From NCBI GenBank assembly GCA_964601805.1, contig CAZROW010000002.1, positions 21,172-85,071 of the forward strand: a stretch of DNA of 63,900 nucleotides. The letters run 5' to 3'. The DNA comes from an uncultured Enterobacteriaceae bacterium. GTDB lineage: Bacteria; Pseudomonadota; Gammaproteobacteria; Pseudomonadales; Pseudohongiellaceae. Below are positions 1 through 63,900 of the stretch, piece by piece. How positions within the stretch are numbered: position 1 is the stretch's first letter; each line of letters begins with the position of its first letter. The notes under the pieces were generated by a model. It had not been told where the DNA came from and ran no database searches. It saw nothing but the letters and a program-made list of their open reading frames with translations. Made by a program: the position numbers and the translations under genes.

Positions 1-60
1 TCTTTAATTAACAACAGGAATAACGCAGCAGTAACTCCTCCCCTGCCAGCTTATCAAGCG

Positions 61-3000
61 ATGAACCAGTTACAACTCAAGTCATTGCCCCGCATTGAAG
101 GTGCCGGGGAAAAACAGCGTTGGGACGGTGTTTCCGGCGCCGGCACCAGTATGGTGATTACGCACTATACCGCCCAGCATGGTGGACTGAGTGTCGTGGT
201 CACTGAAAACAGCCAGCAGGCAGAGCGCCTGCAGGCCGAGGCGGCCTTTTTCAATGCCGAAGGCGTGAGCCTGCTGGAGTTTCCCGACTGGGAGATACTG
301 CCTTATGACAACTTCTCCCCACACCAGGACATTATCTCCCGGCGCCTGACCACCCTGTCAGAACTGCCTGCTGCCAACAAGGCGATCCTAGTGATTCCCG
401 TGAGCACCCTGCTGCACAGGCTGGTACCGGCCTCCTATATCAAGGGCATGAGCCTGAGCCTTCAGGTGGGACAGCAACTGGACCTGGCCGGTATGCGCAG
501 GGAACTGGAAGCTGCCGGTTACCTTTGCGTGGAATCTGTCTACGAACATGGCGAATTCGCCGTACGCGGTTCCATCATGGACATCTTTCCCATGGGCGGT
601 CTGGCCCCGGTACGCATAGAACTGTTTGATGACGAGATTGAAAGCCTGCGTCACTTTGATGCCGAAACCCAGCTCTCAAAGGACACCATCACAGCTATCG
701 ACCTGTTGCCGGGCAAGGAATTCCCCCTGACAGAGAAAGGCATCACGACTTTCAGGCAGAATTTCCGGGAACGCTTTGATATTGATGTCCGCAAGTGTCC
801 CCTATATGACGATATTTCCCGTGGTAATGCGGTGGCCGGTATCGAATATTACCTGCCTCTGTTTTTCGAGCAGCTCGCAACACTGTTTGACTACCTGCCA
901 CAGGACACGACCTTTTTTACTGTCGGGGAAGTGGCAGAGGCGGCCGACCTGTTCTGGCATGATATCCGCCTGCGCTATGAAGATCGCCGCGTTGATCCGG
1001 AACGTCCCCTGCTGCCACCGGCAGAGCTGTTCCAGGCTACCGAGGAACTGTTTGCTGCCATCAATACCTACCCGCAACTCAACCTGCAGGCAGCAACCGG
1101 AAAAAGCGGTCATGCCACCCTGCCAACCCGGGGCATGCCGGAACTGGACGTGGAACACAAACGGGATCGGCCCCTGCAGAAAGTGGAGGAATTTGTAGCC
1201 GGGCTGGACAACACGCCCGTGCTGTTTTGCGCAGATTCACCGGGCCGTCGCGAAGCCCTGCTGGAACTGCTCGGCAGTACCGGCATGAAACTGAAGCCCG
1301 TACAAAACTGGCAGGAATTTGAGCAGTTGCGTCCACCGCTGGGGATCACGGTGGCCCCACTGGAATCCGGAATCTGGCTGGAGACACCCGACCTGGCCCT
1401 GGTCACCGAGAGCCAGCTGTTTGCCGATCACGTCAGCCAGCCCCGGCGTCGTGGCAAATTTACAGACAATGCCGACTTCATTATCAAGAGTCTCACCGAA
1501 CTGCACCGGGATGCTCCCGTGGTTCACATTGACCACGGTATTGGCCGCTACAAGGGGCTGGAAACCTTCGAAGTGGAAGGACAGCTCACTGAATTCCTTA
1601 TCCTGGAATATGCTGACAGCGCCAAGCTGTATGTGCCTGTCTCCTCCCTGCACCTGATCAATCGTTACAGTGGTGCCGATGCAGATCATGCGCCCCTGAG
1701 CAAACTGGGCAGTGACCAGTGGGAGAAAGCCAAGCACAAGGCCGCCGAAAAAGTCATCGACGTCGCTGCCGAACTGCTGGACGTCTATGCCCGCAGGGAA
1801 GCCCAGAAAGGCAAAAAGTTTAACCTGCCCGTTGATGACTACCGCCTGTTCACCAATGACTTCCCCTTCGAGGAAACAGAAGACCAGGAAGAGACCATCA
1901 AGGCCGTACTCGCCGACCTGCAGCAGGAGAAAGCCATGGACAGGCTGGTATGCGGCGATGTCGGTTTTGGTAAAACCGAGGTGGCCCTGCGCGCTGCCTT
2001 TATTGCTATCAACAATAATACCCAGGTGGCCATTCTGGTGCCGACGACCCTGTTAGCCCAGCAGCATTATGACAATTTCAAGGACCGTTTTGCCGATTGG
2101 CCTGTCAATATCGCGCTGATGTCCCGCTTTGTCTCCAGCAAACAGCACACCAGCAATATGGCTGACCTGGCCAATGGCAAAGTGGATATCGTCATCGGTA
2201 CGCACAAACTGCTGCAAAGCGATGTCAAATACAAAAACCTGGGACTGCTGATTATCGACGAGGAACACCGCTTTGGTGTACGCCAGAAAGAACGTCTCAA
2301 GGCCCTGCGTGCCAATGTCGACATCCTTACGCTGACGGCAACGCCGATCCCCCGCACACTGAACATGGCCATGTCCGGTATTCGTGATTTGTCCATCATT
2401 GCCACGCCACCGGCACGCCGGTTATCCATCAAGACCTTCGTCAGGCAGTCGACACCCGGACTGATCAAGGAGGCCATCCAGCGTGAATTGCTGCGCGGTG
2501 GGCAGGTCTTTTACCTGCACAACGAAGTCAAGACCATCGAGAATGCCGCCGATGAAATTCGCCAGCTGATTCCCGAAGCCAAGGTCTGTGTGGGGCATGG
2601 CCAATTACGTGAAAGCCGCCTGGAAAAAGTCATGTCCGATTTTTACCATCGCCGCTACAACGTGCTGGTTTGCTCAACCATCATTGAAACAGGGATAGAC
2701 ATTCCCACTGCTAACACCATCATTGTGGAACGTGCAGACAAATTCGGGCTGGCACAGCTGCACCAGTTGCGCGGCCGTGTTGGCCGGTCCCATCACCAGG
2801 CTTACGCCTACCTGTTAACACCGAATCCGAAAGCCATGAGTGCGGACGCCCTCAAGCGTATTGATGCCATCGGCAGTGCCGACACCCTAGGTGCCGGGTT
2901 TGTACTGGCAAGTCATGATCTGGAAATTCGCGGTGCCGGTGAACTGCTGGGCGACGAACAAAGCGGGCATATCCAGACTATCGGTTTTTCCCTGTACAGC

Positions 3001-3525
3001 GAAATGCTGGATCACACGGTCAAGCTGATGAAACAAGGCAAGCACCCGGACCTTAACCGGCCGATCCATACCGGCACGGAAATCAACCTGCATATCCCGG
3101 CCCTGATTACTGAAGATTACCTGCCGGATGTGCATACGCGACTCATGATGTACAAGCGTATCGCCAACGCCGGCAGTACCCGGGAACTCGATAACCTGAA
3201 AGTGGAAATGATTGACCGTTTTGGCCTGTTACCAGAACCCACCAAGCTGCTGTTTGAAGTCACGCATTTGAAACTGGTTGCCGACTCGCTGGGGATCAGC
3301 AAGGTGGAAGCCAACGCCCGTTTTGGCAAGGTCATATTCAATACGGACACTACTGTCGATCCCTACGCCGTCGTCAAACTGGTCCAGGACAAACCTGCCG
3401 TTTTCTCCCTGGCAGGCGCAACAGAGTTGAAGTTTCGCCACGAGCTGTCAGAAGCCCGTGACCGCATAGCCTTCACCCGCGACATGCTGGCTGCTTTAAC
3501 TCCTGAATCGCTTCAGGTAGCCTGA
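61..3525 (+). CDS. mfd: Transcription-repair coupling factor Mfd
   Basis: 1154-aa ORF with SF2 helicase motifs (GDVGFGKTEVA Walker A, IIDEEHRFG DExH box, QLRGRVGR motif VI). Length and domain order are typical of Mfd. Confidence 0.95.
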   Translation: MNQLQLKSLPRIEGAGEKQRWDGVSGAGTSMVITHYTAQHGGLSVVVTENSQQAERLQAEAAFFNAEGVSLLEFPDWEILPYDNFSPHQDIISRRLTTLSELPAANKAILVIPVSTLLHRLVPASYIKGMSLSLQVGQQLDLAGMRRELEAAGYLCVESVYEHGEFAVRGSIMDIFPMGGLAPVRIELFDDEIESLRHFDAETQLSKDTITAIDLLPGKEFPLTEKGITTFRQNFRERFDIDVRKCPLYDDISRGNAVAGIEYYLPLFFEQLATLFDYLPQDTTFFTVGEVAEAADLFWHDIRLRYEDRRVDPERPLLPPAELFQATEELFAAINTYPQLNLQAATGKSGHATLPTRGMPELDVEHKRDRPLQKVEEFVAGLDNTPVLFCADSPGRREALLELLGSTGMKLKPVQNWQEFEQLRPPLGITVAPLESGIWLETPDLALVTESQLFADHVSQPRRRGKFTDNADFIIKSLTELHRDAPVVHIDHGIGRYKGLETFEVEGQLTEFLILEYADSAKLYVPVSSLHLINRYSGADADHAPLSKLGSDQWEKAKHKAAEKVIDVAAELLDVYARREAQKGKKFNLPVDDYRLFTNDFPFEETEDQEETIKAVLADLQQEKAMDRLVCGDVGFGKTEVALRAAFIAINNNTQVAILVPTTLLAQQHYDNFKDRFADWPVNIALMSRFVSSKQHTSNMADLANGKVDIVIGTHKLLQSDVKYKNLGLLIIDEEHRFGVRQKERLKALRANVDILTLTATPIPRTLNMAMSGIRDLSIIATPPARRLSIKTFVRQSTPGLIKEAIQRELLRGGQVFYLHNEVKTIENAADEIRQLIPEAKVCVGHGQLRESRLEKVMSDFYHRRYNVLVCSTIIETGIDIPTANTIIVERADKFGLAQLHQLRGRVGRSHHQAYAYLLTPNPKAMSADALKRIDAIGSADTLGAGFVLASHDLEIRGAGELLGDEQSGHIQTIGFSLYSEMLDHTVKLMKQGKHPDLNRPIHTGTEINLHIPALITEDYLPDVHTRLMMYKRIANAGSTRELDNLKVEMIDRFGLLPEPTKLLFEVTHLKLVADSLGISKVEANARFGKVIFNTDTTVDPYAVVKLVQDKPAVFSLAGATELKFRHELSEARDRIAFTRDMLAALTPESLQVA

Positions 3526-3529
3526 GACC

Positions 3530-4390
3530 ATGAAACGCCTGCCATACCTGCTCATTCCTGTTTTATTTGCCTGCCTGGCAAACCAGGCTGTGCTGGCCCA
3601 GGGATTCAGTTATGACGGCAATCGCTGGTATGAACTGGAAGTCAGCATCTTCAGTCATGAAAATGGCGGCAGCAGTAACGAACAGGTCATTACCGGCCAT
3701 ATTGACCTGAGTTACCCGGAACTCATACTTTTGCTTGAACCCGCTGTGAGCAGTTTCATGGTGGATTTTGCCCCGGACAATCCCCTGCCGGTCTTCCAGT
3801 CCCCGGCACTGCAACCACAAACACCGGCTGAAACCGTGTTGATCGGACCAGAGACGGCCCCGGGTGAAAGTGATTTCAGGCTGACTGATTTCTCCCGTGA
3901 TCCCTATATCGCACTGGGCAGTGATGAAGCGGAGTTTTCCGAATACAACCGGGATATAGAACGCTCCCCCGATCATCGACTGCTGTTTCATGCCGTCTGG
4001 CGACAGCCGGTATTGAACCAGGTGCAGGCAACGGCGATTTTTGTCAGTGGCGGGGATCAGTATGGCAGGCATCATGAACTGGAAGGCAGCCTGCGTTTCA
4101 GTTTCAACGTTAACCGCGTGGACGTGGAAGCCCGGCTCTGGCTTGCTACATTTTCCGCCTTTGCCTTTACCAATGCTGGCAATCCTGACTGGCAATTGCC
4201 AGACCCACCGTTCAAGACAGGTGATGAGACATTAACGCTGGAATTGCCGGTCACCGATATTGGCTACATGGACCAGGTCCGGCCCATGATCAGTAATGAA
4301 CTGCACTACCTGGATCATCCCGATTTCGGCATGCTGGTACAGATCCGGCCTTACGAGTTACCCCAGCCCACGAACTTTGCTTTTGAATAG
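3530..4390 (+). CDS. CsiV-family periplasmic (peptidoglycan-binding) protein
   Basis: 286 aa with an N-terminal signal peptide (LFACLANQAVLAQG). The WYELEVSIF and ELHYLDHPDFGMLVQIRPYE motifs resemble the CsiV/DUF2803 family as I recall it. It sits 4 nt after mfd, as csiV does in Vibrio. Confidence 0.55.
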   Translation: MKRLPYLLIPVLFACLANQAVLAQGFSYDGNRWYELEVSIFSHENGGSSNEQVITGHIDLSYPELILLLEPAVSSFMVDFAPDNPLPVFQSPALQPQTPAETVLIGPETAPGESDFRLTDFSRDPYIALGSDEAEFSEYNRDIERSPDHRLLFHAVWRQPVLNQVQATAIFVSGGDQYGRHHELEGSLRFSFNVNRVDVEARLWLATFSAFAFTNAGNPDWQLPDPPFKTGDETLTLELPVTDIGYMDQVRPMISNELHYLDHPDFGMLVQIRPYELPQPTNFAFE

Positions 4391-4405
4391 GGTGCCCTGC
4401 CCGGA

Positions 4406-5134
4406 CTATTTGACCGCGCTTTGCAGAACCCGGCGAATGTCATTGATACCAGTGTCCAGGATAGCGGATATCTGGGCAAAGGAAATCGCATCACTGTCCA
4501 GCCCGGCAGCCCAGTTCACCACCAGGCAAATGCTGGCATAGGGTATCTGTAATTCCCGCGCCAGTGACGCTTCAGGCATGCCGGTCATGCCCACGATATC
4601 GCAGCCATCGCGTTTGAGCCTTTGAATTTCGGCTGCCGTTTCCAGACGTGGTCCCTGGGTACAGCCGTAAACACCCTTGTCGATACAAGCGAGCTCTGAG
4701 GCTGCCACACTGGCAACCAGGGTTTCACGCAGGGTGGCATCATAGGGCCAGGTGAAATCAATATGGTTTTCCACGGCATCCAGGGCATCAAAGAAGGTGT
4801 GGGCACGGCCCCAGGTGTAATCAATGACCTGGTCAGGAATCACCAGGGTACCCGGTGCCATCAGGTCCGTGATACCACCGACCACATTAACCGCAATAAT
4901 GTGAGTGGCGCCGCTTTCCTTGAGGGCATAAAGATTGGCACGGTAATTGACCTTGTGGGGAGGAATGCCGTGCTCTGTTCCATGTCGTGGGAGAAACAAG
5001 ACCTCGTTGTCACCCAGGGATTCCCTGTGGACAGTTACCGGGGGCTCGGCAAACGGGGTCTGGATATCAACAGACTGGGTCGGTGTTTCCCCCGACAGGC
5101 TGTAGAAACCACTTCCCCCGATAATGCCAATCAC
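4406..5134 (-). CDS. mtnP: S-methyl-5'-thioadenosine / thioinosine phosphorylase
   Basis: 242 aa. The N-terminal MIGIIGGSGFY and PRHG..H motifs are typical of MTAP-type purine nucleoside phosphorylases. Confidence 0.8.
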   Translation of the reverse strand: MIGIIGGSGFYSLSGETPTQSVDIQTPFAEPPVTVHRESLGDNEVLFLPRHGTEHGIPPHKVNYRANLYALKESGATHIIAVNVVGGITDLMAPGTLVIPDQVIDYTWGRAHTFFDALDAVENHIDFTWPYDATLRETLVASVAASELACIDKGVYGCTQGPRLETAAEIQRLKRDGCDIVGMTGMPEASLARELQIPYASICLVVNWAAGLDSDAISFAQISAILDTGINDIRRVLQSAVK

Positions 5135-5146
5135 TCGAGTGCAGGC

Positions 5147-5728
5147 CTACTTGTAGTAAGCGTTTTCGTCGAAGGAATGATCCGTTACGTCACGGATTTC
5201 CTTGATCTGCGGTAACTGGGATTTCAGGGAGGCTTCCACGCCTTCCTTCAGGGTGACATCCACCATGCCGCAGCCCTGGCAACCGCCACCAAAGCGCAGG
5301 ATCACTACACAGTCTTCCGTGACTTCTTCCAGGCTGATAAAACCGCCGTGGGCGGCAAGGCCGGGATTGATCTCGTTGTAGAGAATGTAATTGATGCGAT
5401 CTTCCAGGGGACTGTCATCGGTGATTTTCGGCATCCGCGAGTTGGGCGCGCGAATGGTGAGCTGCCCGCCCATGCTGTCCTTGGCAAAATCAACCACGGC
5501 CTCTTCCAGGTACTGCTTGCTCTTCTTTTCCACGTAGGCGTTAAAACCGGTGTACTCGAAAAGTTCATCGTCTTCCTTTTCCTCGCCAGGGCGGCAAAAG
5601 GCGATACAGGTTTCTGCCTTGGGCGTGCCACCATCAAGAACAAACACGCGAATGGCAATGCCTTCGCAGTCCTGTTTATCCAGTAATTGCTTGAGGTAGG
5701 TTTGTCCTGATTCTGTAATCTCTATCAT
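5147..5728 (-). CDS. nfuA: Fe-S cluster biogenesis protein NfuA
   Basis: 193 aa with a degenerate A-type N-domain plus a C-terminal Nfu domain carrying the GGCQGC motif. Size equals E. coli NfuA. Confidence 0.9.
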   Translation of the reverse strand: MIEITESGQTYLKQLLDKQDCEGIAIRVFVLDGGTPKAETCIAFCRPGEEKEDDELFEYTGFNAYVEKKSKQYLEEAVVDFAKDSMGGQLTIRAPNSRMPKITDDSPLEDRINYILYNEINPGLAAHGGFISLEEVTEDCVVILRFGGGCQGCGMVDVTLKEGVEASLKSQLPQIKEIRDVTDHSFDENAYYK

Positions 5729-6056
5729 GAAGAAGCGTTATCCTGATCAGGCCTTCAGCAGACCTGAATCGTAATCGTGTGTTGTAGTCGTGTGTTAAGG
5801 GGCGTTCCGGATCTGGTCAGAGCTTCCTTCCAATATGGAGGCTGCCAGCCGTGAATCAAGGCTGGTGGCGAATTGTCGGTCATGTGACCCAGGAAATCAA
5901 AGCAAGCCCCTACAAAGTGTGAGTTTATTCAGGGCATTCAAAGGTTTACCCATGGCACTCATTCCGGTGTCGTAGTATCATCGCGGGCCTTTAAACAGGC
6001 ACCGTTACAGAATTCAAGACGCTGCCGCCAGTACCCAATATATCCGGATTTATTGC

Positions 6057-7715
6057 ATGTACATCTACGACCAGTATGACCACCAGATGCTGCAGGATCG
6101 CATCGCCCAGTTCCGTGACCAGACCAGGCGTTACCTGGACGGCAAGCTCACCGAAGAGCAGTTCTTGCCGCTGCGTCTGCAAAATGGCCTGTATATCCAG
6201 CGCCTGGCCCCGATGCTGCGCGTGGCCATTCCCTATGGCTGCCTGTCATCCAGGCAACTGCGCAAACTGGCCTCCATTGCCAGGGACTATGACAAGGGTT
6301 ACGCCCATTTCTCCACCCGCCAGAACATCCAGTACAACTGGCCACAACTGGAGCAGGTTCCCGACCTGCTTGCCGAGTTGGCGGAAGTGGAAATGCATGC
6401 CATCCAGACCAGTGGTAACTGTATTCGCAATACCACGACGGACCAGTTTGCCGGCGTCTCAGCCGATGAAATTGAAGACTCCCGCCCCTGGTGTGAAATC
6501 ATTCGCCAGTGGTCCACCTTCCACCCGGAATTTGCCTACCTGCCGCGTAAATTCAAGATTGCCGTGTGCGGAACCGGTCATGACCAGGCAGCCACCCAGG
6601 TGCACGATATTGGCCTGTACATCAAGAAGAACGACAAGGGTGAAGTCGGTTTCCAGGTTCTGGTTGGCGGCGGCCTGGGACGTACACCGGTTATTGGTGC
6701 CGAAATTTGCGACTTCCTGCCCTGGCAACACCTGCTGACCTACCTGGATGCCATCATGCGGGTCTATAACCGCTATGGCCGTCGCGACAACAAGTACAAG
6801 GCCCGTATCAAGATCCTGATGAAGGAAATCGGTCCCGAAGAATACCGCAAACGTGTCGAGGAAGAATGGCAGCATGACAAGGATGGCCCCGGCACCCTCA
6901 CGCAGGAAGAGGTCGATCGCTGCAAGGGCTTTTTCACTGACCCGGATTACGAGCAGCTTGAAGACAGCAATCCTGTCATTGAGGAAGCCGCGGCAAGCGA
7001 CCTGCTGTTCAATCACTGGCTGGAACGTAACGTAGCCCCGCATAAAATGTCCGGCTATCGCATCGTGACACTCTGCCTGAAGGAAACAGGTGTCGCTCCT
7101 GGTGATGTCACAGACCAGCAGATGGAATTTATTGCCGACTTGGCAGACAAGTACAGCTTTGGTGAAATCCGCGTCACGCATGAACAGAACCTGGTCCTGA
7201 CAGATGTTCGCTACAGCGACCTGTATGAGCTCTACCGGGCATTGAAGACAGAGACATTGGCTACGCCCTACCTTGGCCTGATCAATGACATCGTCTGCTG
7301 TCCCGGTGGTGATTTCTGTTCACTGGCCAATGCCAAGTCGATTCCCATCGCCGAGGCTATCCAGCGCCGTTTTGAAGACTTTGATCTCCAGAAGAATATC
7401 GGTGATATCACCCTGAATATTTCCGGCTGCATGAATGCCTGCGGACATCACCATGTGGGCAATATCGGCATCCTGGGTGTCGACAAGAAAGGCGCCGAGT
7501 TCTACCAGGTCACCCTGGGTGGTTCGGCTGACCGGGACACAGCCCTGGGCAAGGTGCTCGGCCCTTCCTTTGCCCAGGAAGACATGCCGGATGTCATTGA
7601 AAAAATCGTCAACGTGTATCTGGATAACCGCAATGAAGGTGAGAGTTTCCTGTCCACCTATAACCGAATCGGTATCGAGAGTTTCAAGGAGCGTGTCTAT
7701 GCCAACGCTGATTAA
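6057..7715 (+). CDS. cysI: Assimilatory nitrite/sulfite reductase hemoprotein (ferredoxin-type CysI/Sir family)
   Basis: 552 aa with two nitrite/sulfite reductase repeats. Siroheme/4Fe-4S cysteine cluster present (CCPGGDFC ... SGCMNACGHH). Followed by its usual DUF934 partner. Confidence 0.8.
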   Translation: MYIYDQYDHQMLQDRIAQFRDQTRRYLDGKLTEEQFLPLRLQNGLYIQRLAPMLRVAIPYGCLSSRQLRKLASIARDYDKGYAHFSTRQNIQYNWPQLEQVPDLLAELAEVEMHAIQTSGNCIRNTTTDQFAGVSADEIEDSRPWCEIIRQWSTFHPEFAYLPRKFKIAVCGTGHDQAATQVHDIGLYIKKNDKGEVGFQVLVGGGLGRTPVIGAEICDFLPWQHLLTYLDAIMRVYNRYGRRDNKYKARIKILMKEIGPEEYRKRVEEEWQHDKDGPGTLTQEEVDRCKGFFTDPDYEQLEDSNPVIEEAAASDLLFNHWLERNVAPHKMSGYRIVTLCLKETGVAPGDVTDQQMEFIADLADKYSFGEIRVTHEQNLVLTDVRYSDLYELYRALKTETLATPYLGLINDIVCCPGGDFCSLANAKSIPIAEAIQRRFEDFDLQKNIGDITLNISGCMNACGHHHVGNIGILGVDKKGAEFYQVTLGGSADRDTALGKVLGPSFAQEDMPDVIEKIVNVYLDNRNEGESFLSTYNRIGIESFKERVYANAD

Positions 7716-8202
7716 TCAGGGCCAGGTAGTGGAAAACAGCTGGCAAAAAGTGGAAATGGATGCCGGACTGGATAGTGTTGAGGGATCCGAAACCGGCGAG
7801 AAGATCATCGTGCCGCTGGCCATGTGGCTCGCGGAAAAGGATGCCCTGGCCGGTATTGGCAAGACGATTGGTGTATGGCTGGACAGCGAGGATGATCCCT
7901 ACCGCCTGTCAGACGACATACAGTCCCTGCCGCTGATTGCCCTGAACTTTCCCAGCTTCAGGGATGGCCGCGCCTTTTCCTCGGCTGCAATACTGCGCGA
8001 GCGCCTGGGCTATACCGGTGAACTGCGTGCCATAGGCGAGGTTCTTCGGGACCAGCTTTTCTACATGCAAAAGTGCGGCTTTGACAGTTATGAACTGGCT
8101 GAAGGTGTCGCCGTGGAAGATGCCCTGGCGGCCTTCAATGACTTTCATACCAGTTACGCCAGTACGGTGACCGAGACAACGCCCCTGTTCAGACGCCGCT
8201 AA
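7699..8202 (+). CDS. DUF934 protein (sulfite-reductase-associated)
   Basis: The internal ATG at 7699 gives MPTLINQGQVVENSW..., 167 aa, overlapping the cysI stop by 17 nt. The longer track ORF from 7435 is an out-of-frame overlap with cysI. The DUF934 call rests on size, position and the FPSFRDGRAFS motif. Confidence 0.7.
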   Translation: MPTLINQGQVVENSWQKVEMDAGLDSVEGSETGEKIIVPLAMWLAEKDALAGIGKTIGVWLDSEDDPYRLSDDIQSLPLIALNFPSFRDGRAFSSAAILRERLGYTGELRAIGEVLRDQLFYMQKCGFDSYELAEGVAVEDALAAFNDFHTSYASTVTETTPLFRRR

Positions 8203-8223
8203 CGGCGTCTTGCACCAGGCTGA

Positions 8224-9276
8224 TCAGGACATCATCTCGTTGTTGTTTTTGGAGCGCTGCAGCCAGCGCAAAAGCGTGCTGTCCAGCGCCGACTCCATAA
8301 TGCTGCCCAACTTGTCGGCAATTTTCTTTTTCTTCTCATAGGCCACGTGATACACATCACTGGCCTCACAGGCCGCAACAATCAGCTCGTCGCTGGTGTT
8401 GATCTCATCGACCAGGCCAAGCTCCATGGCCTTGATGCCCTGCCAGGTCTCGCCGGTAGCCAGCTTGTCGATATCCATGGCAGGCCGGGATTCATGGATG
8501 AAGTCCTTGAACAACTGGTGTACTTCCTGCACATCCTCCGCCATTTTCTGGCGTCCCTTTTCCGTATTTTCACCAAAGATCGTCAATGTGCGCTTGTACT
8601 CGCCCGCTGTCACCATCTCGTAATCGACATGCTTGTCCCTGAGCAAACGGTTGAAATTGGGTAATTGCACCAGGACACCGATTGAGCCGATGTAGGCAAA
8701 AGGTGCTGCCACCAGTTTCGTGGCGATACAGGCCATCATGTAACCACCGCTGGCGGCCACCTTGTCGACACAGATGGTCAGAGGAACACCCCGGCTGCGT
8801 ATACGCTGTAGCTGGGAGGCGGCCAGACCATAGGCATGGACCATGCCGCCAGGGCTTTCCAGGCGCAGCAGTACTTCATCGGTGTCCTCACGAATGGAGG
8901 TCAACACGGCTGTAATGGCATGGCGCAATTCATCAACCTGGCTGGCCTTGGGATCACCTTCAAAATCTATAACATACAGACGCTTGCGCTCTGCCTGTGA
9001 ATCTCCGGCTTTCTTGCGAGCTTTTTTCTCCTGTTTGGATTTCTTTTTCTCTTCCTTGGCTGCCAGTTTCAGGCTGTGCTCATCTTCGACTGCATTGCGG
9101 ATTTCATCCCGGTAGTGATCAATTTCCTTGTTCAGGTGAGTCACCACGATACTGCCCTTGGCTTCTTTCTTTTGCTTCATGGCATTGGCCACGGCAGCCG
9201 CCATGACAATCAGGATAGCCACCACGATGGTGGCAGTTTTGAACAGGAACAGGCCGTATTCAGAAAGGAATTCCAA
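8224..9276 (-). CDS. sohB: Inner-membrane S49 peptidase SohB
   Basis: 350 aa, near colinear with my recollection of E. coli SohB (MEFLSEYGLFL..., LRLESPGGMVHAYGLAASQLQR, DKVAASGGYMMAC). Confidence 0.9.
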   Translation of the reverse strand: MEFLSEYGLFLFKTATIVVAILIVMAAAVANAMKQKKEAKGSIVVTHLNKEIDHYRDEIRNAVEDEHSLKLAAKEEKKKSKQEKKARKKAGDSQAERKRLYVIDFEGDPKASQVDELRHAITAVLTSIREDTDEVLLRLESPGGMVHAYGLAASQLQRIRSRGVPLTICVDKVAASGGYMMACIATKLVAAPFAYIGSIGVLVQLPNFNRLLRDKHVDYEMVTAGEYKRTLTIFGENTEKGRQKMAEDVQEVHQLFKDFIHESRPAMDIDKLATGETWQGIKAMELGLVDEINTSDELIVAACEASDVYHVAYEKKKKIADKLGSIMESALDSTLLRWLQRSKNNNEMMS

Positions 9277-9332
9277 GGTTTACACTCCAGCGGGAAAAGT
9301 CAGGTATTTCAACCTGGACAGGATTCTGGTGA

Positions 9333-9374
9333 ACAGTAGGAAACAGGGAGCCAGTCAAGCTGACGGGCTCCCTG
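9333..9374 (-). terminator. Intrinsic terminator after the ArsB/NhaD-type permease gene
   Basis: 9-bp stem CAGGGAGCC / GGCTCCCTG (9344-9352 / 9366-9374), followed on the minus strand by TTTCCTACTGTT. Confidence 0.55.
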
Positions 9375-9384
9375 CTCCTGCGTT

Positions 9385-10773
9385 TTATTCTGCGATTTCA
9401 AGCGCAGCGATTTCGTCATCAATCGTGGCACCAATCTCGATTTCGGGGTTGCTGTAGAAATCGAAGAAAACCGACATGATGATGGAACAGATAATCAGGG
9501 TCAGGATCATCACCGGCGAGCCTTTTCTGATCCACAGGCCCGGGGTGATGGCCAATTCCGGCCTGCCCTCGTCTTTGGCCAGTTTCTCGGAAATGGTGAC
9601 AATGAAGACATTGGCCGTCGAGCCCAGGTGAGAGCCGTTACCCCCCATACCGACACCGGCTGCCAGTGCCCACCACAGGGCATTGACGTTGATGCCCTGC
9701 TGCTCCAGCCCGATGATGATGGGAATCATGGCCGCAGTGAACGGGATGTTGTCGATAAAGGCGGACAGGAAGGCGGCTACCCACATCAGGATGATACAGG
9801 CAGTCAAAAGATCCTCCTGGACAAAGGGCAGGATGAACTGGCCGATATATTCCAGGAAACGGCTGTGTTCCACGCCGCCGACGATGATGAACAGCGCCAT
9901 GAAAAACATCAGCAGGGTCAGTTCGATATCGGCAAAGTGATCATCCATGTCCACATCCTTGCCGAAGAAAACCAGCAGGGTCAGGCCCATGCCGGCCACG
10001 AACCAGGCTTCCCAATGCAGCGTCCGGTGCATGATGAAGCCCACAACCATGATGGCCAGGACAATCAGCGCGACTTTCCAGGTGTAGGGATCCTTCAGTT
10101 CTTCCTGCTGGCTGAAATCCTTGATCTCGGGGACTTGTGCCAGCTCTTTCTTGAAAATGACCTTCAGGAAGAACAGTGTCGCCAGCCAGGCAACGAAAAC
10201 AATGCCGCCCATGTGGTAGAAGAAGGTGTTGAAATCGATATTGGCGGCGGAGCCGATCATCAGGTTGGGCGGGTCACCGACCAGAGTGGCGACACCACCG
10301 GTGTCTGACAGCAGTGCCGCTGCAAGCAGGTAGGGAATCGGGCTGACATTCATGGAGCGCGCAATCAGGATGATCAAGGGCCCGAAAATAACTACCGTGG
10401 TCACGTTATCCAGCAGCAGAGACAAGACGGTCACCAGGGTACCCATCATGGCCATGAGCAGGAACAGGCGTCCCTTGCTGAGGTCGGCAATCTTGTAAGC
10501 CAGCATCTGGAAGCCGCCGGTGGGTATCATGATGGCCACCACGGTCATCATGGCACCAAGCAGGAATATCACGTTCCAGTCGATCGACTCGATGGCGAGT
10601 TCGGGGCTGTAAAATCCAAAGTACTGACCTGCCAGGACCATGGCACCAGCACCACCTAAAGCGAATTTGGCACGGTGAAAACCATGCACCCCCTCTGTAA
10701 AAATACCAATAAAGGTTATGACCAGAATAATCCCGGACACCATCATGGGGGTATCCATTGTCAGCACTTCCAT
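9385..10773 (-). CDS. ArsB/NhaD (SLC13-like) family anion/cation permease
   Basis: 462 aa, highly hydrophobic multi-TM protein with a duplicated transporter half. Composition is typical of the ArsB/NhaD permease superfamily. Substrate unknown. Confidence 0.6.
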   Translation of the reverse strand: MEVLTMDTPMMVSGIILVITFIGIFTEGVHGFHRAKFALGGAGAMVLAGQYFGFYSPELAIESIDWNVIFLLGAMMTVVAIMIPTGGFQMLAYKIADLSKGRLFLLMAMMGTLVTVLSLLLDNVTTVVIFGPLIILIARSMNVSPIPYLLAAALLSDTGGVATLVGDPPNLMIGSAANIDFNTFFYHMGGIVFVAWLATLFFLKVIFKKELAQVPEIKDFSQQEELKDPYTWKVALIVLAIMVVGFIMHRTLHWEAWFVAGMGLTLLVFFGKDVDMDDHFADIELTLLMFFMALFIIVGGVEHSRFLEYIGQFILPFVQEDLLTACIILMWVAAFLSAFIDNIPFTAAMIPIIIGLEQQGINVNALWWALAAGVGMGGNGSHLGSTANVFIVTISEKLAKDEGRPELAITPGLWIRKGSPVMILTLIICSIIMSVFFDFYSNPEIEIGATIDDEIAALEIAE

Positions 10774-10878
10774 AGGGATTCCTTAGTTTTTTAACGTTTT
10801 GAATTTAAAGATATATTTAAAAAACAGCTGGATGATTATATGCACCGCATTACGGTACTTCAAGAAATTCGCCCGTGT

Positions 10879-11592
10879 TTACTGCGGGTTCTTGAGCCAT
10901 AAGCAGCCGTTTTCCGCGGCTTTATCGATCTCCTGGAGGCGGGCTTCATGGACTGCCAGTTCCTCGTCAGTGGCACGGATGATCTTCAGGGGTTTGCGGT
11001 CTGCTGACAATTTCCGGATGCCGGTTTCTTCCTGCTGGTTGCCTCCCTCCTCGTAACCCAGGGACAGGCTGGACTGGCCGCCGGTCATCATCAGGTAGAC
11101 ATCCGCCAGGATCTCCGCATCCAGCAAGGCGCCATGAAGCTCACGTTGCGTGTTGTCCACCATGTAGCGCTTGCACAGGGCATCCAGGTTGTTTTTCTGC
11201 CCGGGATGCTTCTTGCGGGCCATGACCAGTGAATCCAGCACCGAGCAGTAGTCCGCCATGGACTTGTAGTCCTGTTTCAAAGCCGCCAGTTCATGGTCCA
11301 GGAAGCCGATATCAAAGGGGGCATTGTGAATAATGAGTTCCGCGCCCTCCACGAAGTCAATGAAACTGCGGGCGATGTCATTGAACAGGGGTTTGTCGGC
11401 CAGAAACTCGTTGGTGATGCCATGCACCTCCAGGGCCGCAGCCTCGACCTCACGCTGGGGATTGATGTAGACATGCAGGTGATTGCCGGTAAGACGGCGA
11501 TTGACCATCTCGACACAGCCAATTTCGATAATCTTGTGGCCCTGGGCCGGATCCAGCCCGGTGGTTTCCGTATCAAGAACGATCTGACGCAT
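10879..11592 (-). CDS. dnaQ: DNA polymerase III epsilon subunit (3'-5' exonuclease)
   Basis: 237 aa with Exo I (IVLDTETTGL), Exo II (HNAPFDIGFL) and Exo III (HGALLDAEILADVY) motifs. Confidence 0.92.
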   Translation of the reverse strand: MRQIVLDTETTGLDPAQGHKIIEIGCVEMVNRRLTGNHLHVYINPQREVEAAALEVHGITNEFLADKPLFNDIARSFIDFVEGAELIIHNAPFDIGFLDHELAALKQDYKSMADYCSVLDSLVMARKKHPGQKNNLDALCKRYMVDNTQRELHGALLDAEILADVYLMMTGGQSSLSLGYEEGGNQQEETGIRKLSADRKPLKIIRATDEELAVHEARLQEIDKAAENGCLWLKNPQ

Positions 11593-11618
11593 AGTTGTCT
11601 CTCCTGCTCTACCTGCCG

Positions 11619-12056
11619 TTACAACTCATCAATACCGCGGTTGGCCAACTGGTCCGCCAGTTCGTTTTCCGGGTGCCCACTGTGGCCCTTGACCCACTCC
11701 CACTGTATATCAAAGTTCTGTACCAGGGCATCCAGTTGCTGCCACAGTTCCGCATTGACGACCGGTTTCTTGCTGGCCGTGCGCCAGCCTTTGCGTTTCC
11801 AGCCTTCGATCCACTCGGTCATGCCCTGCAAGACGTACTTGGAATCCGTGACAATCAATACAGGCCACTTGTTGCCTTTCAGGCATTCCAGGGCTTTGAT
11901 GACAGCCGTGAGTTCCATGCGGTTGTTGGTGGTTTCCGCTTCCCCGCCATAGAGAGTCTTTTCCTTGTCACCGAAACGCAGCAATGCGCCCCAGCCACCG
12001 GGTCCCGGATTACCGCGACAAGCGCCGTCTGTATAGATTTCTACCTGCTCTGACAT
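11619..12056 (-). CDS. rnhA: Ribonuclease HI
   Basis: The internal ATG at 12056 gives [23 protein letters not shown]..., 145 aa, the canonical RNase H N-terminus. The upstream extension in the track ORF has no homology signal. Confidence 0.9.
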
Positions 12057-12066
12057 ACTGCGGGGA

Positions 12067-12876
12067 TCACTTCTCTTCGTTACTGGCGGCCATGTCCCTG
12101 GATACTCGGCTGACGTTTTCGGCAATGGGCATGCCCACGTGGGCGCTGGCAAATTCCCGCCACGAGGTCTGGATCGGGGTCAGGGGCAGCACCTGCTTGC
12201 GCGCACAGATCATGTACACACCGCCGGTTGGCCAGTTCAGGCGCGAGGCCAGATTGTCCATGATGCCCGAGTAGCGAATCACACCGGGAGAGTTGATCGG
12301 CAGGCAATAGCCCCCGAAACGTACCTGCTCTACCTGGAAGTCGAGTAACTTGAGCCAGTCTGTCAGTCTCAGGGTGCTCAACAGCTTGCCCTGCCAGGGC
12401 GATTTCTTGCGACCGGGAAAACGGGTGCGGATGCCCCAGCTACTGATGGGATTGAAGCCGATGATGACAATGTGGCCACCGGCAATAAGGACGCGCGAGA
12501 CTTCCCTGAGCAACTGGTGCTGGGCAGCGGTGTAATCCAGCGCATGGTGCAGCAGTACCAGGTCAACGGACTCACTGGACAGCGGAATGGCATCGCCCCT
12601 GGCGAGAATCTCGGGAGCCTGGTTGATCTCATCCTCTTCATAGTGAGCAGCCTGGGTGATGGCAAACTTGTGTCCGATGGGGCTGCTCTCGTACATCGGC
12701 AAATCCGCACAACCAATCTGCAGCAGGTGATAACCAAAGCGCCTGGGAAGGGTTTTTTCCAGCAGTTGTTGTTCGCTTTGCAACAGACGCTCACCCAGGG
12801 GAGTGCGATACCAGTGATTCATGGACTGGTAGAAACCCGGTGTATCGAGGTTGTCCCTGTGTGTTTGTCGGAACAT
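12067..12876 (-). CDS. Class I SAM-dependent methyltransferase (YafS-like)
   Basis: Lies between rnhA and gloB, as yafS does in E. coli. The start is uncertain (12924, 12876 or later). Confidence 0.55.
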
Positions 12877-13032
12877 GGTTTGCCTGGAAAATCCCCTGGT
12901 GGCTGTTTCAGGATCAATGGTCACGGCATGATGCCTGAGATTTCGGTATCATACCGGAGACACAGGGTTCTTGCGACAAGGACCCGATTTTTAAGACAGT
13001 TTCAAGACCGCAAAGCCCGGCAGGAGAAAACC

Positions 13033-13815
13033 ATGTTTGACGTCAAACCGATACCCGCATTCCAGGACAATTACCTGTGGCTGTTTCGAGATGACGGTTC
13101 CCGTGAATGCGGCATTGTTGATCCCGGCGATGCCGGGCCTGTACTGGATTACCTGCAGGCAAATGACCTGGTACTGTCGGTGATATTCATCACTCACCAC
13201 CATGCTGATCACACGGGCGGTATTGCCCGGCTACTGGAAGCATTCGATGTGCCGGTTTACGGGCCGGACTCACCCCGAATTCCTGCTGTCACGCACACCC
13301 TGTCAGAAGGCAGTGAAGTGAGCGTCTTTGGCCGTTCATTCCGCATCCTGGAAATACCCGGACATACACTGGACCACATTGCCTATTTCTCAGCTGGCGA
13401 AAAGGACCAGGCGCCCGTGCTTTTCTGTGGAGACACCCTGTTTGCCGGCGGCTGTGGTCGCGTATTTGAAGGCACGCACAGCATGATGCACCAGTCCCTG
13501 CAAAAACTGGCGGTGTTACCGGCCAACTGCCAGGTCTATTGTGCCCATGAGTACACCCTGTCCAACCTGAAATTTGCCCGGGCAGTCACCCCCGACAGCC
13601 AGTCACTGGCCAGTCGCCTGGAAAAGGAAAATGCCTTGCGCCAGCAGGATATTCCGACGGTACCCACTACCCTGGAAGTTGAACTGGCAACCAACCCCTT
13701 TTTACGCTGCAGTGAAGATGACGTGATTGCAGCGGCCCGCTCTCATAGCGGCCAGTCAGTGGCTGCACCCGATGAAGTCTTTGGCGTCATCAGGGACTGG
13801 AAGGATTCATTCTGA
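13033..13815 (+). CDS. gloB: Hydroxyacylglutathione hydrolase (glyoxalase II)
   Basis: The ATG at 13033 gives MFDVKPIPAFQDNYLWL..., 260 aa, with the metallo-beta-lactamase motif THHHADHTGG. The track ORF start at 12472 is an antisense-overlap artefact. Confidence 0.9.
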   Translation: MFDVKPIPAFQDNYLWLFRDDGSRECGIVDPGDAGPVLDYLQANDLVLSVIFITHHHADHTGGIARLLEAFDVPVYGPDSPRIPAVTHTLSEGSEVSVFGRSFRILEIPGHTLDHIAYFSAGEKDQAPVLFCGDTLFAGGCGRVFEGTHSMMHQSLQKLAVLPANCQVYCAHEYTLSNLKFARAVTPDSQSLASRLEKENALRQQDIPTVPTTLEVELATNPFLRCSEDDVIAAARSHSGQSVAAPDEVFGVIRDWKDSF

Positions 13816-15438
13816 CTGAGTGGAGTGCCCTGCAGCACGCTCATTAGCGTCTGCAAAAAGGGTTTTGCCGGGAATGGCGTTAAGCAGGGTTTGCGTGTAC
13901 TCCTGGGTCGGGGCATCAAAGACCTGCTGCACCGAACCGCTTTCCACCAGCCTGCCCTCTTTCATCACCACGATACGGTCTGACAGGTAGCGAACTACCC
14001 CCAGGTCATGCGAGATGAACAGCATGGTGAGATTGAAACGATCCACCAGTGCCAGGAGCAAATCAAGGATCTGGGCCTGAATGGTGACATCCAGTGCCGA
14101 GACAGGTTCATCGGCAACGATCAGTGCCGGCTTGGTCGCAATAGCGCGGCCGATGGCAATACGCTGGCGTTGCCCGCCGGAAAATTCATGGGGATATCGC
14201 AGTACACTTTCCCGGGTCAGCCCGACGGAATCCATGAGTGCATAGACTTTCTGGTCAAGATTCTTGCGGTTACAGATTTTATGCAGCAGCAGCGGTTCTG
14301 CCAGGGTATCGTAAACCGTCATGCGCGGGTTCAGGCTGGCATAGGGATCCTGGAAAATCATCTGCATCTGGCGGCGCAGGGGTTTCAGGCGGCTGTGGGA
14401 ATAATGGCTGATATCTTCGCCATTGACGATTACAGCCCCCTGTACCGGCTCCAGGAGGCGCAGGATGGTGCGCCCCAGGGTGGACTTGCCTGAACCAGAC
14501 TCGCCAACCAGGCCAAGAATTTCATGGCGTTTGATATCCAGGCTCACCTGGTCGACAGCCCTGACCACCTCGCCTTTTTTGCTGCCGGCAAATTCCACTA
14601 CGATATCCTGCAAACTGACCATCACTTCGCTACTGGTGGATGAGTCTGCTTTCTGGCTGGTAGGTACTGCGTCGAGCAGTTTGCGGGTATAGGGATGACT
14701 GGCATGCCTGAAAATGGCGTCATGGTCCCCCTTCTCGACAAACACACCGTTTTGCATCACCGCGATTTCATCAGCAATATCAGACACCACGCTGAGATCA
14801 TGACTGATAAAAATCACGCCGATATTACGACGCTCCTGCAGTTCCTTGAGCAACTTCAATATCTGGGCCTGGACAGTGACATCCAGTGCCGTGGTGGGCT
14901 CATCCGCAATGATGATGTCCGGTTCAGTGACAAGGGCCATGGCGATAACGACACGCTGGCGCATGCCGCCGGAAAATTCAAAAGGCCACGCGTTCATGCG
15001 TTGTGCTGCATCCCGGATACCGACCTCTTCCAGAATCTCGATGCCCTTTTTCCAGGCCTCCTGTTTGCTCATGCCAAAATGCAGGCGCAGGGGTTCAATC
15101 AACTGGTCGCCTATTTTCAGGAAGGGATTCAGGGTCGTCATGGGGTCCTGAAAAATAATGGAGATGCCCTTGCCCCTGACCTTGCGTAACTGGCTCTCGG
15201 ACAGGGTCAACAGGTCCTGGTCATGGAACATCACCTGCCCTGATTCAATCCTGCCTGGTGGCATCGGGACCAGGCCAAGCATGCTGTAACAGGCAACGGA
15301 TTTACCGGATCCGGACTCACCGATAATGGCAAAGGTCTTACCGACTTCCACATCAAAGCTGATACCGTTGACGGCCTCCACCAGGCCATTGCGGGTATGG
15401 AAGTGTACGGAGAGATCCTTGACTTCTAACAGTGGCAT
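13807..15438 (-). CDS. Peptide/opine ABC transporter, fused double ATPase (YejF/DppDF-like)
   Basis: Two complete ABC cassettes: Walker A GESGSGKS twice, signatures FSGGMRQR and FSGGQRQR. The start at MPLLEVKDLSVHF (15438) lies 7 nt after the permease stop. Confidence 0.85.
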   Translation of the reverse strand: MPLLEVKDLSVHFHTRNGLVEAVNGISFDVEVGKTFAIIGESGSGKSVACYSMLGLVPMPPGRIESGQVMFHDQDLLTLSESQLRKVRGKGISIIFQDPMTTLNPFLKIGDQLIEPLRLHFGMSKQEAWKKGIEILEEVGIRDAAQRMNAWPFEFSGGMRQRVVIAMALVTEPDIIIADEPTTALDVTVQAQILKLLKELQERRNIGVIFISHDLSVVSDIADEIAVMQNGVFVEKGDHDAIFRHASHPYTRKLLDAVPTSQKADSSTSSEVMVSLQDIVVEFAGSKKGEVVRAVDQVSLDIKRHEILGLVGESGSGKSTLGRTILRLLEPVQGAVIVNGEDISHYSHSRLKPLRRQMQMIFQDPYASLNPRMTVYDTLAEPLLLHKICNRKNLDQKVYALMDSVGLTRESVLRYPHEFSGGQRQRIAIGRAIATKPALIVADEPVSALDVTIQAQILDLLLALVDRFNLTMLFISHDLGVVRYLSDRIVVMKEGRLVESGSVQQVFDAPTQEYTQTLLNAIPGKTLFADANERAAGHSTQSE

Positions 15439-15445
15439 AGGCGCT

Positions 15446-16333
15446 TCAATCCCTCGATGCTTTGGGGTCAAGGGCATCACGCAAGCCATCCCCGAAAAAG
15501 TTCAGGGCAAACAGGGTGATGGTCAATGCGAGGCCGGGGAAAATCAGGAGCCAGGGATACTCTTCCATGGTCTCGACACCATAGGAGATCAACACCCCCC
15601 AGGATGACTGGGGCGGCTGGATACCCAGCCCCAGGAAGCTCAGGAAAGCCTCCAGCAGCATGACATTGGGAATGGTGAGCGTGGTATAGACAATGACCGG
15701 TCCCAGGGCATTGGGAATCAGGTGCCGGGCAATAATGGCAAAGGGAGACAGTCCCAGGGACATGGCCGCTTCCACATATTCCTGCTGACGCAGGCTCTGG
15801 ACCTGTCCCCTGACGATGCGCGCCATGACCAGCCATTCCACGGCACCAATGGCCAGGAACAGCAGCAACAGGTTACGTCCGAACACCACCATCAGGAGAA
15901 TGATGAAGATCATGTAGGGCAAGGCATAAAAAATATCGACCAGGCGCATCATCACCGAATCCACCCTGCCCCCGGCATAACCGGCAATGGCACCGTAGGT
16001 AATGCCGATCACAAGGGCCACGAATGTGGCTATAAACCCGACCAGCAGGGAAATACGGCCACCATAGAGAATCCGCGTCAGCATGTCCCTGCCAAAAGTA
16101 TCGGTGCCCAGCCAGTGCTCCGTGTTCGGTGGCACAGCCCCCAGGCGCAGGTTCTGTTCCTCGTAACCGTAGGGTGCTATCCAGGGCGTGAGCAGACAAA
16201 TCACGATCAGTACCAGCAGGTAGCACAGCCCGAACATGGCCAGGCGGTTTTTGCGCAGGCGATGAAAGGCATCCTGCCAGAGGGAAGTTCCCTTTGGCAT
16301 GGCCTGTATGGTGTTGGCAGTCTCGGTCGTCAT
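15446..16333 (-). CDS. Peptide ABC transporter permease (DppC/OppC-like)
   Basis: 295 aa, about 6 TM, BPD-transport type, sitting between the other permease and the ATPase. Confidence 0.8.
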   Translation of the reverse strand: MTTETANTIQAMPKGTSLWQDAFHRLRKNRLAMFGLCYLLVLIVICLLTPWIAPYGYEEQNLRLGAVPPNTEHWLGTDTFGRDMLTRILYGGRISLLVGFIATFVALVIGITYGAIAGYAGGRVDSVMMRLVDIFYALPYMIFIILLMVVFGRNLLLLFLAIGAVEWLVMARIVRGQVQSLRQQEYVEAAMSLGLSPFAIIARHLIPNALGPVIVYTTLTIPNVMLLEAFLSFLGLGIQPPQSSWGVLISYGVETMEEYPWLLIFPGLALTITLFALNFFGDGLRDALDPKASRD

Positions 16334-16338
16334 TGCTG

Positions 16339-17268
16339 TTAATTCTTGAATTGGTAACGCAGTCTCGGGTTCATCCAGGCCGCGACGATATCGGACAGCA
16401 GGTTGAACAGCACGATCAGCGTGGAAAGAAAAACTGTTGTCCCCAGGATCATCGTGTAATCACGATTGAAGGCAGCCTGGATATAGAAACGCCCCAGCCC
16501 GGGAATCTGGAATACGGTTTCCACCACAAAGGAGCCGCTGAGCAAGGCCGCAAAGGCCGGCCCCAGGTAACTGATTACCGGCAACAGTCCCCCGCGAAGG
16601 GCATGGCGAAATACCACGGTGGTTTCAGGCAGGCCTTTTGCCCTGGCTGTACGCAGGTAATCCTGGTTCATGACTTCCAGCATGCCGGAGCGGCTCAGCC
16701 GGGCAATATAGGCAGCATACATGGCACCCAGGGTAATGCTGGGCAGTATCTTGTCACCGGGCGTTGATCCCCAACCCGAGATGGGCATGACATCAAGCCA
16801 GATGCCAAAAATCAGTACCAGCAGTGGCCCCAGCAAGAATGACGGCATGCAGATGCCAATCATGGCCAGGCTCATCGGGACATAGTCCTGCGCCGTATTG
16901 GGTTTCAAGGAGGCAATGACCCCGGCACCACAACCGATGACCAGGGCAATCAGCAGGGCATAGAATCCGAGCTCCGCCGTGATGGGCAGGCCCTGGAATA
17001 TCAAGTCGTTGACCGAACGGCCGGGGTAGTAAAAGGAAGGCCCCATATCGCCCTGTAACAGGTCTCCCAGGTAGGACAGGTATTGTTCGTGCATGGGCAG
17101 ATCGAGCCGGTAACGGGCTTCCAGTGCAGCCCTGACCTGTTCGCTGACTGCTTTCTCTGAATCAAAAGGCCCGCCAGGGGCGGCCCTGACAAGAAAGAAC
17201 GTCACTGTGATGACGGCCAGAATAACCGGAACGGCCTGGAGAATACGAAGCCCGACAAATCGCCACAT
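16339..17268 (-). CDS. Peptide ABC transporter permease (DppB/OppB-like)
   Basis: 309 aa. N-terminal MWRFVGLRILQAVPVILAVITVTFFL is typical of DppB/OppB, and it carries an EAA-like loop (YLRTARAKGL). Confidence 0.8.
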   Translation of the reverse strand: MWRFVGLRILQAVPVILAVITVTFFLVRAAPGGPFDSEKAVSEQVRAALEARYRLDLPMHEQYLSYLGDLLQGDMGPSFYYPGRSVNDLIFQGLPITAELGFYALLIALVIGCGAGVIASLKPNTAQDYVPMSLAMIGICMPSFLLGPLLVLIFGIWLDVMPISGWGSTPGDKILPSITLGAMYAAYIARLSRSGMLEVMNQDYLRTARAKGLPETTVVFRHALRGGLLPVISYLGPAFAALLSGSFVVETVFQIPGLGRFYIQAAFNRDYTMILGTTVFLSTLIVLFNLLSDIVAAWMNPRLRYQFKN

Positions 17269-17288
17269 AGGTTATGTCTACCCTGGCC

Positions 17289-18932
17289 CTAGGCGTCTGG
17301 TTCCAGGGAAATGTACTTGTAGTTGTGATATCCCATGATGTTGTCAGGCATACCCTTCACGCTGGTATCAATGAGGTGTTTGTACTGGTAGGTGAAGATG
17401 GGCAGGATCGGCATGTTTTCCAGCAGGATGGTTTCAGCTTCCTTGTACAGGGCATAGCGCTTTTCCCTGTCCAGTTCAGCCGGTGCTTCCTTGAGAATGA
17501 TCTCGTCATAACGGGCATTGGAGAACCCGGTTTTATTATTGCCGCCGTCGGTGATGTACATGTTGAGGAAGGTGTAGGGATCCACGTAGTCACCTATCCA
17601 GCCGCGACGCGCAATGTCGTAATTCATGTTGTTATGGGAATCAAGGTAGACCTTCCATTCCTGGTTGACCAGGTTGACCTGGATATTCAGTTCCTGCATC
17701 CACATCTGCTGGATCGCCACTGCAATCTTGCGGTGGTCCTCGTGCGTGTTGTACAGCAGGTCAAAGGCAGGAAAGCCTTCCCCATTCGGGTAGCCGGCCT
17801 CGGCCAGCAACTGGCGTGCCTGCTCCGGGTCATAACTGAATACACTGGGCGGGTTGTAGCCCAGGGTACCCGGGGGCACCAGGGCTGTTGAACCGGTGTA
17901 AACACCCTGGGTGACCGTCTCGGCTATCAGCGACCGGTCAACGGACATGGCCAGCGCCTTTCGGACCCTGACATCGGTCATGGGTTCACGGGTGGTGTTG
18001 ATCATGTAGAAATAGGAACCGATCCAGGGTGCGATATGGGTGACTTCGGGCTGTTCGTTCTTGTAGGTCTGGATTTTGTCCAGGGGTATCTCATTTGTGC
18101 GGTGAAGCTGGCCATCACGGAACATGCGTTCTTCAGTGACCAGGTTTTCTGTCGGGTAGAACACAACGGCATTGAGATCAACTTCATCGGCATCCCAGTA
18201 CAGCGGGCTTTTTTCCACGCGCACATGTGAATTGATTTGCCATTCAGTCAGGACGAAGGCGCCATTGGTGACAATATTGCCCTCCCTGGCCCATTGGCTC
18301 AGGCGATCATCCATGGAACCAAAACTCTCAACGGTTTGCCGGTGCACAGGAAACAAGCTGTAGTGATCCAGTAACTGCAGGAAATATGGCGTGGGCGATT
18401 CCAAGGTGACCTGTAAAGTGAGTTCGTCTATGACCTTGACGCCTACCTGGCTGAAATCGGCCATATCGCCATTGTTGTAGGCCTCGGCATTTTTGATCGG
18501 ATAATACATGTAGCTGTATTCACTACCCAGTATTGGCGACATGCCACGTTTCCAGGACCAGTGGAAATCTTCTGCCGTTACCTGGTCGCCATTACTCCAC
18601 ATGGCATTGTCACGCAGATGGAAGGTATAGGTTAATCCATCCTCACTGATGTCCCAGCTTTCTGCCACACCGGGCTCGATTTCCAGATCATAGGGATTCT
18701 TGGTGACCAGGCCCTCGAACAGGGCGCCGAGGATATGATGCTCAGGAACGCCAGTGACCACATGGGGATCAAGCCCCTGTGGCTCAGCACCATTACCAAA
18801 GTGCAAGACACCCTCCCTGTTGCCGGCCTCGACCCGGGACTCGCTGCTGCCGCCACTGCAGGCGGTGAGGAACAGGGTTATGCATATGGCAACTAGGCGA
18901 AACTGGGTGAATGTCATCGTCGGTCTTCTCAC
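17289..18932 (-). CDS. ABC transporter substrate-binding lipoprotein, family 5 (peptide/nickel)
   Basis: 547 aa. Signal peptide with lipobox LTAC. First gene of the four-gene transporter operon. Confidence 0.8.
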   Translation of the reverse strand: MRRPTMTFTQFRLVAICITLFLTACSGGSSESRVEAGNREGVLHFGNGAEPQGLDPHVVTGVPEHHILGALFEGLVTKNPYDLEIEPGVAESWDISEDGLTYTFHLRDNAMWSNGDQVTAEDFHWSWKRGMSPILGSEYSYMYYPIKNAEAYNNGDMADFSQVGVKVIDELTLQVTLESPTPYFLQLLDHYSLFPVHRQTVESFGSMDDRLSQWAREGNIVTNGAFVLTEWQINSHVRVEKSPLYWDADEVDLNAVVFYPTENLVTEERMFRDGQLHRTNEIPLDKIQTYKNEQPEVTHIAPWIGSYFYMINTTREPMTDVRVRKALAMSVDRSLIAETVTQGVYTGSTALVPPGTLGYNPPSVFSYDPEQARQLLAEAGYPNGEGFPAFDLLYNTHEDHRKIAVAIQQMWMQELNIQVNLVNQEWKVYLDSHNNMNYDIARRGWIGDYVDPYTFLNMYITDGGNNKTGFSNARYDEIILKEAPAELDREKRYALYKEAETILLENMPILPIFTYQYKHLIDTSVKGMPDNIMGYHNYKYISLEPDA

Positions 18933-19109
18933 TGGATTCGGGTGGTAGGAAATTTACAGCCGGACAAGGCCTGGAAACTGACTTGAGGATATCACTGACT
19001 ATCCTTATGTGCTTGAACTGATTAAAGAATATACACCATTACTTCTGCTGTCTAGCGGGTTTCATGGTCACGTGAACATGATCGCGTCACTGGAAGAGAA
19101 CCCTGTAAG

Positions 19110-19133
19110 GCCCGGTTTCTTTCGAAACCGGGC
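19110..19133 (-). terminator. Possible stem-loop terminator after ppiD (weak U-tract)
   Basis: GCCCGGTTT / AAACCGGGC stem 17 nt downstream of the ppiD stop, with no clear T-run. Confidence 0.35.
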
Positions 19134-19149
19134 GACAGTGGTATCGGGA

Positions 19150-21036
19150 TTAACGGGTAATATCGGCGCGACTCTCCAGGCCTGTCAACAGTGCCTCAAG
19201 ACCGGCATTGGCATAATACTGGGACAGGAAGGATTTCAGGCTTTCCAGCTGGGCCTCATCGAAGTCCTCCATGGTGCCCTGCTCGGCATCCTGCAGCTCA
19301 ACAACGACATAGGCGCCGTTTGAAAGTTGAAAACCATCCACCACGACTTCACCTTCTTCAGGCGGGGTCATGTCAAAGACATTGTTGACCAGTTCGGGAG
19401 GGAGCAGCTGGTTGTTGCGCTCCAGATCCTGGATCTGGTTCCAGCTCAGGCCCTGGGTGTCGAGCATAGTATCGATATTGTTACCAGCCTGCAGGTCATT
19501 GACGATGGTTGCTCCCATTTCAGCCTCCCGTTCGTTTATCTTGTCGATCTGGAGGGCAATGCGGATTTCCTCGCGAACATTTTCCAGGGGTTCGAGCTGG
19601 GGCTGGTTGTGTTCATCTACGCGAATAACGACGCTGCGTGAAGGGGAGACTGAAATCAGGTTGCTGTTCAGCCCATCCGCCAGGACGTCCGGACTGAAAG
19701 CGGCATCAACCACATCACTGTTTGCTGCAATACCGGCTCCACCACTTCTGCCAAACAGGTCGGTAGTCTGTATTTCCAGCCCCATGATTTCGGCAGGATC
19801 CTGCAGGTCAAATGACTCGAAAGCCAGGTTACCCAGTTCTTCAGAACGCTCAAGGAAAAGGGTGTCCACTTCTGCCGTTTTCAGGTCACGTTCTATTCTT
19901 TCCCTGCTGTCTTCAAAGGTTTCAATTTCAGATTCACTTTGTTCCGTCAGCTTGATCAGGTGAATACCGAATTCTGTACGTACCGGACCGGAAACTTCGC
20001 CAACAGCCAGTGACTGCAAGGCCTGCTCAAAGGGTTCAACGAAGTTGTCCCCCGAGGTATAACCCACATCACCACCGTCTTCGGCAGAACCCAGGTCGTC
20101 AGAAAACTCGGCAGCAAGCTCTTCAAAGCTTTCACCATTATCTATACGTGACTTGATATCCTGGGCCTGTTCGATAGCAGCGTTATATTCATCATCATCA
20201 AAGGCTTCCAGGAGAATATGGGAGGCCCGGCGTTCTATCTGTGACTGGTATTCCTGCTGTTCTTCGTCGTAGCGCTGACGAATCTGGTCCTCGGAAACGG
20301 TGACTTCGTCGAAAATGCTGTCCTTGTCCAGTTCCAGGTACTGCACTGACACCTGTTCTTCCAGCATGAAGCGGCTTTCATTGTTAGCGTAATATTCTTC
20401 AATTTCCTCATCGCTCACGTCGACCTCGGTGAGCTGGTCATCAAGGCTGATGAGGATATAGCGGATATCCCGTGTTTCATTGAGGAGACCGGCAAGCTGT
20501 TCTATTTCCCTGTCGGTAACAAATTCAGAGAGGCCCAGGGTGAATGTGGTCTGGTTGATGAGACCCTCTGCTGCCAGCGCCTGGCGATAGGAGTTGGGGG
20601 TATAACCCATGCTCTGGAGAATCAACTGTGCCCTTTCAGCATTGAACACACCGTCAACCTGGAAATCGGCTGTCTGGGCAATGCTGCGATCTATGACGCG
20701 TGAAGACACGATCATCCCAGCCTTGTCCGCATATTGCATGAGAAGTTCGCGCTCGATCAGTTCATCCAGGGCAACTTCGCGGATCTCTTCCTCGTTAATT
20801 GCAGACAGGTCAGCATCCGGTCCCATGGACTCGATTACTTCCTGGATTCTGCGCTGGGTATTCTGTTCAACTGCAAGCTCATCGATATCCACACCGTTGA
20901 CAGACACCACCGGCGTAGCGGTGATGACACTGGTGACAATCGTACTGGCACCCCAGGCACCAAAGACCACAATAATGAACCAGACAAATATTTTGGCCCC
21001 AACACCCTTACTGTTATCGCGAATTTTTTGCAGCAT
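19150..21036 (-). CDS. ppiD: Periplasmic chaperone / peptidyl-prolyl isomerase PpiD
   Basis: 628 aa with an N-terminal membrane anchor (MLQKIRDNSKGVGAKIFVWFIIVVFGAW) and a parvulin domain (ASHILL...). Conserved position after hupB. Confidence 0.88.
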   Translation of the reverse strand: MLQKIRDNSKGVGAKIFVWFIIVVFGAWGASTIVTSVITATPVVSVNGVDIDELAVEQNTQRRIQEVIESMGPDADLSAINEEEIREVALDELIERELLMQYADKAGMIVSSRVIDRSIAQTADFQVDGVFNAERAQLILQSMGYTPNSYRQALAAEGLINQTTFTLGLSEFVTDREIEQLAGLLNETRDIRYILISLDDQLTEVDVSDEEIEEYYANNESRFMLEEQVSVQYLELDKDSIFDEVTVSEDQIRQRYDEEQQEYQSQIERRASHILLEAFDDDEYNAAIEQAQDIKSRIDNGESFEELAAEFSDDLGSAEDGGDVGYTSGDNFVEPFEQALQSLAVGEVSGPVRTEFGIHLIKLTEQSESEIETFEDSRERIERDLKTAEVDTLFLERSEELGNLAFESFDLQDPAEIMGLEIQTTDLFGRSGGAGIAANSDVVDAAFSPDVLADGLNSNLISVSPSRSVVIRVDEHNQPQLEPLENVREEIRIALQIDKINEREAEMGATIVNDLQAGNNIDTMLDTQGLSWNQIQDLERNNQLLPPELVNNVFDMTPPEEGEVVVDGFQLSNGAYVVVELQDAEQGTMEDFDEAQLESLKSFLSQYYANAGLEALLTGLESRADITR

Positions 21037-21169
21037 TTCCCAATTCCACGCTTAAAACCGTTTATTACTCACCAGGCAAATCATTCCCTGGCGCCAAATA
21101 AGGCCCTGCGGTCAGGACCGTTTCGACTACTTCAGTCTTGTCAGGCTATTTCAGCCTTTACTAAATGAA

Positions 21170-21195
21170 GAAGGCGCATCAATTGATGCGCCTTC
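21170..21195 (-). terminator. Intrinsic terminator after hupB
   Basis: 11-bp stem GAAGGCGCATC / GATGCGCCTTC with a 4-nt loop, followed on the minus strand by TTCATTT. A second hairpin (21240-21262) lies directly after the hupB stop. Confidence 0.6.
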
Positions 21196-21268
21196 CAAAA
21201 GAACCGGTTCAGGAACAAAGTCCTGCGGATTTCTGTTACCCGGCTCCTTCAGAAGGAGCCGGAGTATA

Positions 21269-21544
21269 TCAGGAATTTACCGCGTCTTTGAGTGCCTTAC
21301 CCGCTTTAAATGAAGGAACCCTGGCAGCAGCGATCTGGATAGGTGCACCAGTCTGGGGGTTACGACCAGTGCGAGCCGGACGATCCTTGACGTTAAAAGA
21401 GCCAAAGCCAACGAGTGATACTGAATTGCCTGATTTCAATGATGCAGCAATAGCATCGGTCATGGCATCAATAGCACGGGCAGCAGCAGCTTTTGGTAAA
21501 TCGGCAGTTACAGCAACAGCGTCAATTAATTCTGATTTATTCAC
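21269..21544 (-). CDS. hupB: Nucleoid protein HU beta
   Basis: 91 aa: [11 protein letters not shown]...[21 protein letters not shown]. Canonical HU, located downstream of lon as in E. coli. Confidence 0.93.
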
Positions 21545-21592
21545 GTTATCCCCTTCTTATGATTGTAGGTTCAAGTTGATGTGGAATTTTTT

Positions 21593-21631
21593 TGTTAACT
21601 ACTTTTGTTAATTACGAATGTTAACTACGTT
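21593..21631. repeat. Three tandem 13-bp repeats TGTTAAYTAC+3 nt in the hupB promoter region
   Basis: Copies start at 21593, 21606 and 21619. Each contains the palindrome GTTAAC or GTTAAT. Confidence 0.8.
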
Positions 21632-21781
21632 TGAATACCCAAATCGAAACCCGATGTTCCTTCTTCAAAAATGGCTTCGATTTGATGTACCAGCCAGTAC
21701 GTTCGGGAAGCAGTTAGCTAGCCTGTAAGACAACAACTTTATACCAACTGACTCGAGAGAATGTCAAGAAATACGAGGCTT

Positions 21782-24217
21782 TTAGTGAGTATTAATAGAT
21801 TTTTTTCCTATCTGTTTGACCTCGTTCTCAGTTGTTTTTGAGGAACCTTTTTCAAGTGCTTGAGATTTATTATCTTCCACCGGTTCCGGCATGTATTGCA
21901 ATGCAATCTCAAGAACTTCATCAATCCATTTTACGGGTTTGATTTCGAGGTCGGCCTTGATGTTATCCGGTATTTCTTTCAGGTCTCTTTCGTTTTCTTT
22001 CGGAATGATGACAGTCTTTATATCACCTCGATGCGCGGCAAGAAGTTTTTCCTTCAATCCGCCGATGGGTAACACCTGTCCACGCAGGGTAATCTCTCCT
22101 GTCATGGCGACATCTTTCCTGACTGGAATATTGGTCAGTACAGAGACCAGTGCGGTGCACATGCCAATACCGGCACTTGGACCATCCTTGGGAGTCGCAC
22201 CCTCTGGCACATGGACATGCAAGTCACTGTTTTCATGAAAGTTTTCTTTGAGCCCCAGGGTGGAAGAACGGCTTCGCAACACGGTGAGCGCTGCCTGGAT
22301 AGACTCCTTCATGATGTCACCAAGGGAGCCTGTCATGGTGGTTTTACCTTTACCCGGGGTCGCCACTGCTTCAATAGTCAGTAGTTCGCCACCCACCTGG
22401 GTCCAGGCCAACCCGTTCACTTGCCCGATGGCATCATTTTCTTCTGCACGGCCAAAGTCATACTTCTGTACACCAACATACTTCTCGATATTCTCTTTCG
22501 TAATTTCGAGTGTTGATGTTTTTTTGTCCAGTGTATGTTCCTTGACGATTTTACGGCAGGTCTTTGCAATCTCTCTTTCAAGACCTCGCACACCAGCTTC
22601 ACGCGTGTAATGCCTGATCAGGTGAATAATGGCCTCATCGGTAAAATGAACTTCTTTTTCACCAAGTCCGTTATTCTTTTTCTGCTTGGGCACAAGGTAG
22701 CGGCTGGCAATATTCAGTTTTTCATCTTCGGTATAACCGGGCAGACGAATAACTTCCATCCTGTCCAGCAAGGCCTCGGGAATATTCATGGAATTGGATG
22801 TACAGATAAACAGGACATCACTGAGGTCGTAATCCACTTCCAGGTAATGGTCGTTAAAACTGTGATTCTGTTCGGGGTCCAGGACTTCAAGCAAGGCTGC
22901 TGCAGGATCGCCTCGATGATCCATGCCCATCTTGTCGACTTCGTCCAGCAATACCAGGGGATTCCTCACGCCCACCTTGGCCATTTTCTGCAATATCTTG
23001 CCAGGCAATGAGCCAATATAGGTACGACGATGGCCGCGAATTTCTGCTTCATCACGTACACCGCCAAGGGCCATACGGACAAACTTCCTGCCGGTTGCCC
23101 GGGCCACGGATTCACCCAGGGAGGTTTTACCGACACCGGGAGGTCCTACCAGGCAGAGGATCGGCCCTTTGAGTTTCTTGACCCGTTTTTGTACAGCAAG
23201 GTACTCAACGATGCGTTCCTTGACTTCCTTGAGCCCGTAATGGTCGTGATCAAGCACCTCTTCTGCCTTGTTGAGGTCTGTGCGAATCTTGGATTTCTTT
23301 TTCCAGGGCACATTGATCATCCAGTCGATATAGGTGCGCACGACTGATGCCTCGGATGACATGGGTGACATCATTTTCAGTTTGTTCAGTTCGGCTGTCG
23401 CCTTTTCCTTCGCTTCCTTGGACATGCCCGCCTCGTCAATCTTGCGTTTCAGCTCTTCAGCTTCGTTGGGCACATCTTCCAGCTCACCCATTTCCTTCTG
23501 GATGGCTTTCATTTGTTCATTCAGGTAGTACTCGCGCTGGCTTTTCTCCATCTGCTTTTTGACACGACCACGAATGCGCTTTTCGACCTGGAATATATCG
23601 ATTTCCGCCTCGATCAGGGACATCAGGTGCTCAATTCGCGGCTTCAGGTTGGCCAGTTCCAGGATGTTCTGTTTTTCCTGCAATTGCAGTGACATATGGG
23701 TGGCAATGGTGTCGACCAGCCTGCTGGGTTCATCAATACTGGTAATGGAGGTCAGGACTTCCGGTGAGATTTTCTTGCTCAGCTGTACATACTGGTCAAA
23801 CTGCGAAAGCAGTGAACGCACCAGGATTTCCGAGTCTTTTTCTTCGACGGTACTGCCGGCAAGGCTGCTGGTCTCTGCACGGTAATAATCGCCATCTGTG
23901 TGCAGCTTTTTGATCTGCACCCTTTCCACGCCCTCGACCAGGACTTTGACGGTGCCGTCATTGACGTGCATGAGCTGGAGCACGGAAGCGACAGTTCCGA
24001 TCTCAAAGACATCTTCCCTGCCCGGGTCATCTTCCGAATGCTGCTTCTGGGCGGCCAGCACTACTTTCTTGTCGGCGGCCATGGCTTCCTTGAGGGCACG
24101 GATGGATTTTTCACGCGCCACAAACAGGGGGTGAACAATCTGGGGGTAGACAACCACGCCTCTCAAAGGCAGAAAAGGCAGGGAGTTGTCCTGGGTGGAA
24201 GCGTCCTGGTTCGTCAT
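21782..24217 (-). CDS. lon: ATP-dependent Lon protease
   Basis: 811 aa with Walker [10 protein letters not shown] and the catalytic serine motif PKDGPSAGI. Confidence 0.96.
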
Positions 24218-24414
24218 CTTGGTTCATCAGACCTGTGTTTGGGGTGGGTAATCACATTGAAATACAAATTCAGCATCAATGCCATAGGCAGCAGCGGAGA
24301 AACGAAAATTTCCTGGTTATTTTCCAGGAGCTTCAGGTCGCTGACCTGCCTGCTGCGCCAACGGGCGACAGTAAACGTCTAGATAAGAGGTGGGGCCTGC
24401 AAGACAGATTTCAA

Positions 24415-24434
24415 GGCCTGGCCCGGGCCAGGCC
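24415..24434 (-). terminator. GC-rich palindrome after clpX (probable terminator)
   Basis: GGCCTGGCC-CG-GGCCAGGCC lies 14 nt after the clpX stop, followed on the minus strand by TTGAAATCTGTCTTG. Confidence 0.5.
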
Positions 24435-24447
24435 CCAATCTTGCCGA

Positions 24448-25737
24448 CTAGGCTGGATCCTTGCTGGCGGTTTTGCTTTGCGCAGTGTCGCCGGTTTCAT
24501 ACATCAAAAGCGGTTCGGACTCACCCTTGATGACAGCTTCGTCGATAACGACCTTCGTGACACCTTCCTGGGACGGAATATTGTACATCGTGTCCAGCAG
24601 GACAGATTCCATGATGGATCTCAGGCCACGGGCACCGGTCTTGCGTTCCTGGGCTTTCCGGGCGATAGCCCTGAGGGCATCATCCCTGAACTGGATTTCC
24701 ACCCCTTCCATTTCAAACAGTTTCGAATACTGCTTGGTCAGGGAATTCCTGGGTTCCTTGAGAATCTGGACCAGGGCTTCTTCATCCAGTTCATTGAGCG
24801 TGGCAATCATGGGCAGACGACCGACAAACTCGGGAATAAGGCCGTACTTGACCAGGTCTTCCGGCTCAACATCCTGCAAGGTCTCACCTACCTGCTGCTC
24901 TTTTTCGAGGCTGCGTACTTCGGCGGCAAAGCCTATTCCGCTCTTGTCAGAGCGATCACGAATGATCTTGTCGAGTCCGGCGAAGGCACCGCCACAGATG
25001 AACAGGATATTGGAGGTATCTACCTGCAGGAACTCCTGCTGGGGGTGTTTGCGACCACCCTGGGGAGGCACTGAGGCCACGGTACCTTCAATGAGTTTCA
25101 GCAGGGCCTGCTGAACGCCTTCACCCGAGACATCGCGGGTAATGGACGGGTTATCCGACTTGCGGGAAATCTTGTCTATTTCGTCAATGTAGACAATACC
25201 AATCTGGGCCTTGTCGACATCGTAATCGCATTTCTGGAGAAGCTTCTGGATGATGTTCTCGACATCTTCACCGACATAACCGGCCTCGGTCAGCGTTGTC
25301 GCATCAGCGATGGTAAAAGGAACATCCAGCAGACGGGCAAGGGTTTCAGCCAGGAGGGTTTTACCGGTGCCTGTGGGACCAATGATCAGTATGTTGCTCT
25401 TGCTGAGCTCCACATCATCATTTTTCTTCTCGTAATTGAGACGCTTGTAATGGTTGTAGACAGCAACCGACAAGGTCTTCTTGGCCTTGTCCTGGCCAAT
25501 GACGTATTCATCGAGCGTGTCACGGATCTCTTCCGGGGTGGGCAGTTTGCGCTCTTCCTTGTCTACCGACTTCTCCTGGATTTCTTCCCGGATAATGTCA
25601 TTACACAGGTCTACACATTCATCGCAAACAAAAACGGAGGGACCGGCGATCAGTTTCCTGACCTCGTGCTGACTCTTGCCACAAAATGAGCAATACAGCA
25701 GCTTGCCGCTGTCATCATCTTTCTTGTCGTCAGACAT
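24448..25737 (-). CDS. clpX: ATP-dependent Clp protease ATP-binding subunit ClpX
   Basis: Start at [26 protein letters not shown] (zinc-binding CxxC...CxxC). Walker A GPTGTGKT. 429 aa. Confidence 0.95.
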
Positions 25738-25891
25738 ATGCCGTTTTTCCGTTTTCCCGATTGGCTGGCTTGTCGCCAGCACCTGTTGAATTTCTGAGCT
25801 TTAACTACTGGTCAAGATTAAGGCTTCTGGGCCATTTTACAAGTAGTAACTGCTGATTGTCTCCCCTTTATGGGCGGGGCTTGCGACGGGC

Positions 25892-26548
25892 TTACTCGCT
25901 CGAGCCGTCACCCGAAGACGGCAGTACCCGCCTGTCCATCACTTTGTCGATCAGTCCGTACTTGACCGCTTCACTTCCGCTCATGAAGTTGTCGCGATCA
26001 GTATCGCGGGCTATGACCTCGATATCCTGACCGGTATGTTCGGCCATGATCTTGTTCAGGCGTTCCCTGACATTCAGGATTTCCTGGGCCTGGATGTGGA
26101 TATCAGACGCCTGGCCCTGGGCACCGCCACTGGGCTGGTGAATCATCATGCGTGAATGCGGCAGCGCAAAGCGCTTGCCCTTTTCACCACCGGTAAGCAG
26201 CAAGGCGCCCATGCTGGCCGCCTGGCCTATGCACATGGTGCTCACGTCCGGCTTGATGAACTGCATGGTGTCGTATATCGACAGGCCTGCTGTGACCGAG
26301 CCACCTGGTGAATTGATATAAAGATGAATGTCCTTGTCCGGGTTTTCGGATTCCAGGAAGAGCAATTGCGCAACAACCAGGTTGGCCATGTAATCTTCAA
26401 CCTGCCCTACCAGGAAAATGATCCTGTCCTTGAGCAGCCTGGAGTAAATATCATACGAGCGCTCACCACGGGCAGTCTGCTCTACGACAATCGGTACCAG
26501 GCTCGCGTACTCCTGCAGAATCTCTTCTTTCGCGCCACTATTTTTCAT
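25892..26548 (-). CDS. clpP: ATP-dependent Clp protease proteolytic subunit ClpP
   Basis: 218 aa, colinear with E. coli ClpP (GQAASMGA active-site Ser, MIHQP His). Confidence 0.95.
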
Positions 26549-26610
26549 GTTTTATTCCGGTTGTTGGTCTGCTTGCTATTGCCTGAGGCCGGTCTTGCGA
26601 CAGGGCCTGG

Positions 26611-27975
26611 TTACTTGTCCTGCTCACTGTCGTCGGTGGCGCTGTCAGCTTCCTGGGCCTGTTCCTCTGCGGGATTGGCAGGTGGCTTCAGGGCTTCTTC
26701 GTAACTGACATTCGACTCTGTCACCTGTGCAGCATTAACGACCAGGTCTATGACAGATTCTTCCAATGCCATCGCTTCAACATTGGCAAGCTGTTCCTTG
26801 TCGCTGTAATACCATTTCACGACATCTTCCGGCTTTTCATAGCTTTCAGCCATTTCCTCGATGAGTTTACGTACGTCATCGGGGTCCGGTTTCAATTCAT
26901 TCTTGTTGACGATCTCATTCATGATCAGGCTCAGCGCAACACGGCGCTCGGCCTGTTCCTTGAACAGGTCATCAGGCAGCATGGAAGGATCAATATTCTG
27001 GCCACCACCAAATTGCTGCATGGCCTGCTGGCGCAGGGCATTGATCTCGTTTGCGGTCAGTGCAGAAGGCACGGTGACCTCGTGAATTTTGAGCAGGCCT
27101 TCAATCACCTGGTTCTTGATGTTGTTCTTGGCAGCATTTTTCAGCTCCCTGGCCATGTTGGTGGCCACTTCCTTGCGAAATGCCTCCAGGCCACCTTCGG
27201 CCACATCAAAGGAGGCGAAAAACTCGTCATCAAGTTCGGGTAATGTAGCTTCGCTGACAGAATTCACCTTGACTGCAAACTCAGCTTCTTTACCCGCCAG
27301 GTCCTTGTTGTGGTAATCCTCGGGAAAGGTCAGCGACAGTGTTTTCTCATCACCCGCTGACAGGCCAACCAGGCCTTCTTCAAATCCCGGAATCATGCGC
27401 TTGGAGCCCAGAACCAGGTTGGTACCCTTCGCTTTTCCACCCTCGAATTCCTCGCCATCAATGGTGCCGGTAAAGTCCAGGTTGACCTGGTCTTCATCCT
27501 GGCTGGCACGCTCTACTTCCTTGTACGTTTTGCGCTGTTCGCGCAGGGTCTCTATCATTTTGTCGATATCGGCATCTGCTATTTCGGCGGATTTTTTCTC
27601 AATGGTGATACCGGAAAAATCCTGCAGATCGATTTCAGGGTAGACCTCAAAGGTCGCGGTAAACTCGAGGTTCTTGCCTTCTTCCAGGTTGGTTGGCTCG
27701 ATCCGTGGTTGCCCGGCAGGCTTGACCTGTTCCTGGGTGACCGCTTCAACCCAGGAGTTACTCATCACCTCTCCAAGTACTTCCTGGCGGACACCGGCAC
27801 CAAAACGGTCCTTGATTACCTTGACCGGCACCTTGCCCTTTCTGAAGCCCTTCATCTGAAAATTCTTGGCAGCTTCCTTGAGACGGCTTTGTACCTGGCT
27901 CTCAATAGTCTCAGCGGGCACTTCAATGGTCATTCGCCTTTCCAGGCCGGAGAGAGTCTCCAGTGATACTTGCAT
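26611..27975 (-). CDS. tig: Trigger factor
   Basis: The internal ATG at 27975 gives MQVSLETLSGLERRMTIEVP, the canonical trigger-factor N-terminus. FKBP domain in the middle. An acidic C-terminal tail is unusual but in frame. Confidence 0.93.
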   Translation of the reverse strand: MQVSLETLSGLERRMTIEVPAETIESQVQSRLKEAAKNFQMKGFRKGKVPVKVIKDRFGAGVRQEVLGEVMSNSWVEAVTQEQVKPAGQPRIEPTNLEEGKNLEFTATFEVYPEIDLQDFSGITIEKKSAEIADADIDKMIETLREQRKTYKEVERASQDEDQVNLDFTGTIDGEEFEGGKAKGTNLVLGSKRMIPGFEEGLVGLSAGDEKTLSLTFPEDYHNKDLAGKEAEFAVKVNSVSEATLPELDDEFFASFDVAEGGLEAFRKEVATNMARELKNAAKNNIKNQVIEGLLKIHEVTVPSALTANEINALRQQAMQQFGGGQNIDPSMLPDDLFKEQAERRVALSLIMNEIVNKNELKPDPDDVRKLIEEMAESYEKPEDVVKWYYSDKEQLANVEAMALEESVIDLVVNAAQVTESNVSYEEALKPPANPAEEQAQEADSATDDSEQDK

Positions 27976-28797
27976 GGTTTGTTCCTGATTCGAGTTATCT
28001 GTGTTGCATCTGTTAAAAACTGTTTTCACCAGGCCAGAGTACGGCCGATGACTGCCTGACTAACAGCTGAAATCCTGTTACTGGTTCAGAATGTCGATAG
28101 TCGGTTTGCCTGCTTGCGGCTGAATCCTGAAGCTGCACGGATTGTTCAGCCTGACAATGACTTGCCCAAGAGAAGCCAGCACTTTCTGTATTGCGTGCTT
28201 GCACCGCTTAACTGAAGTGCCTGAAATAAAAATACCACTTAAAAATCAAGAAGTTATTTATATTTTTTCAAAAGCAGGCCGGGATTGTGCCACATCAAAA
28301 TGGCTTATTCAATAGCGCTGCAAGTGCACGCAACAAGCGGCTTTGCCCGCATTCACAACGGCCAGTAATCGGGTCATTCAATGACTTGTTCAATGACCAA
28401 CCAGCGAAGCGTTTAAATGATGTTTCAGATCCTTGAAGACACACTCGCCATCCAGGTTCCTGACCATAAAAGCGGCCGAATAAAAAAAATAAATCTTAAT
28501 TTTTGTAAGTGCCTATCGGTTCGATAAATTTTTAATGCATCCCTAACCTAAGTGTCTGAAAACGCCAGCAGGCTGATTAAAATATACACATTTTGCACTC
28601 TTAAGTTTGGGCTATAACTTGTTGATAATTAATTATTATTTAAGCCCTTATACCGTAATTTGGCGGTCTAAACGATTGATTTTTCGATGATTGCGAATCC
28701 AGTGGCTGACGACGGCGGGAAAACAAAGACCACGTGACTGGCATGGATATTGCGCCCTGTTTCAGAAGGGGTAAGGCCATTATATTTTTCTGCACTC

Positions 28798-28882
28798 GTT
28801 AGCCCGAGGCGAATAACCAAATGCTGACCACAGGCATTCAATAATAACAACGAGTTAAACCGGACAGTCGCCTCGGGCTAAC
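28798..28882. repeat. Perfect 14-bp inverted repeat GTTAGCCCGAGGCG / CGCCTCGGGCTAAC enclosing a 57-nt loop
   Basis: Arms at 28798-28811 and 28869-28882. Pairing extends outward with one bulge (CTCGTT / AACGGAG). There is an inner hairpin AATGC..GCATT. It lies about 100 nt downstream of the MMPL gene stop. Confidence 0.85.
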
Positions 28883-28911
28883 GGAGACCAAGCTTTACTC
28901 CCCTGCACCAT

Positions 28912-28941
28912 CAGCCCCATACAGCCCCCAACAGCCCCTAA
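28912..28941. repeat. Three tandem 10-bp repeats CAGCCCC(N3)
   Basis: CAGCCCC occurs at 28912, 28922 and 28932, between the MMPL stop and the large inverted repeat. Confidence 0.8.
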
Positions 28942-28978
28942 GCGAGGTGTACTTCATCTCCCTGATTCGTCCTGCCTG

Positions 28979-31558
28979 TCAGGCTCGCTCTTTTCCCAGC
29001 GGCTTGAACATGATCATTAATCGCGGCAACAAGGTCAGTGCACCTGCAAGTGCCAGACACATGGCCAGGCTCGTCAGCAAGCCGAAATAAATGGTCGGTA
29101 TGAAGTTGGACAGCACCAGGATCGAGAAGCCGGCCACAATGGTAAAACCGGTGTAATACATGGCTTTACCAATGCTGCCATGACAATAGATCATGGTTTG
29201 CGTGTAGTTACCGAAATCCGGGAAACGGGATTTGTAGCGGTGAATATAGTGGATGGTGTTATCCACACCGATGCCTACCGAGATGGCCGCGATGGTGATC
29301 GTCATCATGTCCAGGGGAATGCCGAGCCAGCCCATCAGGCCAAGTACTGACATGGCAGCCAGGATATTGGGAATGATGCCGATGACAGCCAGTTTCCAGG
29401 ACCGGAACAGGACCAGGAACATACCGGTGATTACCAGCAAAACCAGGCCAAGCGTGAGAATTTGTGACTCAAACAGGCTCTGGAGCATGTTGTTGTATAA
29501 AACCAGCATCCCGGTGAGATGGACCTGGTCTGCATCAAAACCGAATTGGCTGGTCAGGCCATTCCTGATGGTGTCGAGCAGATCTTCCCTGACCAGGTCC
29601 GGGGAGGTTTCCAACACACGTATGGAAAAACGGACCTGGTCATTTTCTACCGAGACGTAGGGCCTGAGCAGGCTTTCCTTGTAATCATCAGGAATACGGT
29701 TGTACAACACCGCCAGTTCAATACTGTTCAGTGCTTCCCCGTCATTGAGCTCATAGGCGATACCAAGCAGTGTGGCCAGTGACAACACCTTGCCTGTCTC
29801 TGGAAGGCTGTCCAGGTATTCATGAATCGCGATGATTTCAGCCATCTTGTCACTGGTGAACCAGTACGCGTTGTCATCCGCTGCAGCCACGTCGTCAAAA
29901 CCATCGTCAAAGCCGTCATCGAAACCGCTGTCGAAACCATCATCAAAGTCATTGTCGAAACCACTGTCGAAGCCATCATCAAAGTCATCACCAAAGCCGT
30001 CATCAAAAGCGAAATCGGCTTCATTGCTTTCGCCATTGCCTGAATCAAACGGATTCTCCCGGCTCAAATCGATAATCACATCAAGGGGGGTGGTGCCACC
30101 CATGTTCTGGTCAATGGCAACCATACCCTGGTAGATGTCGGTGTTTTCATCAAAGTAATCGATGAAACTGTTTTCCACCTTCAATCGGCCAATGCCAATG
30201 CCACTGGCAATGAATAACAGGATTGCCGTGATGACAATCGCGTTGCCAAAACGTTGTGTGAAGCGTCCAATCGCCGGCGTGATATCGATTGACTTGGCCC
30301 CCTGCGTCGACAGGTTTGCCCGGAAAAGAACGAGAATGGCCGGAAAAATCAGGAAGGTCAGCATGAAGGCGCAACAAATTCCCATCACCATCATCCAGCC
30401 AAAGTCTATGATGGGTGGAATATCGCTGACCACCAGGGAGCCAAAGGCCACGATCGTTGTCAGGCTGGTGTAGGCGCAGGGTTTGATCATGCTCCTGAGA
30501 GTTTGCTGCAGTCGTTCACCATGGCTGATCCCGGGCAACTCTGTTTCCAGCTCCCGGTAGCGCACAATGAGATGTACCGTTAACGAGATGGTGATAATCA
30601 ACAGCAGTGAGATAAAGTTTGAAGAGATCACCGTCACTGGCCACTCCAGGAAACCCAGAAGGCCAATGACGCACAGTGCGATCGTTCCACCACAGAGCAG
30701 TGGAATGAATACATAACGCGGTTTGCGAAACAGGTAGGCAAGCGCGGCAATGATAAACACCAGGATGGCAGATCCGAACGTGACCAGGTCATTGCGCACG
30801 AAAGTCACCAGGTCATCGGCGATCATGGGCACACCGCCCAGGTAGATTGTTGCATTGTCACGATACTGGTCCAGGATACGCCTGACTGCTGTAATGTCTT
30901 CATGCAATTGCGCGGCATCGGCAACGACAGCTTCCGTATACTGCTTTTCAGTTTCTTCCAGTAAGCTCGCTTCAGTTTGTGACAGTTGACCTGCAGTTTG
31001 CGCCTCGCGCAGTTCAGTACGCCGGGACAGCAATGCTTGCAGTTCGGTGTTGGGGGCAAAATTGACGATCAATGCCGTGGTCTGGCCGTCTTCACTGAGA
31101 AGCACATTCCTGTAGGCTTCACTGCTGGTCAGGTCTTCACGGGCCGCATCCAGGGCTACTCCGGGTGAATCCAGGGTAATGATATTGTCTGCCACTTCAC
31201 TGAGGGAGACATCAGCTACCTTGAAAAGTGGTACTTCAAATATGCTGTCAACAGATTCGACCCCCGCTACGGACAACAAGTCAGCTTTCGCCGCCGTCAG
31301 GGTTTCCAGGGTGGTGCTGGTAAACAGCGGGTCATCGGGGTTGTAGGTGACGAAAACAAAATCACCGGTGCCATAACGGTCACTGATCTCCCGGGAATAT
31401 TCAAGATCCGGATCCCCTTCCACGACCAGTGAATCCGCCGAGGCATCCATGCGGAACTGCTGGCTGTTCCAGCCCAGGAACAGTGCCAGTAAAAGCACGG
31501 CAGACAGCACCAGGTAGGGCCTGCCCAGCACGAGGCGTGTATAGACATTAAATAACAT
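28979..31558 (-). CDS. MMPL / RND-superfamily exporter (HpnN-like, sterol-sensing-domain type)
   Basis: 859 aa. Two blocks of about 6 TM each preceded by a large soluble loop. The N-terminus MLFNVYTRLVLGRPYLVLSAVLLL is typical of this family. The second loop carries an acidic (D-D/S-G-F)n insertion. Confidence 0.75.
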   Translation of the reverse strand: MLFNVYTRLVLGRPYLVLSAVLLLALFLGWNSQQFRMDASADSLVVEGDPDLEYSREISDRYGTGDFVFVTYNPDDPLFTSTTLETLTAAKADLLSVAGVESVDSIFEVPLFKVADVSLSEVADNIITLDSPGVALDAAREDLTSSEAYRNVLLSEDGQTTALIVNFAPNTELQALLSRRTELREAQTAGQLSQTEASLLEETEKQYTEAVVADAAQLHEDITAVRRILDQYRDNATIYLGGVPMIADDLVTFVRNDLVTFGSAILVFIIAALAYLFRKPRYVFIPLLCGGTIALCVIGLLGFLEWPVTVISSNFISLLLIITISLTVHLIVRYRELETELPGISHGERLQQTLRSMIKPCAYTSLTTIVAFGSLVVSDIPPIIDFGWMMVMGICCAFMLTFLIFPAILVLFRANLSTQGAKSIDITPAIGRFTQRFGNAIVITAILLFIASGIGIGRLKVENSFIDYFDENTDIYQGMVAIDQNMGGTTPLDVIIDLSRENPFDSGNGESNEADFAFDDGFGDDFDDGFDSGFDNDFDDGFDSGFDDGFDDGFDDVAAADDNAYWFTSDKMAEIIAIHEYLDSLPETGKVLSLATLLGIAYELNDGEALNSIELAVLYNRIPDDYKESLLRPYVSVENDQVRFSIRVLETSPDLVREDLLDTIRNGLTSQFGFDADQVHLTGMLVLYNNMLQSLFESQILTLGLVLLVITGMFLVLFRSWKLAVIGIIPNILAAMSVLGLMGWLGIPLDMMTITIAAISVGIGVDNTIHYIHRYKSRFPDFGNYTQTMIYCHGSIGKAMYYTGFTIVAGFSILVLSNFIPTIYFGLLTSLAMCLALAGALTLLPRLMIMFKPLGKERA
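29891..30016 (-). repeat. In-frame 12-nt periodic coding repeat encoding DFAFDDGFGDDFDDGFDSGFDNDFDDGFDSGFDDGFDDGFDD
   Basis: Plus strand reads GTC-RTC-RAA-RCC units about 10 times. The repeat lies inside the MMPL ORF and does not break the frame. Confidence 0.85.
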
Positions 31559-31749
31559 GAAAACCTGGATTTTCCCTTAACAGGGAGTCAAAAAAGCGGC
31601 AGAGTATAGCATTGTGTCCCGGCATGACAGCAGTCAATCCGGGGAAACGGGCCTTGCTCACCGGGCCGGTACGGACCGGTAGCAGCGGGTCCGGTCATCA
31701 GCATGCAAAAATGTGGGATTTTTTCCCTCAAAAGACTATACTGGACGGT

Positions 31750-32652
31750 ATGCCGGAAGATTCTTCACTACAACAGGGTAATAGCGCCGCCATATCAGCT
31801 GTCAGGAAAATCCTCAGACCGCTGGTTAAGTTCATGGTGGCAAACCAGATTACCTACCCTTTCCTCATCAACATGCTCAAGGCAGTTTACGTTGATGTCG
31901 CGGAAAAGGATTTTCCTGTGTCCGGCAAAAAACAGACCGACAGCAGAATCAATTTGCTGACCGGCGTCCATCGCAAGGATGTGAAACGGCTTCGCGCCGA
32001 GGACGACATTGCCGAAACCCGCCCGGCCAATATTTCCATTGGTGCCCAGATCATCGCCCGCTGGGTCGGTGACAAAAACCTGCAAACCAGTCAGGGAACG
32101 CCAAAAATTCTGCCTTTGCAGGATGAAGAAGAGTTCAGCATGAATTCCTTTGAAGGCCTTGTTGCCAATATCGCCAAGGGCGATATCAGGCCGCGGGTCG
32201 TGTTGGACGAATTGATGCGCCTGGACATGGTTGAACTGGACCCCGACCACAATGTCATCCTGAAAACCAAGGCCTTTACACCGGACAAGGGTCAGGAAGA
32301 AAAACTCTATTTCTTTGGCAAGAATATACAGGACCATCTCAACGCGTCGGTCCACAACCTTGCCGGTGAGCAACCCCCCTTCTTCGACAGGAGCGTTTAC
32401 TACGACGAACTGTCCGCCGATTCCATCGCAGAACTCAATGACATGGCCAGCCAGCTGGGCATGGAAGCGCTTATCAAGATCAATGCCCGTGCCCTGGAAC
32501 TGCAAACCGCAGACAAGGGCTCTGCGGATGCAACGCATCGCATGAACTTTGGTATCTTCAATTACAACCAGGCATATGAGACAACCCCTGCACTGGCCGC
32601 AGATGATAAAGACAGTCAGTCAGAGCAGGATCAAGACTCACAGGTTACTTGA
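31750..32652 (+). CDS. Hypothetical protein, possibly DUF6502 family (HTH-like N-terminus)
   Basis: Divergent from the MMPL gene. The N-terminal LRPLVKFMVANQITYPFLINMLKAVYVDVA...SRINLLTGVHRKDVKRLR resembles DUF6502 as I recall it. Start uncertain (31612, 31711 or 31750). Confidence 0.4.
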   Translation: MPEDSSLQQGNSAAISAVRKILRPLVKFMVANQITYPFLINMLKAVYVDVAEKDFPVSGKKQTDSRINLLTGVHRKDVKRLRAEDDIAETRPANISIGAQIIARWVGDKNLQTSQGTPKILPLQDEEEFSMNSFEGLVANIAKGDIRPRVVLDELMRLDMVELDPDHNVILKTKAFTPDKGQEEKLYFFGKNIQDHLNASVHNLAGEQPPFFDRSVYYDELSADSIAELNDMASQLGMEALIKINARALELQTADKGSADATHRMNFGIFNYNQAYETTPALAADDKDSQSEQDQDSQVT

Positions 32653-32742
32653 GGAAATACAGGAAATTGTCCTTTCCGGGAGCCCAAATGTGGCCCCTTA
32701 AATTGTGAAGCAATTCCTGTTTAAACACGATAAAATAGAGTG

Positions 32743-33555
32743 ATGAAAAACCGCAATCACAACATTTCAGACAAAGCCGCAGCGCTGGTGGAAAACCATT
32801 CCATCCTTGCCAGCCTGCTGGCCGTGTTATGTCTGGTGTTTGCGGTCAATTTCTTTCTGACCGGCCCGGGCAGTGATGGTGGCAGTGGCCTTGGTGGCAC
32901 TGGCAAGTTTGGTGGTGAAAGTGGCTTTGGCGGAACAGGCAAGACACCTGACTCCGGCTTCAAACTGGGCAGTAATGACTCCGACCAGGACGCACAGAAT
33001 AATCGTGCCTCGGAATACCTCATTCCTTCCTACTCGCCTGCCGACGCGCTGGACGATGAACTTGGCCTGGGCAGGGAAAAGGTCGTGGCCGCCATGGTCC
33101 CGACACCAAAACCTGAATTTGATGTTGATGCGCTGCGCCTTTCCCCGGACATGCCTGTCGTGCCAGTAAACGAAGAATTCCCGACAGAAAAGATCGACGT
33201 CATGGTAGCCAATGTCCAGTTGGACATTCCGGCTGTGGCCATTGACTCGGCGCTCGATGATCAGCGCAATGTGATTGTTGAAGATACCCTGGTTGCCAGT
33301 CTCGATATTCTCAACAGCCTGATGTTGGCCGAATCTGAAACCGCCCTGCCCCTGGAATCAGCAATGGTTGCCAGTGCTGCCTCAGGCGACAATGACAGCC
33401 AGTCCATCAGGCAGCGCATAGCCGTACCGGTGCGTCCTGAACGTCCTGATCGCTTTAACATGCCTGGCCGGGTTGCTCCGGTACAACGTGCCAATATCCC
33501 GGCTCCGCCTCCTGTGCGCCCAATGCGTACCCTGTCTACTCTGCTCAACAAGTAA
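32743..33555 (+). CDS. Orphan single-pass membrane protein with Gly-rich repeat and Pro-rich C-terminus
   Basis: One TM (ILASLLAVLCLVFAVNFFL), then GSGLGGTGKFGGESGFGGTGK repeats, an acidic middle and a PAPPPVRP tail. I recognise no family. Confidence 0.45.
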   Translation: MKNRNHNISDKAAALVENHSILASLLAVLCLVFAVNFFLTGPGSDGGSGLGGTGKFGGESGFGGTGKTPDSGFKLGSNDSDQDAQNNRASEYLIPSYSPADALDDELGLGREKVVAAMVPTPKPEFDVDALRLSPDMPVVPVNEEFPTEKIDVMVANVQLDIPAVAIDSALDDQRNVIVEDTLVASLDILNSLMLAESETALPLESAMVASAASGDNDSQSIRQRIAVPVRPERPDRFNMPGRVAPVQRANIPAPPPVRPMRTLSTLLNK

Positions 33556-33636
33556 ACAGCCCTGGTTAACAATATATCCTGACCGACAGAACAGATGTTC
33601 TGCGCCTTGCATCGTCCAGGAGAAAAAGATTGCTCG

Positions 33637-34449
33637 CTAGGGCAGCGAGTAGGAAAACTGGAAACCTATCGCCCTGTCGGCACTGCTGTCGGTAAACCCG
33701 GCGATAGTGTAAAGCATGACATTCCAGCGCTCATTGAAGTTATAGGAGACAAAGGGCATCAGCTCATGACTTTCAAAGCTGTTGCTGGAAGCTTTCTCAC
33801 GATAATCATAAATCAGCCCCAGGTAGGTATTATCACCGTACTGTCGCATGATCCCCGCCGAACCATAGAAAGCGTCTTCCAGGTCATACAGGGGAGTTTT
33901 ACCCCGTTGCCGGTAACCCAGGGCTGAAAAGTAGGTATTGCGTCCGTAGGTTGTGTAAAAATCCAGCTGGTAACCAAAATCGGTTTCGCCCGTGCCAAGA
34001 TCCCTGGTTTCATCAGCCGTTGGCAATTTTGCCTGCAGGCTGACATCAACAAACAGCCAACCATTGAAAATGGGATCCAGCTGGTAGGTGGCAGTCACGA
34101 ACACGTCTCCCAGGCCGGCCTCGTCAATCAACGTGTTGTCACCTTCCCTGCCATGACCAATATTTCCCGCTTCCAGGAAGACATCACCAGGACCTTCCAC
34201 GCTCAGGTAAGGTGCGACCACTGAAACCACCCAGGGAAATCGTGCTACTTCATAGGTCAGGGGAAAATAGGTAATGTCAGTATCCCTGTCAGCGCCGTAA
34301 TCACCACTGCTGAAATAACCACCAAGGGTGAATTTATGGGTAAAGTCGTTCTCTTCCTGTGCAGACACGGAAGCAGGCAGGGACAACAATAACAGAGGGA
34401 GTACGGGGAGAAGTTTGGGTGGCTGGGCACCTGATACGAACTGGAACAT
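33637..34449 (-). CDS. Small outer-membrane beta-barrel (MetA-pathway/phenol-degradation-like transporter family)
   Basis: 270 aa. Signal peptide ...LPASVSA/QEE. Alternating beta-strand pattern with aromatic girdles, ending in ...GFQFSYSLP. Confidence 0.5.
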   Translation of the reverse strand: MFQFVSGAQPPKLLPVLPLLLLSLPASVSAQEENDFTHKFTLGGYFSSGDYGADRDTDITYFPLTYEVARFPWVVSVVAPYLSVEGPGDVFLEAGNIGHGREGDNTLIDEAGLGDVFVTATYQLDPIFNGWLFVDVSLQAKLPTADETRDLGTGETDFGYQLDFYTTYGRNTYFSALGYRQRGKTPLYDLEDAFYGSAGIMRQYGDNTYLGLIYDYREKASSNSFESHELMPFVSYNFNERWNVMLYTIAGFTDSSADRAIGFQFSYSLP

Positions 34450-34485
34450 GGCGTTATTCCGGGATGGCCTGAAACAGGCCGTACC

Positions 34486-34592
34486 CTCTATAGATGCATT
34501 AATCGGGTAACTTGTTAATTACAGAAGCTAAAAAGTCATTAACGGGTAGGCCTAATTACCATTACCCGACTATACAGCCTGCATCTATAGAG
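34486..34592. repeat. 107-bp nested inverted repeat in a divergent promoter region
   Basis: Outer 13-bp arms CTCTATAGATGCA (34486-34498) / TGCATCTATAGAG (34580-34592). Inner 7-bp arms CGGGTAA / TTACCCG. Confidence 0.85.
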
Positions 34593-34827
34593 TAAAGATA
34601 CGAACCTTTCTTACACTCATATTGCGCTTAATTGTCACCACCTCCAGTCAGGTATTGATTAAACACATGGCAAGTGTATGAGGGAAAATTTCCCACGTCA
34701 ACAGGCGCGAATAATATTTAACAGGGCTTTTGCAGAAAAAATGCTTTAAAATACTGATATACCCTATTGAATTTATTAGTGTTGCAATGAAAGCGTGAAC
34801 CGGGTCACCAATACGGAAATTCAAGAC

Positions 34828-36195
34828 ATGTCCCCCAAGTGTTCTACAACTCGTCCTGCTGCTCTCCAGTACCTGCTGACCGCCCTGATATCCCTTGTAT
34901 TGCTGGCCAATGCCGGCTTTGCCGCGGAAGCTGAAAACGACGGCAGTGAAATCATTGCCCGGATGAACCAGATGATTTCCATGGGCCAGTTCCAGGCAGC
35001 CTACGAACTGGGGCAAGGCAACCTGTTTGACCTTGAGGGGGAAGCAGAGTTTGACTTCCTGTACGGGCTTGCTGCCCTGGAAACCGGGCGTCCCGATGAA
35101 GCGGTATTCGCCTTTGAACGCATTGCCTATATCTACCCGGACCAGCAGCGCGTCAAACTGGAACTGGCCAGGGCCTACTACATGAGCAACAACATGGCAG
35201 CCTCGGAACAGTTGTTCAACGAGGTACTGGCGACCGATCCGGGCCCCAATGTCAGTAATAATATCGAAGCCTTCCTGGAGCTGATTGAAGACCGCCAGAA
35301 TGCCGTGGAAAGCTCGTTCAACTGGTTTGTCAGTTCCAGTATCGGTTCAGATTCCAATATCAACAGTGCGACAGAGCTTGGCGTGATTGACACTCCCATC
35401 GGTGATGTCGAGCTTGGCCCCAACGGACAAAGCATCGATGATGATTTCATGGATGTTGGTGCCGGTTTTACCTACAACCACCCTTTCAACAAAAACCACA
35501 GTGCCTATGCGCGGGCCAATTACAATCAGCACAATAATTTTTCCACCAGTTCCTTCGACCTGGACGTACTCTCGGGTGAGGCCGGTTATGCGGTAATTCG
35601 GGACAATGTCCGCCTTTCACTGGGCGGCCGCGTGCAGCGCGTGGATCTTGATGACCAGGAGTTCCAGTCCAGCTCAAGTCTTCTGGGCGGATTTCAGCGT
35701 AATGCCGGCAATGGCTGGTCCCAGGCAGTGACTGCGGCCTATACCACCGTACGCTATAACGATGACCTGAATCCCGATAATGACCTCAGGGATGGAGACC
35801 AGCTGCTGTTATCGGGCAGTCTTGGCAAGGCCTCCGGGCGCTTCCTGCATAATGTCAGCGTCTATATCGGTGATGAGGACGCTCGCCAGAGCCTGGGTGA
35901 GAACAATGCCCAGAAGTTCTATGGCATTGCCTTTTCAGAACAGTTCCAGTTTCGACCGGGTCATGTGCCCTACTTCCGTATCTCCTTTCACAAAAGTGAA
36001 AACAAGGCCTCTGCACCCGTCTTCAATATTGACCGCGAAGATGACACTTTTTCTACGTCCCTGGGATGGATCTGGCAGTTTGCCCGCAATATCAATATCA
36101 CCACCGATGTCACTTACACAGACAACGACAGCAATATCGACCTGTATGCCTACGACAGGGTGAAATACCAGACAGGTCTTCGTTACCAGTTCTAG
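34828..36195 (+). CDS. TPR + C-terminal beta-barrel protein, DUF560 / Slam-like (surface lipoprotein assembly modifier family)
   Basis: Signal peptide (LISLVLLANAGFA/AE). TPR-like N-domain (EAEFDFLYGLAALETGRPDEAVFAFERIAYIYPD...). Roughly 290-aa barrel ending in NDSNIDLYAYDRVKYQTGLRYQF, with the OMP terminal Phe. Start is GTG 34795 or ATG 34828. Confidence 0.5.
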   Translation: MSPKCSTTRPAALQYLLTALISLVLLANAGFAAEAENDGSEIIARMNQMISMGQFQAAYELGQGNLFDLEGEAEFDFLYGLAALETGRPDEAVFAFERIAYIYPDQQRVKLELARAYYMSNNMAASEQLFNEVLATDPGPNVSNNIEAFLELIEDRQNAVESSFNWFVSSSIGSDSNINSATELGVIDTPIGDVELGPNGQSIDDDFMDVGAGFTYNHPFNKNHSAYARANYNQHNNFSTSSFDLDVLSGEAGYAVIRDNVRLSLGGRVQRVDLDDQEFQSSSSLLGGFQRNAGNGWSQAVTAAYTTVRYNDDLNPDNDLRDGDQLLLSGSLGKASGRFLHNVSVYIGDEDARQSLGENNAQKFYGIAFSEQFQFRPGHVPYFRISFHKSENKASAPVFNIDREDDTFSTSLGWIWQFARNINITTDVTYTDNDSNIDLYAYDRVKYQTGLRYQF

Positions 36196-36349
36196 TCTCA
36201 TACCCGCACCGTAACTGGCCGGGTTTATCTTATTCCTCACCTGGTGCCTCCTCTCTTGTTCCGGAAACAGTACGACCTGGCGCTGACATGGCGCCTAATT
36301 TGCATGAGGAATGAACAGTTTTGAGCCCTGGCAGGGCTGAAGGCTGGTG

Positions 36350-36748
36350 TTATTCGCTTTTTTCGAATTTCAGTGCGGCGGAATTAATGCAGTAACGCAG
36401 CCCGGTGGGTTCCGGCCCATCATTGAAGACATGGCCCAGGTGCGAGTCACACTTACTGCAGACCACTTCAGTACGTTTCATACCCAGGCTGTTGTCTTCG
36501 ATTTCAGTCACACCATCTTCGGTGGCCGGGCTGTAAAAACTGGGCCAGCCCGATCCCGAGTCATACTTGGTTTCAGAAGAAAACAGCGGTTCACTGCAGG
36601 CACGACACAGATAAGCGCCTTTCTCACCGGTGACCTGCCAGTACTCGCCGGTAAACGCACATTCCGTGCCTTTTTCACGACAAACATGGTATTCCTCGTC
36701 TGTCAGTATTTCCTTCCACTGCTCGTCTGTTTTCTTGACCTTTGACAT
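36350..36748 (-). CDS. msrB: Peptide-methionine (R)-S-oxide reductase
   Basis: Start at [29 protein letters not shown]. Zn CxxC pairs and the catalytic RYCINS motif. 132 aa. Confidence 0.92.
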
Positions 36749-36857
36749 ACCTGTATTTCCAAAGTGGGTTTCTGTAAAATGCGACGCCCTGTACAAACGG
36801 GTGGAATATACCATATCCCGCCGGATAAAACGTCCGGCCCTAGCCGGAATCCGGAGC

Positions 36858-38072
36858 ATGAATTTATACAAGCAGAGCGAAAAGCTGCGCCAGGTCTGTT
36901 ACGAGATCCGGGGGCCGGCACTACAGGAAGCCCGTCGTCTAGAAGAGGAAGGTCACCGAATAGCCAAGCTCAATATTGGCAATCCCGGCGCCTTTGGCTT
37001 CGAAGCCCCCGATGAAATCCTCCATGACGTTATTCTAAACCTGCCCGAATCCCAGGCCTATTCGGATTCCAAGGGACTGTTCTCAGCCCGCAAGGCCGTC
37101 ATGCACGAAACCCAGCGCCTGCAGATTCCCGGTGTTGGTATCGAGGATATCTACCTGGGTAATGGCGTCAGTGAACTCATTGTCATGGCCATGCAGGCCC
37201 TGTTGAATAACGGCGATGAAATCCTGATTCCGGCACCGGACTATCCCCTGTGGACAGCGGCTGTCACTCTGAGTGGCGGCAAGGCCGTGCATTATCAATG
37301 CGATGAGGAAGCAGACTGGTTTCCCGACCTGGACGATATCAAGAGCAAGATCACTTCCCGTACCAAGGGTATCGTGGTCATCAATCCGAACAATCCTACC
37401 GGGGCGGTCTATAGCAAGGAATTATTGCAGGGCATTATCAAGCTGGCTGAAGAAAACAATCTCATCGTCTTCGCCGATGAAATCTACGACAAGATTCTGT
37501 ACGACGAAGCCAGGCATATTCCGCTGGCCTCTCTATCGGAAGACATCCTGGTCCTCACCTTCAATGGCTTGTCCAAGTCCTACCGGCTCGCCGGCTTTCG
37601 TTCCGGCTGGATGTTCCTCAGCGGTACTCTCGAAAAGGCGAGCGACTACATTGAAGGACTGGACATCCTGTCCAACATGCGCCTTTGCTCCAATGTCCCT
37701 GCACAGCAGGCGATACAAACAGCCCTGGGTGGCTACCAGAGCATCAATGAACTGATCATTCCCGGTGGCAGGCTTTGTGACCAGCGAGATACCGCCTGGA
37801 AGCTGCTCAATGAAATACCGGGGGTCAGTTGTGTCCTGCCAAAGGGAGCCATTTACCTCTTCCCGAAACTGGATCCGAAAAAGTTCAACATCAAGGATGA
37901 CGAACAAATGATCCTGGACTTCCTGATTCAGGAACATGTGCTCATGGTGCAAGGCAGCGGCTTCAATATCAGTGACAACAATCACTTCCGGATTGTCTTC
38001 CTGCCCCGCGAGGATGCCCTGACTGACGCCCTGGAAAAGCTGGCGCGTTTTCTCGACGGCTACAGCCAGTAA
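36858..38072 (+). CDS. alaA: Glutamate-pyruvate (alanine) aminotransferase AlaA
   Basis: The ATG at 36858 gives [32 protein letters not shown]..., 404 aa, near colinear with E. coli AlaA/YfbQ including [13 protein letters not shown] (PLP lysine). Confidence 0.88.
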
Positions 38073-38073
38073 A

Positions 38074-39189
38074 TTACTGGCGCCTGAATCCAAGACTCTC
38101 CAGGTCTCTGACCAGGCTTTCAGTCAAAGCCCCGGCATTGAATACAAAATCCCGGCATTCCGGGCGAAAGGCATAGTTGTTTCGACGCCGGTCAAAATGG
38201 CCCGCCAGGTCGGCAACCTGCGTATCGAGAAAATCTTTACTGACCGGGTAAGCTTGCAGTAACGCGGAATCAACCAGATCCTCATGATTGTCGTCTCGCG
38301 ACAACTCCAGGGTCCCTGCCGGGGATTCCCTTTGAAGCTCCGGACAATCCAGTCCAAAGCATTCACAAAAGGCCTGGTGAACGGCCAGTGTGGCATTGCG
38401 TTTACCGTTTCGGCTGTAGCCGGCAATATGTGGTGTTGCAATGGCAACTTGTGAAGCCAGCGCCGGGTTGATCCCGGGTTCCCCTTCCCAGACATCCAGG
38501 ACCACGTGAAGGTCAGCTCGCTCGGCCAGCAGTTCCAGCAAGGCAGTATTGTCGATAACTTCCCCGCGCGAGGCATTGATCAGTATTGCCCCTTCAGCCA
38601 GTGTGGAAAGTCGTTGGCGTTGTAAAAGATGACGCGTGGGGAAGTCTCCACCGACTGTCAGGGGGACGTGCAGGCTGATGATGTCACAGGACAGGGCCTG
38701 GTCCAGGGAAACGAAACAACTCGCCAGGGGATGTGATGCAGGTAACAGCGGATCATGGATACTGACCGGCAAACCCAGTGCCAGCATTTTGTGCGCCAGC
38801 CGGCTGCCGACATTACCGGCACCAATAATGCCGATACGTTTGCCACGCCACTGGGACATTCCCTGCCGGGCAAGCCAGGCCAATGCGGCAAACACATAGT
38901 CCACCACTGCATCGGCATTGCATCCGGGCGCATGGGCAAACGTCATCTTGTTTACTGCCAGACAGTCCTGATCCACATGATCGGTACCGCTGGCAGCACT
39001 GCCGATAAAGCGCAGATCAGTGTCCTTAACAAGCGCTTCATTGACCGCGGTAATGGTGCGCACCAGCAAGGCGTCAGCATGGCGCACATGCTCATGGGTG
39101 ATTTCCCGTCCCGGCATCAGGGCCAGCTCGCCATAGCCAGAGAAATACTCGGCTACCTGGAAGATATCCCTGTCAGCAACGATTTTCAT
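38074..39189 (-). CDS. pdxB: 4-phosphoerythronate dehydrogenase
   Basis: 371 aa: MKIVADRDI... N-terminus, a D-2-hydroxyacid dehydrogenase NAD fold (GIIGAGNVG) and the PdxB-specific C-terminal dimerisation domain. Confidence 0.88.
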   Translation of the reverse strand: MKIVADRDIFQVAEYFSGYGELALMPGREITHEHVRHADALLVRTITAVNEALVKDTDLRFIGSAASGTDHVDQDCLAVNKMTFAHAPGCNADAVVDYVFAALAWLARQGMSQWRGKRIGIIGAGNVGSRLAHKMLALGLPVSIHDPLLPASHPLASCFVSLDQALSCDIISLHVPLTVGGDFPTRHLLQRQRLSTLAEGAILINASRGEVIDNTALLELLAERADLHVVLDVWEGEPGINPALASQVAIATPHIAGYSRNGKRNATLAVHQAFCECFGLDCPELQRESPAGTLELSRDDNHEDLVDSALLQAYPVSKDFLDTQVADLAGHFDRRRNNYAFRPECRDFVFNAGALTESLVRDLESLGFRRQ

Positions 39190-39216
39190 GATGGTGAGAG
39201 TACCCGCCCTGCCAGG

Positions 39217-39489
39217 TCAGGCATCGGCAGCTTTACGGATAGAGTAGCGAAAGGTCTTGTCATCTTCGGACGAACTGAGCAGTTCATGGCCCAGGAAATG
39301 ACAGAATTTTGGTACGTCGCGCGTGGTGGAAGGGTCTGTGGCGATCAACACCAGGACTTCCCCCTCCTGTATTTCACGAATCTTCTTGTGCAGCAACATT
39401 ACCGGCTCGGGACAGAACAGGCCGCGGGCATCCAGCAGATGCTCGGTGTTGGCGGGCTTGTCCTGGTCCGTTTGCGTGCTCATCAACAT
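39217..39489 (-). CDS. tusA: Sulfurtransferase TusA
   Basis: 90 aa. [19 protein letters not shown]...[21 protein letters not shown]...FRYSIRK is colinear with E. coli TusA and has the CPEP active site. Confidence 0.88.
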
Positions 39490-39492
39490 TCC

Positions 39493-40356
39493 TCAGAGAC
39501 TGACTACGTTGATCCTGTCCGGAGTCCCGGCATTATCATCTGCTGCCTTCCTGGCCTCTTCCCTTTGCGCTTCAAGAGAATGGAAATCAAACAGTTCAGT
39601 GTCCAGTAGATGGGAAGGCGCCACGTTGCCGATACTCTTGAACAGGACTTCCAGCCTGCCTGGAAACTGGCGATTCCACTCGTTGAGCATTTTCTTGATT
39701 TCCTGGCGCTGCATGTTTTCCTGGGTGCCGCACAAATTACAGGGAATGATCGGGAATTGCTTGAGGTCGGCAAACTTCGCAATTTCCTCTTCCTTGCAGT
39801 AGGCCAGCGGACGTATAACGATGTGTTTCTTGTCGTCACTGAGCAGCTTGGGCGGCATGGTCTTGAGCTTGCCGCCAAAAAACATGTTCAGGAACAGGGT
39901 TTCCATGATGTCATTGCGATGATGCCCCAGGGCGATCTTGGTCGCCCCGATTTTTTCTGCATAAGAATACAGGTTTCCCCGGCGCAAGCGCGAACACAAC
40001 CCGCAATAGGTTTTACCGGGCTCGGTTTTCTCCATGACAACCGAGTAGGTATCTTTTTCTATGATGTGGTACTTCACACCAATGGACTCCAGGTACTGCG
40101 GCAGTACCTCCTCGGGAAATCCCGGTTGCTTCTGGTCCAGGTTGACGGCGACCAGCTCGAAGTTGATCGGGGCATGCTTTTGCATATTGAGCAGGATATC
40201 CAGCATGACATAGGAATCCTTGCCACCGGACAGACATGCCATGACGAGGTCTCCGTCGCTGATCATGTTAAAATCAGCAATCGCGCGCCCTGTTTCACGC
40301 CTCAGGTTTTTCTGCAGGCGATTGAGGGAAAAGGTTTTTTTCCGAATATCAGTCAT
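39493..40356 (-). CDS. ttcA: tRNA 2-thiocytidine(32) synthetase
   Basis: 287 aa with the PP-loop SGGKDS, CxxC ([10 protein letters not shown]) and the C-terminal CNLCG motif. Confidence 0.9.
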
Positions 40357-40425
40357 GGGTAATGGTGTGCATTAGAAAAGGACGACAGTATAATTCCTGG
40401 CTCAAGTAATTGCTATTGAGCCCCT

Positions 40426-41481
40426 ATGCCATTCGCAAATCTGGTGAAAACCTGCCTTGCCCTTGCCACCGCCCTGTTCTGCGGCCTGGCTCATGCCCAG
40501 TATGAAAAACAGGCCGTCATCCTCCAGTATCATCATGTCAGTACCCAGACGCCCCCGGTGACCAGCCTGAGCGAGGCGTCGTTTCGTACTCACATGGAAT
40601 ACCTGGCGGACAATGGCTTCACGATGCTGCCCCTGGAAGACGTCGTCAGTACCCTGCAGGACGGTGGCAGCCTGCCGAATAAAACCGCGGTAATCACCTT
40701 TGACGACGGTTATACCTCTGTTTATGACGTGGCCTTTCCGATTCTCAAGGCATACCAGTGGCCCTTTACCGTGTTTGTCACTTCCGGGCTTGTCGGCAGC
40801 AACGATCGCCTTTATGCCACCTGGGATCAATTGAGGGAAATGGGCGATGCCGGAGCGACACTGGCCAATCACACCATCAGCCATCCTTACCTGCTGGAAC
40901 GCAATGCCGGTGAAAGCGATGAGCAGTGGCTGGCTGGAGTACGCCGGGAAATCGTGGGTGCCGAAGACATGATCCGTGAGCAAACAGGCCAGAATCACAA
41001 ACTGTTGGCCTACCCCTACGGTGAATACAATCCCCGAATACAGGAACTGGTCAGCGAACTGGGATTTATCGGCATCGCCCAGCACTCCGGCCCCATCAAT
41101 GGTGCTTCCGATTTCACCGCCCTGCCCCGATTCCCGTTTTCAGGCATCTATGCGTCCATGAATACCTTTCCAACCAAGGTGCAAAGCCTGGCGTTTGACA
41201 GGATTTCCATGACCCCGAACAGTCCTGTCACTGATCAGAGCATGCCATCGGCGCAACTGGATTTTGCTGATGACCAGGAAGGCATCAGCCAGCTGGCCTG
41301 TTACAACAACAATGAGAACATGGAGGTCACGGCCATCAATGCCGCGTCAAACCAGTACCGTATTTCAACCCGGGTCAACAACCAGAGCCGCCGTTTTCGG
41401 TACAACTGTACAGCACCCGGCAAAAATGGCCGGTATTACTGGTATTCGGTTCCGTGGATCAACCCGGCAGTCAGCGAGTAA
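40426..41481 (+). CDS. Secreted polysaccharide deacetylase family protein (CE4, PgaB-N-like)
   Basis: Signal peptide, NodB motifs VITFDDGY and HTISHPYL, plus a roughly 110-aa Cys-containing C-terminal domain of unknown type. Confidence 0.75.
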   Translation: MPFANLVKTCLALATALFCGLAHAQYEKQAVILQYHHVSTQTPPVTSLSEASFRTHMEYLADNGFTMLPLEDVVSTLQDGGSLPNKTAVITFDDGYTSVYDVAFPILKAYQWPFTVFVTSGLVGSNDRLYATWDQLREMGDAGATLANHTISHPYLLERNAGESDEQWLAGVRREIVGAEDMIREQTGQNHKLLAYPYGEYNPRIQELVSELGFIGIAQHSGPINGASDFTALPRFPFSGIYASMNTFPTKVQSLAFDRISMTPNSPVTDQSMPSAQLDFADDQEGISQLACYNNNENMEVTAINAASNQYRISTRVNNQSRRFRYNCTAPGKNGRYYWYSVPWINPAVSE

Positions 41482-41498
41482 GCGGCCAGGTTACAGAT

Positions 41499-42329
41499 TC
41501 AAAGCGAGGTATTGTCGCGGGACAACAGGTTGTTGCTGTAAATCATGTTCTGAACTTCTTCGATGTAATCATGGCCCCTGGAAGAGTAACTTTCCAGGCC
41601 ATCCGCCAGGGAAAGGCCATCAACGGGTCGGTTTTGCTGCCTGAGCTGCTGACGAATTCGTCTGAGCATCTGGTAGCTGGGAAACGTATTGAGGTTATGG
41701 ATGTAGGCTGCTACTGATTCACGAGTGCTCTCGAAACTTCGCACCTCGTGACTGGCTCCTTCCCGGCGCCGGTTTGGCACAAGGCCGCAACCGTCGCTAT
41801 AACACCACTGACCAAAGAAATTGTTGCCGTCCTCGGAAAAACGCGATGTGCCCCAGGCCGATTCATTGGCCGCCTGTGCCAGGGCCAGGGAAGCCGGAAT
41901 CTTGTCCACACGGCGTAGCAGTACATTGAGAAATTCTTCGCTGGCCAGGTTATCTGCTTCCAGTTCGTAAACTTCCGCCATGTTTTCCAGGTAGCGCCGA
42001 TCATCACCGGACAAGGAATTACCGGTCATCAGCTTGTTGCGAATTCTCAGGACTCTTTCACGTTCTGACATAATCTGGGCGTTCACATCATCCACGAAAG
42101 GTTCCAGGAAATCGAAGAAAGCCTGCTTTTTCAATTGCACATCCAGGATCCCGGCAAAATCGGGCTTGTCCGACTCATCAGGCAAGGTGATACCGCTCAC
42201 CTCTGCACTGTTATCAATCATTTCATCAACCAGGAAAATAGCAGGGACGAAAAAAATGAGCACAACAGCGCAATAGACAAGGTAGGGTTTCAGGGAATTC
42301 CAGGCAGTGTTCATTTCAGGGACTCTCAA
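41499..42329 (-). CDS. Bax-like glucosaminidase-domain protein
   Basis: 276 aa with an N-terminal TM and a C-terminal FlgJ/mannosyl-glycoprotein endo-beta-N-acetylglucosaminidase motif (LAQAANESAWGTSRF). Size equals E. coli Bax. Confidence 0.7.
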   Translation of the reverse strand: MRVPEMNTAWNSLKPYLVYCAVVLIFFVPAIFLVDEMIDNSAEVSGITLPDESDKPDFAGILDVQLKKQAFFDFLEPFVDDVNAQIMSERERVLRIRNKLMTGNSLSGDDRRYLENMAEVYELEADNLASEEFLNVLLRRVDKIPASLALAQAANESAWGTSRFSEDGNNFFGQWCYSDGCGLVPNRRREGASHEVRSFESTRESVAAYIHNLNTFPSYQMLRRIRQQLRQQNRPVDGLSLADGLESYSSRGHDYIEEVQNMIYSNNLLSRDNTSL

Positions 42330-42438
42330 TGGGCAGCTTTTAAAAATACTAACACAGTAAATTGACCGGGATCAGCAACATTTCTTTCCGGCAAATACGG
42401 TCGGAAGCTTTTTTCGTAAAAGCCATACCGTGTTGTTT

Positions 42439-42744
42439 TTATTCGTTTTTTCCGGCGCATTCGGGCGAATCTGGCACGCTGGATTGCGCTTGCCATTCTT
42501 CGGGGCTGTACAGGTGAAGCGCCAGGGCATGCACAGGCCCAGCCAGTTCCTCTGCCAGTATCCGGTAAACCATCTGGTGACGCTTCACACGATTCAGACC
42601 GTCAAATTCTGCAGTGACCAGCACCAGCTTGAAGTGGGAATCCGTAGCGGGTCCGGCGTGCATATGGCTTTCATTGAGCAGTTCCATATGCTGCGGCTTG
42701 CAAGCGGTACTGAGTTTGTTCTCGATAGTGCTGGCAATACTCAC
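42439..42744 (-). CDS. bolA: BolA family transcriptional regulator / Fe-S-associated protein
   Basis: 101 aa. LELLNESHMH...SHFKLVLVTAEFDGLNRVKRHQMVYRILAEEL...VHALALHLYSPEEW is colinear with E. coli BolA. Confidence 0.85.
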   Translation of the reverse strand: MSIASTIENKLSTACKPQHMELLNESHMHAGPATDSHFKLVLVTAEFDGLNRVKRHQMVYRILAEELAGPVHALALHLYSPEEWQAQSSVPDSPECAGKNE

Positions 42745-42798
42745 GACGACGTATCACTCCTTTTTTGAGACAATGCACCCCGGTTACAAGGAGTCATT

Positions 42799-43662
42799 AT
42801 GGTGATTGGTTGGTATCCCGGGCACATGAACAAGGCCCGCAAGGACATTATACATGTCCTGAAAAAAGTACATGCCGTCATAGAGGTGGTAGATGCCCGC
42901 CTGCCCTATTCCAGCGAAAATCCCTTGCTGCACGAACTCAAGGCAGACAAACCAACCCTGAAACTGCTGAACAAATCCGACCTGGCGGATCCGGCAATGA
43001 ACAAGGCCTGGCTCGACTTCTACCAGGGCGAGGACAAACCTGCACTCACCGTTTGTGGCACGGCTCCCGGCAAACTGAAAAACCAGGTCATCAATCATTT
43101 TGCCAGGCTCCAGAACAACGTTCGACCACCGTTCAGAATCATGATTGTCGGCATCCCCAATGTCGGCAAGTCCACCCTGATCAATGCCCTGGCGGGTCGC
43201 AAGATTGCCAAAACCGGTAACGAGCCTGCCGTCACCAAGGGGCAGCAACAGGTGATGCTGGATGACAATCTTGCCCTTCTCGATACCCCGGGCATTCTCT
43301 GGCCCAAAATAGAAAACCAGGAATCTGCCTACAGACTGGCGGTCACTGGCGCTATCAAGAATACCGCCATTGACCTGGCCGACATCGGTCTGTTTGCCGT
43401 GGGGTTCCTGCAACAGCGCTATCCTGAAAAGTTGGCCGAGCGTTATGGCCTGGAATCGCTTGAAGATGAACCCATACAACTGTTGGAGACTATCGGGGCA
43501 AAGCGAGGTTGCCTGGTCAGGGGCGGCGTGGATTACACCAAGGCTGGCGAAGTCCTGCTCAATGATCTGCGCTCAGGCAAGTTCGGCCTGTTGAGCCTGG
43601 AATCACCCGGAGACATTCCGGCGCCACTCCAGGAAGACCCTGAAGCCGGTGTCACAGGCTAA
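42799..43662 (+). CDS. rbgA: Ribosome biogenesis GTPase YlqF/RbgA
   Basis: 287 aa with circularly permuted GTPase motifs: WYPGHM, NKSDL (G4) preceding GIPNVGKST (G1) and DTPG (G3). Confidence 0.88.
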   Translation: MVIGWYPGHMNKARKDIIHVLKKVHAVIEVVDARLPYSSENPLLHELKADKPTLKLLNKSDLADPAMNKAWLDFYQGEDKPALTVCGTAPGKLKNQVINHFARLQNNVRPPFRIMIVGIPNVGKSTLINALAGRKIAKTGNEPAVTKGQQQVMLDDNLALLDTPGILWPKIENQESAYRLAVTGAIKNTAIDLADIGLFAVGFLQQRYPEKLAERYGLESLEDEPIQLLETIGAKRGCLVRGGVDYTKAGEVLLNDLRSGKFGLLSLESPGDIPAPLQEDPEAGVTG

Positions 43663-44380
43663 GCAGCGCCCTGCCCAGCACCAGCAAGGCTGAAATCACG
43701 CACAACCCGAGCAGAAAAGGCCGGGCAGAATGCCTGTCGATGAACTTGCGCAGCGGTGCAGCTGCCTGAATGCCAATCACTACCCCAATCATCAGCACCA
43801 GGCTGTATCCCAGGTCGGACCAGTGAAACCGTCCGATGAGGATCAATGCAGTCAGTGATACTACGCACCCCATCATGAACAACACTGACAGGTTGGCGCG
43901 CAGCTCAGCTCCCCTGGAATTCTGGTACACCAGGGCGACAGGCGGGCCTCCAATCGAGGAAATCGTGCTCATGAAACCGGAGGCAATCGTGGCAAAGAAG
44001 ATGTTCCGGGGGGTAACGCGAATATTGGCGTGTATCAGGCTGATAAGAACGGCCAGCAATACCAGCACACCAAAGATGAGATCAAAGGTCACTGCCGAGA
44101 CCGTTCCCATCAGGAATGCGGAAGGTGGTGTACCAATCAAGCGCCCGACCAGGGCCGCCTTGAATATCTCCCTGTTGATTGCATGACGGTCTTTCCAGGC
44201 AACCCACATCACCAGGGACAGGGCCGTTGCAATCAGGGGGCCTGGCACCAGGTCGCGGTCTATCAACAGCAGGATGGGCGCAGCCACCATGGCCAGACCG
44301 AAACCTACGGCGGCCTGGATGGCAGTACCAATCGCGACCACACCAATTGCCAGTAACAGGTCCAGCCACGTGAGTGCCAT
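43652..44380 (-). CDS. TauE/SafE (DUF81) family sulfite/organosulfonate exporter
   Basis: 242 aa, about 7-8 TM, with Gly-rich helices typical of TauE/SafE. Last gene of a tight operon (9-nt spacers). Confidence 0.7.
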   Translation of the reverse strand: MALTWLDLLLAIGVVAIGTAIQAAVGFGLAMVAAPILLLIDRDLVPGPLIATALSLVMWVAWKDRHAINREIFKAALVGRLIGTPPSAFLMGTVSAVTFDLIFGVLVLLAVLISLIHANIRVTPRNIFFATIASGFMSTISSIGGPPVALVYQNSRGAELRANLSVLFMMGCVVSLTALILIGRFHWSDLGYSLVLMIGVVIGIQAAAPLRKFIDRHSARPFLLGLCVISALLVLGRALLSL

Positions 44381-44389
44381 GGATAAGCG

Positions 44390-45019
44390 TCAGACGTCTT
44401 TGGCCCGGCGGGCCTTGAACTCTGCAGTCGAGTTACTTTTCGGAAAAGGCTCATCGGGTACGGGCACATCCAGTGCCCTGCATAAGGGCTCCCAGCCCTG
44501 GGTAACATCCCATTCCAGCAGGCGATCAGCGGGTACACCCGCCCTCACGCGTTCGATATGCGCCAGGTAGGCCGCCTTGGCAGATACCGGGTCATCAAAT
44601 CCCCGGGGATAAATACTTTTGTAGATTTCCAGCACCATATCCAGCCAGGCCCGGCGTGCCGGGGTCAGGTCAGGCGGTGGATTTTGTTTCACCGGCAGAA
44701 TTGTTTCACTGGCACTTTTCCACCAGCTGTCGGCATCCCGAAGGGACAGTACTACCAGTGCGTCCGGGTAATACTCGATCAGTGACTCCCACTGGGTCGA
44801 TACCGGCTCATCCACGGCAGCGACATAGCCGTCAAACACCTTGCTCCAGTCAACGGCTTCACCCCGTGCTGCCGCATGCCACAGGGGCGTGTGCGCCTCC
44901 AGGTGCTCAAAGAGCTCTACCATGTGATAACAGGGTCCGCCCAGCAGCTTTTCCAGGGCAAATTTCAGGGACATGGTCCCGGTCCTGCCCAGACCGGCAC
45001 CAATGACTTTCAATGCCAT
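44390..45019 (-). CDS. Small PAPS-type sulfotransferase family protein (Sulfotransfer_4-like)
   Basis: 209 aa. The N-terminal GAGLGRTGTMSL is a 5'-PSB-like P-loop. Size and layout are typical of the bacterial/fungal small sulfotransferase family. Confidence 0.6.
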   Translation of the reverse strand: MALKVIGAGLGRTGTMSLKFALEKLLGGPCYHMVELFEHLEAHTPLWHAAARGEAVDWSKVFDGYVAAVDEPVSTQWESLIEYYPDALVVLSLRDADSWWKSASETILPVKQNPPPDLTPARRAWLDMVLEIYKSIYPRGFDDPVSAKAAYLAHIERVRAGVPADRLLEWDVTQGWEPLCRALDVPVPDEPFPKSNSTAEFKARRAKDV

Positions 45020-45028
45020 AACACTGCC

Positions 45029-46507
45029 TTACCGTGGGTAGAACGGTGGAATCTTGGCGTCAAAATTGACCCAGACAGATTTCGGTTCCGTGTATTCATG
45101 CATGGCGAAATGCCCCATCTCCCGGCCATAACCGGAATCCTTGATGCCACCAAAAGGCGATCCCGGGTGGAAACGCTTGTAGCAGTTAATCCAGACCATG
45201 CCGGCTTCCATCGCCTTGGCGACCTTGTGGGCACGGGTGAGATTATTGGTCCACAGACCACCACCAAGACCGTAAATGCTGTCATTGGCCTGGGCAAGAA
45301 CCTGCTCGTCACTGTTGAAAGTTGAGACGACAACAAAGGGCCCGAATACTTCTTCCTGGCTGACGCGGTCGCTGGCTTTAGCCCTCACGATGGTAGGCTG
45401 CACAAAGCAGCCTTTCTGCAATCCAGGATCATCCGGCTGTTTGCCACCCATGAGAATTTCCCCGCCCTGCTCCCTTGCCACATCACAGAAACTGAGTACC
45501 CGTTCCTGGTGCATCTTGGAAGTCAGCGGTCCCATTTCCGTGCTCGGGTCCAGGGGATTGCCTTGCTTGATGGATGCTGCAAGTGCCGTGAATTTTTCCA
45601 GGAACTCATCGGCAATCTTTTCATGCAGCAACAAACGGGAACCGGCAATACAGGCCTGGCCCTGGTTATGGAAAATGGCAAAAGCGGATCCGCCTACTGC
45701 TGCATCGATATTGGCGTCCTCGAAAATAATATTGGCGCCCTTGCCGCCAAGTTCCAGTTGCACGCGTTTGAGATTGCCTGCCGAGGCCTCAACAATCTTG
45801 CGGCCTGTCACCGTGGAACCGGTAAATGAAATCTTGTCGATACCCGGATGCTCTGCCATGTACTGGCCGGCAATATGGCCATAGCCTGGCACCACGTTGA
45901 TCACGCCGGGAGGAAAGCCCACTTCGCGAGCCAGTTCGGCGATTCGCAAAGTAGACAGTGGCGTCAATTCAGCCTGCTTCATCACCACGGTGTTTCCGGC
46001 AGCCAGTGCGGGCCCAAGTTTCCAACTGGTAAACATCATCGGGAAATTCCAGGGCACAATCTGTCCTACCACACCGACCGGCACGCGCTGGACATAATTC
46101 AGGAAACCGGTATCCACGGGAATTACCGTTCCTTCATTCTTGTCCGGCATACCGGCGAAATAGCGATAGGTAGCCACGGTCCTCAGAACATCGAGATTAT
46201 GCGTGTCTCGAATCGGGTGACCTGTGTCCAGGGATTCGATGAGGGCCAGATTGTCCCGGTCGGCTTCAATGGCATCGGCCAGTTTGCCAATCAGCACACC
46301 ACGGTCTGACGGGTTCATGTCTGCCCAGGCAGGAAACGCATCGCGCGCTGCCTTGACCGCCTTGTCAATATCGGCCTCCTTGGCTTCGGCCACATTGGCC
46401 AGCAAGGAGTTGTCATAGGGATTAAAGACTTCAAAGGTGGCGCCGTCGACGGCGTCCACAAATTCATTATTGATAAAGAGCTGGGTTGGATAATTGGCTT
46501 CGGCCAT
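45029..46507 (-). CDS. NAD(P)-dependent aldehyde dehydrogenase
   Basis: 492 aa with ALDH motifs ELGGKG and catalytic Cys (GQACIAGSR). Substrate not deducible. Position is analogous to 4-hydroxymuconic semialdehyde dehydrogenase (HapE/PnpE) or to SafD. Confidence 0.85.
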   Translation of the reverse strand: MAEANYPTQLFINNEFVDAVDGATFEVFNPYDNSLLANVAEAKEADIDKAVKAARDAFPAWADMNPSDRGVLIGKLADAIEADRDNLALIESLDTGHPIRDTHNLDVLRTVATYRYFAGMPDKNEGTVIPVDTGFLNYVQRVPVGVVGQIVPWNFPMMFTSWKLGPALAAGNTVVMKQAELTPLSTLRIAELAREVGFPPGVINVVPGYGHIAGQYMAEHPGIDKISFTGSTVTGRKIVEASAGNLKRVQLELGGKGANIIFEDANIDAAVGGSAFAIFHNQGQACIAGSRLLLHEKIADEFLEKFTALAASIKQGNPLDPSTEMGPLTSKMHQERVLSFCDVAREQGGEILMGGKQPDDPGLQKGCFVQPTIVRAKASDRVSQEEVFGPFVVVSTFNSDEQVLAQANDSIYGLGGGLWTNNLTRAHKVAKAMEAGMVWINCYKRFHPGSPFGGIKDSGYGREMGHFAMHEYTEPKSVWVNFDAKIPPFYPR

Positions 46508-46565
46508 AGTACGGGTCCCTGCGTTGGTCTTGGGTTAATCGTTGTTTATTTTTGGAAAAACCGAT

Positions 46566-46604
46566 GGGCAAAAACAAATCCGGCCTGCATCAAACAGGCC
46601 GGAC
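46566..46604 (-). terminator. Intrinsic terminator/attenuator between the dioxygenase large subunit and the ALDH gene
   Basis: The minus-strand RNA reads UCCGGCCUG-UUUGAUG-CAGGCCGGA followed by UUUGUUUUU. It starts 23 nt after the stop at 46627. Confidence 0.75.
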
Positions 46605-46626
46605 TGAGGCGTCTTGTCGGGCTGGC

Positions 46627-47634
46627 TTACCAGCGACTTGCCGTGATCGGGAACGGTTCAAGCTCGCCGCTGGCATATTTCTCATCCAGGCCGGGAGTAC
46701 CGTTTTCCAGTACCATCAGCATGGAACGCTTCGGTGAATAGCCCTGGTGGCGGATGTCGGCAGGCATGGCACAGACATCGCCTGACTTCATGACGATGCG
46801 ACCACGCGGGTTGCCGGAATCCTTGTCCTGGATATTCCAGTGGATTTCGTCAGTCAGCTGGATAAACCATTCGTTGCGGTCATTACCGTGAATTACCGGC
46901 AGCATGTGTTCCTCGCTGGTCACACAGCAGATACAGGCGCGGGTAATGGAGGTAAAGGATGGATTCCAGGTAACGTCGGCACGGGCAATATGATCAAACA
47001 GGTTGAAGGCATGCACTGAGTCTTCAAACCCGGGTTCAACTTCAATATCCGGCTGATCATAATCCAGGTCAGCAAAGGCCCTGTTGATCGGGTGACCGGT
47101 TTCATCGGAACGCGGCTGCACATCACCGGGCAGACCGAGCATACGGCGGGCCGGCTCAAAACCGCGAGTCAGCGGACCGGACGCTTCCTGCGTCTTGGCA
47201 CCCAGCGGGGAGCCTGTTTCCAGTGGTGCACTCAGGGGATCATAACCTTCGTTGATCCAGTCCTTGGAGATGGTTTCAAAAGCCACGCGGACGTCATCGG
47301 TATTGAAGGTCTCCAGGTAATCCACACCTGTATCCTTGTGTCCCTTGCTGTAGGTACCGGCATAGATATCAACGGTGCCGTAGTGATTCTGTGTGCCAAA
47401 TACGTCATCAAAGAAAATCCAGCCGTAAAAGAAGCCCCAACCGATATCACGCACCATGGCGCGCAGGAAGCGATCGACTTCCATCGTATGGGTACCTTTC
47501 GGCCATTCTACGTGAACAAAATAGGCATCACGTGTGAACTTGAAACCGCCAAACTGGAAACTGCGATATCCCAGGACGGGATCCGGTTCGGAAGCAATGA
47601 CTGAAACTTTTTCCGGGGTAACTTCGGTATTCAT
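46627..47634 (-). CDS. Cupin dioxygenase large subunit, hydroquinone 1,2-dioxygenase (PnpD/HapD)-like
   Basis: 335 aa with a C-terminal cupin carrying H249-x-N251-x3-E255 ... H296. The spacing is identical (offset -7) to the Fe ligands His256/Asn258/Glu262/His303 that I recall for PnpD. Preceded by a 163-aa cupin and followed by an ALDH, as in the hapCDE/pnpCDE order. Confidence 0.55.
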   Translation of the reverse strand: MNTEVTPEKVSVIASEPDPVLGYRSFQFGGFKFTRDAYFVHVEWPKGTHTMEVDRFLRAMVRDIGWGFFYGWIFFDDVFGTQNHYGTVDIYAGTYSKGHKDTGVDYLETFNTDDVRVAFETISKDWINEGYDPLSAPLETGSPLGAKTQEASGPLTRGFEPARRMLGLPGDVQPRSDETGHPINRAFADLDYDQPDIEVEPGFEDSVHAFNLFDHIARADVTWNPSFTSITRACICCVTSEEHMLPVIHGNDRNEWFIQLTDEIHWNIQDKDSGNPRGRIVMKSGDVCAMPADIRHQGYSPKRSMLMVLENGTPGLDEKYASGELEPFPITASRW

Positions 47635-47680
47635 TGCGTTATTCCTCTCAATTTACAAATTGAATTCTTGGGTTGACTGC

Positions 47681-48172
47681 TTATTTCAGGGTGCAGATTT
47701 CTGACCATTTCTCGACACTTTCAGGACCAGCCGAGGTCTGGATCAACACCACACCGGGTGCGTCAGCTTTCATCTGATAGGCTGCACCTTTTGGCAGGAG
47801 CACTTCATGGCCGCGGCGCGCAGTGACCTTGCCCATGCGCTTGCCTTTCGGGTTTTCGGCAAGCCGACAGGCACCGTACTCGTGATCAGGCTTTTCGTCG
47901 TCCTCAAGCTGGTAAAACTCAAACTCGACTTCCCCTTCCATGACGATGGCAAACTCATCGTGTGGCGCGGTGTACCAGGGTGAGGTGCCTTCTGCACGGG
48001 TGGTTTCTGCACAGTATTCCAGATTCGAGGCCACCATGATGCGTTCATAGGGCTTGGAATCATTGCAGATTTCAAAGATGTTGGAAAAAGCATAATGCTT
48101 GAGATCATCGTTGAGCTCGATGGTCCCTTTGTCGTAGGAGTCGAGTGACCCTATCATGGTTTTATAGCTCAT
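47681..48172 (-). CDS. Cupin dioxygenase small subunit (PnpC/HapC-like)
   Basis: 163 aa single cupin (HDEFAIVMEGEVEFEF...GHEVLLPKGAAYQM), 46 nt upstream of the large subunit. Size matches the roughly 18-kDa small subunit of type II hydroquinone dioxygenases. Confidence 0.45.
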   Translation of the reverse strand: MSYKTMIGSLDSYDKGTIELNDDLKHYAFSNIFEICNDSKPYERIMVASNLEYCAETTRAEGTSPWYTAPHDEFAIVMEGEVEFEFYQLEDDEKPDHEYGACRLAENPKGKRMGKVTARRGHEVLLPKGAAYQMKADAPGVVLIQTSAGPESVEKWSEICTLK

Positions 48173-48432
48173 AGATTTCCCCTCGGGAGGTCTCGGCCTG
48201 GGCCGGTTATTGCTGATTCTTGTGACTTTGTTGTTTCTTTTTTGATTCTTGTAGGAAGGCAGTATGGCAATAAAGACCGGGCCAGTGGTTGATACCGATC
48301 AATCCTGCATGCTGCCGATGATCTATGCCACCTTATCTTCCCCTAAACAGATATTCGATAATATGAAGTTCGAAAGCAGGAATCAAGCGGGCTTTGGCCT
48401 GTAGTTTGAGCCCGGCCAGCCCGCTCAGCCCC

Positions 48433-50205
48433 CTAATCCGGCAAGGCAAACACGTATTGCCGGCTTTCAATACCCGGTGGTGTGCCTTCAATATACCGGG
48501 CCTGTCCTGCGGTAGTGACCGACGTTCCGGTACCTACAGAGATATACTGCTTGCCATTGACGGCAAAACTGATCGGGTAACCGGTAATGGAAGAGCCCAG
48601 GTTGGCTTCCCACAAGACTTCACCGGTTTCCTGGTCAAAGGCCCTGAAATTCCCTTCAATATCGCCCCCAAAGACCAGTCCGCCGGCCGTAGCCACCATG
48701 GAGAGGGCTGTACCGGCGGTTTCAAAAGTCCAGAGGGTCTCACCGGTTTCAGCGGAAATGGCATAAACAGTGCCCACATTGGTCCGTCCCTCGGCCAGTT
48801 TCTCCCGGCCAAAGAAGCCGTAAAGGACATCCGGGTCCTGTTCATCCTTGTCAGCGGTGACCGTCAGGTCCATACAGGTATTTTGCAGGCCGTAAAACAT
48901 GGTATTGGTCTGGGGACTGTATGCCCCCTCCTGCCAGTTCTTGCCACCCCCGGTGGAAGGACAGATTTCCCGCTGCTGACCGGTTTCACTGAACAGGGCT
49001 TCCGGATTGACCGTTGCCTTACCCGTTTCACCGTCGATGGAAGCCAGGACGTTCTGGTAAACCGTGGGCCTGGCCCACAGGAATTCGCCGGTTTCACGAT
49101 CTATGGTGTACACCACGCCTGTCTTGCCCGGTATGCCGGTAATGACCTTGTATTCCTTTTCCGGATCAATCGACGGATTGATCCAGGGAACCGCTTCCGG
49201 ATCAGGTGAAACCCGGGTGTTGACCAGCAGACGTTCAAACGGATGATCAAGGTCCCAGTGGTCCACCAGGTGCTGGTAGTACCAGGCGATGCTGCCGTCT
49301 TCCGGACGTATGGCCAACGTGGAGTTGTGATACAGGTATTCCTTGTCATTCCCTGCGAGCAGGAACTTGGGCGCCGGTGCCGTCACCGAAGTGCCCATGT
49401 AAATCAGGTTGAGTTCGGGATCATAACTGGGGGCCATCCAGGCACCCACATGCCAGCGTTTGTCCCAGGGCATGTCGCCCCAGCTATCGGTATCATCACC
49501 CGTAGGTGACTGGATCAGGTTCAGGCGCCAGATTTCCTCACCGGTTTCGGCATCGTGGGCCGCAATAAAGCAGGCCTCGGGCCCGGCAGGCGGCTGGCAG
49601 TTACGCCCGGAGACGGCCATACCATTGATCACTACCGGCCCATTGCTCTGCTGCGCCGGATGGGTGCGGTAGTCCAGGATCTTTGTTTCCCACTTGATCT
49701 CACCGGTGTGTACATCCAGTGCCAGGATATAGTCATCATTGGTGGTATAGATAATGGCATCGTCATAGATGGCCACATTGCGCATGGTCTTGTTGGCCCC
49801 CAGGTAGTCACCCAGGTCTTCCGGCATCTGGCGTACATACTCCCAGAGCATGTCTCCGGTTGTGGCATCGCGTGCCTGGATTACATCACCGGGGTTGGGC
49901 AGGTACATCATGCCGTCATAGACAAGCGGGGTGCCCTCCTGGATAGGGGTGCTGGGCAGCACACCGTCATGAAGCTCCGCTGACCAGACCAGTTCCAGGG
50001 CGCCGACATTATCCTTGCTGATCTGTTCCAGGGGGCTGAAGCCCCAGGAATCGAGGGTACGCCTGAAGCTTAACCAGTCCTCCGGATCAGGGTTGCGCAG
50101 CATCTCATCGGTCACCGGTACGTAATCACCCGACTGCGCAAGGCAGGCCGTACCAATCAAAAGGCTCAACAGGATACCTGTCGGTTTGGAGATTCCAGCG
50201 ATCAT
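48433..50205 (-). CDS. Periplasmic PQQ-dependent dehydrogenase (methanol/ethanol family beta-propeller)
   Basis: 590 aa with a signal peptide, repeated W-motif propeller blades and the catalytic-region motif VDHWDLDHP aligning with PHDEWDYAG/DYDG of MDH/XoxF. There is no CC pair anywhere in the protein. Confidence 0.8.
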   Translation of the reverse strand: MIAGISKPTGILLSLLIGTACLAQSGDYVPVTDEMLRNPDPEDWLSFRRTLDSWGFSPLEQISKDNVGALELVWSAELHDGVLPSTPIQEGTPLVYDGMMYLPNPGDVIQARDATTGDMLWEYVRQMPEDLGDYLGANKTMRNVAIYDDAIIYTTNDDYILALDVHTGEIKWETKILDYRTHPAQQSNGPVVINGMAVSGRNCQPPAGPEACFIAAHDAETGEEIWRLNLIQSPTGDDTDSWGDMPWDKRWHVGAWMAPSYDPELNLIYMGTSVTAPAPKFLLAGNDKEYLYHNSTLAIRPEDGSIAWYYQHLVDHWDLDHPFERLLVNTRVSPDPEAVPWINPSIDPEKEYKVITGIPGKTGVVYTIDRETGEFLWARPTVYQNVLASIDGETGKATVNPEALFSETGQQREICPSTGGGKNWQEGAYSPQTNTMFYGLQNTCMDLTVTADKDEQDPDVLYGFFGREKLAEGRTNVGTVYAISAETGETLWTFETAGTALSMVATAGGLVFGGDIEGNFRAFDQETGEVLWEANLGSSITGYPISFAVNGKQYISVGTGTSVTTAGQARYIEGTPPGIESRQYVFALPD

Positions 50206-50363
50206 ATTTTCCCCCGGTCATTCTTCTTATAATGATTATGCGAGCCGGACGATGCCGGCAAGTGCCCGCTGAAACTAGCAGACTTTATTGGGGGTGTCAC
50301 TCTACAAAGCAGGCGGTTCCCGTTATACTGCGGGGCTTTATCAGGCACCGGCCCCATTCCAAA

Positions 50364-53348
50364 ATGCAGTTAAAAGATTCCACGACATTGTCCCCCCGAA
50401 AACAGGCAAACTCCAAAGTCGACATTTCTCCCCACCCGGCATTTATTCACAAGCGCAGCCAGTTTCTCGAAACACTGAACCTGTCTGTTGAAGAGTATGA
50501 ACATCGCGAAACCGGTGCCATGCACTACCACCTGGCCAGCGATAACCCGGAAAATGTCTTCATGGTCGCCCTGCGTACTGTGCCTATGGATTCCACCGGT
50601 GTGGCGCATATCCTGGAGCATACTGCCCTGTGTGGCAGCCGCAAGTTCCCTGTGCGTGATCCCTTCTTCATGATGATCCGGCGTTCCCTGAACACATTCA
50701 TGAATGCCTTTACCAGCAGTGACTGGACCGCTTACCCCTTTGCCAGCCAGAACCGCAAGGATTTTGACAATCTGCTGGAAGTCTACCTGGACGCCGTATT
50801 TTTCTCGTCCCTGCACGAACTGGATTTTGCCCAGGAAGGCCATCGCCTGGAGTTTTCCCAGCCGGACAATCCGGATTCCCCCCTGGAATACAAGGGGGTG
50901 GTCTACAATGAAATGAAAGGCGCCATGAGCGCCCCGACATCGCTGATCTGGCAACAGCTGTGCAAACACCTGTTTCCGACCACCACCTACCATTACAACA
51001 GCGGTGGCGACCCGTCGGACATTCCTGATCTGAGCTATGAGCAGCTCAAGGCGTTTTACAAAACCCATTACCATCCCAGCAATGCCATCTTCATGACCTT
51101 TGGCAATATTCCCGCCAAGGAACACCAGCAGCGTTTTGAAGAACAGGCATTGAAAGAATTCAAACGCCTGGACGTGCATATCGCCGTCGGTGATGAGCAG
51201 CGCCTGCAGGCCCCTGTCAGGGTCAGGGAAAGCTACCCGCTCGATGAAGAGGACACCGCCAACAAGACCCACGTGGTGATCTCCTGGTTGCTGGGCAAGA
51301 GCACCGAATTGGCTGAAATGTACAAGGCACAATTGCTCGCCGGTGTCCTTCTGGAAAACAGTGCCAGCCCCCTGCTCCAGGTACTGGAAACCACCGAGCT
51401 GGGCAAAGCCCCCTCGCCGCTGTGCGGCCTGGAAGACTCCCACAAGGAAATGAGCTTCATGTGCGGCCTGGAAGGCTGCGCCGATGACAGTACCGAGGCC
51501 ATTGAAAGCCTCATTCTGGATACCCTGACACATATCGCCGACAACGGCATCGACCAGGACAAGGTGGAAGCCTCACTGCATTCTCTGGAATTAAGCCAGC
51601 GGGAAATCAGCGGTGATACCTACCCTTACGGTTTGCAACTGCTGCTTGCCGCACTGTCGACCGCCACCCATCGCGGTGATCCCATTGAATTCCTGGATAT
51701 AGACCCGGTTCTGGCCCAGCTGAAAGAAGATATCCAGGATCCGGACTACATCCCGTTCCTGATCCGCAAGTACCTGCTCGACAACCCCCATCGCGTCACC
51801 CTCACCGTCACGCCCGACTCCGCACTGTCGGAAAAAATGGCGGCGACGGAAGCCAGCAAACTGGCCGCGATCAAAGAGTCCCTTGAAGAAGATGACGTCA
51901 ACCTGATTATCGAGCGGGCCGCCCTGTTGAAGCAGCGCCAGGAACAGGAAGATGATCCGTCAATTTTGCCCAAGGTCACCCTGGATGATATTCCTGCCGA
52001 GGTCAGCTGGCCGGAGTCCTCTGTTCACCACCTCAATGTGGGTGAGTCACAGGCCCCCGCCCACTTTTATGCCCAGGGGACGAACGGCATCAGTTACCAG
52101 CAGATTATCCTGTCCATGCCGGCAATGGATCCGGCGCTTGCCGACATGCTGCCCTACTACACCAGCTGCGTACCCGAGCTGGGCATTGGCTCGCGTGATT
52201 ACCTGGAAATCCAGTCCCTGCAATCTGCCATCAGTGGTGGCATCAATGTCCACAGCACCATGCGCAGCAAGGTGGATGATGAGCAGTCCCTGAACAGTTA
52301 CATGGTCTATTCAGGCAAGTCCCTGTACCCGAACCAGCACCTGGTCAGCGACCTGCTCAGGGATACCCTGCTGGAATGCCGGTTCGATGAACATCAGCGG
52401 ATCAAGGAAATCATGGAGCAGATTTCTGCCCGGCGTGAGCAAAGTATTACCAGCCAGGGACACAGCCTGGCCGTCGGTGTCGCCTGCAGCCGACTCAGCC
52501 CCATTGCCGCCATGAACTACGAAAGTTCGGGAATGGCAGGTATCCAGCAGTTGAAAAGGCTCACTGCAGGCTTCGCAGAGCCGGCCAGTATTGCCGAGTT
52601 TGCCGGACACTTTGAACGCATTCACGAACATCTACTGTCTGCAGACAAACAGTTCCTGCTGATCAGTGAAGACAGTGAACGGGACTTGCTACTCGATAGC
52701 ATCACGCAATCCTGGCAAGGCAAATCCTCGCCGGTTCCAGGTAACGAATTTGTACTCCCCGGTTGCCGGGAGACCGTCAGGGAGGCCTGGCTGGCCAACA
52801 CCCAGGTAAGCTTCTGTGCCATGGCCTTTCCAACGGTACCTGTCGGCCATCCGGATGCCGCGGCGCTGACGGTGCTTGGTGGTTTCATGCGAAACGGCTT
52901 TTTGCACCGTGCGATACGTGAACAGGGTGGTGCCTATGGTGGTGGCGCAAGCCAGGATTTGGGCACGGCCACCTTCCGCTTTTTCTCATACCGTGACCCC
53001 CGCCTTACTGACACCCTGGAGGACTACCGGCGTGCCATCGACTGGTTACTGGAAAGTGATCATGATGCCCGCGCCCTGGAAGAAGCCATTCTTGGCGTGA
53101 TCTCCAGCCTGGACAAACCTTCCTCGCCATCCGGCACAGCCAGGCAGGCGTTTTACAACGAGTTGTTCGGGCGCGATCGTGAGCAACGGGCCAGGTTCCG
53201 TCGCAGTATTGTTGATGTCAGCCTGGAAGAGCTCAAGGCCGTCACCGAAAAGTACATGGCCAACAGCGAACCTGCCCTTGGTGTTATCACCAGCAAGTCC
53301 CGAGCTGAAGAAGTCGAAGCGCTCAACATGGACATACGGCAGTTTTAA
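50364..53348 (+). CDS. M16C (PreP/presequence-protease-like) zinc metalloprotease
   Basis: The ATG at 50364 gives a 994-aa protein with the inverted zinc motif HILEH...E and four M16 half-domains. The upstream part of the track ORF lacks homology signal. Confidence 0.8.
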   Translation: MQLKDSTTLSPRKQANSKVDISPHPAFIHKRSQFLETLNLSVEEYEHRETGAMHYHLASDNPENVFMVALRTVPMDSTGVAHILEHTALCGSRKFPVRDPFFMMIRRSLNTFMNAFTSSDWTAYPFASQNRKDFDNLLEVYLDAVFFSSLHELDFAQEGHRLEFSQPDNPDSPLEYKGVVYNEMKGAMSAPTSLIWQQLCKHLFPTTTYHYNSGGDPSDIPDLSYEQLKAFYKTHYHPSNAIFMTFGNIPAKEHQQRFEEQALKEFKRLDVHIAVGDEQRLQAPVRVRESYPLDEEDTANKTHVVISWLLGKSTELAEMYKAQLLAGVLLENSASPLLQVLETTELGKAPSPLCGLEDSHKEMSFMCGLEGCADDSTEAIESLILDTLTHIADNGIDQDKVEASLHSLELSQREISGDTYPYGLQLLLAALSTATHRGDPIEFLDIDPVLAQLKEDIQDPDYIPFLIRKYLLDNPHRVTLTVTPDSALSEKMAATEASKLAAIKESLEEDDVNLIIERAALLKQRQEQEDDPSILPKVTLDDIPAEVSWPESSVHHLNVGESQAPAHFYAQGTNGISYQQIILSMPAMDPALADMLPYYTSCVPELGIGSRDYLEIQSLQSAISGGINVHSTMRSKVDDEQSLNSYMVYSGKSLYPNQHLVSDLLRDTLLECRFDEHQRIKEIMEQISARREQSITSQGHSLAVGVACSRLSPIAAMNYESSGMAGIQQLKRLTAGFAEPASIAEFAGHFERIHEHLLSADKQFLLISEDSERDLLLDSITQSWQGKSSPVPGNEFVLPGCRETVREAWLANTQVSFCAMAFPTVPVGHPDAAALTVLGGFMRNGFLHRAIREQGGAYGGGASQDLGTATFRFFSYRDPRLTDTLEDYRRAIDWLLESDHDARALEEAILGVISSLDKPSSPSGTARQAFYNELFGRDREQRARFRRSIVDVSLEELKAVTEKYMANSEPALGVITSKSRAEEVEALNMDIRQF

Positions 53349-53449
53349 TTTTTTACGATGACCGGGAACTTTAAGTGCAACCGGCATTCTAAGATTTGTA
53401 GCCGGATGCATTGTGGTTAGTTGTAGTATCCGGCTCAGCTTCAACACAA

Positions 53450-53478
53450 AAGCCTGACTGATGTCAGGCTTTTTTTTG
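53450..53478 (+). terminator. Intrinsic terminator after the M16C protease gene
   Basis: AAGCCTGAC-TGAT-GTCAGGCTT followed by TTTTTTT (53471-53477). Confidence 0.85.
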
Positions 53479-53578
53479 GCCTTGATTATTGTCTCTTTTT
53501 CACGGTCACTTTTACTGTCGCACCAGGCATGTTGAACCGATAGGTTGACCACATGCATTGGCATATAATGTCGAACAC

Positions 53579-54715
53579 ATGAGTGATACCGTACAACAGC
53601 AGAACCTGGCAGCCAGCATTCGCGTCACACTAATCGGCGCCGTACTGGACCTGGTCCTTGGCATACTGAAAATTATTATCGGTATCAGTGCCAACTCCAT
53701 TGCCCTTATCTCCGATGGTGTCCACTCCCTGTCCGACCTGGTCACCGACGGCTTTGTGCTGATCGTGTCACGATTTTCCCATGCTGATCCCGACCGGGAT
53801 CATCCCTATGGTCACCGCCGTTTTGAAACCCTGGGCACCATCATCCTGGGCATCGTCCTGTTTGCCGTGGCCGGCATCATCTGTTTTGACAGTATCCGCC
53901 GCATTGTCCTGGAGGATCCCCTGCCGGTACCCGGCTGGCCGGGATTGATAGTTGCCGGATTCAGTATCGCCAGCAAGGAATGGATCTTTCGCTACACCCG
54001 GCAGGTCTCGGAAGAAATCAACTCCAGCCTGTTACTGGCCAATGCCTGGCACAGCCGCACCGATGCCATGTCCTCGGTGGCCGTGCTGATCGGCATCGGC
54101 GGTGCCATGGCAGGCTTTCCGGTCATGGATCAGCTGGCAGCAGTCATCGTTGCCCTGATGATCGCCTGGATTGCCTGGAAACTGGTCTTTCCCAGCCTCG
54201 GAGAACTGGTGGATACCGCATTGCCAACAGATAAGGTCAGGGCTATTCGCGAGCATGCCCTGGCCATGGAAGGGGTACTTGGCACGCATGAAATCAGGAC
54301 ACGCCTGCATGGTGGCCGCAGTTTCGTTGACCTGCATATCCAGGTGGATGAGCGCATCTCGGTATCTGAAGGACACTTCCTGGCTGACAGGCTGACCTTG
54401 TCCCTGAAAGAAACCATGCCGGACATTACCGATGTGGTGGTGCATGTGGACCCCGAACCCGATAACGAGCCCGGCTCGGCCCTGAAAGCACTGCCACTGC
54501 GCAGTGAAGTCCAGGCCCTGCTGAAGCAACGCTGGCAGGAAGAGCTCGGCAACGAAGGCCTGAAACGGCTTGAACTGCATTATCTGGGAAACCAGATTGA
54601 TGCAGACGTTTATCTTGATATATCTTTAATAAACAATGATTTAAAAGATAAACTTGACAATCTTGTTGAGGATGTATCCTGGCTCGGCAAGGTCAGCTTT
54701 TTCGGGATGCCGTGA
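53579..54715 (+). CDS. Cation diffusion facilitator (CDF) family metal efflux transporter
   Basis: Six TMs with the HSLSDL / H..D metal-site motifs and a C-terminal cytoplasmic domain. The ATG at 53579 is preferred over the TTG at 53558. Confidence 0.8.
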   Translation: MSDTVQQQNLAASIRVTLIGAVLDLVLGILKIIIGISANSIALISDGVHSLSDLVTDGFVLIVSRFSHADPDRDHPYGHRRFETLGTIILGIVLFAVAGIICFDSIRRIVLEDPLPVPGWPGLIVAGFSIASKEWIFRYTRQVSEEINSSLLLANAWHSRTDAMSSVAVLIGIGGAMAGFPVMDQLAAVIVALMIAWIAWKLVFPSLGELVDTALPTDKVRAIREHALAMEGVLGTHEIRTRLHGGRSFVDLHIQVDERISVSEGHFLADRLTLSLKETMPDITDVVVHVDPEPDNEPGSALKALPLRSEVQALLKQRWQEELGNEGLKRLELHYLGNQIDADVYLDISLINNDLKDKLDNLVEDVSWLGKVSFFGMP

Positions 54716-55472
54716 CGGTATCGTAGGCATTGCGAATATCCTGGACCTTCTTGTTCGCCAGTTCCATCATTTCCTCCGGCAGTCCCTTGGATACCAGCTT
54801 ATCCGGGTGATGCTGGTTCATCTGGCGCCGGTAGGCTTTTTTCACCTCCTGGTCACTGGCATGACGGTCCACTCCCAGTAGCTGGTAAGCATCGTCCAGT
54901 GACATACCCGCTTGCTGCTGGCTGTGCACGTGACGCTGGGCCTGCATTCGCTCCAGGATGCCCCGGTATTCCGCCTCACTGAAGCCCAGGATATCAGCGG
55001 CCTCCTGCAGGATACGGCTTTCCCCGGGATCAAGCGTGCCGTCAGACAGCGCCATGGCCACCTGGATCTCCAGGAACATCTGCAACAGGTTACGTCGGCG
55101 ATGGCACTCTACCCTGAATTGCTGCAACACATCCCGAAAGGGAAAGTCAGGCTTCTTGCCCTCGTTGAACAGCCGCTGGGCGACCTGCTTTTGCCGCGCA
55201 TCCAGGCGCATTTGCCGCATGACGTCTTCAGCGACGAATATTTCATTCCTGGAGACCTGCCCGTCCGACTTGGCGATATAGCCCATCGTGCCAAAGGTGG
55301 CGGTGAAAAAGGCGGTCTGGATCCGCTCGATATCACCAACAAAGGCCCCGCCCCCGAGTCGGTTCATGCCCTGGTCAAAATTATGACCGAAAGCAGCACC
55401 AAACATCGCGCCCAGTGGGCCACCGAGCATGAAGCCTAGGCCACCACCGATGATTTTTCCCCACCAGCTCAG
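54693..55472 (-). CDS. djlA: Co-chaperone DjlA (membrane-anchored J-domain protein), probable non-canonical CTG start
   Basis: C-terminal J domain (YQLLGV...HHPDKL). The first ATG (55430) would delete the conserved SWWGKIIGGGLGF membrane anchor that aligns with E. coli MQYWGKIIGVAVA. The only start-like codon upstream in frame before the stop is CTG at 55470-55472. Confidence 0.7.
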   Translation of the reverse strand: MSWWGKIIGGGLGFMLGGPLGAMFGAAFGHNFDQGMNRLGGGAFVGDIERIQTAFFTATFGTMGYIAKSDGQVSRNEIFVAEDVMRQMRLDARQKQVAQRLFNEGKKPDFPFRDVLQQFRVECHRRRNLLQMFLEIQVAMALSDGTLDPGESRILQEAADILGFSEAEYRGILERMQAQRHVHSQQQAGMSLDDAYQLLGVDRHASDQEVKKAYRRQMNQHHPDKLVSKGLPEEMMELANKKVQDIRNAYDTVTASRKS

Positions 55473-56074
55473 AAGAACAACCTCATGAACCAGTTGCGAC
55501 TCAGCGCTTTTTCACACTGGGCATATTGGCGTTGATACAGGTTGGCATTGGCCTGGACCCGGCGGCTGATATCAATAAGCTCCGGTTTGCTATTGTAGGT
55601 TCGGCGGGAAAAGCCGCCGTTGCCCTCGTGATAGGCCAGGTAATGGTTATAGGCGTCATCCCTGGCAATGCCGTTGACCCGTGTGGAATTGTTCGTATAC
55701 CAGCCAACAAAGTCGATGGCATCATCAAAACGTGAGCGTCTGGCACCCCAGTTCCCCGCTTCAGCCTTGTATTCCGTCCAGGTGCCATCCAGGACCTGTG
55801 CATAACCATAGGCAGACGAAGGACGGCGCCAGGGTATCAGGCCCAGCAGGCGGGTACGCTCCGGCTTGGCACGGGATATGAACGAGGATTCCTGCTGGAT
55901 GATGGCCATGGCGACAGGCACGGGTGTTTTCCAGCGTTTTTCAGCTTTGACTGCCGCCTTGTACCAGCTGCGGCGTTCTTCAAACATGCTGCAGATATTG
56001 CTGGTGTTTTGCGGCGGCGCCGAGGCACAGGAGACCAGGACCAGGACAGCCGCCAGGAGGAGGATCCTTTTCAT
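55469..56074 (-). CDS. Lipoprotein with lytic-transglycosylase (SLT-like) domain
   Basis: Start at MKRILLLAAVLVLVSC (lipobox LVSC). IIQQESSF and YGYAQVLDGTW motifs are typical of the SLT/goose-lysozyme fold. 201 aa. Confidence 0.6.
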   Translation of the reverse strand: MKRILLLAAVLVLVSCASAPPQNTSNICSMFEERRSWYKAAVKAEKRWKTPVPVAMAIIQQESSFISRAKPERTRLLGLIPWRRPSSAYGYAQVLDGTWTEYKAEAGNWGARRSRFDDAIDFVGWYTNNSTRVNGIARDDAYNHYLAYHEGNGGFSRRTYNSKPELIDISRRVQANANLYQRQYAQCEKALSRNWFMRLFF

Positions 56075-56131
56075 ACTGTTCAGGAGGGATTTCCCTTTAT
56101 CAAATAAGCACATACTGGATGCAAACTATGT

Positions 56132-56153
56132 CAAAAACAGGGCAAAGCCCTGC
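56132..56153 (-). terminator. Intrinsic terminator after ligA
   Basis: CAGGGC-TTT-GCCCTG followed on the minus strand by TTTTTGAC, about 60 nt after the ligA stop. Confidence 0.6.
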
Positions 56154-56214
56154 CTTTTTCAGGACAATGGCCCGAATACCTTGAATCTGATTGGAAGGGG
56201 TACTTTACACGCTT

Positions 56215-58257
<2,043 letters not shown>

Positions 58258-58285
58258 TCACCCGCGGCGAACAGGTTGCCGCATA

Positions 58286-59494
58286 TTACTTCCTGGCAAG
58301 CATTTCCAGCTCGAAGTCACGAATGCGCTGGCGACTGTGCTCGATGGTCTGGCGAGTAAGCACGCTGCGGTTTTCATCCTTGAGATTGGCATCGAGTTCT
58401 TCCTTGACGGCCTGTGCGGTTTGCAGCATCTGGTCAAAGCACTGCATATTGCCGACCTTGTTGGGCAACTGCATAAAAAAGCTGACCCCGGGCGTGGTAA
58501 AGGTTTCCATCTCACCGATGGAAAACGTACCGGGTCGGAGCATGTTGGCCATGCTGAACATAACCGGTCCCTTGCCGTTATTGTCAGCATGACGGTGAAA
58601 GATGCTCATGTCACCCAGGCGCATGCCATGCTTCATCAGGACAGGCAGCATGCGCTTGCCCTCTATGACCATACCTGGCCTGGCCATGACGTTGATGATG
58701 ATGACTTCCTCAGCCTGGGCCTGCTCATCGGACTCTTCCGCGGGTTCCTCATCCTCATGTTCAAACAGGTCATGATGCTCAAGGTTCAGCTCACCCTGGT
58801 CATCGCGCCCGAACGTCATGTCATCGTCACCAAAAGTGGGCTCGATTCGTTCATCCGGCCGTGTTTTTCGCTTCTTTTCTTTCTGTTGGTCTTTCTGTTG
58901 ATTGCTGGCTGCTACCGGTTCTGGCTCCTCTCCCTCGAGGCTTACCGGGTCGATATCACGCCAGGAATCATCTTCCTGTTCATCTTCGTCATCGACCTCA
59001 TCCCCGTATTCGCCCTCATCGTCAGCCATGAAACTGTCTTCGTCTTCATCAGCCGGGTCATCCTGTTCGTCAAAGTCGTCTTCATCGGAAAAGTCTACTT
59101 CTGAGTCGTCTTCATCAACAATAGCCGTGGCAAAGTCTTCTCCTGGTGCTTGCCAGGTTCCGTCATTGTGATGGGCTTCGTCATTCAGGTCGTCATCCGT
59201 CTCATCGGGAACCGAATCGGCGTAGCCCGCGATATCCTCGTCATCGATATCCACGGAATCCACCAGTACAGGCACTTCTTCCCCGGCCCGGGTCTTGATG
59301 CGTGCCCCACCGTTTGGCAGCTCGGATTTGACGATAACGTCATTGACGTCTTCGACATCCTCGGCAGGAATGTTCTTCTCGAGTTTTACGCGAATGCGAT
59401 TTTTGCGTTCCAGCCACTTGCGCCGAAAGCCGTCCAGCAGGATCAGCACGATAAACACTATGACTATGATGGCTAACCAGTCTCTGATACCCAT
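58286..59494 (-). CDS. zipA: Cell division protein ZipA
   Basis: N-terminal TM (WLAIIVIVFIVLILL), a long acidic low-complexity linker and a conserved FtsZ-binding C-domain. Sits in the smc-zipA-ligA order. Confidence 0.85.
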   Translation of the reverse strand: MGIRDWLAIIVIVFIVLILLDGFRRKWLERKNRIRVKLEKNIPAEDVEDVNDVIVKSELPNGGARIKTRAGEEVPVLVDSVDIDDEDIAGYADSVPDETDDDLNDEAHHNDGTWQAPGEDFATAIVDEDDSEVDFSDEDDFDEQDDPADEDEDSFMADDEGEYGDEVDDEDEQEDDSWRDIDPVSLEGEEPEPVAASNQQKDQQKEKKRKTRPDERIEPTFGDDDMTFGRDDQGELNLEHHDLFEHEDEEPAEESDEQAQAEEVIIINVMARPGMVIEGKRMLPVLMKHGMRLGDMSIFHRHADNNGKGPVMFSMANMLRPGTFSIGEMETFTTPGVSFFMQLPNKVGNMQCFDQMLQTAQAVKEELDANLKDENRSVLTRQTIEHSRQRIRDFELEMLARK

Positions 59495-59644
59495 GCGCTT
59501 TATCTAGTCCCGTTTATCGTCCTGTTTTAAGGTGAAAAGTAAAATGAATAGTCTTGTTTGTGTGCCTGTATCGCTTTACCAGGGGATAGTCACCCCGAGA
59601 TTATTAATCCACTCTGGCCTTTCCTGCAACCTGTTGCCGACAGC

Positions 59645-62600
59645 CTACACTGCCACCATTTCTGCAGCTTCATCAATATCCACGGCCACCAGCCTGGAGA
59701 CACCCGGCTCATGCATGGTGACACCCAGTAACTGGTGGGCATATTCCATGGTGATACGGTTATGGGTGATGAAAATGAACTGCACCATGGACGACATTTC
59801 CTTGACCATGTCGGCATAACGCCCGACATTGGCATCATCCAGCGGGGCATCCACCTCATCGAGCATACAAAACGGTGAAGGATTGAGCCGGAAAATGGAA
59901 AATACCAGCGCAATGGCGGTCATGGCTTTTTCACCCCCCGAGAGCAGGTGAATGGTGCTGTTTTTCTTGCCCGGCGGACGTGCCATGATTTCAACGCCGG
60001 TATCCAGCAGGTCTTCTCCCACCATGTTCAGGTAAGCATGACCACCGCCAAAGACCTTGGGAAACAGCTCCTGCAAGCCATTGTTGATCTTGTCGAAGGT
60101 TTCCTTGAAGCGGTTGCGGGTTTCCTTGTCAATTTTGCGAATGGCGTTTTGCAGGGTCTTCAGCGCCCTTTCCAGGTCTTCGTTCTGGTCATCAAGGTAA
60201 ATCTTGCGTTCTGATTGCGAGTCATACTCGTCAATAGCCGCCAGGTTGATCGCACCCAGGCGGTTGATCCTGTTGCCCAGCTTTTCAAGCTCTTCTTCAC
60301 AATTGGCTTCGGTAATTTCTTCTTCGCTGGCACTGATCCTGTTCAGGACCTGTTCCTTGTCATAACCGTTTTCGGTCAGCTGCTGTTCCAGCGCGGCACG
60401 TTTCACGGTGTCCCCTTCAATACCCAGGCGCTTGTTGGACAGCTCGTCTCGAATGCGCTGGGACTCTTCCTGGGAGGTATTGCGGGCAGCTTCCAGTTCC
60501 CGTTTCTGATGATCAATTTCATCCACCCGGGTCTTGGCTTTGCCCAGGTCGCTTTCAATATTGTGACGGGACGCCAGCTTTTCTTCCAGCTCTTCCTTGA
60601 GTGCCGGGATGGGTACATCGGCCTGTTGCAGGTATTCGGTCAACTGCGTCTGGCGGGTTTGATAGGACTCCACCTGGTTCGACAGGCGTTCCATGTTCTG
60701 CTGCAAGGACTCCAGTTGTGCGGAAGTGGTCTGGTGCTGCAGGGCCAGGCGATGTGACTCATCCTTGTCACGAGCTGCCTTGTCACGAATCGAATCCAGG
60801 GTCTGGCGGTACTCATCACGGCTTTCGATCAGTACTTCACGGCGCACGGTATGCTGCTCCATGCGATCAAGAATGCCTTCCAGGTTTTCCCGGGACTGGC
60901 GGATATTGGCCTTTTCCGTATCCAGTTGCTTCTCGAGTTCGGCAATTTCCACGGTCAGACGCTCACGGCGTTTCTCGGCCTGCTCAATCTTGGTCAGGCG
61001 TGCCGACTTGTCAGCACTCAGTTCGGTGAGGGAGCGGTTGACGTCAGTCAGCTCGTGTAACAACCCGTCACGGTCATTTTCCAGGGTTTGCAACAGAGCT
61101 TCTTCGTTCCTGAGCTTGTCTGCAGTCTGGCTAATCTGGTTTTCCGCATTGCTGATCGCGGTCTCCAGGGCTTCCAGTTCCTGCTGGCGCTGGATGACAC
61201 CGGCCTTTTCATCGAAATCCCGGGCTACACGCAACCATGAGGGTCCCAGCCACAGTCCCTCTGGTGTGATCAATGATTCACCAGGATTCAGGCTGCCGCG
61301 TTGGGCCATGGCTTCCTGCAGGGATTCCACGCAATAGATGCCGCCCAGGAGCGCATTGAGGTTCTGGGAAGAGCGGACCTTGTCCAGCAAGGGAACGGCC
61401 TGCAAACCGGGGTTGGCCGCAGCCTGACCGCCGGCATAGGACGTATCGATCAGTTGCAGGCTGCCTTCGTTAAAATCGCCCAGGAATTCGGATACGGCAT
61501 CCAGGCTGTCGACACAGACCGCCTGGAGGCTGCCGCCAAGGACCATTTCCATGGCGGTCTGCCATTTGTCCTCGACCTGCAGGTTATCGCCAAGGCGGGG
61601 TTTGCCGGCCAGGTTGTTGCGTTCCAGCCAGCTGATGGTGCTCCGGTCATTCCGGCCAAGCGCGGCTTTCTGCAGGGCTTCCAGCGAGGACTTTTGCCCC
61701 AGCATGGACTGCAGTTTGCTGCGCTTTTCATTCAGTTCGTTGTTCGAGTTCCTGATGGCCTGGCGGGCACGCTCGATCTTTTCATTCAGTGCCGCGCGAC
61801 CTGCTTCAAAAGACTCCTGCTTTTCCATCAGGCCCTTGAGTTTCTCTTCCAGGTCCTGCAGGTCACCGGTGTCAGGTGTTTCCAGGTTGTCCTGCTCATG
61901 CTTGAGCGAGGCGCGGCGCTGCTTGCCCCGGTCGACAATATTTTCCAGGTGGTTGATGCGCTCCTGTTCCACTTCCGCTTTCTGGGAAGTTTCCGAGGCA
62001 TCTTCGTTGAAGGTATCCCACTCCTGTTGCCAGTTGGACATCTTTTCTTCGGCCTGGGCCAGGGCTGCAGTGGATTCCTGCTCTCGTGAGCGCGCAGCTT
62101 CCAGTTGCGGTTCGATCTCAGCCAGGCTTGTCTTCAGTTCGGATATTTTCTGTACATCCTGCCCCAGTTCACTCTGGAAGTGCTCCAGGGACTGCTTGAT
62201 TTCGCCCAGATCCAGTTCCAGCTGTTGTTTGCGCTGCCCCTGGTATTCAATATTCTGCTCGATACGGGTGATTTCACTGCCCAGGGAATAATAGGTGCTC
62301 TGGATTTCCTGGTAGGCATCATTGGCCTCGGTACCCTCTTCCCGCATTTTCTCCATGTCAGCTTCCAGGGAGCGTGTTCGGGCAACATTGGCTTCCAGGG
62401 CGATTTCCAGTTCGCTGATTTTCTGTTGGGCACCGCTGACAGTCTCATTCAGGCGCTGCCAGCGCAGGGCCTGCAGGTTGGCCGTGGTATCACGTTCCTG
62501 TTGCTTGTATTCCTTGTAACGCTCGGCAGCACGGGCCTGGCGCTGCAGGTGCTGCAGCTGGCGTTCCAGTTCTTCCCGAATATCGGTCAGGCGTTCCAGG

Positions 62601-63169
62601 TTTTCCCGGGTGCGCTTGATCCGGTTCTCGGTCTCCCGGCGGCGTTCCTTGTACTTGGAAATACCGGCGGCTTCCTCGATGAAGACACGCAACTCCTCGG
62701 GTTTGGACTCGATGAGATTGGACACCATGCCCTGCTCGATAATGGAATAACTGCGGGGGCCCAGGCCAGTGCCCAGGAAAATATCCTGGATGTCACGGCG
62801 GCGGCACTTGGTGCCATTGAGCATATAGGTGGACTGCGCTTCACTGTTGACGACACGCTTGACCGAAATATCGGTAAAGGCCGCATATTCACCCTTGATG
62901 GTGTGGTCGGAGTTATCGAAGATGAGCTCAACAGAGGCCTGTCCGACCGGTTTGCGGTTGGAGGAGCCGTTGAAGATGACGTCTGTGAGATTCTCGCCAC
63001 GCAGTTTGCTGGCAGAACTTTCACCCATGACCCAGCGCACGGCATCAATAATATTGGATTTGCCGCAGCCATTGGGACCGACGACGGCACAAAGATTACT
63101 GGGGAGGTTGACTGTTGTCGGGTCTACAAACGACTTGAATCCTGCGAGTTTAATACTTTTTAATCGCAT
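59645..63169 (-). CDS. smc: Chromosome partition protein Smc
   Basis: Start at MRLKSIKLAGFKSFVDPT with Walker A GPNGCGKSN, long coiled coils, a hinge, signature LSGGEK and Walker B FCMLDEVDAPLD. Confidence 0.95.
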   Translation of the reverse strand: MRLKSIKLAGFKSFVDPTTVNLPSNLCAVVGPNGCGKSNIIDAVRWVMGESSASKLRGENLTDVIFNGSSNRKPVGQASVELIFDNSDHTIKGEYAAFTDISVKRVVNSEAQSTYMLNGTKCRRRDIQDIFLGTGLGPRSYSIIEQGMVSNLIESKPEELRVFIEEAAGISKYKERRRETENRIKRTRENLERLTDIREELERQLQHLQRQARAAERYKEYKQQERDTTANLQALRWQRLNETVSGAQQKISELEIALEANVARTRSLEADMEKMREEGTEANDAYQEIQSTYYSLGSEITRIEQNIEYQGQRKQQLELDLGEIKQSLEHFQSELGQDVQKISELKTSLAEIEPQLEAARSREQESTAALAQAEEKMSNWQQEWDTFNEDASETSQKAEVEQERINHLENIVDRGKQRRASLKHEQDNLETPDTGDLQDLEEKLKGLMEKQESFEAGRAALNEKIERARQAIRNSNNELNEKRSKLQSMLGQKSSLEALQKAALGRNDRSTISWLERNNLAGKPRLGDNLQVEDKWQTAMEMVLGGSLQAVCVDSLDAVSEFLGDFNEGSLQLIDTSYAGGQAAANPGLQAVPLLDKVRSSQNLNALLGGIYCVESLQEAMAQRGSLNPGESLITPEGLWLGPSWLRVARDFDEKAGVIQRQQELEALETAISNAENQISQTADKLRNEEALLQTLENDRDGLLHELTDVNRSLTELSADKSARLTKIEQAEKRRERLTVEIAELEKQLDTEKANIRQSRENLEGILDRMEQHTVRREVLIESRDEYRQTLDSIRDKAARDKDESHRLALQHQTTSAQLESLQQNMERLSNQVESYQTRQTQLTEYLQQADVPIPALKEELEEKLASRHNIESDLGKAKTRVDEIDHQKRELEAARNTSQEESQRIRDELSNKRLGIEGDTVKRAALEQQLTENGYDKEQVLNRISASEEEITEANCEEELEKLGNRINRLGAINLAAIDEYDSQSERKIYLDDQNEDLERALKTLQNAIRKIDKETRNRFKETFDKINNGLQELFPKVFGGGHAYLNMVGEDLLDTGVEIMARPPGKKNSTIHLLSGGEKAMTAIALVFSIFRLNPSPFCMLDEVDAPLDDANVGRYADMVKEMSSMVQFIFITHNRITMEYAHQLLGVTMHEPGVSRLVAVDIDEAAEMVAV

Positions 63170-63488
63170 TGATTGCGAATACCCTGACAACGAGATGGTC
63201 TAACAAATTATTCAAACAAGTGTATCTGATTCGTCCACCAAACTCATTAAGAATTTATCCACAGGTGAGTAAAAATTTACATCCGGCGACTCGGATATCT
63301 GACAGGAATACTGAGCCCGGCAAAGGCCGGCATCCCGATAGGAAAATAATCCATAGGTCACCCGCTTATTCAATGGTAGAATGCGCGCCCTGTTATGAAT
63401 GAAGACATAACAGGCTGAATTTTAAAGATATTTTAATCGCACCCACCGCGAATACTGAAAATACCAGGTACTGCCCCACTTTTTTTAC

Positions 63489-63900
63489 ATGACCATCTAC
63501 GCCGTCCCGATAGCTTTTTTCACCTGCCTGATTGCCATCCTGCTTCTGCGCCCGCTGGCGCGCAAACTGGGCCTCATGGACGCTCCCGGTGGCCGCAAAA
63601 CACACAGCAAGGACACCCCCCTGATTGGCGGGCTGGGTATCTTCATCGGCCTGCTGGCAGGCTGCCTGATGAGCCCGGACGTCCTGGCCCATTACCAGCC
63701 ACTGCTCATCATATCCTGCCTGCTGTTACTGACCGGCCTGGTCGATGATTACTACCCTTTGCCCGCCATCGGCAGGATGGCGATACAGGTCATCGCCGCC
63801 TGGCTGATGGTCAGCTACGGCCAAAACGAATTGGTGACACTGGGGAAACTGGTCGGGGATTGGGAGATGTTTCTGGGCCGTTACAGCACCCTGATGACCA
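63489..63900 (+). CDS. Glycosyltransferase family 4 polyprenyl-phosphate sugar-1-P transferase (WecA/MraY-like), 3'-truncated by the window edge
   Basis: Not in the ORF track because it has no stop. The ATG at 63489 translates to MTIYAVPIAFFTCLIAILLLRPLARKLGLMDAPGGRKTHSKDTPLIGGLGIF...LTGLVDDYYPL, the typical WecA N-terminus with the DD motif. Confidence 0.75.
   Translation, partial: MTIYAVPIAFFTCLIAILLLRPLARKLGLMDAPGGRKTHSKDTPLIGGLGIFIGLLAGCLMSPDVLAHYQPLLIISCLLLLTGLVDDYYPLPAIGRMAIQVIAAWLMVSYGQNELVTLGKLVGDWEMFLGRYSTLMT

Follow-up and report, generated by a model that had tools for sequence, protein, structure and literature searches.

Six minus-strand genes lie between rbgA and an M16C protease gene in the ∼3-Mbp genome of a planktonic, brackish-water member of the Pseudohongiellaceae. 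A sequence-only reading of the window (the whole 63,900-nucleotide stretch of DNA analyzed) had grouped them as one accessory cluster that could serve either sulfated or sulfonated aromatics or the making and export of a sulfo-metabolite. Do these genes form one pathway, and which of them belong to it? As set out below, the locus is a modest local variant and not a new six-gene pathway.

Gene content of the locus

All six ORFs were located on the minus strand at the positions assigned by the sequence-only reading, and both flanks were as it had described. A convergent RbgA-type GTPase gene overlaps the stop codon of the TauE gene, and a divergent M16C/PreP-type peptidase gene lies on the opposite (PQQ) side. 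The features of the locus are as follows.

43652 to 44380, minus strand: TauE/SafE (DUF81) family membrane transporter (242 aa; PF01925)
44390 to 45019, minus strand: small cytoplasmic Sulfotransfer_4-family sulfotransferase, presumed PAPS user (209 aa; PF17784)
45029 to 46507, minus strand: pnpE/hapE-like 4-hydroxymuconic-semialdehyde dehydrogenase, an NAD(P)+ ALDH (492 aa; PF00171, 4GO3/4GO4)
46567 to 46605, minus strand: terminator- or attenuator-like hairpin between pnpD and the ALDH gene, found by scanning (12-bp G+C-rich stem, then a U-run)
46627 to 47634, minus strand: pnpD/hapD-like large (catalytic) subunit of hydroquinone 1,2-dioxygenase (335 aa; PF18191, 4ZXA_W)
47681 to 48172, minus strand: pnpC/hapC-like small subunit of hydroquinone 1,2-dioxygenase (163 aa; 4ZXA_A and 5M21_A matches)
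48289 to 48302, minus strand: palindrome TTGATCGGTATCAA in the pnpC leader, read from the sequence
48358 to 48386, minus strand: predicted σ70-type promoter TTGATT-N17-TATTAT upstream of pnpC (consensus scan)
48433 to 50205, minus strand: periplasmic PQQ-dependent dehydrogenase of the soluble sorbose/alcohol-dehydrogenase type (590 aa; PF01011; N-terminal Sec-type signal)

The family calls for all six proteins held when compared with Pfam profiles and solved structures. As judged by these comparisons, the middle three genes, previously said to reproduce the hapC-hapD-hapE or pnpC-pnpD-pnpE order, are orthologues of solved PnpC, PnpD, and PnpE. The 163-aa protein gave no match in a Pfam search and aligned over nearly the full length with 4ZXA_A (E value, 9.5e−53; 55% identity) and 5M21_A (2.4e−42). 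The 335-aa protein matched PF18191 (PnpCD_PnpD_N; 2.1e−49), 4ZXA_W (1.7e−116; 56% identity), and 5M21_B (2.7e−116), and its residues H249, N251, E255, and H296 aligned with H256, N258, E262, and H303 of 4ZXA_W, the residues that bind Fe(II) in the published structure. The ALDH matched PF00171 (2.5e−175) and scored 752 bits against 4GO3/4GO4 ("putative gamma-hydroxymuconic semialdehyde dehydrogenase"), and its orthologues (71 to 93% identity) follow pnpD in Gamma- and Alphaproteobacteria. Whether the cupin pair might fall in a family unrelated to PnpCD/HapCD was also tested; since the pair and the ALDH make up a genuine PnpC/PnpD/PnpE (HapC/D/E) set, it does not. Given this strong orthology to solved, characterized proteins, the core ring-cleavage step can be assigned: the two-subunit Fe(II) dioxygenase would cleave the ring of hydroquinone, or of a substituted hydroquinone, to give 4-hydroxymuconic semialdehyde, which the ALDH would oxidize to maleylacetate.

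Known systems used for comparison were pnpCDEF of Pseudomonas sp. WBC-3, hapCDEF of Pseudomonas fluorescens ACB (hydroquinone lower pathway), and hqdAB of Sphingomonas sp. TTNP3. The window shares with pnpCDEF and hapCDEF the order of small subunit, large subunit, and semialdehyde dehydrogenase as well as the conserved metal-ligand positions. Unlike them, it lacks a linked maleylacetate reductase (pnpF/hapF), upstream monooxygenase, and regulator; as the sequence-only reading had noted, none of the three (the reductase being of the Fe-ADH family) was found among the profiled window genes, with a few window ORFs judged by length and N-terminal sequence alone. The locus also differs in carrying a conserved attenuator-like hairpin between the dioxygenase genes and the ALDH gene, in its operon tail of sulfotransferase and TauE transporter genes, and in its host, which is brackish-water plankton and not a soil degrader. 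Either the gene for maleylacetate reductase lies at another site, or the cell takes maleylacetate no further.

The sulfotransferase matched PF17784 (Sulfotransfer_4; 3.9e−62), and its solved relatives were 9KF1 (2.4e−51), SgdX2 of sungeidine biosynthesis (8Y9P; 8.6e−34), and the Schistosoma oxamniquine sulfotransferase (4.4e−23). Those of known function act on small molecules; the characterized family members are known to sulfate alcohols, not phenols. The N-terminal GxGRTGT motif, the RD..SWW.S motif, and the VD.P position align with those of the solved members, although the window protein is shorter (209 aa) and is encoded not in a biosynthetic gene cluster but within an aromatic ring-cleavage operon. 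The reference list of PMC11677658 describes SgdX2 as an activating sulfotransferase.

The TauE protein matched PF01925 above the gathering score (4.7e−22) and, like the TauE/SafE family, is small and polytopic with a full-length Pfam match. The comparators include sulfite, sulfoacetate, and sulfolactate exporters and the uptake component TsaS; the family contains both importers and exporters. The gene is the last of a catabolic operon, an arrangement also found in the clusters for taurine and sulfoacetate. In contrast to those systems, no desulfonating enzyme (Xsc, SuyAB) is encoded nearby, and the orthologues are tied to a pnpE-like ALDH. Neither a sulfatase, a desulfonating enzyme, nor a PAPS synthesis gene was found in the window.

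The PQQ protein matched PF01011 (1.5e−56), with its best solved relatives (∼395 to 405 bits) being 9M2C, 4CVB (an alcohol dehydrogenase), 7WMD, and 4MH1 (a sorbose dehydrogenase). It resembles these soluble enzymes in its eight-bladed propeller, length of ∼580 aa, and signal peptide; it falls under the NCBIfam cutoff for the methanol/ethanol family (TIGR03075; 328 bits against 480).

Predicted transcription signals

A single conserved σ70 promoter ∼180 nt upstream of pnpC is predicted to start transcription, which implies a 5′ untranslated region of that length. Across the window and 10 genomes of group A (the window's clade, defined below), both hexamers are practically unchanged, with a single T-to-C change in L013, while the intergenic sequence around them diverges. 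An inverted repeat resembling TGAT(C)-N-(G)ATCA occurs at the aligned position of the leader palindrome in ∼8 of 11 group A sequences and could be a putative operator or small hairpin. The PQQ gene is probably a separate transcription unit: the 260-nt gap between it and pnpC holds the conserved promoter, which makes the PQQ gene a neighbor of the operon rather than part of it.

Between pnpD and the ALDH gene, the hairpin had a predicted energy of −22.1 kcal/mol (z = −3.95), and none of 200 shuffled sequences folded equally well. Most loci of groups A, B, and C have a hairpin with a U-run at this site despite differing sequences, which suggests that only part of the transcripts would pass it. 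The distance from hairpin to ALDH start codon is merely 30 to 65 nt and unconserved, and no promoter was visible ahead of the ALDH gene in the group A intergenic comparison. The 9-nt spacers on either side of the sulfotransferase gene, which the sequence-only reading had pointed out, are real, and ALDH, sulfotransferase, and TauE genes are packed closely enough for predicted co-transcription. Given such spacers and the lack of a visible promoter for any of them, these three genes are probably expressed by read-through past the hairpin, so that the sulfotransferase and TauE genes appear to ride the same transcript as the ring-cleavage set; an alternative start is possible at a promoter that lies within the 3′ end of pnpD or overlaps the hairpin.

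Distribution of the six genes

Gene order was compared across 80 species-level genomes and a further 80 loci from metagenomes. Groups A and B are Pseudohongiellaceae-type genomes, and group A, the window's clade, comprises 13 species-level genomes, "Ca. Eutrophocola" included. The pnpC-pnpD-ALDH set is kept across Gamma- and Alphaproteobacteria; other proteobacteria retain these three genes only, accompanied in one case by a flavin monooxygenase gene and pcaIJ-like CoA-transferase genes. In groups A and B, the PQQ gene adjoins pnpC wherever the contig extends far enough to show it, and it does so in none of the other loci, a position that sets it apart from other PQQ dehydrogenases; homologues with 58 to 60% identity occupy unrelated neighborhoods. 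Sister lineages carry PQQ-pnpC-pnpD-ALDH, lack the sulfotransferase, and usually lack TauE.

All six genes are co-linear in the 13 species-level genomes and in many metagenome contigs, so the proposed conservation of the neighborhood stood insofar as the genes are co-localized. However, every case belongs to one clade, monophyletic in the PnpC+PnpD+ALDH tree and sharing the rbgA/M16C housekeeping flanks, and the set did not recur outside it among the 80 genomes and 80 metagenome loci. The co-localization is therefore inherited synteny and not independent recurrence. Overall, gene order shows layers that differ in age, not one pathway.

Origin and role of the operon tail

The explanation that we favor, holding it about as probable as all others together, is that a hydroquinone module of known type has gained, in this lineage, a co-transcribed add-on with a putative role in sulfo-conjugation and export. 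The locus would then be a layered mosaic around a known pnpC-pnpD-pnpE-type core, its tail lengthened by a TauE-type anion transporter behind the ALDH, as also in one other small lineage, and, in the window's clade only, by a small sulfotransferase between the two.

Alternatively, the sulfotransferase and TauE may be passengers, unrelated to hydroquinone cleavage, that came to occupy the variable pnpE-rbgA slot and owe their co-transcription to position alone; we regard this as possible, if somewhat unlikely. They could be unrelated cargo because that slot varies in sister lineages, where it holds cobO-like, aminotransferase, or ABC/efflux-type transporter genes or a 5-oxoprolinase-like set. 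Among the 80 PnpD genome loci, the sulfotransferase is confined to the 13 of group A, and no further PnpD locus of the 80 has either this gene or TauE. Homologues of the sulfotransferase (54 to 66% identity) lie in unrelated contexts, and all five neighborhoods examined lacked both TauE and PnpCD. TauE homologues of ≤55% identity likewise sit in unrelated contexts. As the pairings of sulfotransferase with TauE and with the pnp genes were found in one flank-sharing clade only, no independent recurrence argues for functional coupling.

Against cargo, the sulfotransferase stays nested between ALDH and TauE in all 13 group A genomes (gaps of 6 to 32 nt and 14 to 22 nt, respectively), and neither a promoter specific to the two genes nor mobile-element scars were seen at the locus. 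Estimated dN/dS values of ∼0.09 for each gene indicate that both are under purifying selection. In two metagenome contigs (L010 and L120), a frameshift breaks up the TauE gene, a hint of dispensability or possibly an assembly error. TauE orthologues of at least 58% identity with the upstream flank on the contig all follow a pnpE-like ALDH; the sulfotransferase intervenes in group A and is missing from the other small lineage (L029 and L095).

A single six-gene pathway along the lines of the sequence-only reading, with the PQQ dehydrogenase as its first step, is improbable. The co-linearity of the genes, the PQQ gene adjoining pnpC throughout groups A and B, and the aromatic-compound context of PQQ homologues elsewhere (near tannase, esterase, and flavin-monooxygenase genes) fit it; the separate promoter of pnpC, the absence of the sulfotransferase and TauE from most genomes that keep the first four genes, the restriction to one clade, and the lack of a sulfatase, desulfonating enzyme, or PAPS synthesis gene in the window speak against it.

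Still more doubtful is that hydroquinone is detoxified to maleylacetate, with TauE exporting the dicarboxylate and the sulfotransferase a later, unrelated insertion. The lack of an Fe-ADH-type maleylacetate reductase in the window and in the group A and B neighborhoods examined, and the 3-nt ALDH-TauE gap in L095, which lacks the sulfotransferase, are consistent with it. However, known TauE/SafE substrates are sulfite and organosulfonates, and we know of no dicarboxylate exporter in the family; moreover, TauE and a linked reductase are both missing from most group B genomes, so a reductase gene probably lies at another site. Salvage of aryl sulfates, in which TauE would import hydroquinone or phenol sulfate and a reversed sulfotransferase would free hydroquinone and capture activated sulfate (aryl sulfate + PAP → phenol + PAPS), is very improbable: it has general precedent in TsaS uptake and in PAPS-dependent aryl sulfotransferases, which are reversible with activated aryl sulfates, but a sulfatase is the usual solution, most pnp loci lack a sulfotransferase, and no comparative evidence supports it.

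Under the favored explanation, a hydroquinone module with a co-transcribed add-on, the sulfotransferase and TauE most likely form a conjugate-and-export side branch. The cytoplasmic sulfotransferase would transfer sulfate to a hydroxyl group on hydroquinone or on some related phenolic or benzylic molecule; such compounds are redox-active and toxic. TauE would expel the sulfo-anion; the cell could therefore either cleave or expel the compound. In keeping with this role, sulfotransferase homologues elsewhere have GST, glyoxalase-fold, old-yellow-enzyme, aldo-keto reductase, and acetyltransferase genes as neighbors, a setting with a flavor of detoxification, and the solved relatives of known function use small molecules. 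The PQQ dehydrogenase, a probably separately transcribed periplasmic neighbor inherited within the family, might have an aromatic or polyol precursor as its substrate, and its membership in the pathway is putative. The three-gene hydroquinone ring-cleavage set is already known, and what is local to one genus-level group is the sulfotransferase and TauE tail.

Gene layout and the ring-cleavage core

The ORF list placed six genes on the minus strand, at coordinates identical to those of the sequence-only reading.

Genes of the cluster (ORF list, with Pfam family)
43652-44380, minus strand, TauE, 242 aa (Pfam TauE)
44390-45019, minus strand, sulfotransferase, 209 aa (Pfam Sulfotransfer_4)
45029-46507, minus strand, ALDH, 492 aa (Pfam Aldedh)
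46627-47634, minus strand, large cupin protein, 335 aa (Pfam PnpCD_PnpD_N)
47681-48172, minus strand, small cupin protein, 163 aa (without Pfam family)
48433-50205, minus strand, PQQ dehydrogenase, 590 aa (Pfam PQQ)

Pfam agreed with the families previously proposed for TauE, Sulfotransfer_4, Aldedh, and PQQ, and both cupin proteins were of the PnpCD type. On the coding strand, the PQQ gene was separated from the 163-aa gene by 260 nt, and the gaps that followed were 46, 119, 9, and 9 nt; the two 9-nt spacers, ALDH to sulfotransferase and sulfotransferase to TauE, had been noticed from the sequence, as had the housekeeping flanks. On one side, a convergent gene for an RbgA-type GTPase ended in overlap with the TauE stop; on the other, 158 nt separated the PQQ gene from the start of a divergent M16C/PreP-type peptidase gene upstream. 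The remainder of the window consisted of housekeeping genes, and neither the maleylacetate reductase, monooxygenase, and regulator genes already described as lacking nor PAPS or pqq genes were found in it (Pfam results, in part ORF lengths and N-terminal sequences). A gene for a CysI-type sulfite/nitrite reductase hemoprotein, with NIR_SIR and ferredoxin-like domains, was located at window positions 6057 to 7715 (plus strand), 36 kb from the cluster and unlinked to it; assimilatory sulfur reduction is thus present in the organism. G+C content dipped at window positions 21001 to 22000 (0.43) and 28001 to 29000 (0.45) versus ∼0.54 elsewhere, and these two 1-kb stretches lay close to the lon/ppiD and tig/MMPL junctions.

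The 163-aa protein matched the small subunit of a solved hydroquinone dioxygenase, 4ZXA_A, over residues 3 to 161 (E value, 9.5e−53; 55% identity) and the 5M21_A small subunit (2.4e−42). The 335-aa protein carried the PnpD N-terminal domain PF18191 (2.1e−49) and matched the large subunits 4ZXA_W (1.7e−116; 56% identity) and 5M21_B (2.7e−116). Its residues H249, N251, E255, and H296 aligned with H256, N258, E262, and H303 of 4ZXA_W, which we take to be the iron ligands of the published structure. The small-then-large subunit order, adjacent and codirectional, was kept in all 80 loci compared (the best 80 of 163 PnpD relatives). A small subunit, a large subunit with a cupin iron site, and the gene order all point to membership in the PnpCD/HapCD family. 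None of the six proteins had an NCBIfam equivalog, and the ALDH scored under the cut-off of its best model, HpaE; the ALDH class was therefore assigned by PDB comparison. The ALDH scored 752 bits against 4GO3/4GO4, a "putative gamma-hydroxymuconic semialdehyde dehydrogenase," versus at most 496 bits for other ALDH classes, and its orthologues (71 to 93% identity) followed pnpD across classes among the best 80 of 163 PnpD loci. This orthology and the linkage to pnpCD identify it as of the PnpE/HapE type. Because both cupin proteins and the ALDH matched solved enzymes (4ZXA, 5M21, and 4GO3/4GO4), the proposal that these genes reproduce the hapC-hapD-hapE/pnpC-pnpD-pnpE order proved right, and the 55% and 56% identities to 4ZXA chains place the cupin pair with PnpCD/HapCD, as that proposal held. 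In pnpCDEF/hapCDEF clusters a maleylacetate reductase is linked, whereas no Fe-ADH-type gene was identified in the window or in neighborhoods from groups A and B (defined below) among the genes called or profiled. The secure part of the interpretation is a pnpCDE-type module without a linked reductase; its predicted product from hydroquinone, or from a substituted hydroquinone, is maleylacetate.

Distribution of the six genes in related genomes

The products of the six genes and of their flanks were mapped onto 80 species-level genome loci with PnpD relatives (the best 80 of 163), and the ORFs of these loci were then searched with sulfotransferase and TauE profiles.

Gene content of the loci, with PnpD identity to the window protein
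Group A, the clade of the window, L011-L023 (13 loci), 93-96%: six-gene set wherever the contig reaches
Group B, ∼20 loci, e.g., L024-L036, L038, L039, L043, and L066, 85-90%: PQQ-pnpC-pnpD-ALDH
Group C, other Gamma- and Alphaproteobacteria, 70-87%: pnpC-pnpD-ALDH only (ALDH 71-85%)
Sphingomonadales, many loci, 69-76%: pnpCD with an unrelated ALDH (∼33% identical)

The six genes thus do colocalize in other genomes, the 13 loci of group A, as the sequence-only reading would have it; all six and both flanks were visible in 7 of these, and the group shared the M16C, RbgA, and BolA flanks. In the ∼20 group B loci, no sulfotransferase was detected by the profile search and TauE was present only in L029; a RapA-like gene lay between the M16C and PQQ genes, and the slot between ALDH and rbgA held varied cargo (e.g., cobO-like, aminotransferase, and transporter genes). 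In the group C locus L048, CoA-transferase genes resembling pcaIJ, as well as a flavin monooxygenase gene, came after pnpC-pnpD-ALDH, a classic catabolic context. A second survey, a profile-based TauE scan of metagenome contigs, agreed with this picture. All TauE orthologues of at least 58% identity with an upstream flank on the contig came after a pnpE-like ALDH; the sulfotransferase was present in the group A-type contigs and absent from L095, where ALDH and TauE were 3 nt apart. None of the other five genes was near TauE homologues of 55% identity or less. In a neighbor-joining tree of PnpC, PnpD, and ALDH (without support values), group A was monophyletic and L029 and L095 formed a separate pair. 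From these surveys and the monophyly of group A, the six-gene set is conserved by descent alone, within one clade, and the TauE-ALDH link is somewhat wider than the set; the sulfotransferase was either gained once or lost everywhere else.

A contig identical to that of the window was found in many ENA metagenomes, and the closest genomes were Pseudohongiellaceae MAGs, among them "Candidatus Eutrophocola salsuginis" and RFVC01. Eutrophocola has been described as a brackish estuarine ecotype of ∼3 Mbp (PMC11758582). That source is inconsistent, equating Eutrophocola with GTDB genus RFVC01 in a table and with RGAU01 in figure legends; NCBI JAYQTB is "Ca. Eutrophocola salsuginis" and stands beside RFVC01 among our loci, which fits the table and not the legends.

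The PQQ protein passed PF01011 and scored 328 bits against TIGR03075 (methanol/ethanol family), under the cut-off of 480. It has a Sec-signal-like N terminus and scored ∼395 to 405 bits against the soluble alcohol/sorbose dehydrogenases 9M2C, 4CVB, 7WMD, and 4MH1; its closest solved relatives were deposited as PQQ-dependent alcohol/sorbose dehydrogenases or PQQ-binding-like proteins. Homologues of 58 to 60% identity adjoined tannase, PETase-like esterase, flavin monooxygenase, MFS, or DUF6152 genes or stood in tandem, and PnpCD was never beside them in the neighborhoods examined. The DUF6152 gene, encoding a small secreted protein, was found in four loci (L026, 8185-9410; L178, 12062-13357; L179, 2828-4104; L048, 3933-5189), in three of which an unannotated gene of ∼265 to 290 aa came after it. 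This pair recurs beside members of the PQQ dehydrogenase subfamily of the window, and DUF6152 alone was near pnpCD in one alphaproteobacterial MAG; the DUF6152 protein or the pair may partner the quinoprotein or accept its electrons. In five Sphingomonadales loci (L072, 7607-9478, and equivalents in L050, L053, L062, and L065), a full-length PQQ alcohol dehydrogenase gene (PF01011, 581 bits; ∼25% identity to the window enzyme) directly follows pnpC-pnpD and precedes a different ALDH, a second, nonorthologous juxtaposition of a quinoprotein with pnpCD. The L072 gene was discounted as an independent PQQ-pnp link because of the ∼25% identity and its pairing with the unrelated ALDH, the two resembling an ethanol-oxidation pair.

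Predicted transcription signals

Operon signals were read from alignments of the group A intergenic regions.

Predicted elements upstream of pnpC
48386-48358, minus strand, promoter TTGATT-N17-TATTAT upstream of pnpC (scan and group A alignment)
48302-48289, minus strand, palindrome TTGATCGGTATCAA in the pnpC leader, ∼60 nt downstream of the promoter, perfect in the window

The promoter hexamers were nearly invariant in group A (one T-to-C change, in L013) within diverged surroundings. The leader of ∼180 nt was poorly conserved, and its ribosome-binding site, AAGGGGAA, was conserved. At the position aligned with the palindrome, ∼8 of 11 group A genomes had a TGAT(C)-N-(G)ATCA-like inverted repeat; TTGATCGGTATCAA could be an operator, and no regulator gene was found near it. 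Between pnpD and ALDH, the window contains a G+C-rich hairpin followed by a U-run (−22.1 kcal/mol; z = −3.95), and most loci of groups A, B, and C had a hairpin of this type at the corresponding position, although with differing sequences. Only 30 to 65 unconserved nt separated the hairpin from the ALDH start in the group A alignment, and no conserved promoter was seen there; the gaps in group A were 6 to 32 nt from ALDH to sulfotransferase and 14 to 22 nt from sulfotransferase to TauE. When positions 43000 to 51000 were scanned with Rfam (E values up to 1), the sole match was to an lncRNA and due to chance; no riboswitch or known leader was found. Because the promoter is conserved, the hairpin is present, and no such promoter was seen before ALDH, we infer that a single promoter upstream of pnpC would drive the pnp genes, with partial termination at the hairpin after pnpD and expression of ALDH, sulfotransferase, and TauE by read-through.

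The sulfotransferase and TauE genes

The sulfotransferase matched PF17784 at 210 bits, and its nearest solved relatives were 9KF1, SgdX2 (8Y9P), and the Schistosoma oxamniquine sulfotransferase. Motifs of the GxGRTGT and RD..SWW.S types bind PAPS in sulfotransferases; the window protein has both (GLGRTGT and LRDADSWWKS), which align with their counterparts in 9KF1 and SgdX2. SgdX2 is called an "activating sulfotransferase" in the reference list of PMC11677658. TauE resembles TauE/SafE transporters in its full-length match to PF01925 (79.2 bits; cut-off, 32.6; profile positions 3 to 235 of 237), with no NCBIfam model matching it, but is here without linkage to a desulfonation enzyme, none having been found beside it in the window or related loci. 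Literature searches on 9KF1, 9M2C, and SgdX2 yielded nothing usable, and none of the literature found relevantly linked a hydroquinone dioxygenase with a sulfotransferase. In two metagenome contigs from the same population as the window or a sister one, TauE was split by a frameshift into two overlapping ORFs (L010, 9995-10722; L120, 3471-4138), either by assembly error or as natural loss-of-function variants.

Nested in the tail of the operon and conserved in the clade, the two genes are likely coexpressed with the pathway. Within group A, dN/dS was ∼0.09 for both and 0.02 to 0.05 for the other four genes, with dS near saturation; both genes are thus being maintained. Their most likely function is, tentatively, a side branch for conjugation and export, in which the sulfotransferase would sulfate hydroquinone or a related hydroxylated compound and TauE would then expel the resulting sulfo-anion.

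The main rival, also possible, is that sulfotransferase and TauE have no functional relation to the operon and occupy a slot whose content varies. Neither TauE nor PnpCD was near sulfotransferase homologues of 54 to 66% identity in any of five neighborhoods, which contained GST, glyoxalase-fold, old-yellow-enzyme, aldo-keto reductase, acetyltransferase, or PAE-esterase genes. G+C content over the two genes was only slightly raised, the repeat search found neither direct nor inverted repeats flanking them, nothing pointed to a mobile element or island, and the window held no tRNA and no Rfam element that would mark an insertion. In three of the five neighborhoods (L091, L093, and L094) a glyoxalase/VOC-fold gene lay within ∼2 kb, along with GST, old-yellow-enzyme, or acetyltransferase genes; this detoxification-like theme is loose and could be due to chance.

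The single pathway of six genes put forward by the sequence-only reading is unlikely, despite their colocalization in group A, because the PQQ gene does not share a promoter with pnpC, sulfotransferase and TauE are missing from most genomes that have PQQ-pnpCDE (best 80 of 163 loci), and the set never recurs independently outside the one clade, in those loci or in the metagenome contigs. What stood of that reading was the observation (coordinates, families, and the pnpCDE set), and of its interpretation only a part.

A bolder form of the conjugation-and-export branch, which we consider doubtful, is that a hydroquinone-cleavage operon acquired a eukaryote-like "phase II/III" branch, in which a PAPS-dependent sulfotransferase would turn hydroquinone or a related quinol into a redox-inert aryl sulfate for export by TauE.

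The ring-cleavage operon was already known; what is new is its lineage-specific tail of sulfotransferase and TauE. If the tail does not act on the substrate of the operon, the locus amounts to a standard pnpCDE module and adjacent cargo. The operon model (promoter, attenuator, and read-through tail) and the list of natural genomes with and without the pair make either outcome easier to test. If the tail does act on that substrate, the locus would be a rare bacterial example of an operon for aromatic ring cleavage with built-in sulfo-conjugation and efflux, and would give a first substrate context to a widespread, uncharacterized bacterial branch of Sulfotransfer_4 and to one TauE/SafE subgroup. 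Were the phase II/III branch real, the cell would have two ways to deal with a toxic quinol, to burn it or to conjugate it, and dissolved aryl sulfates would have a biological source in this abundant group of brackish-water bacterioplankton.
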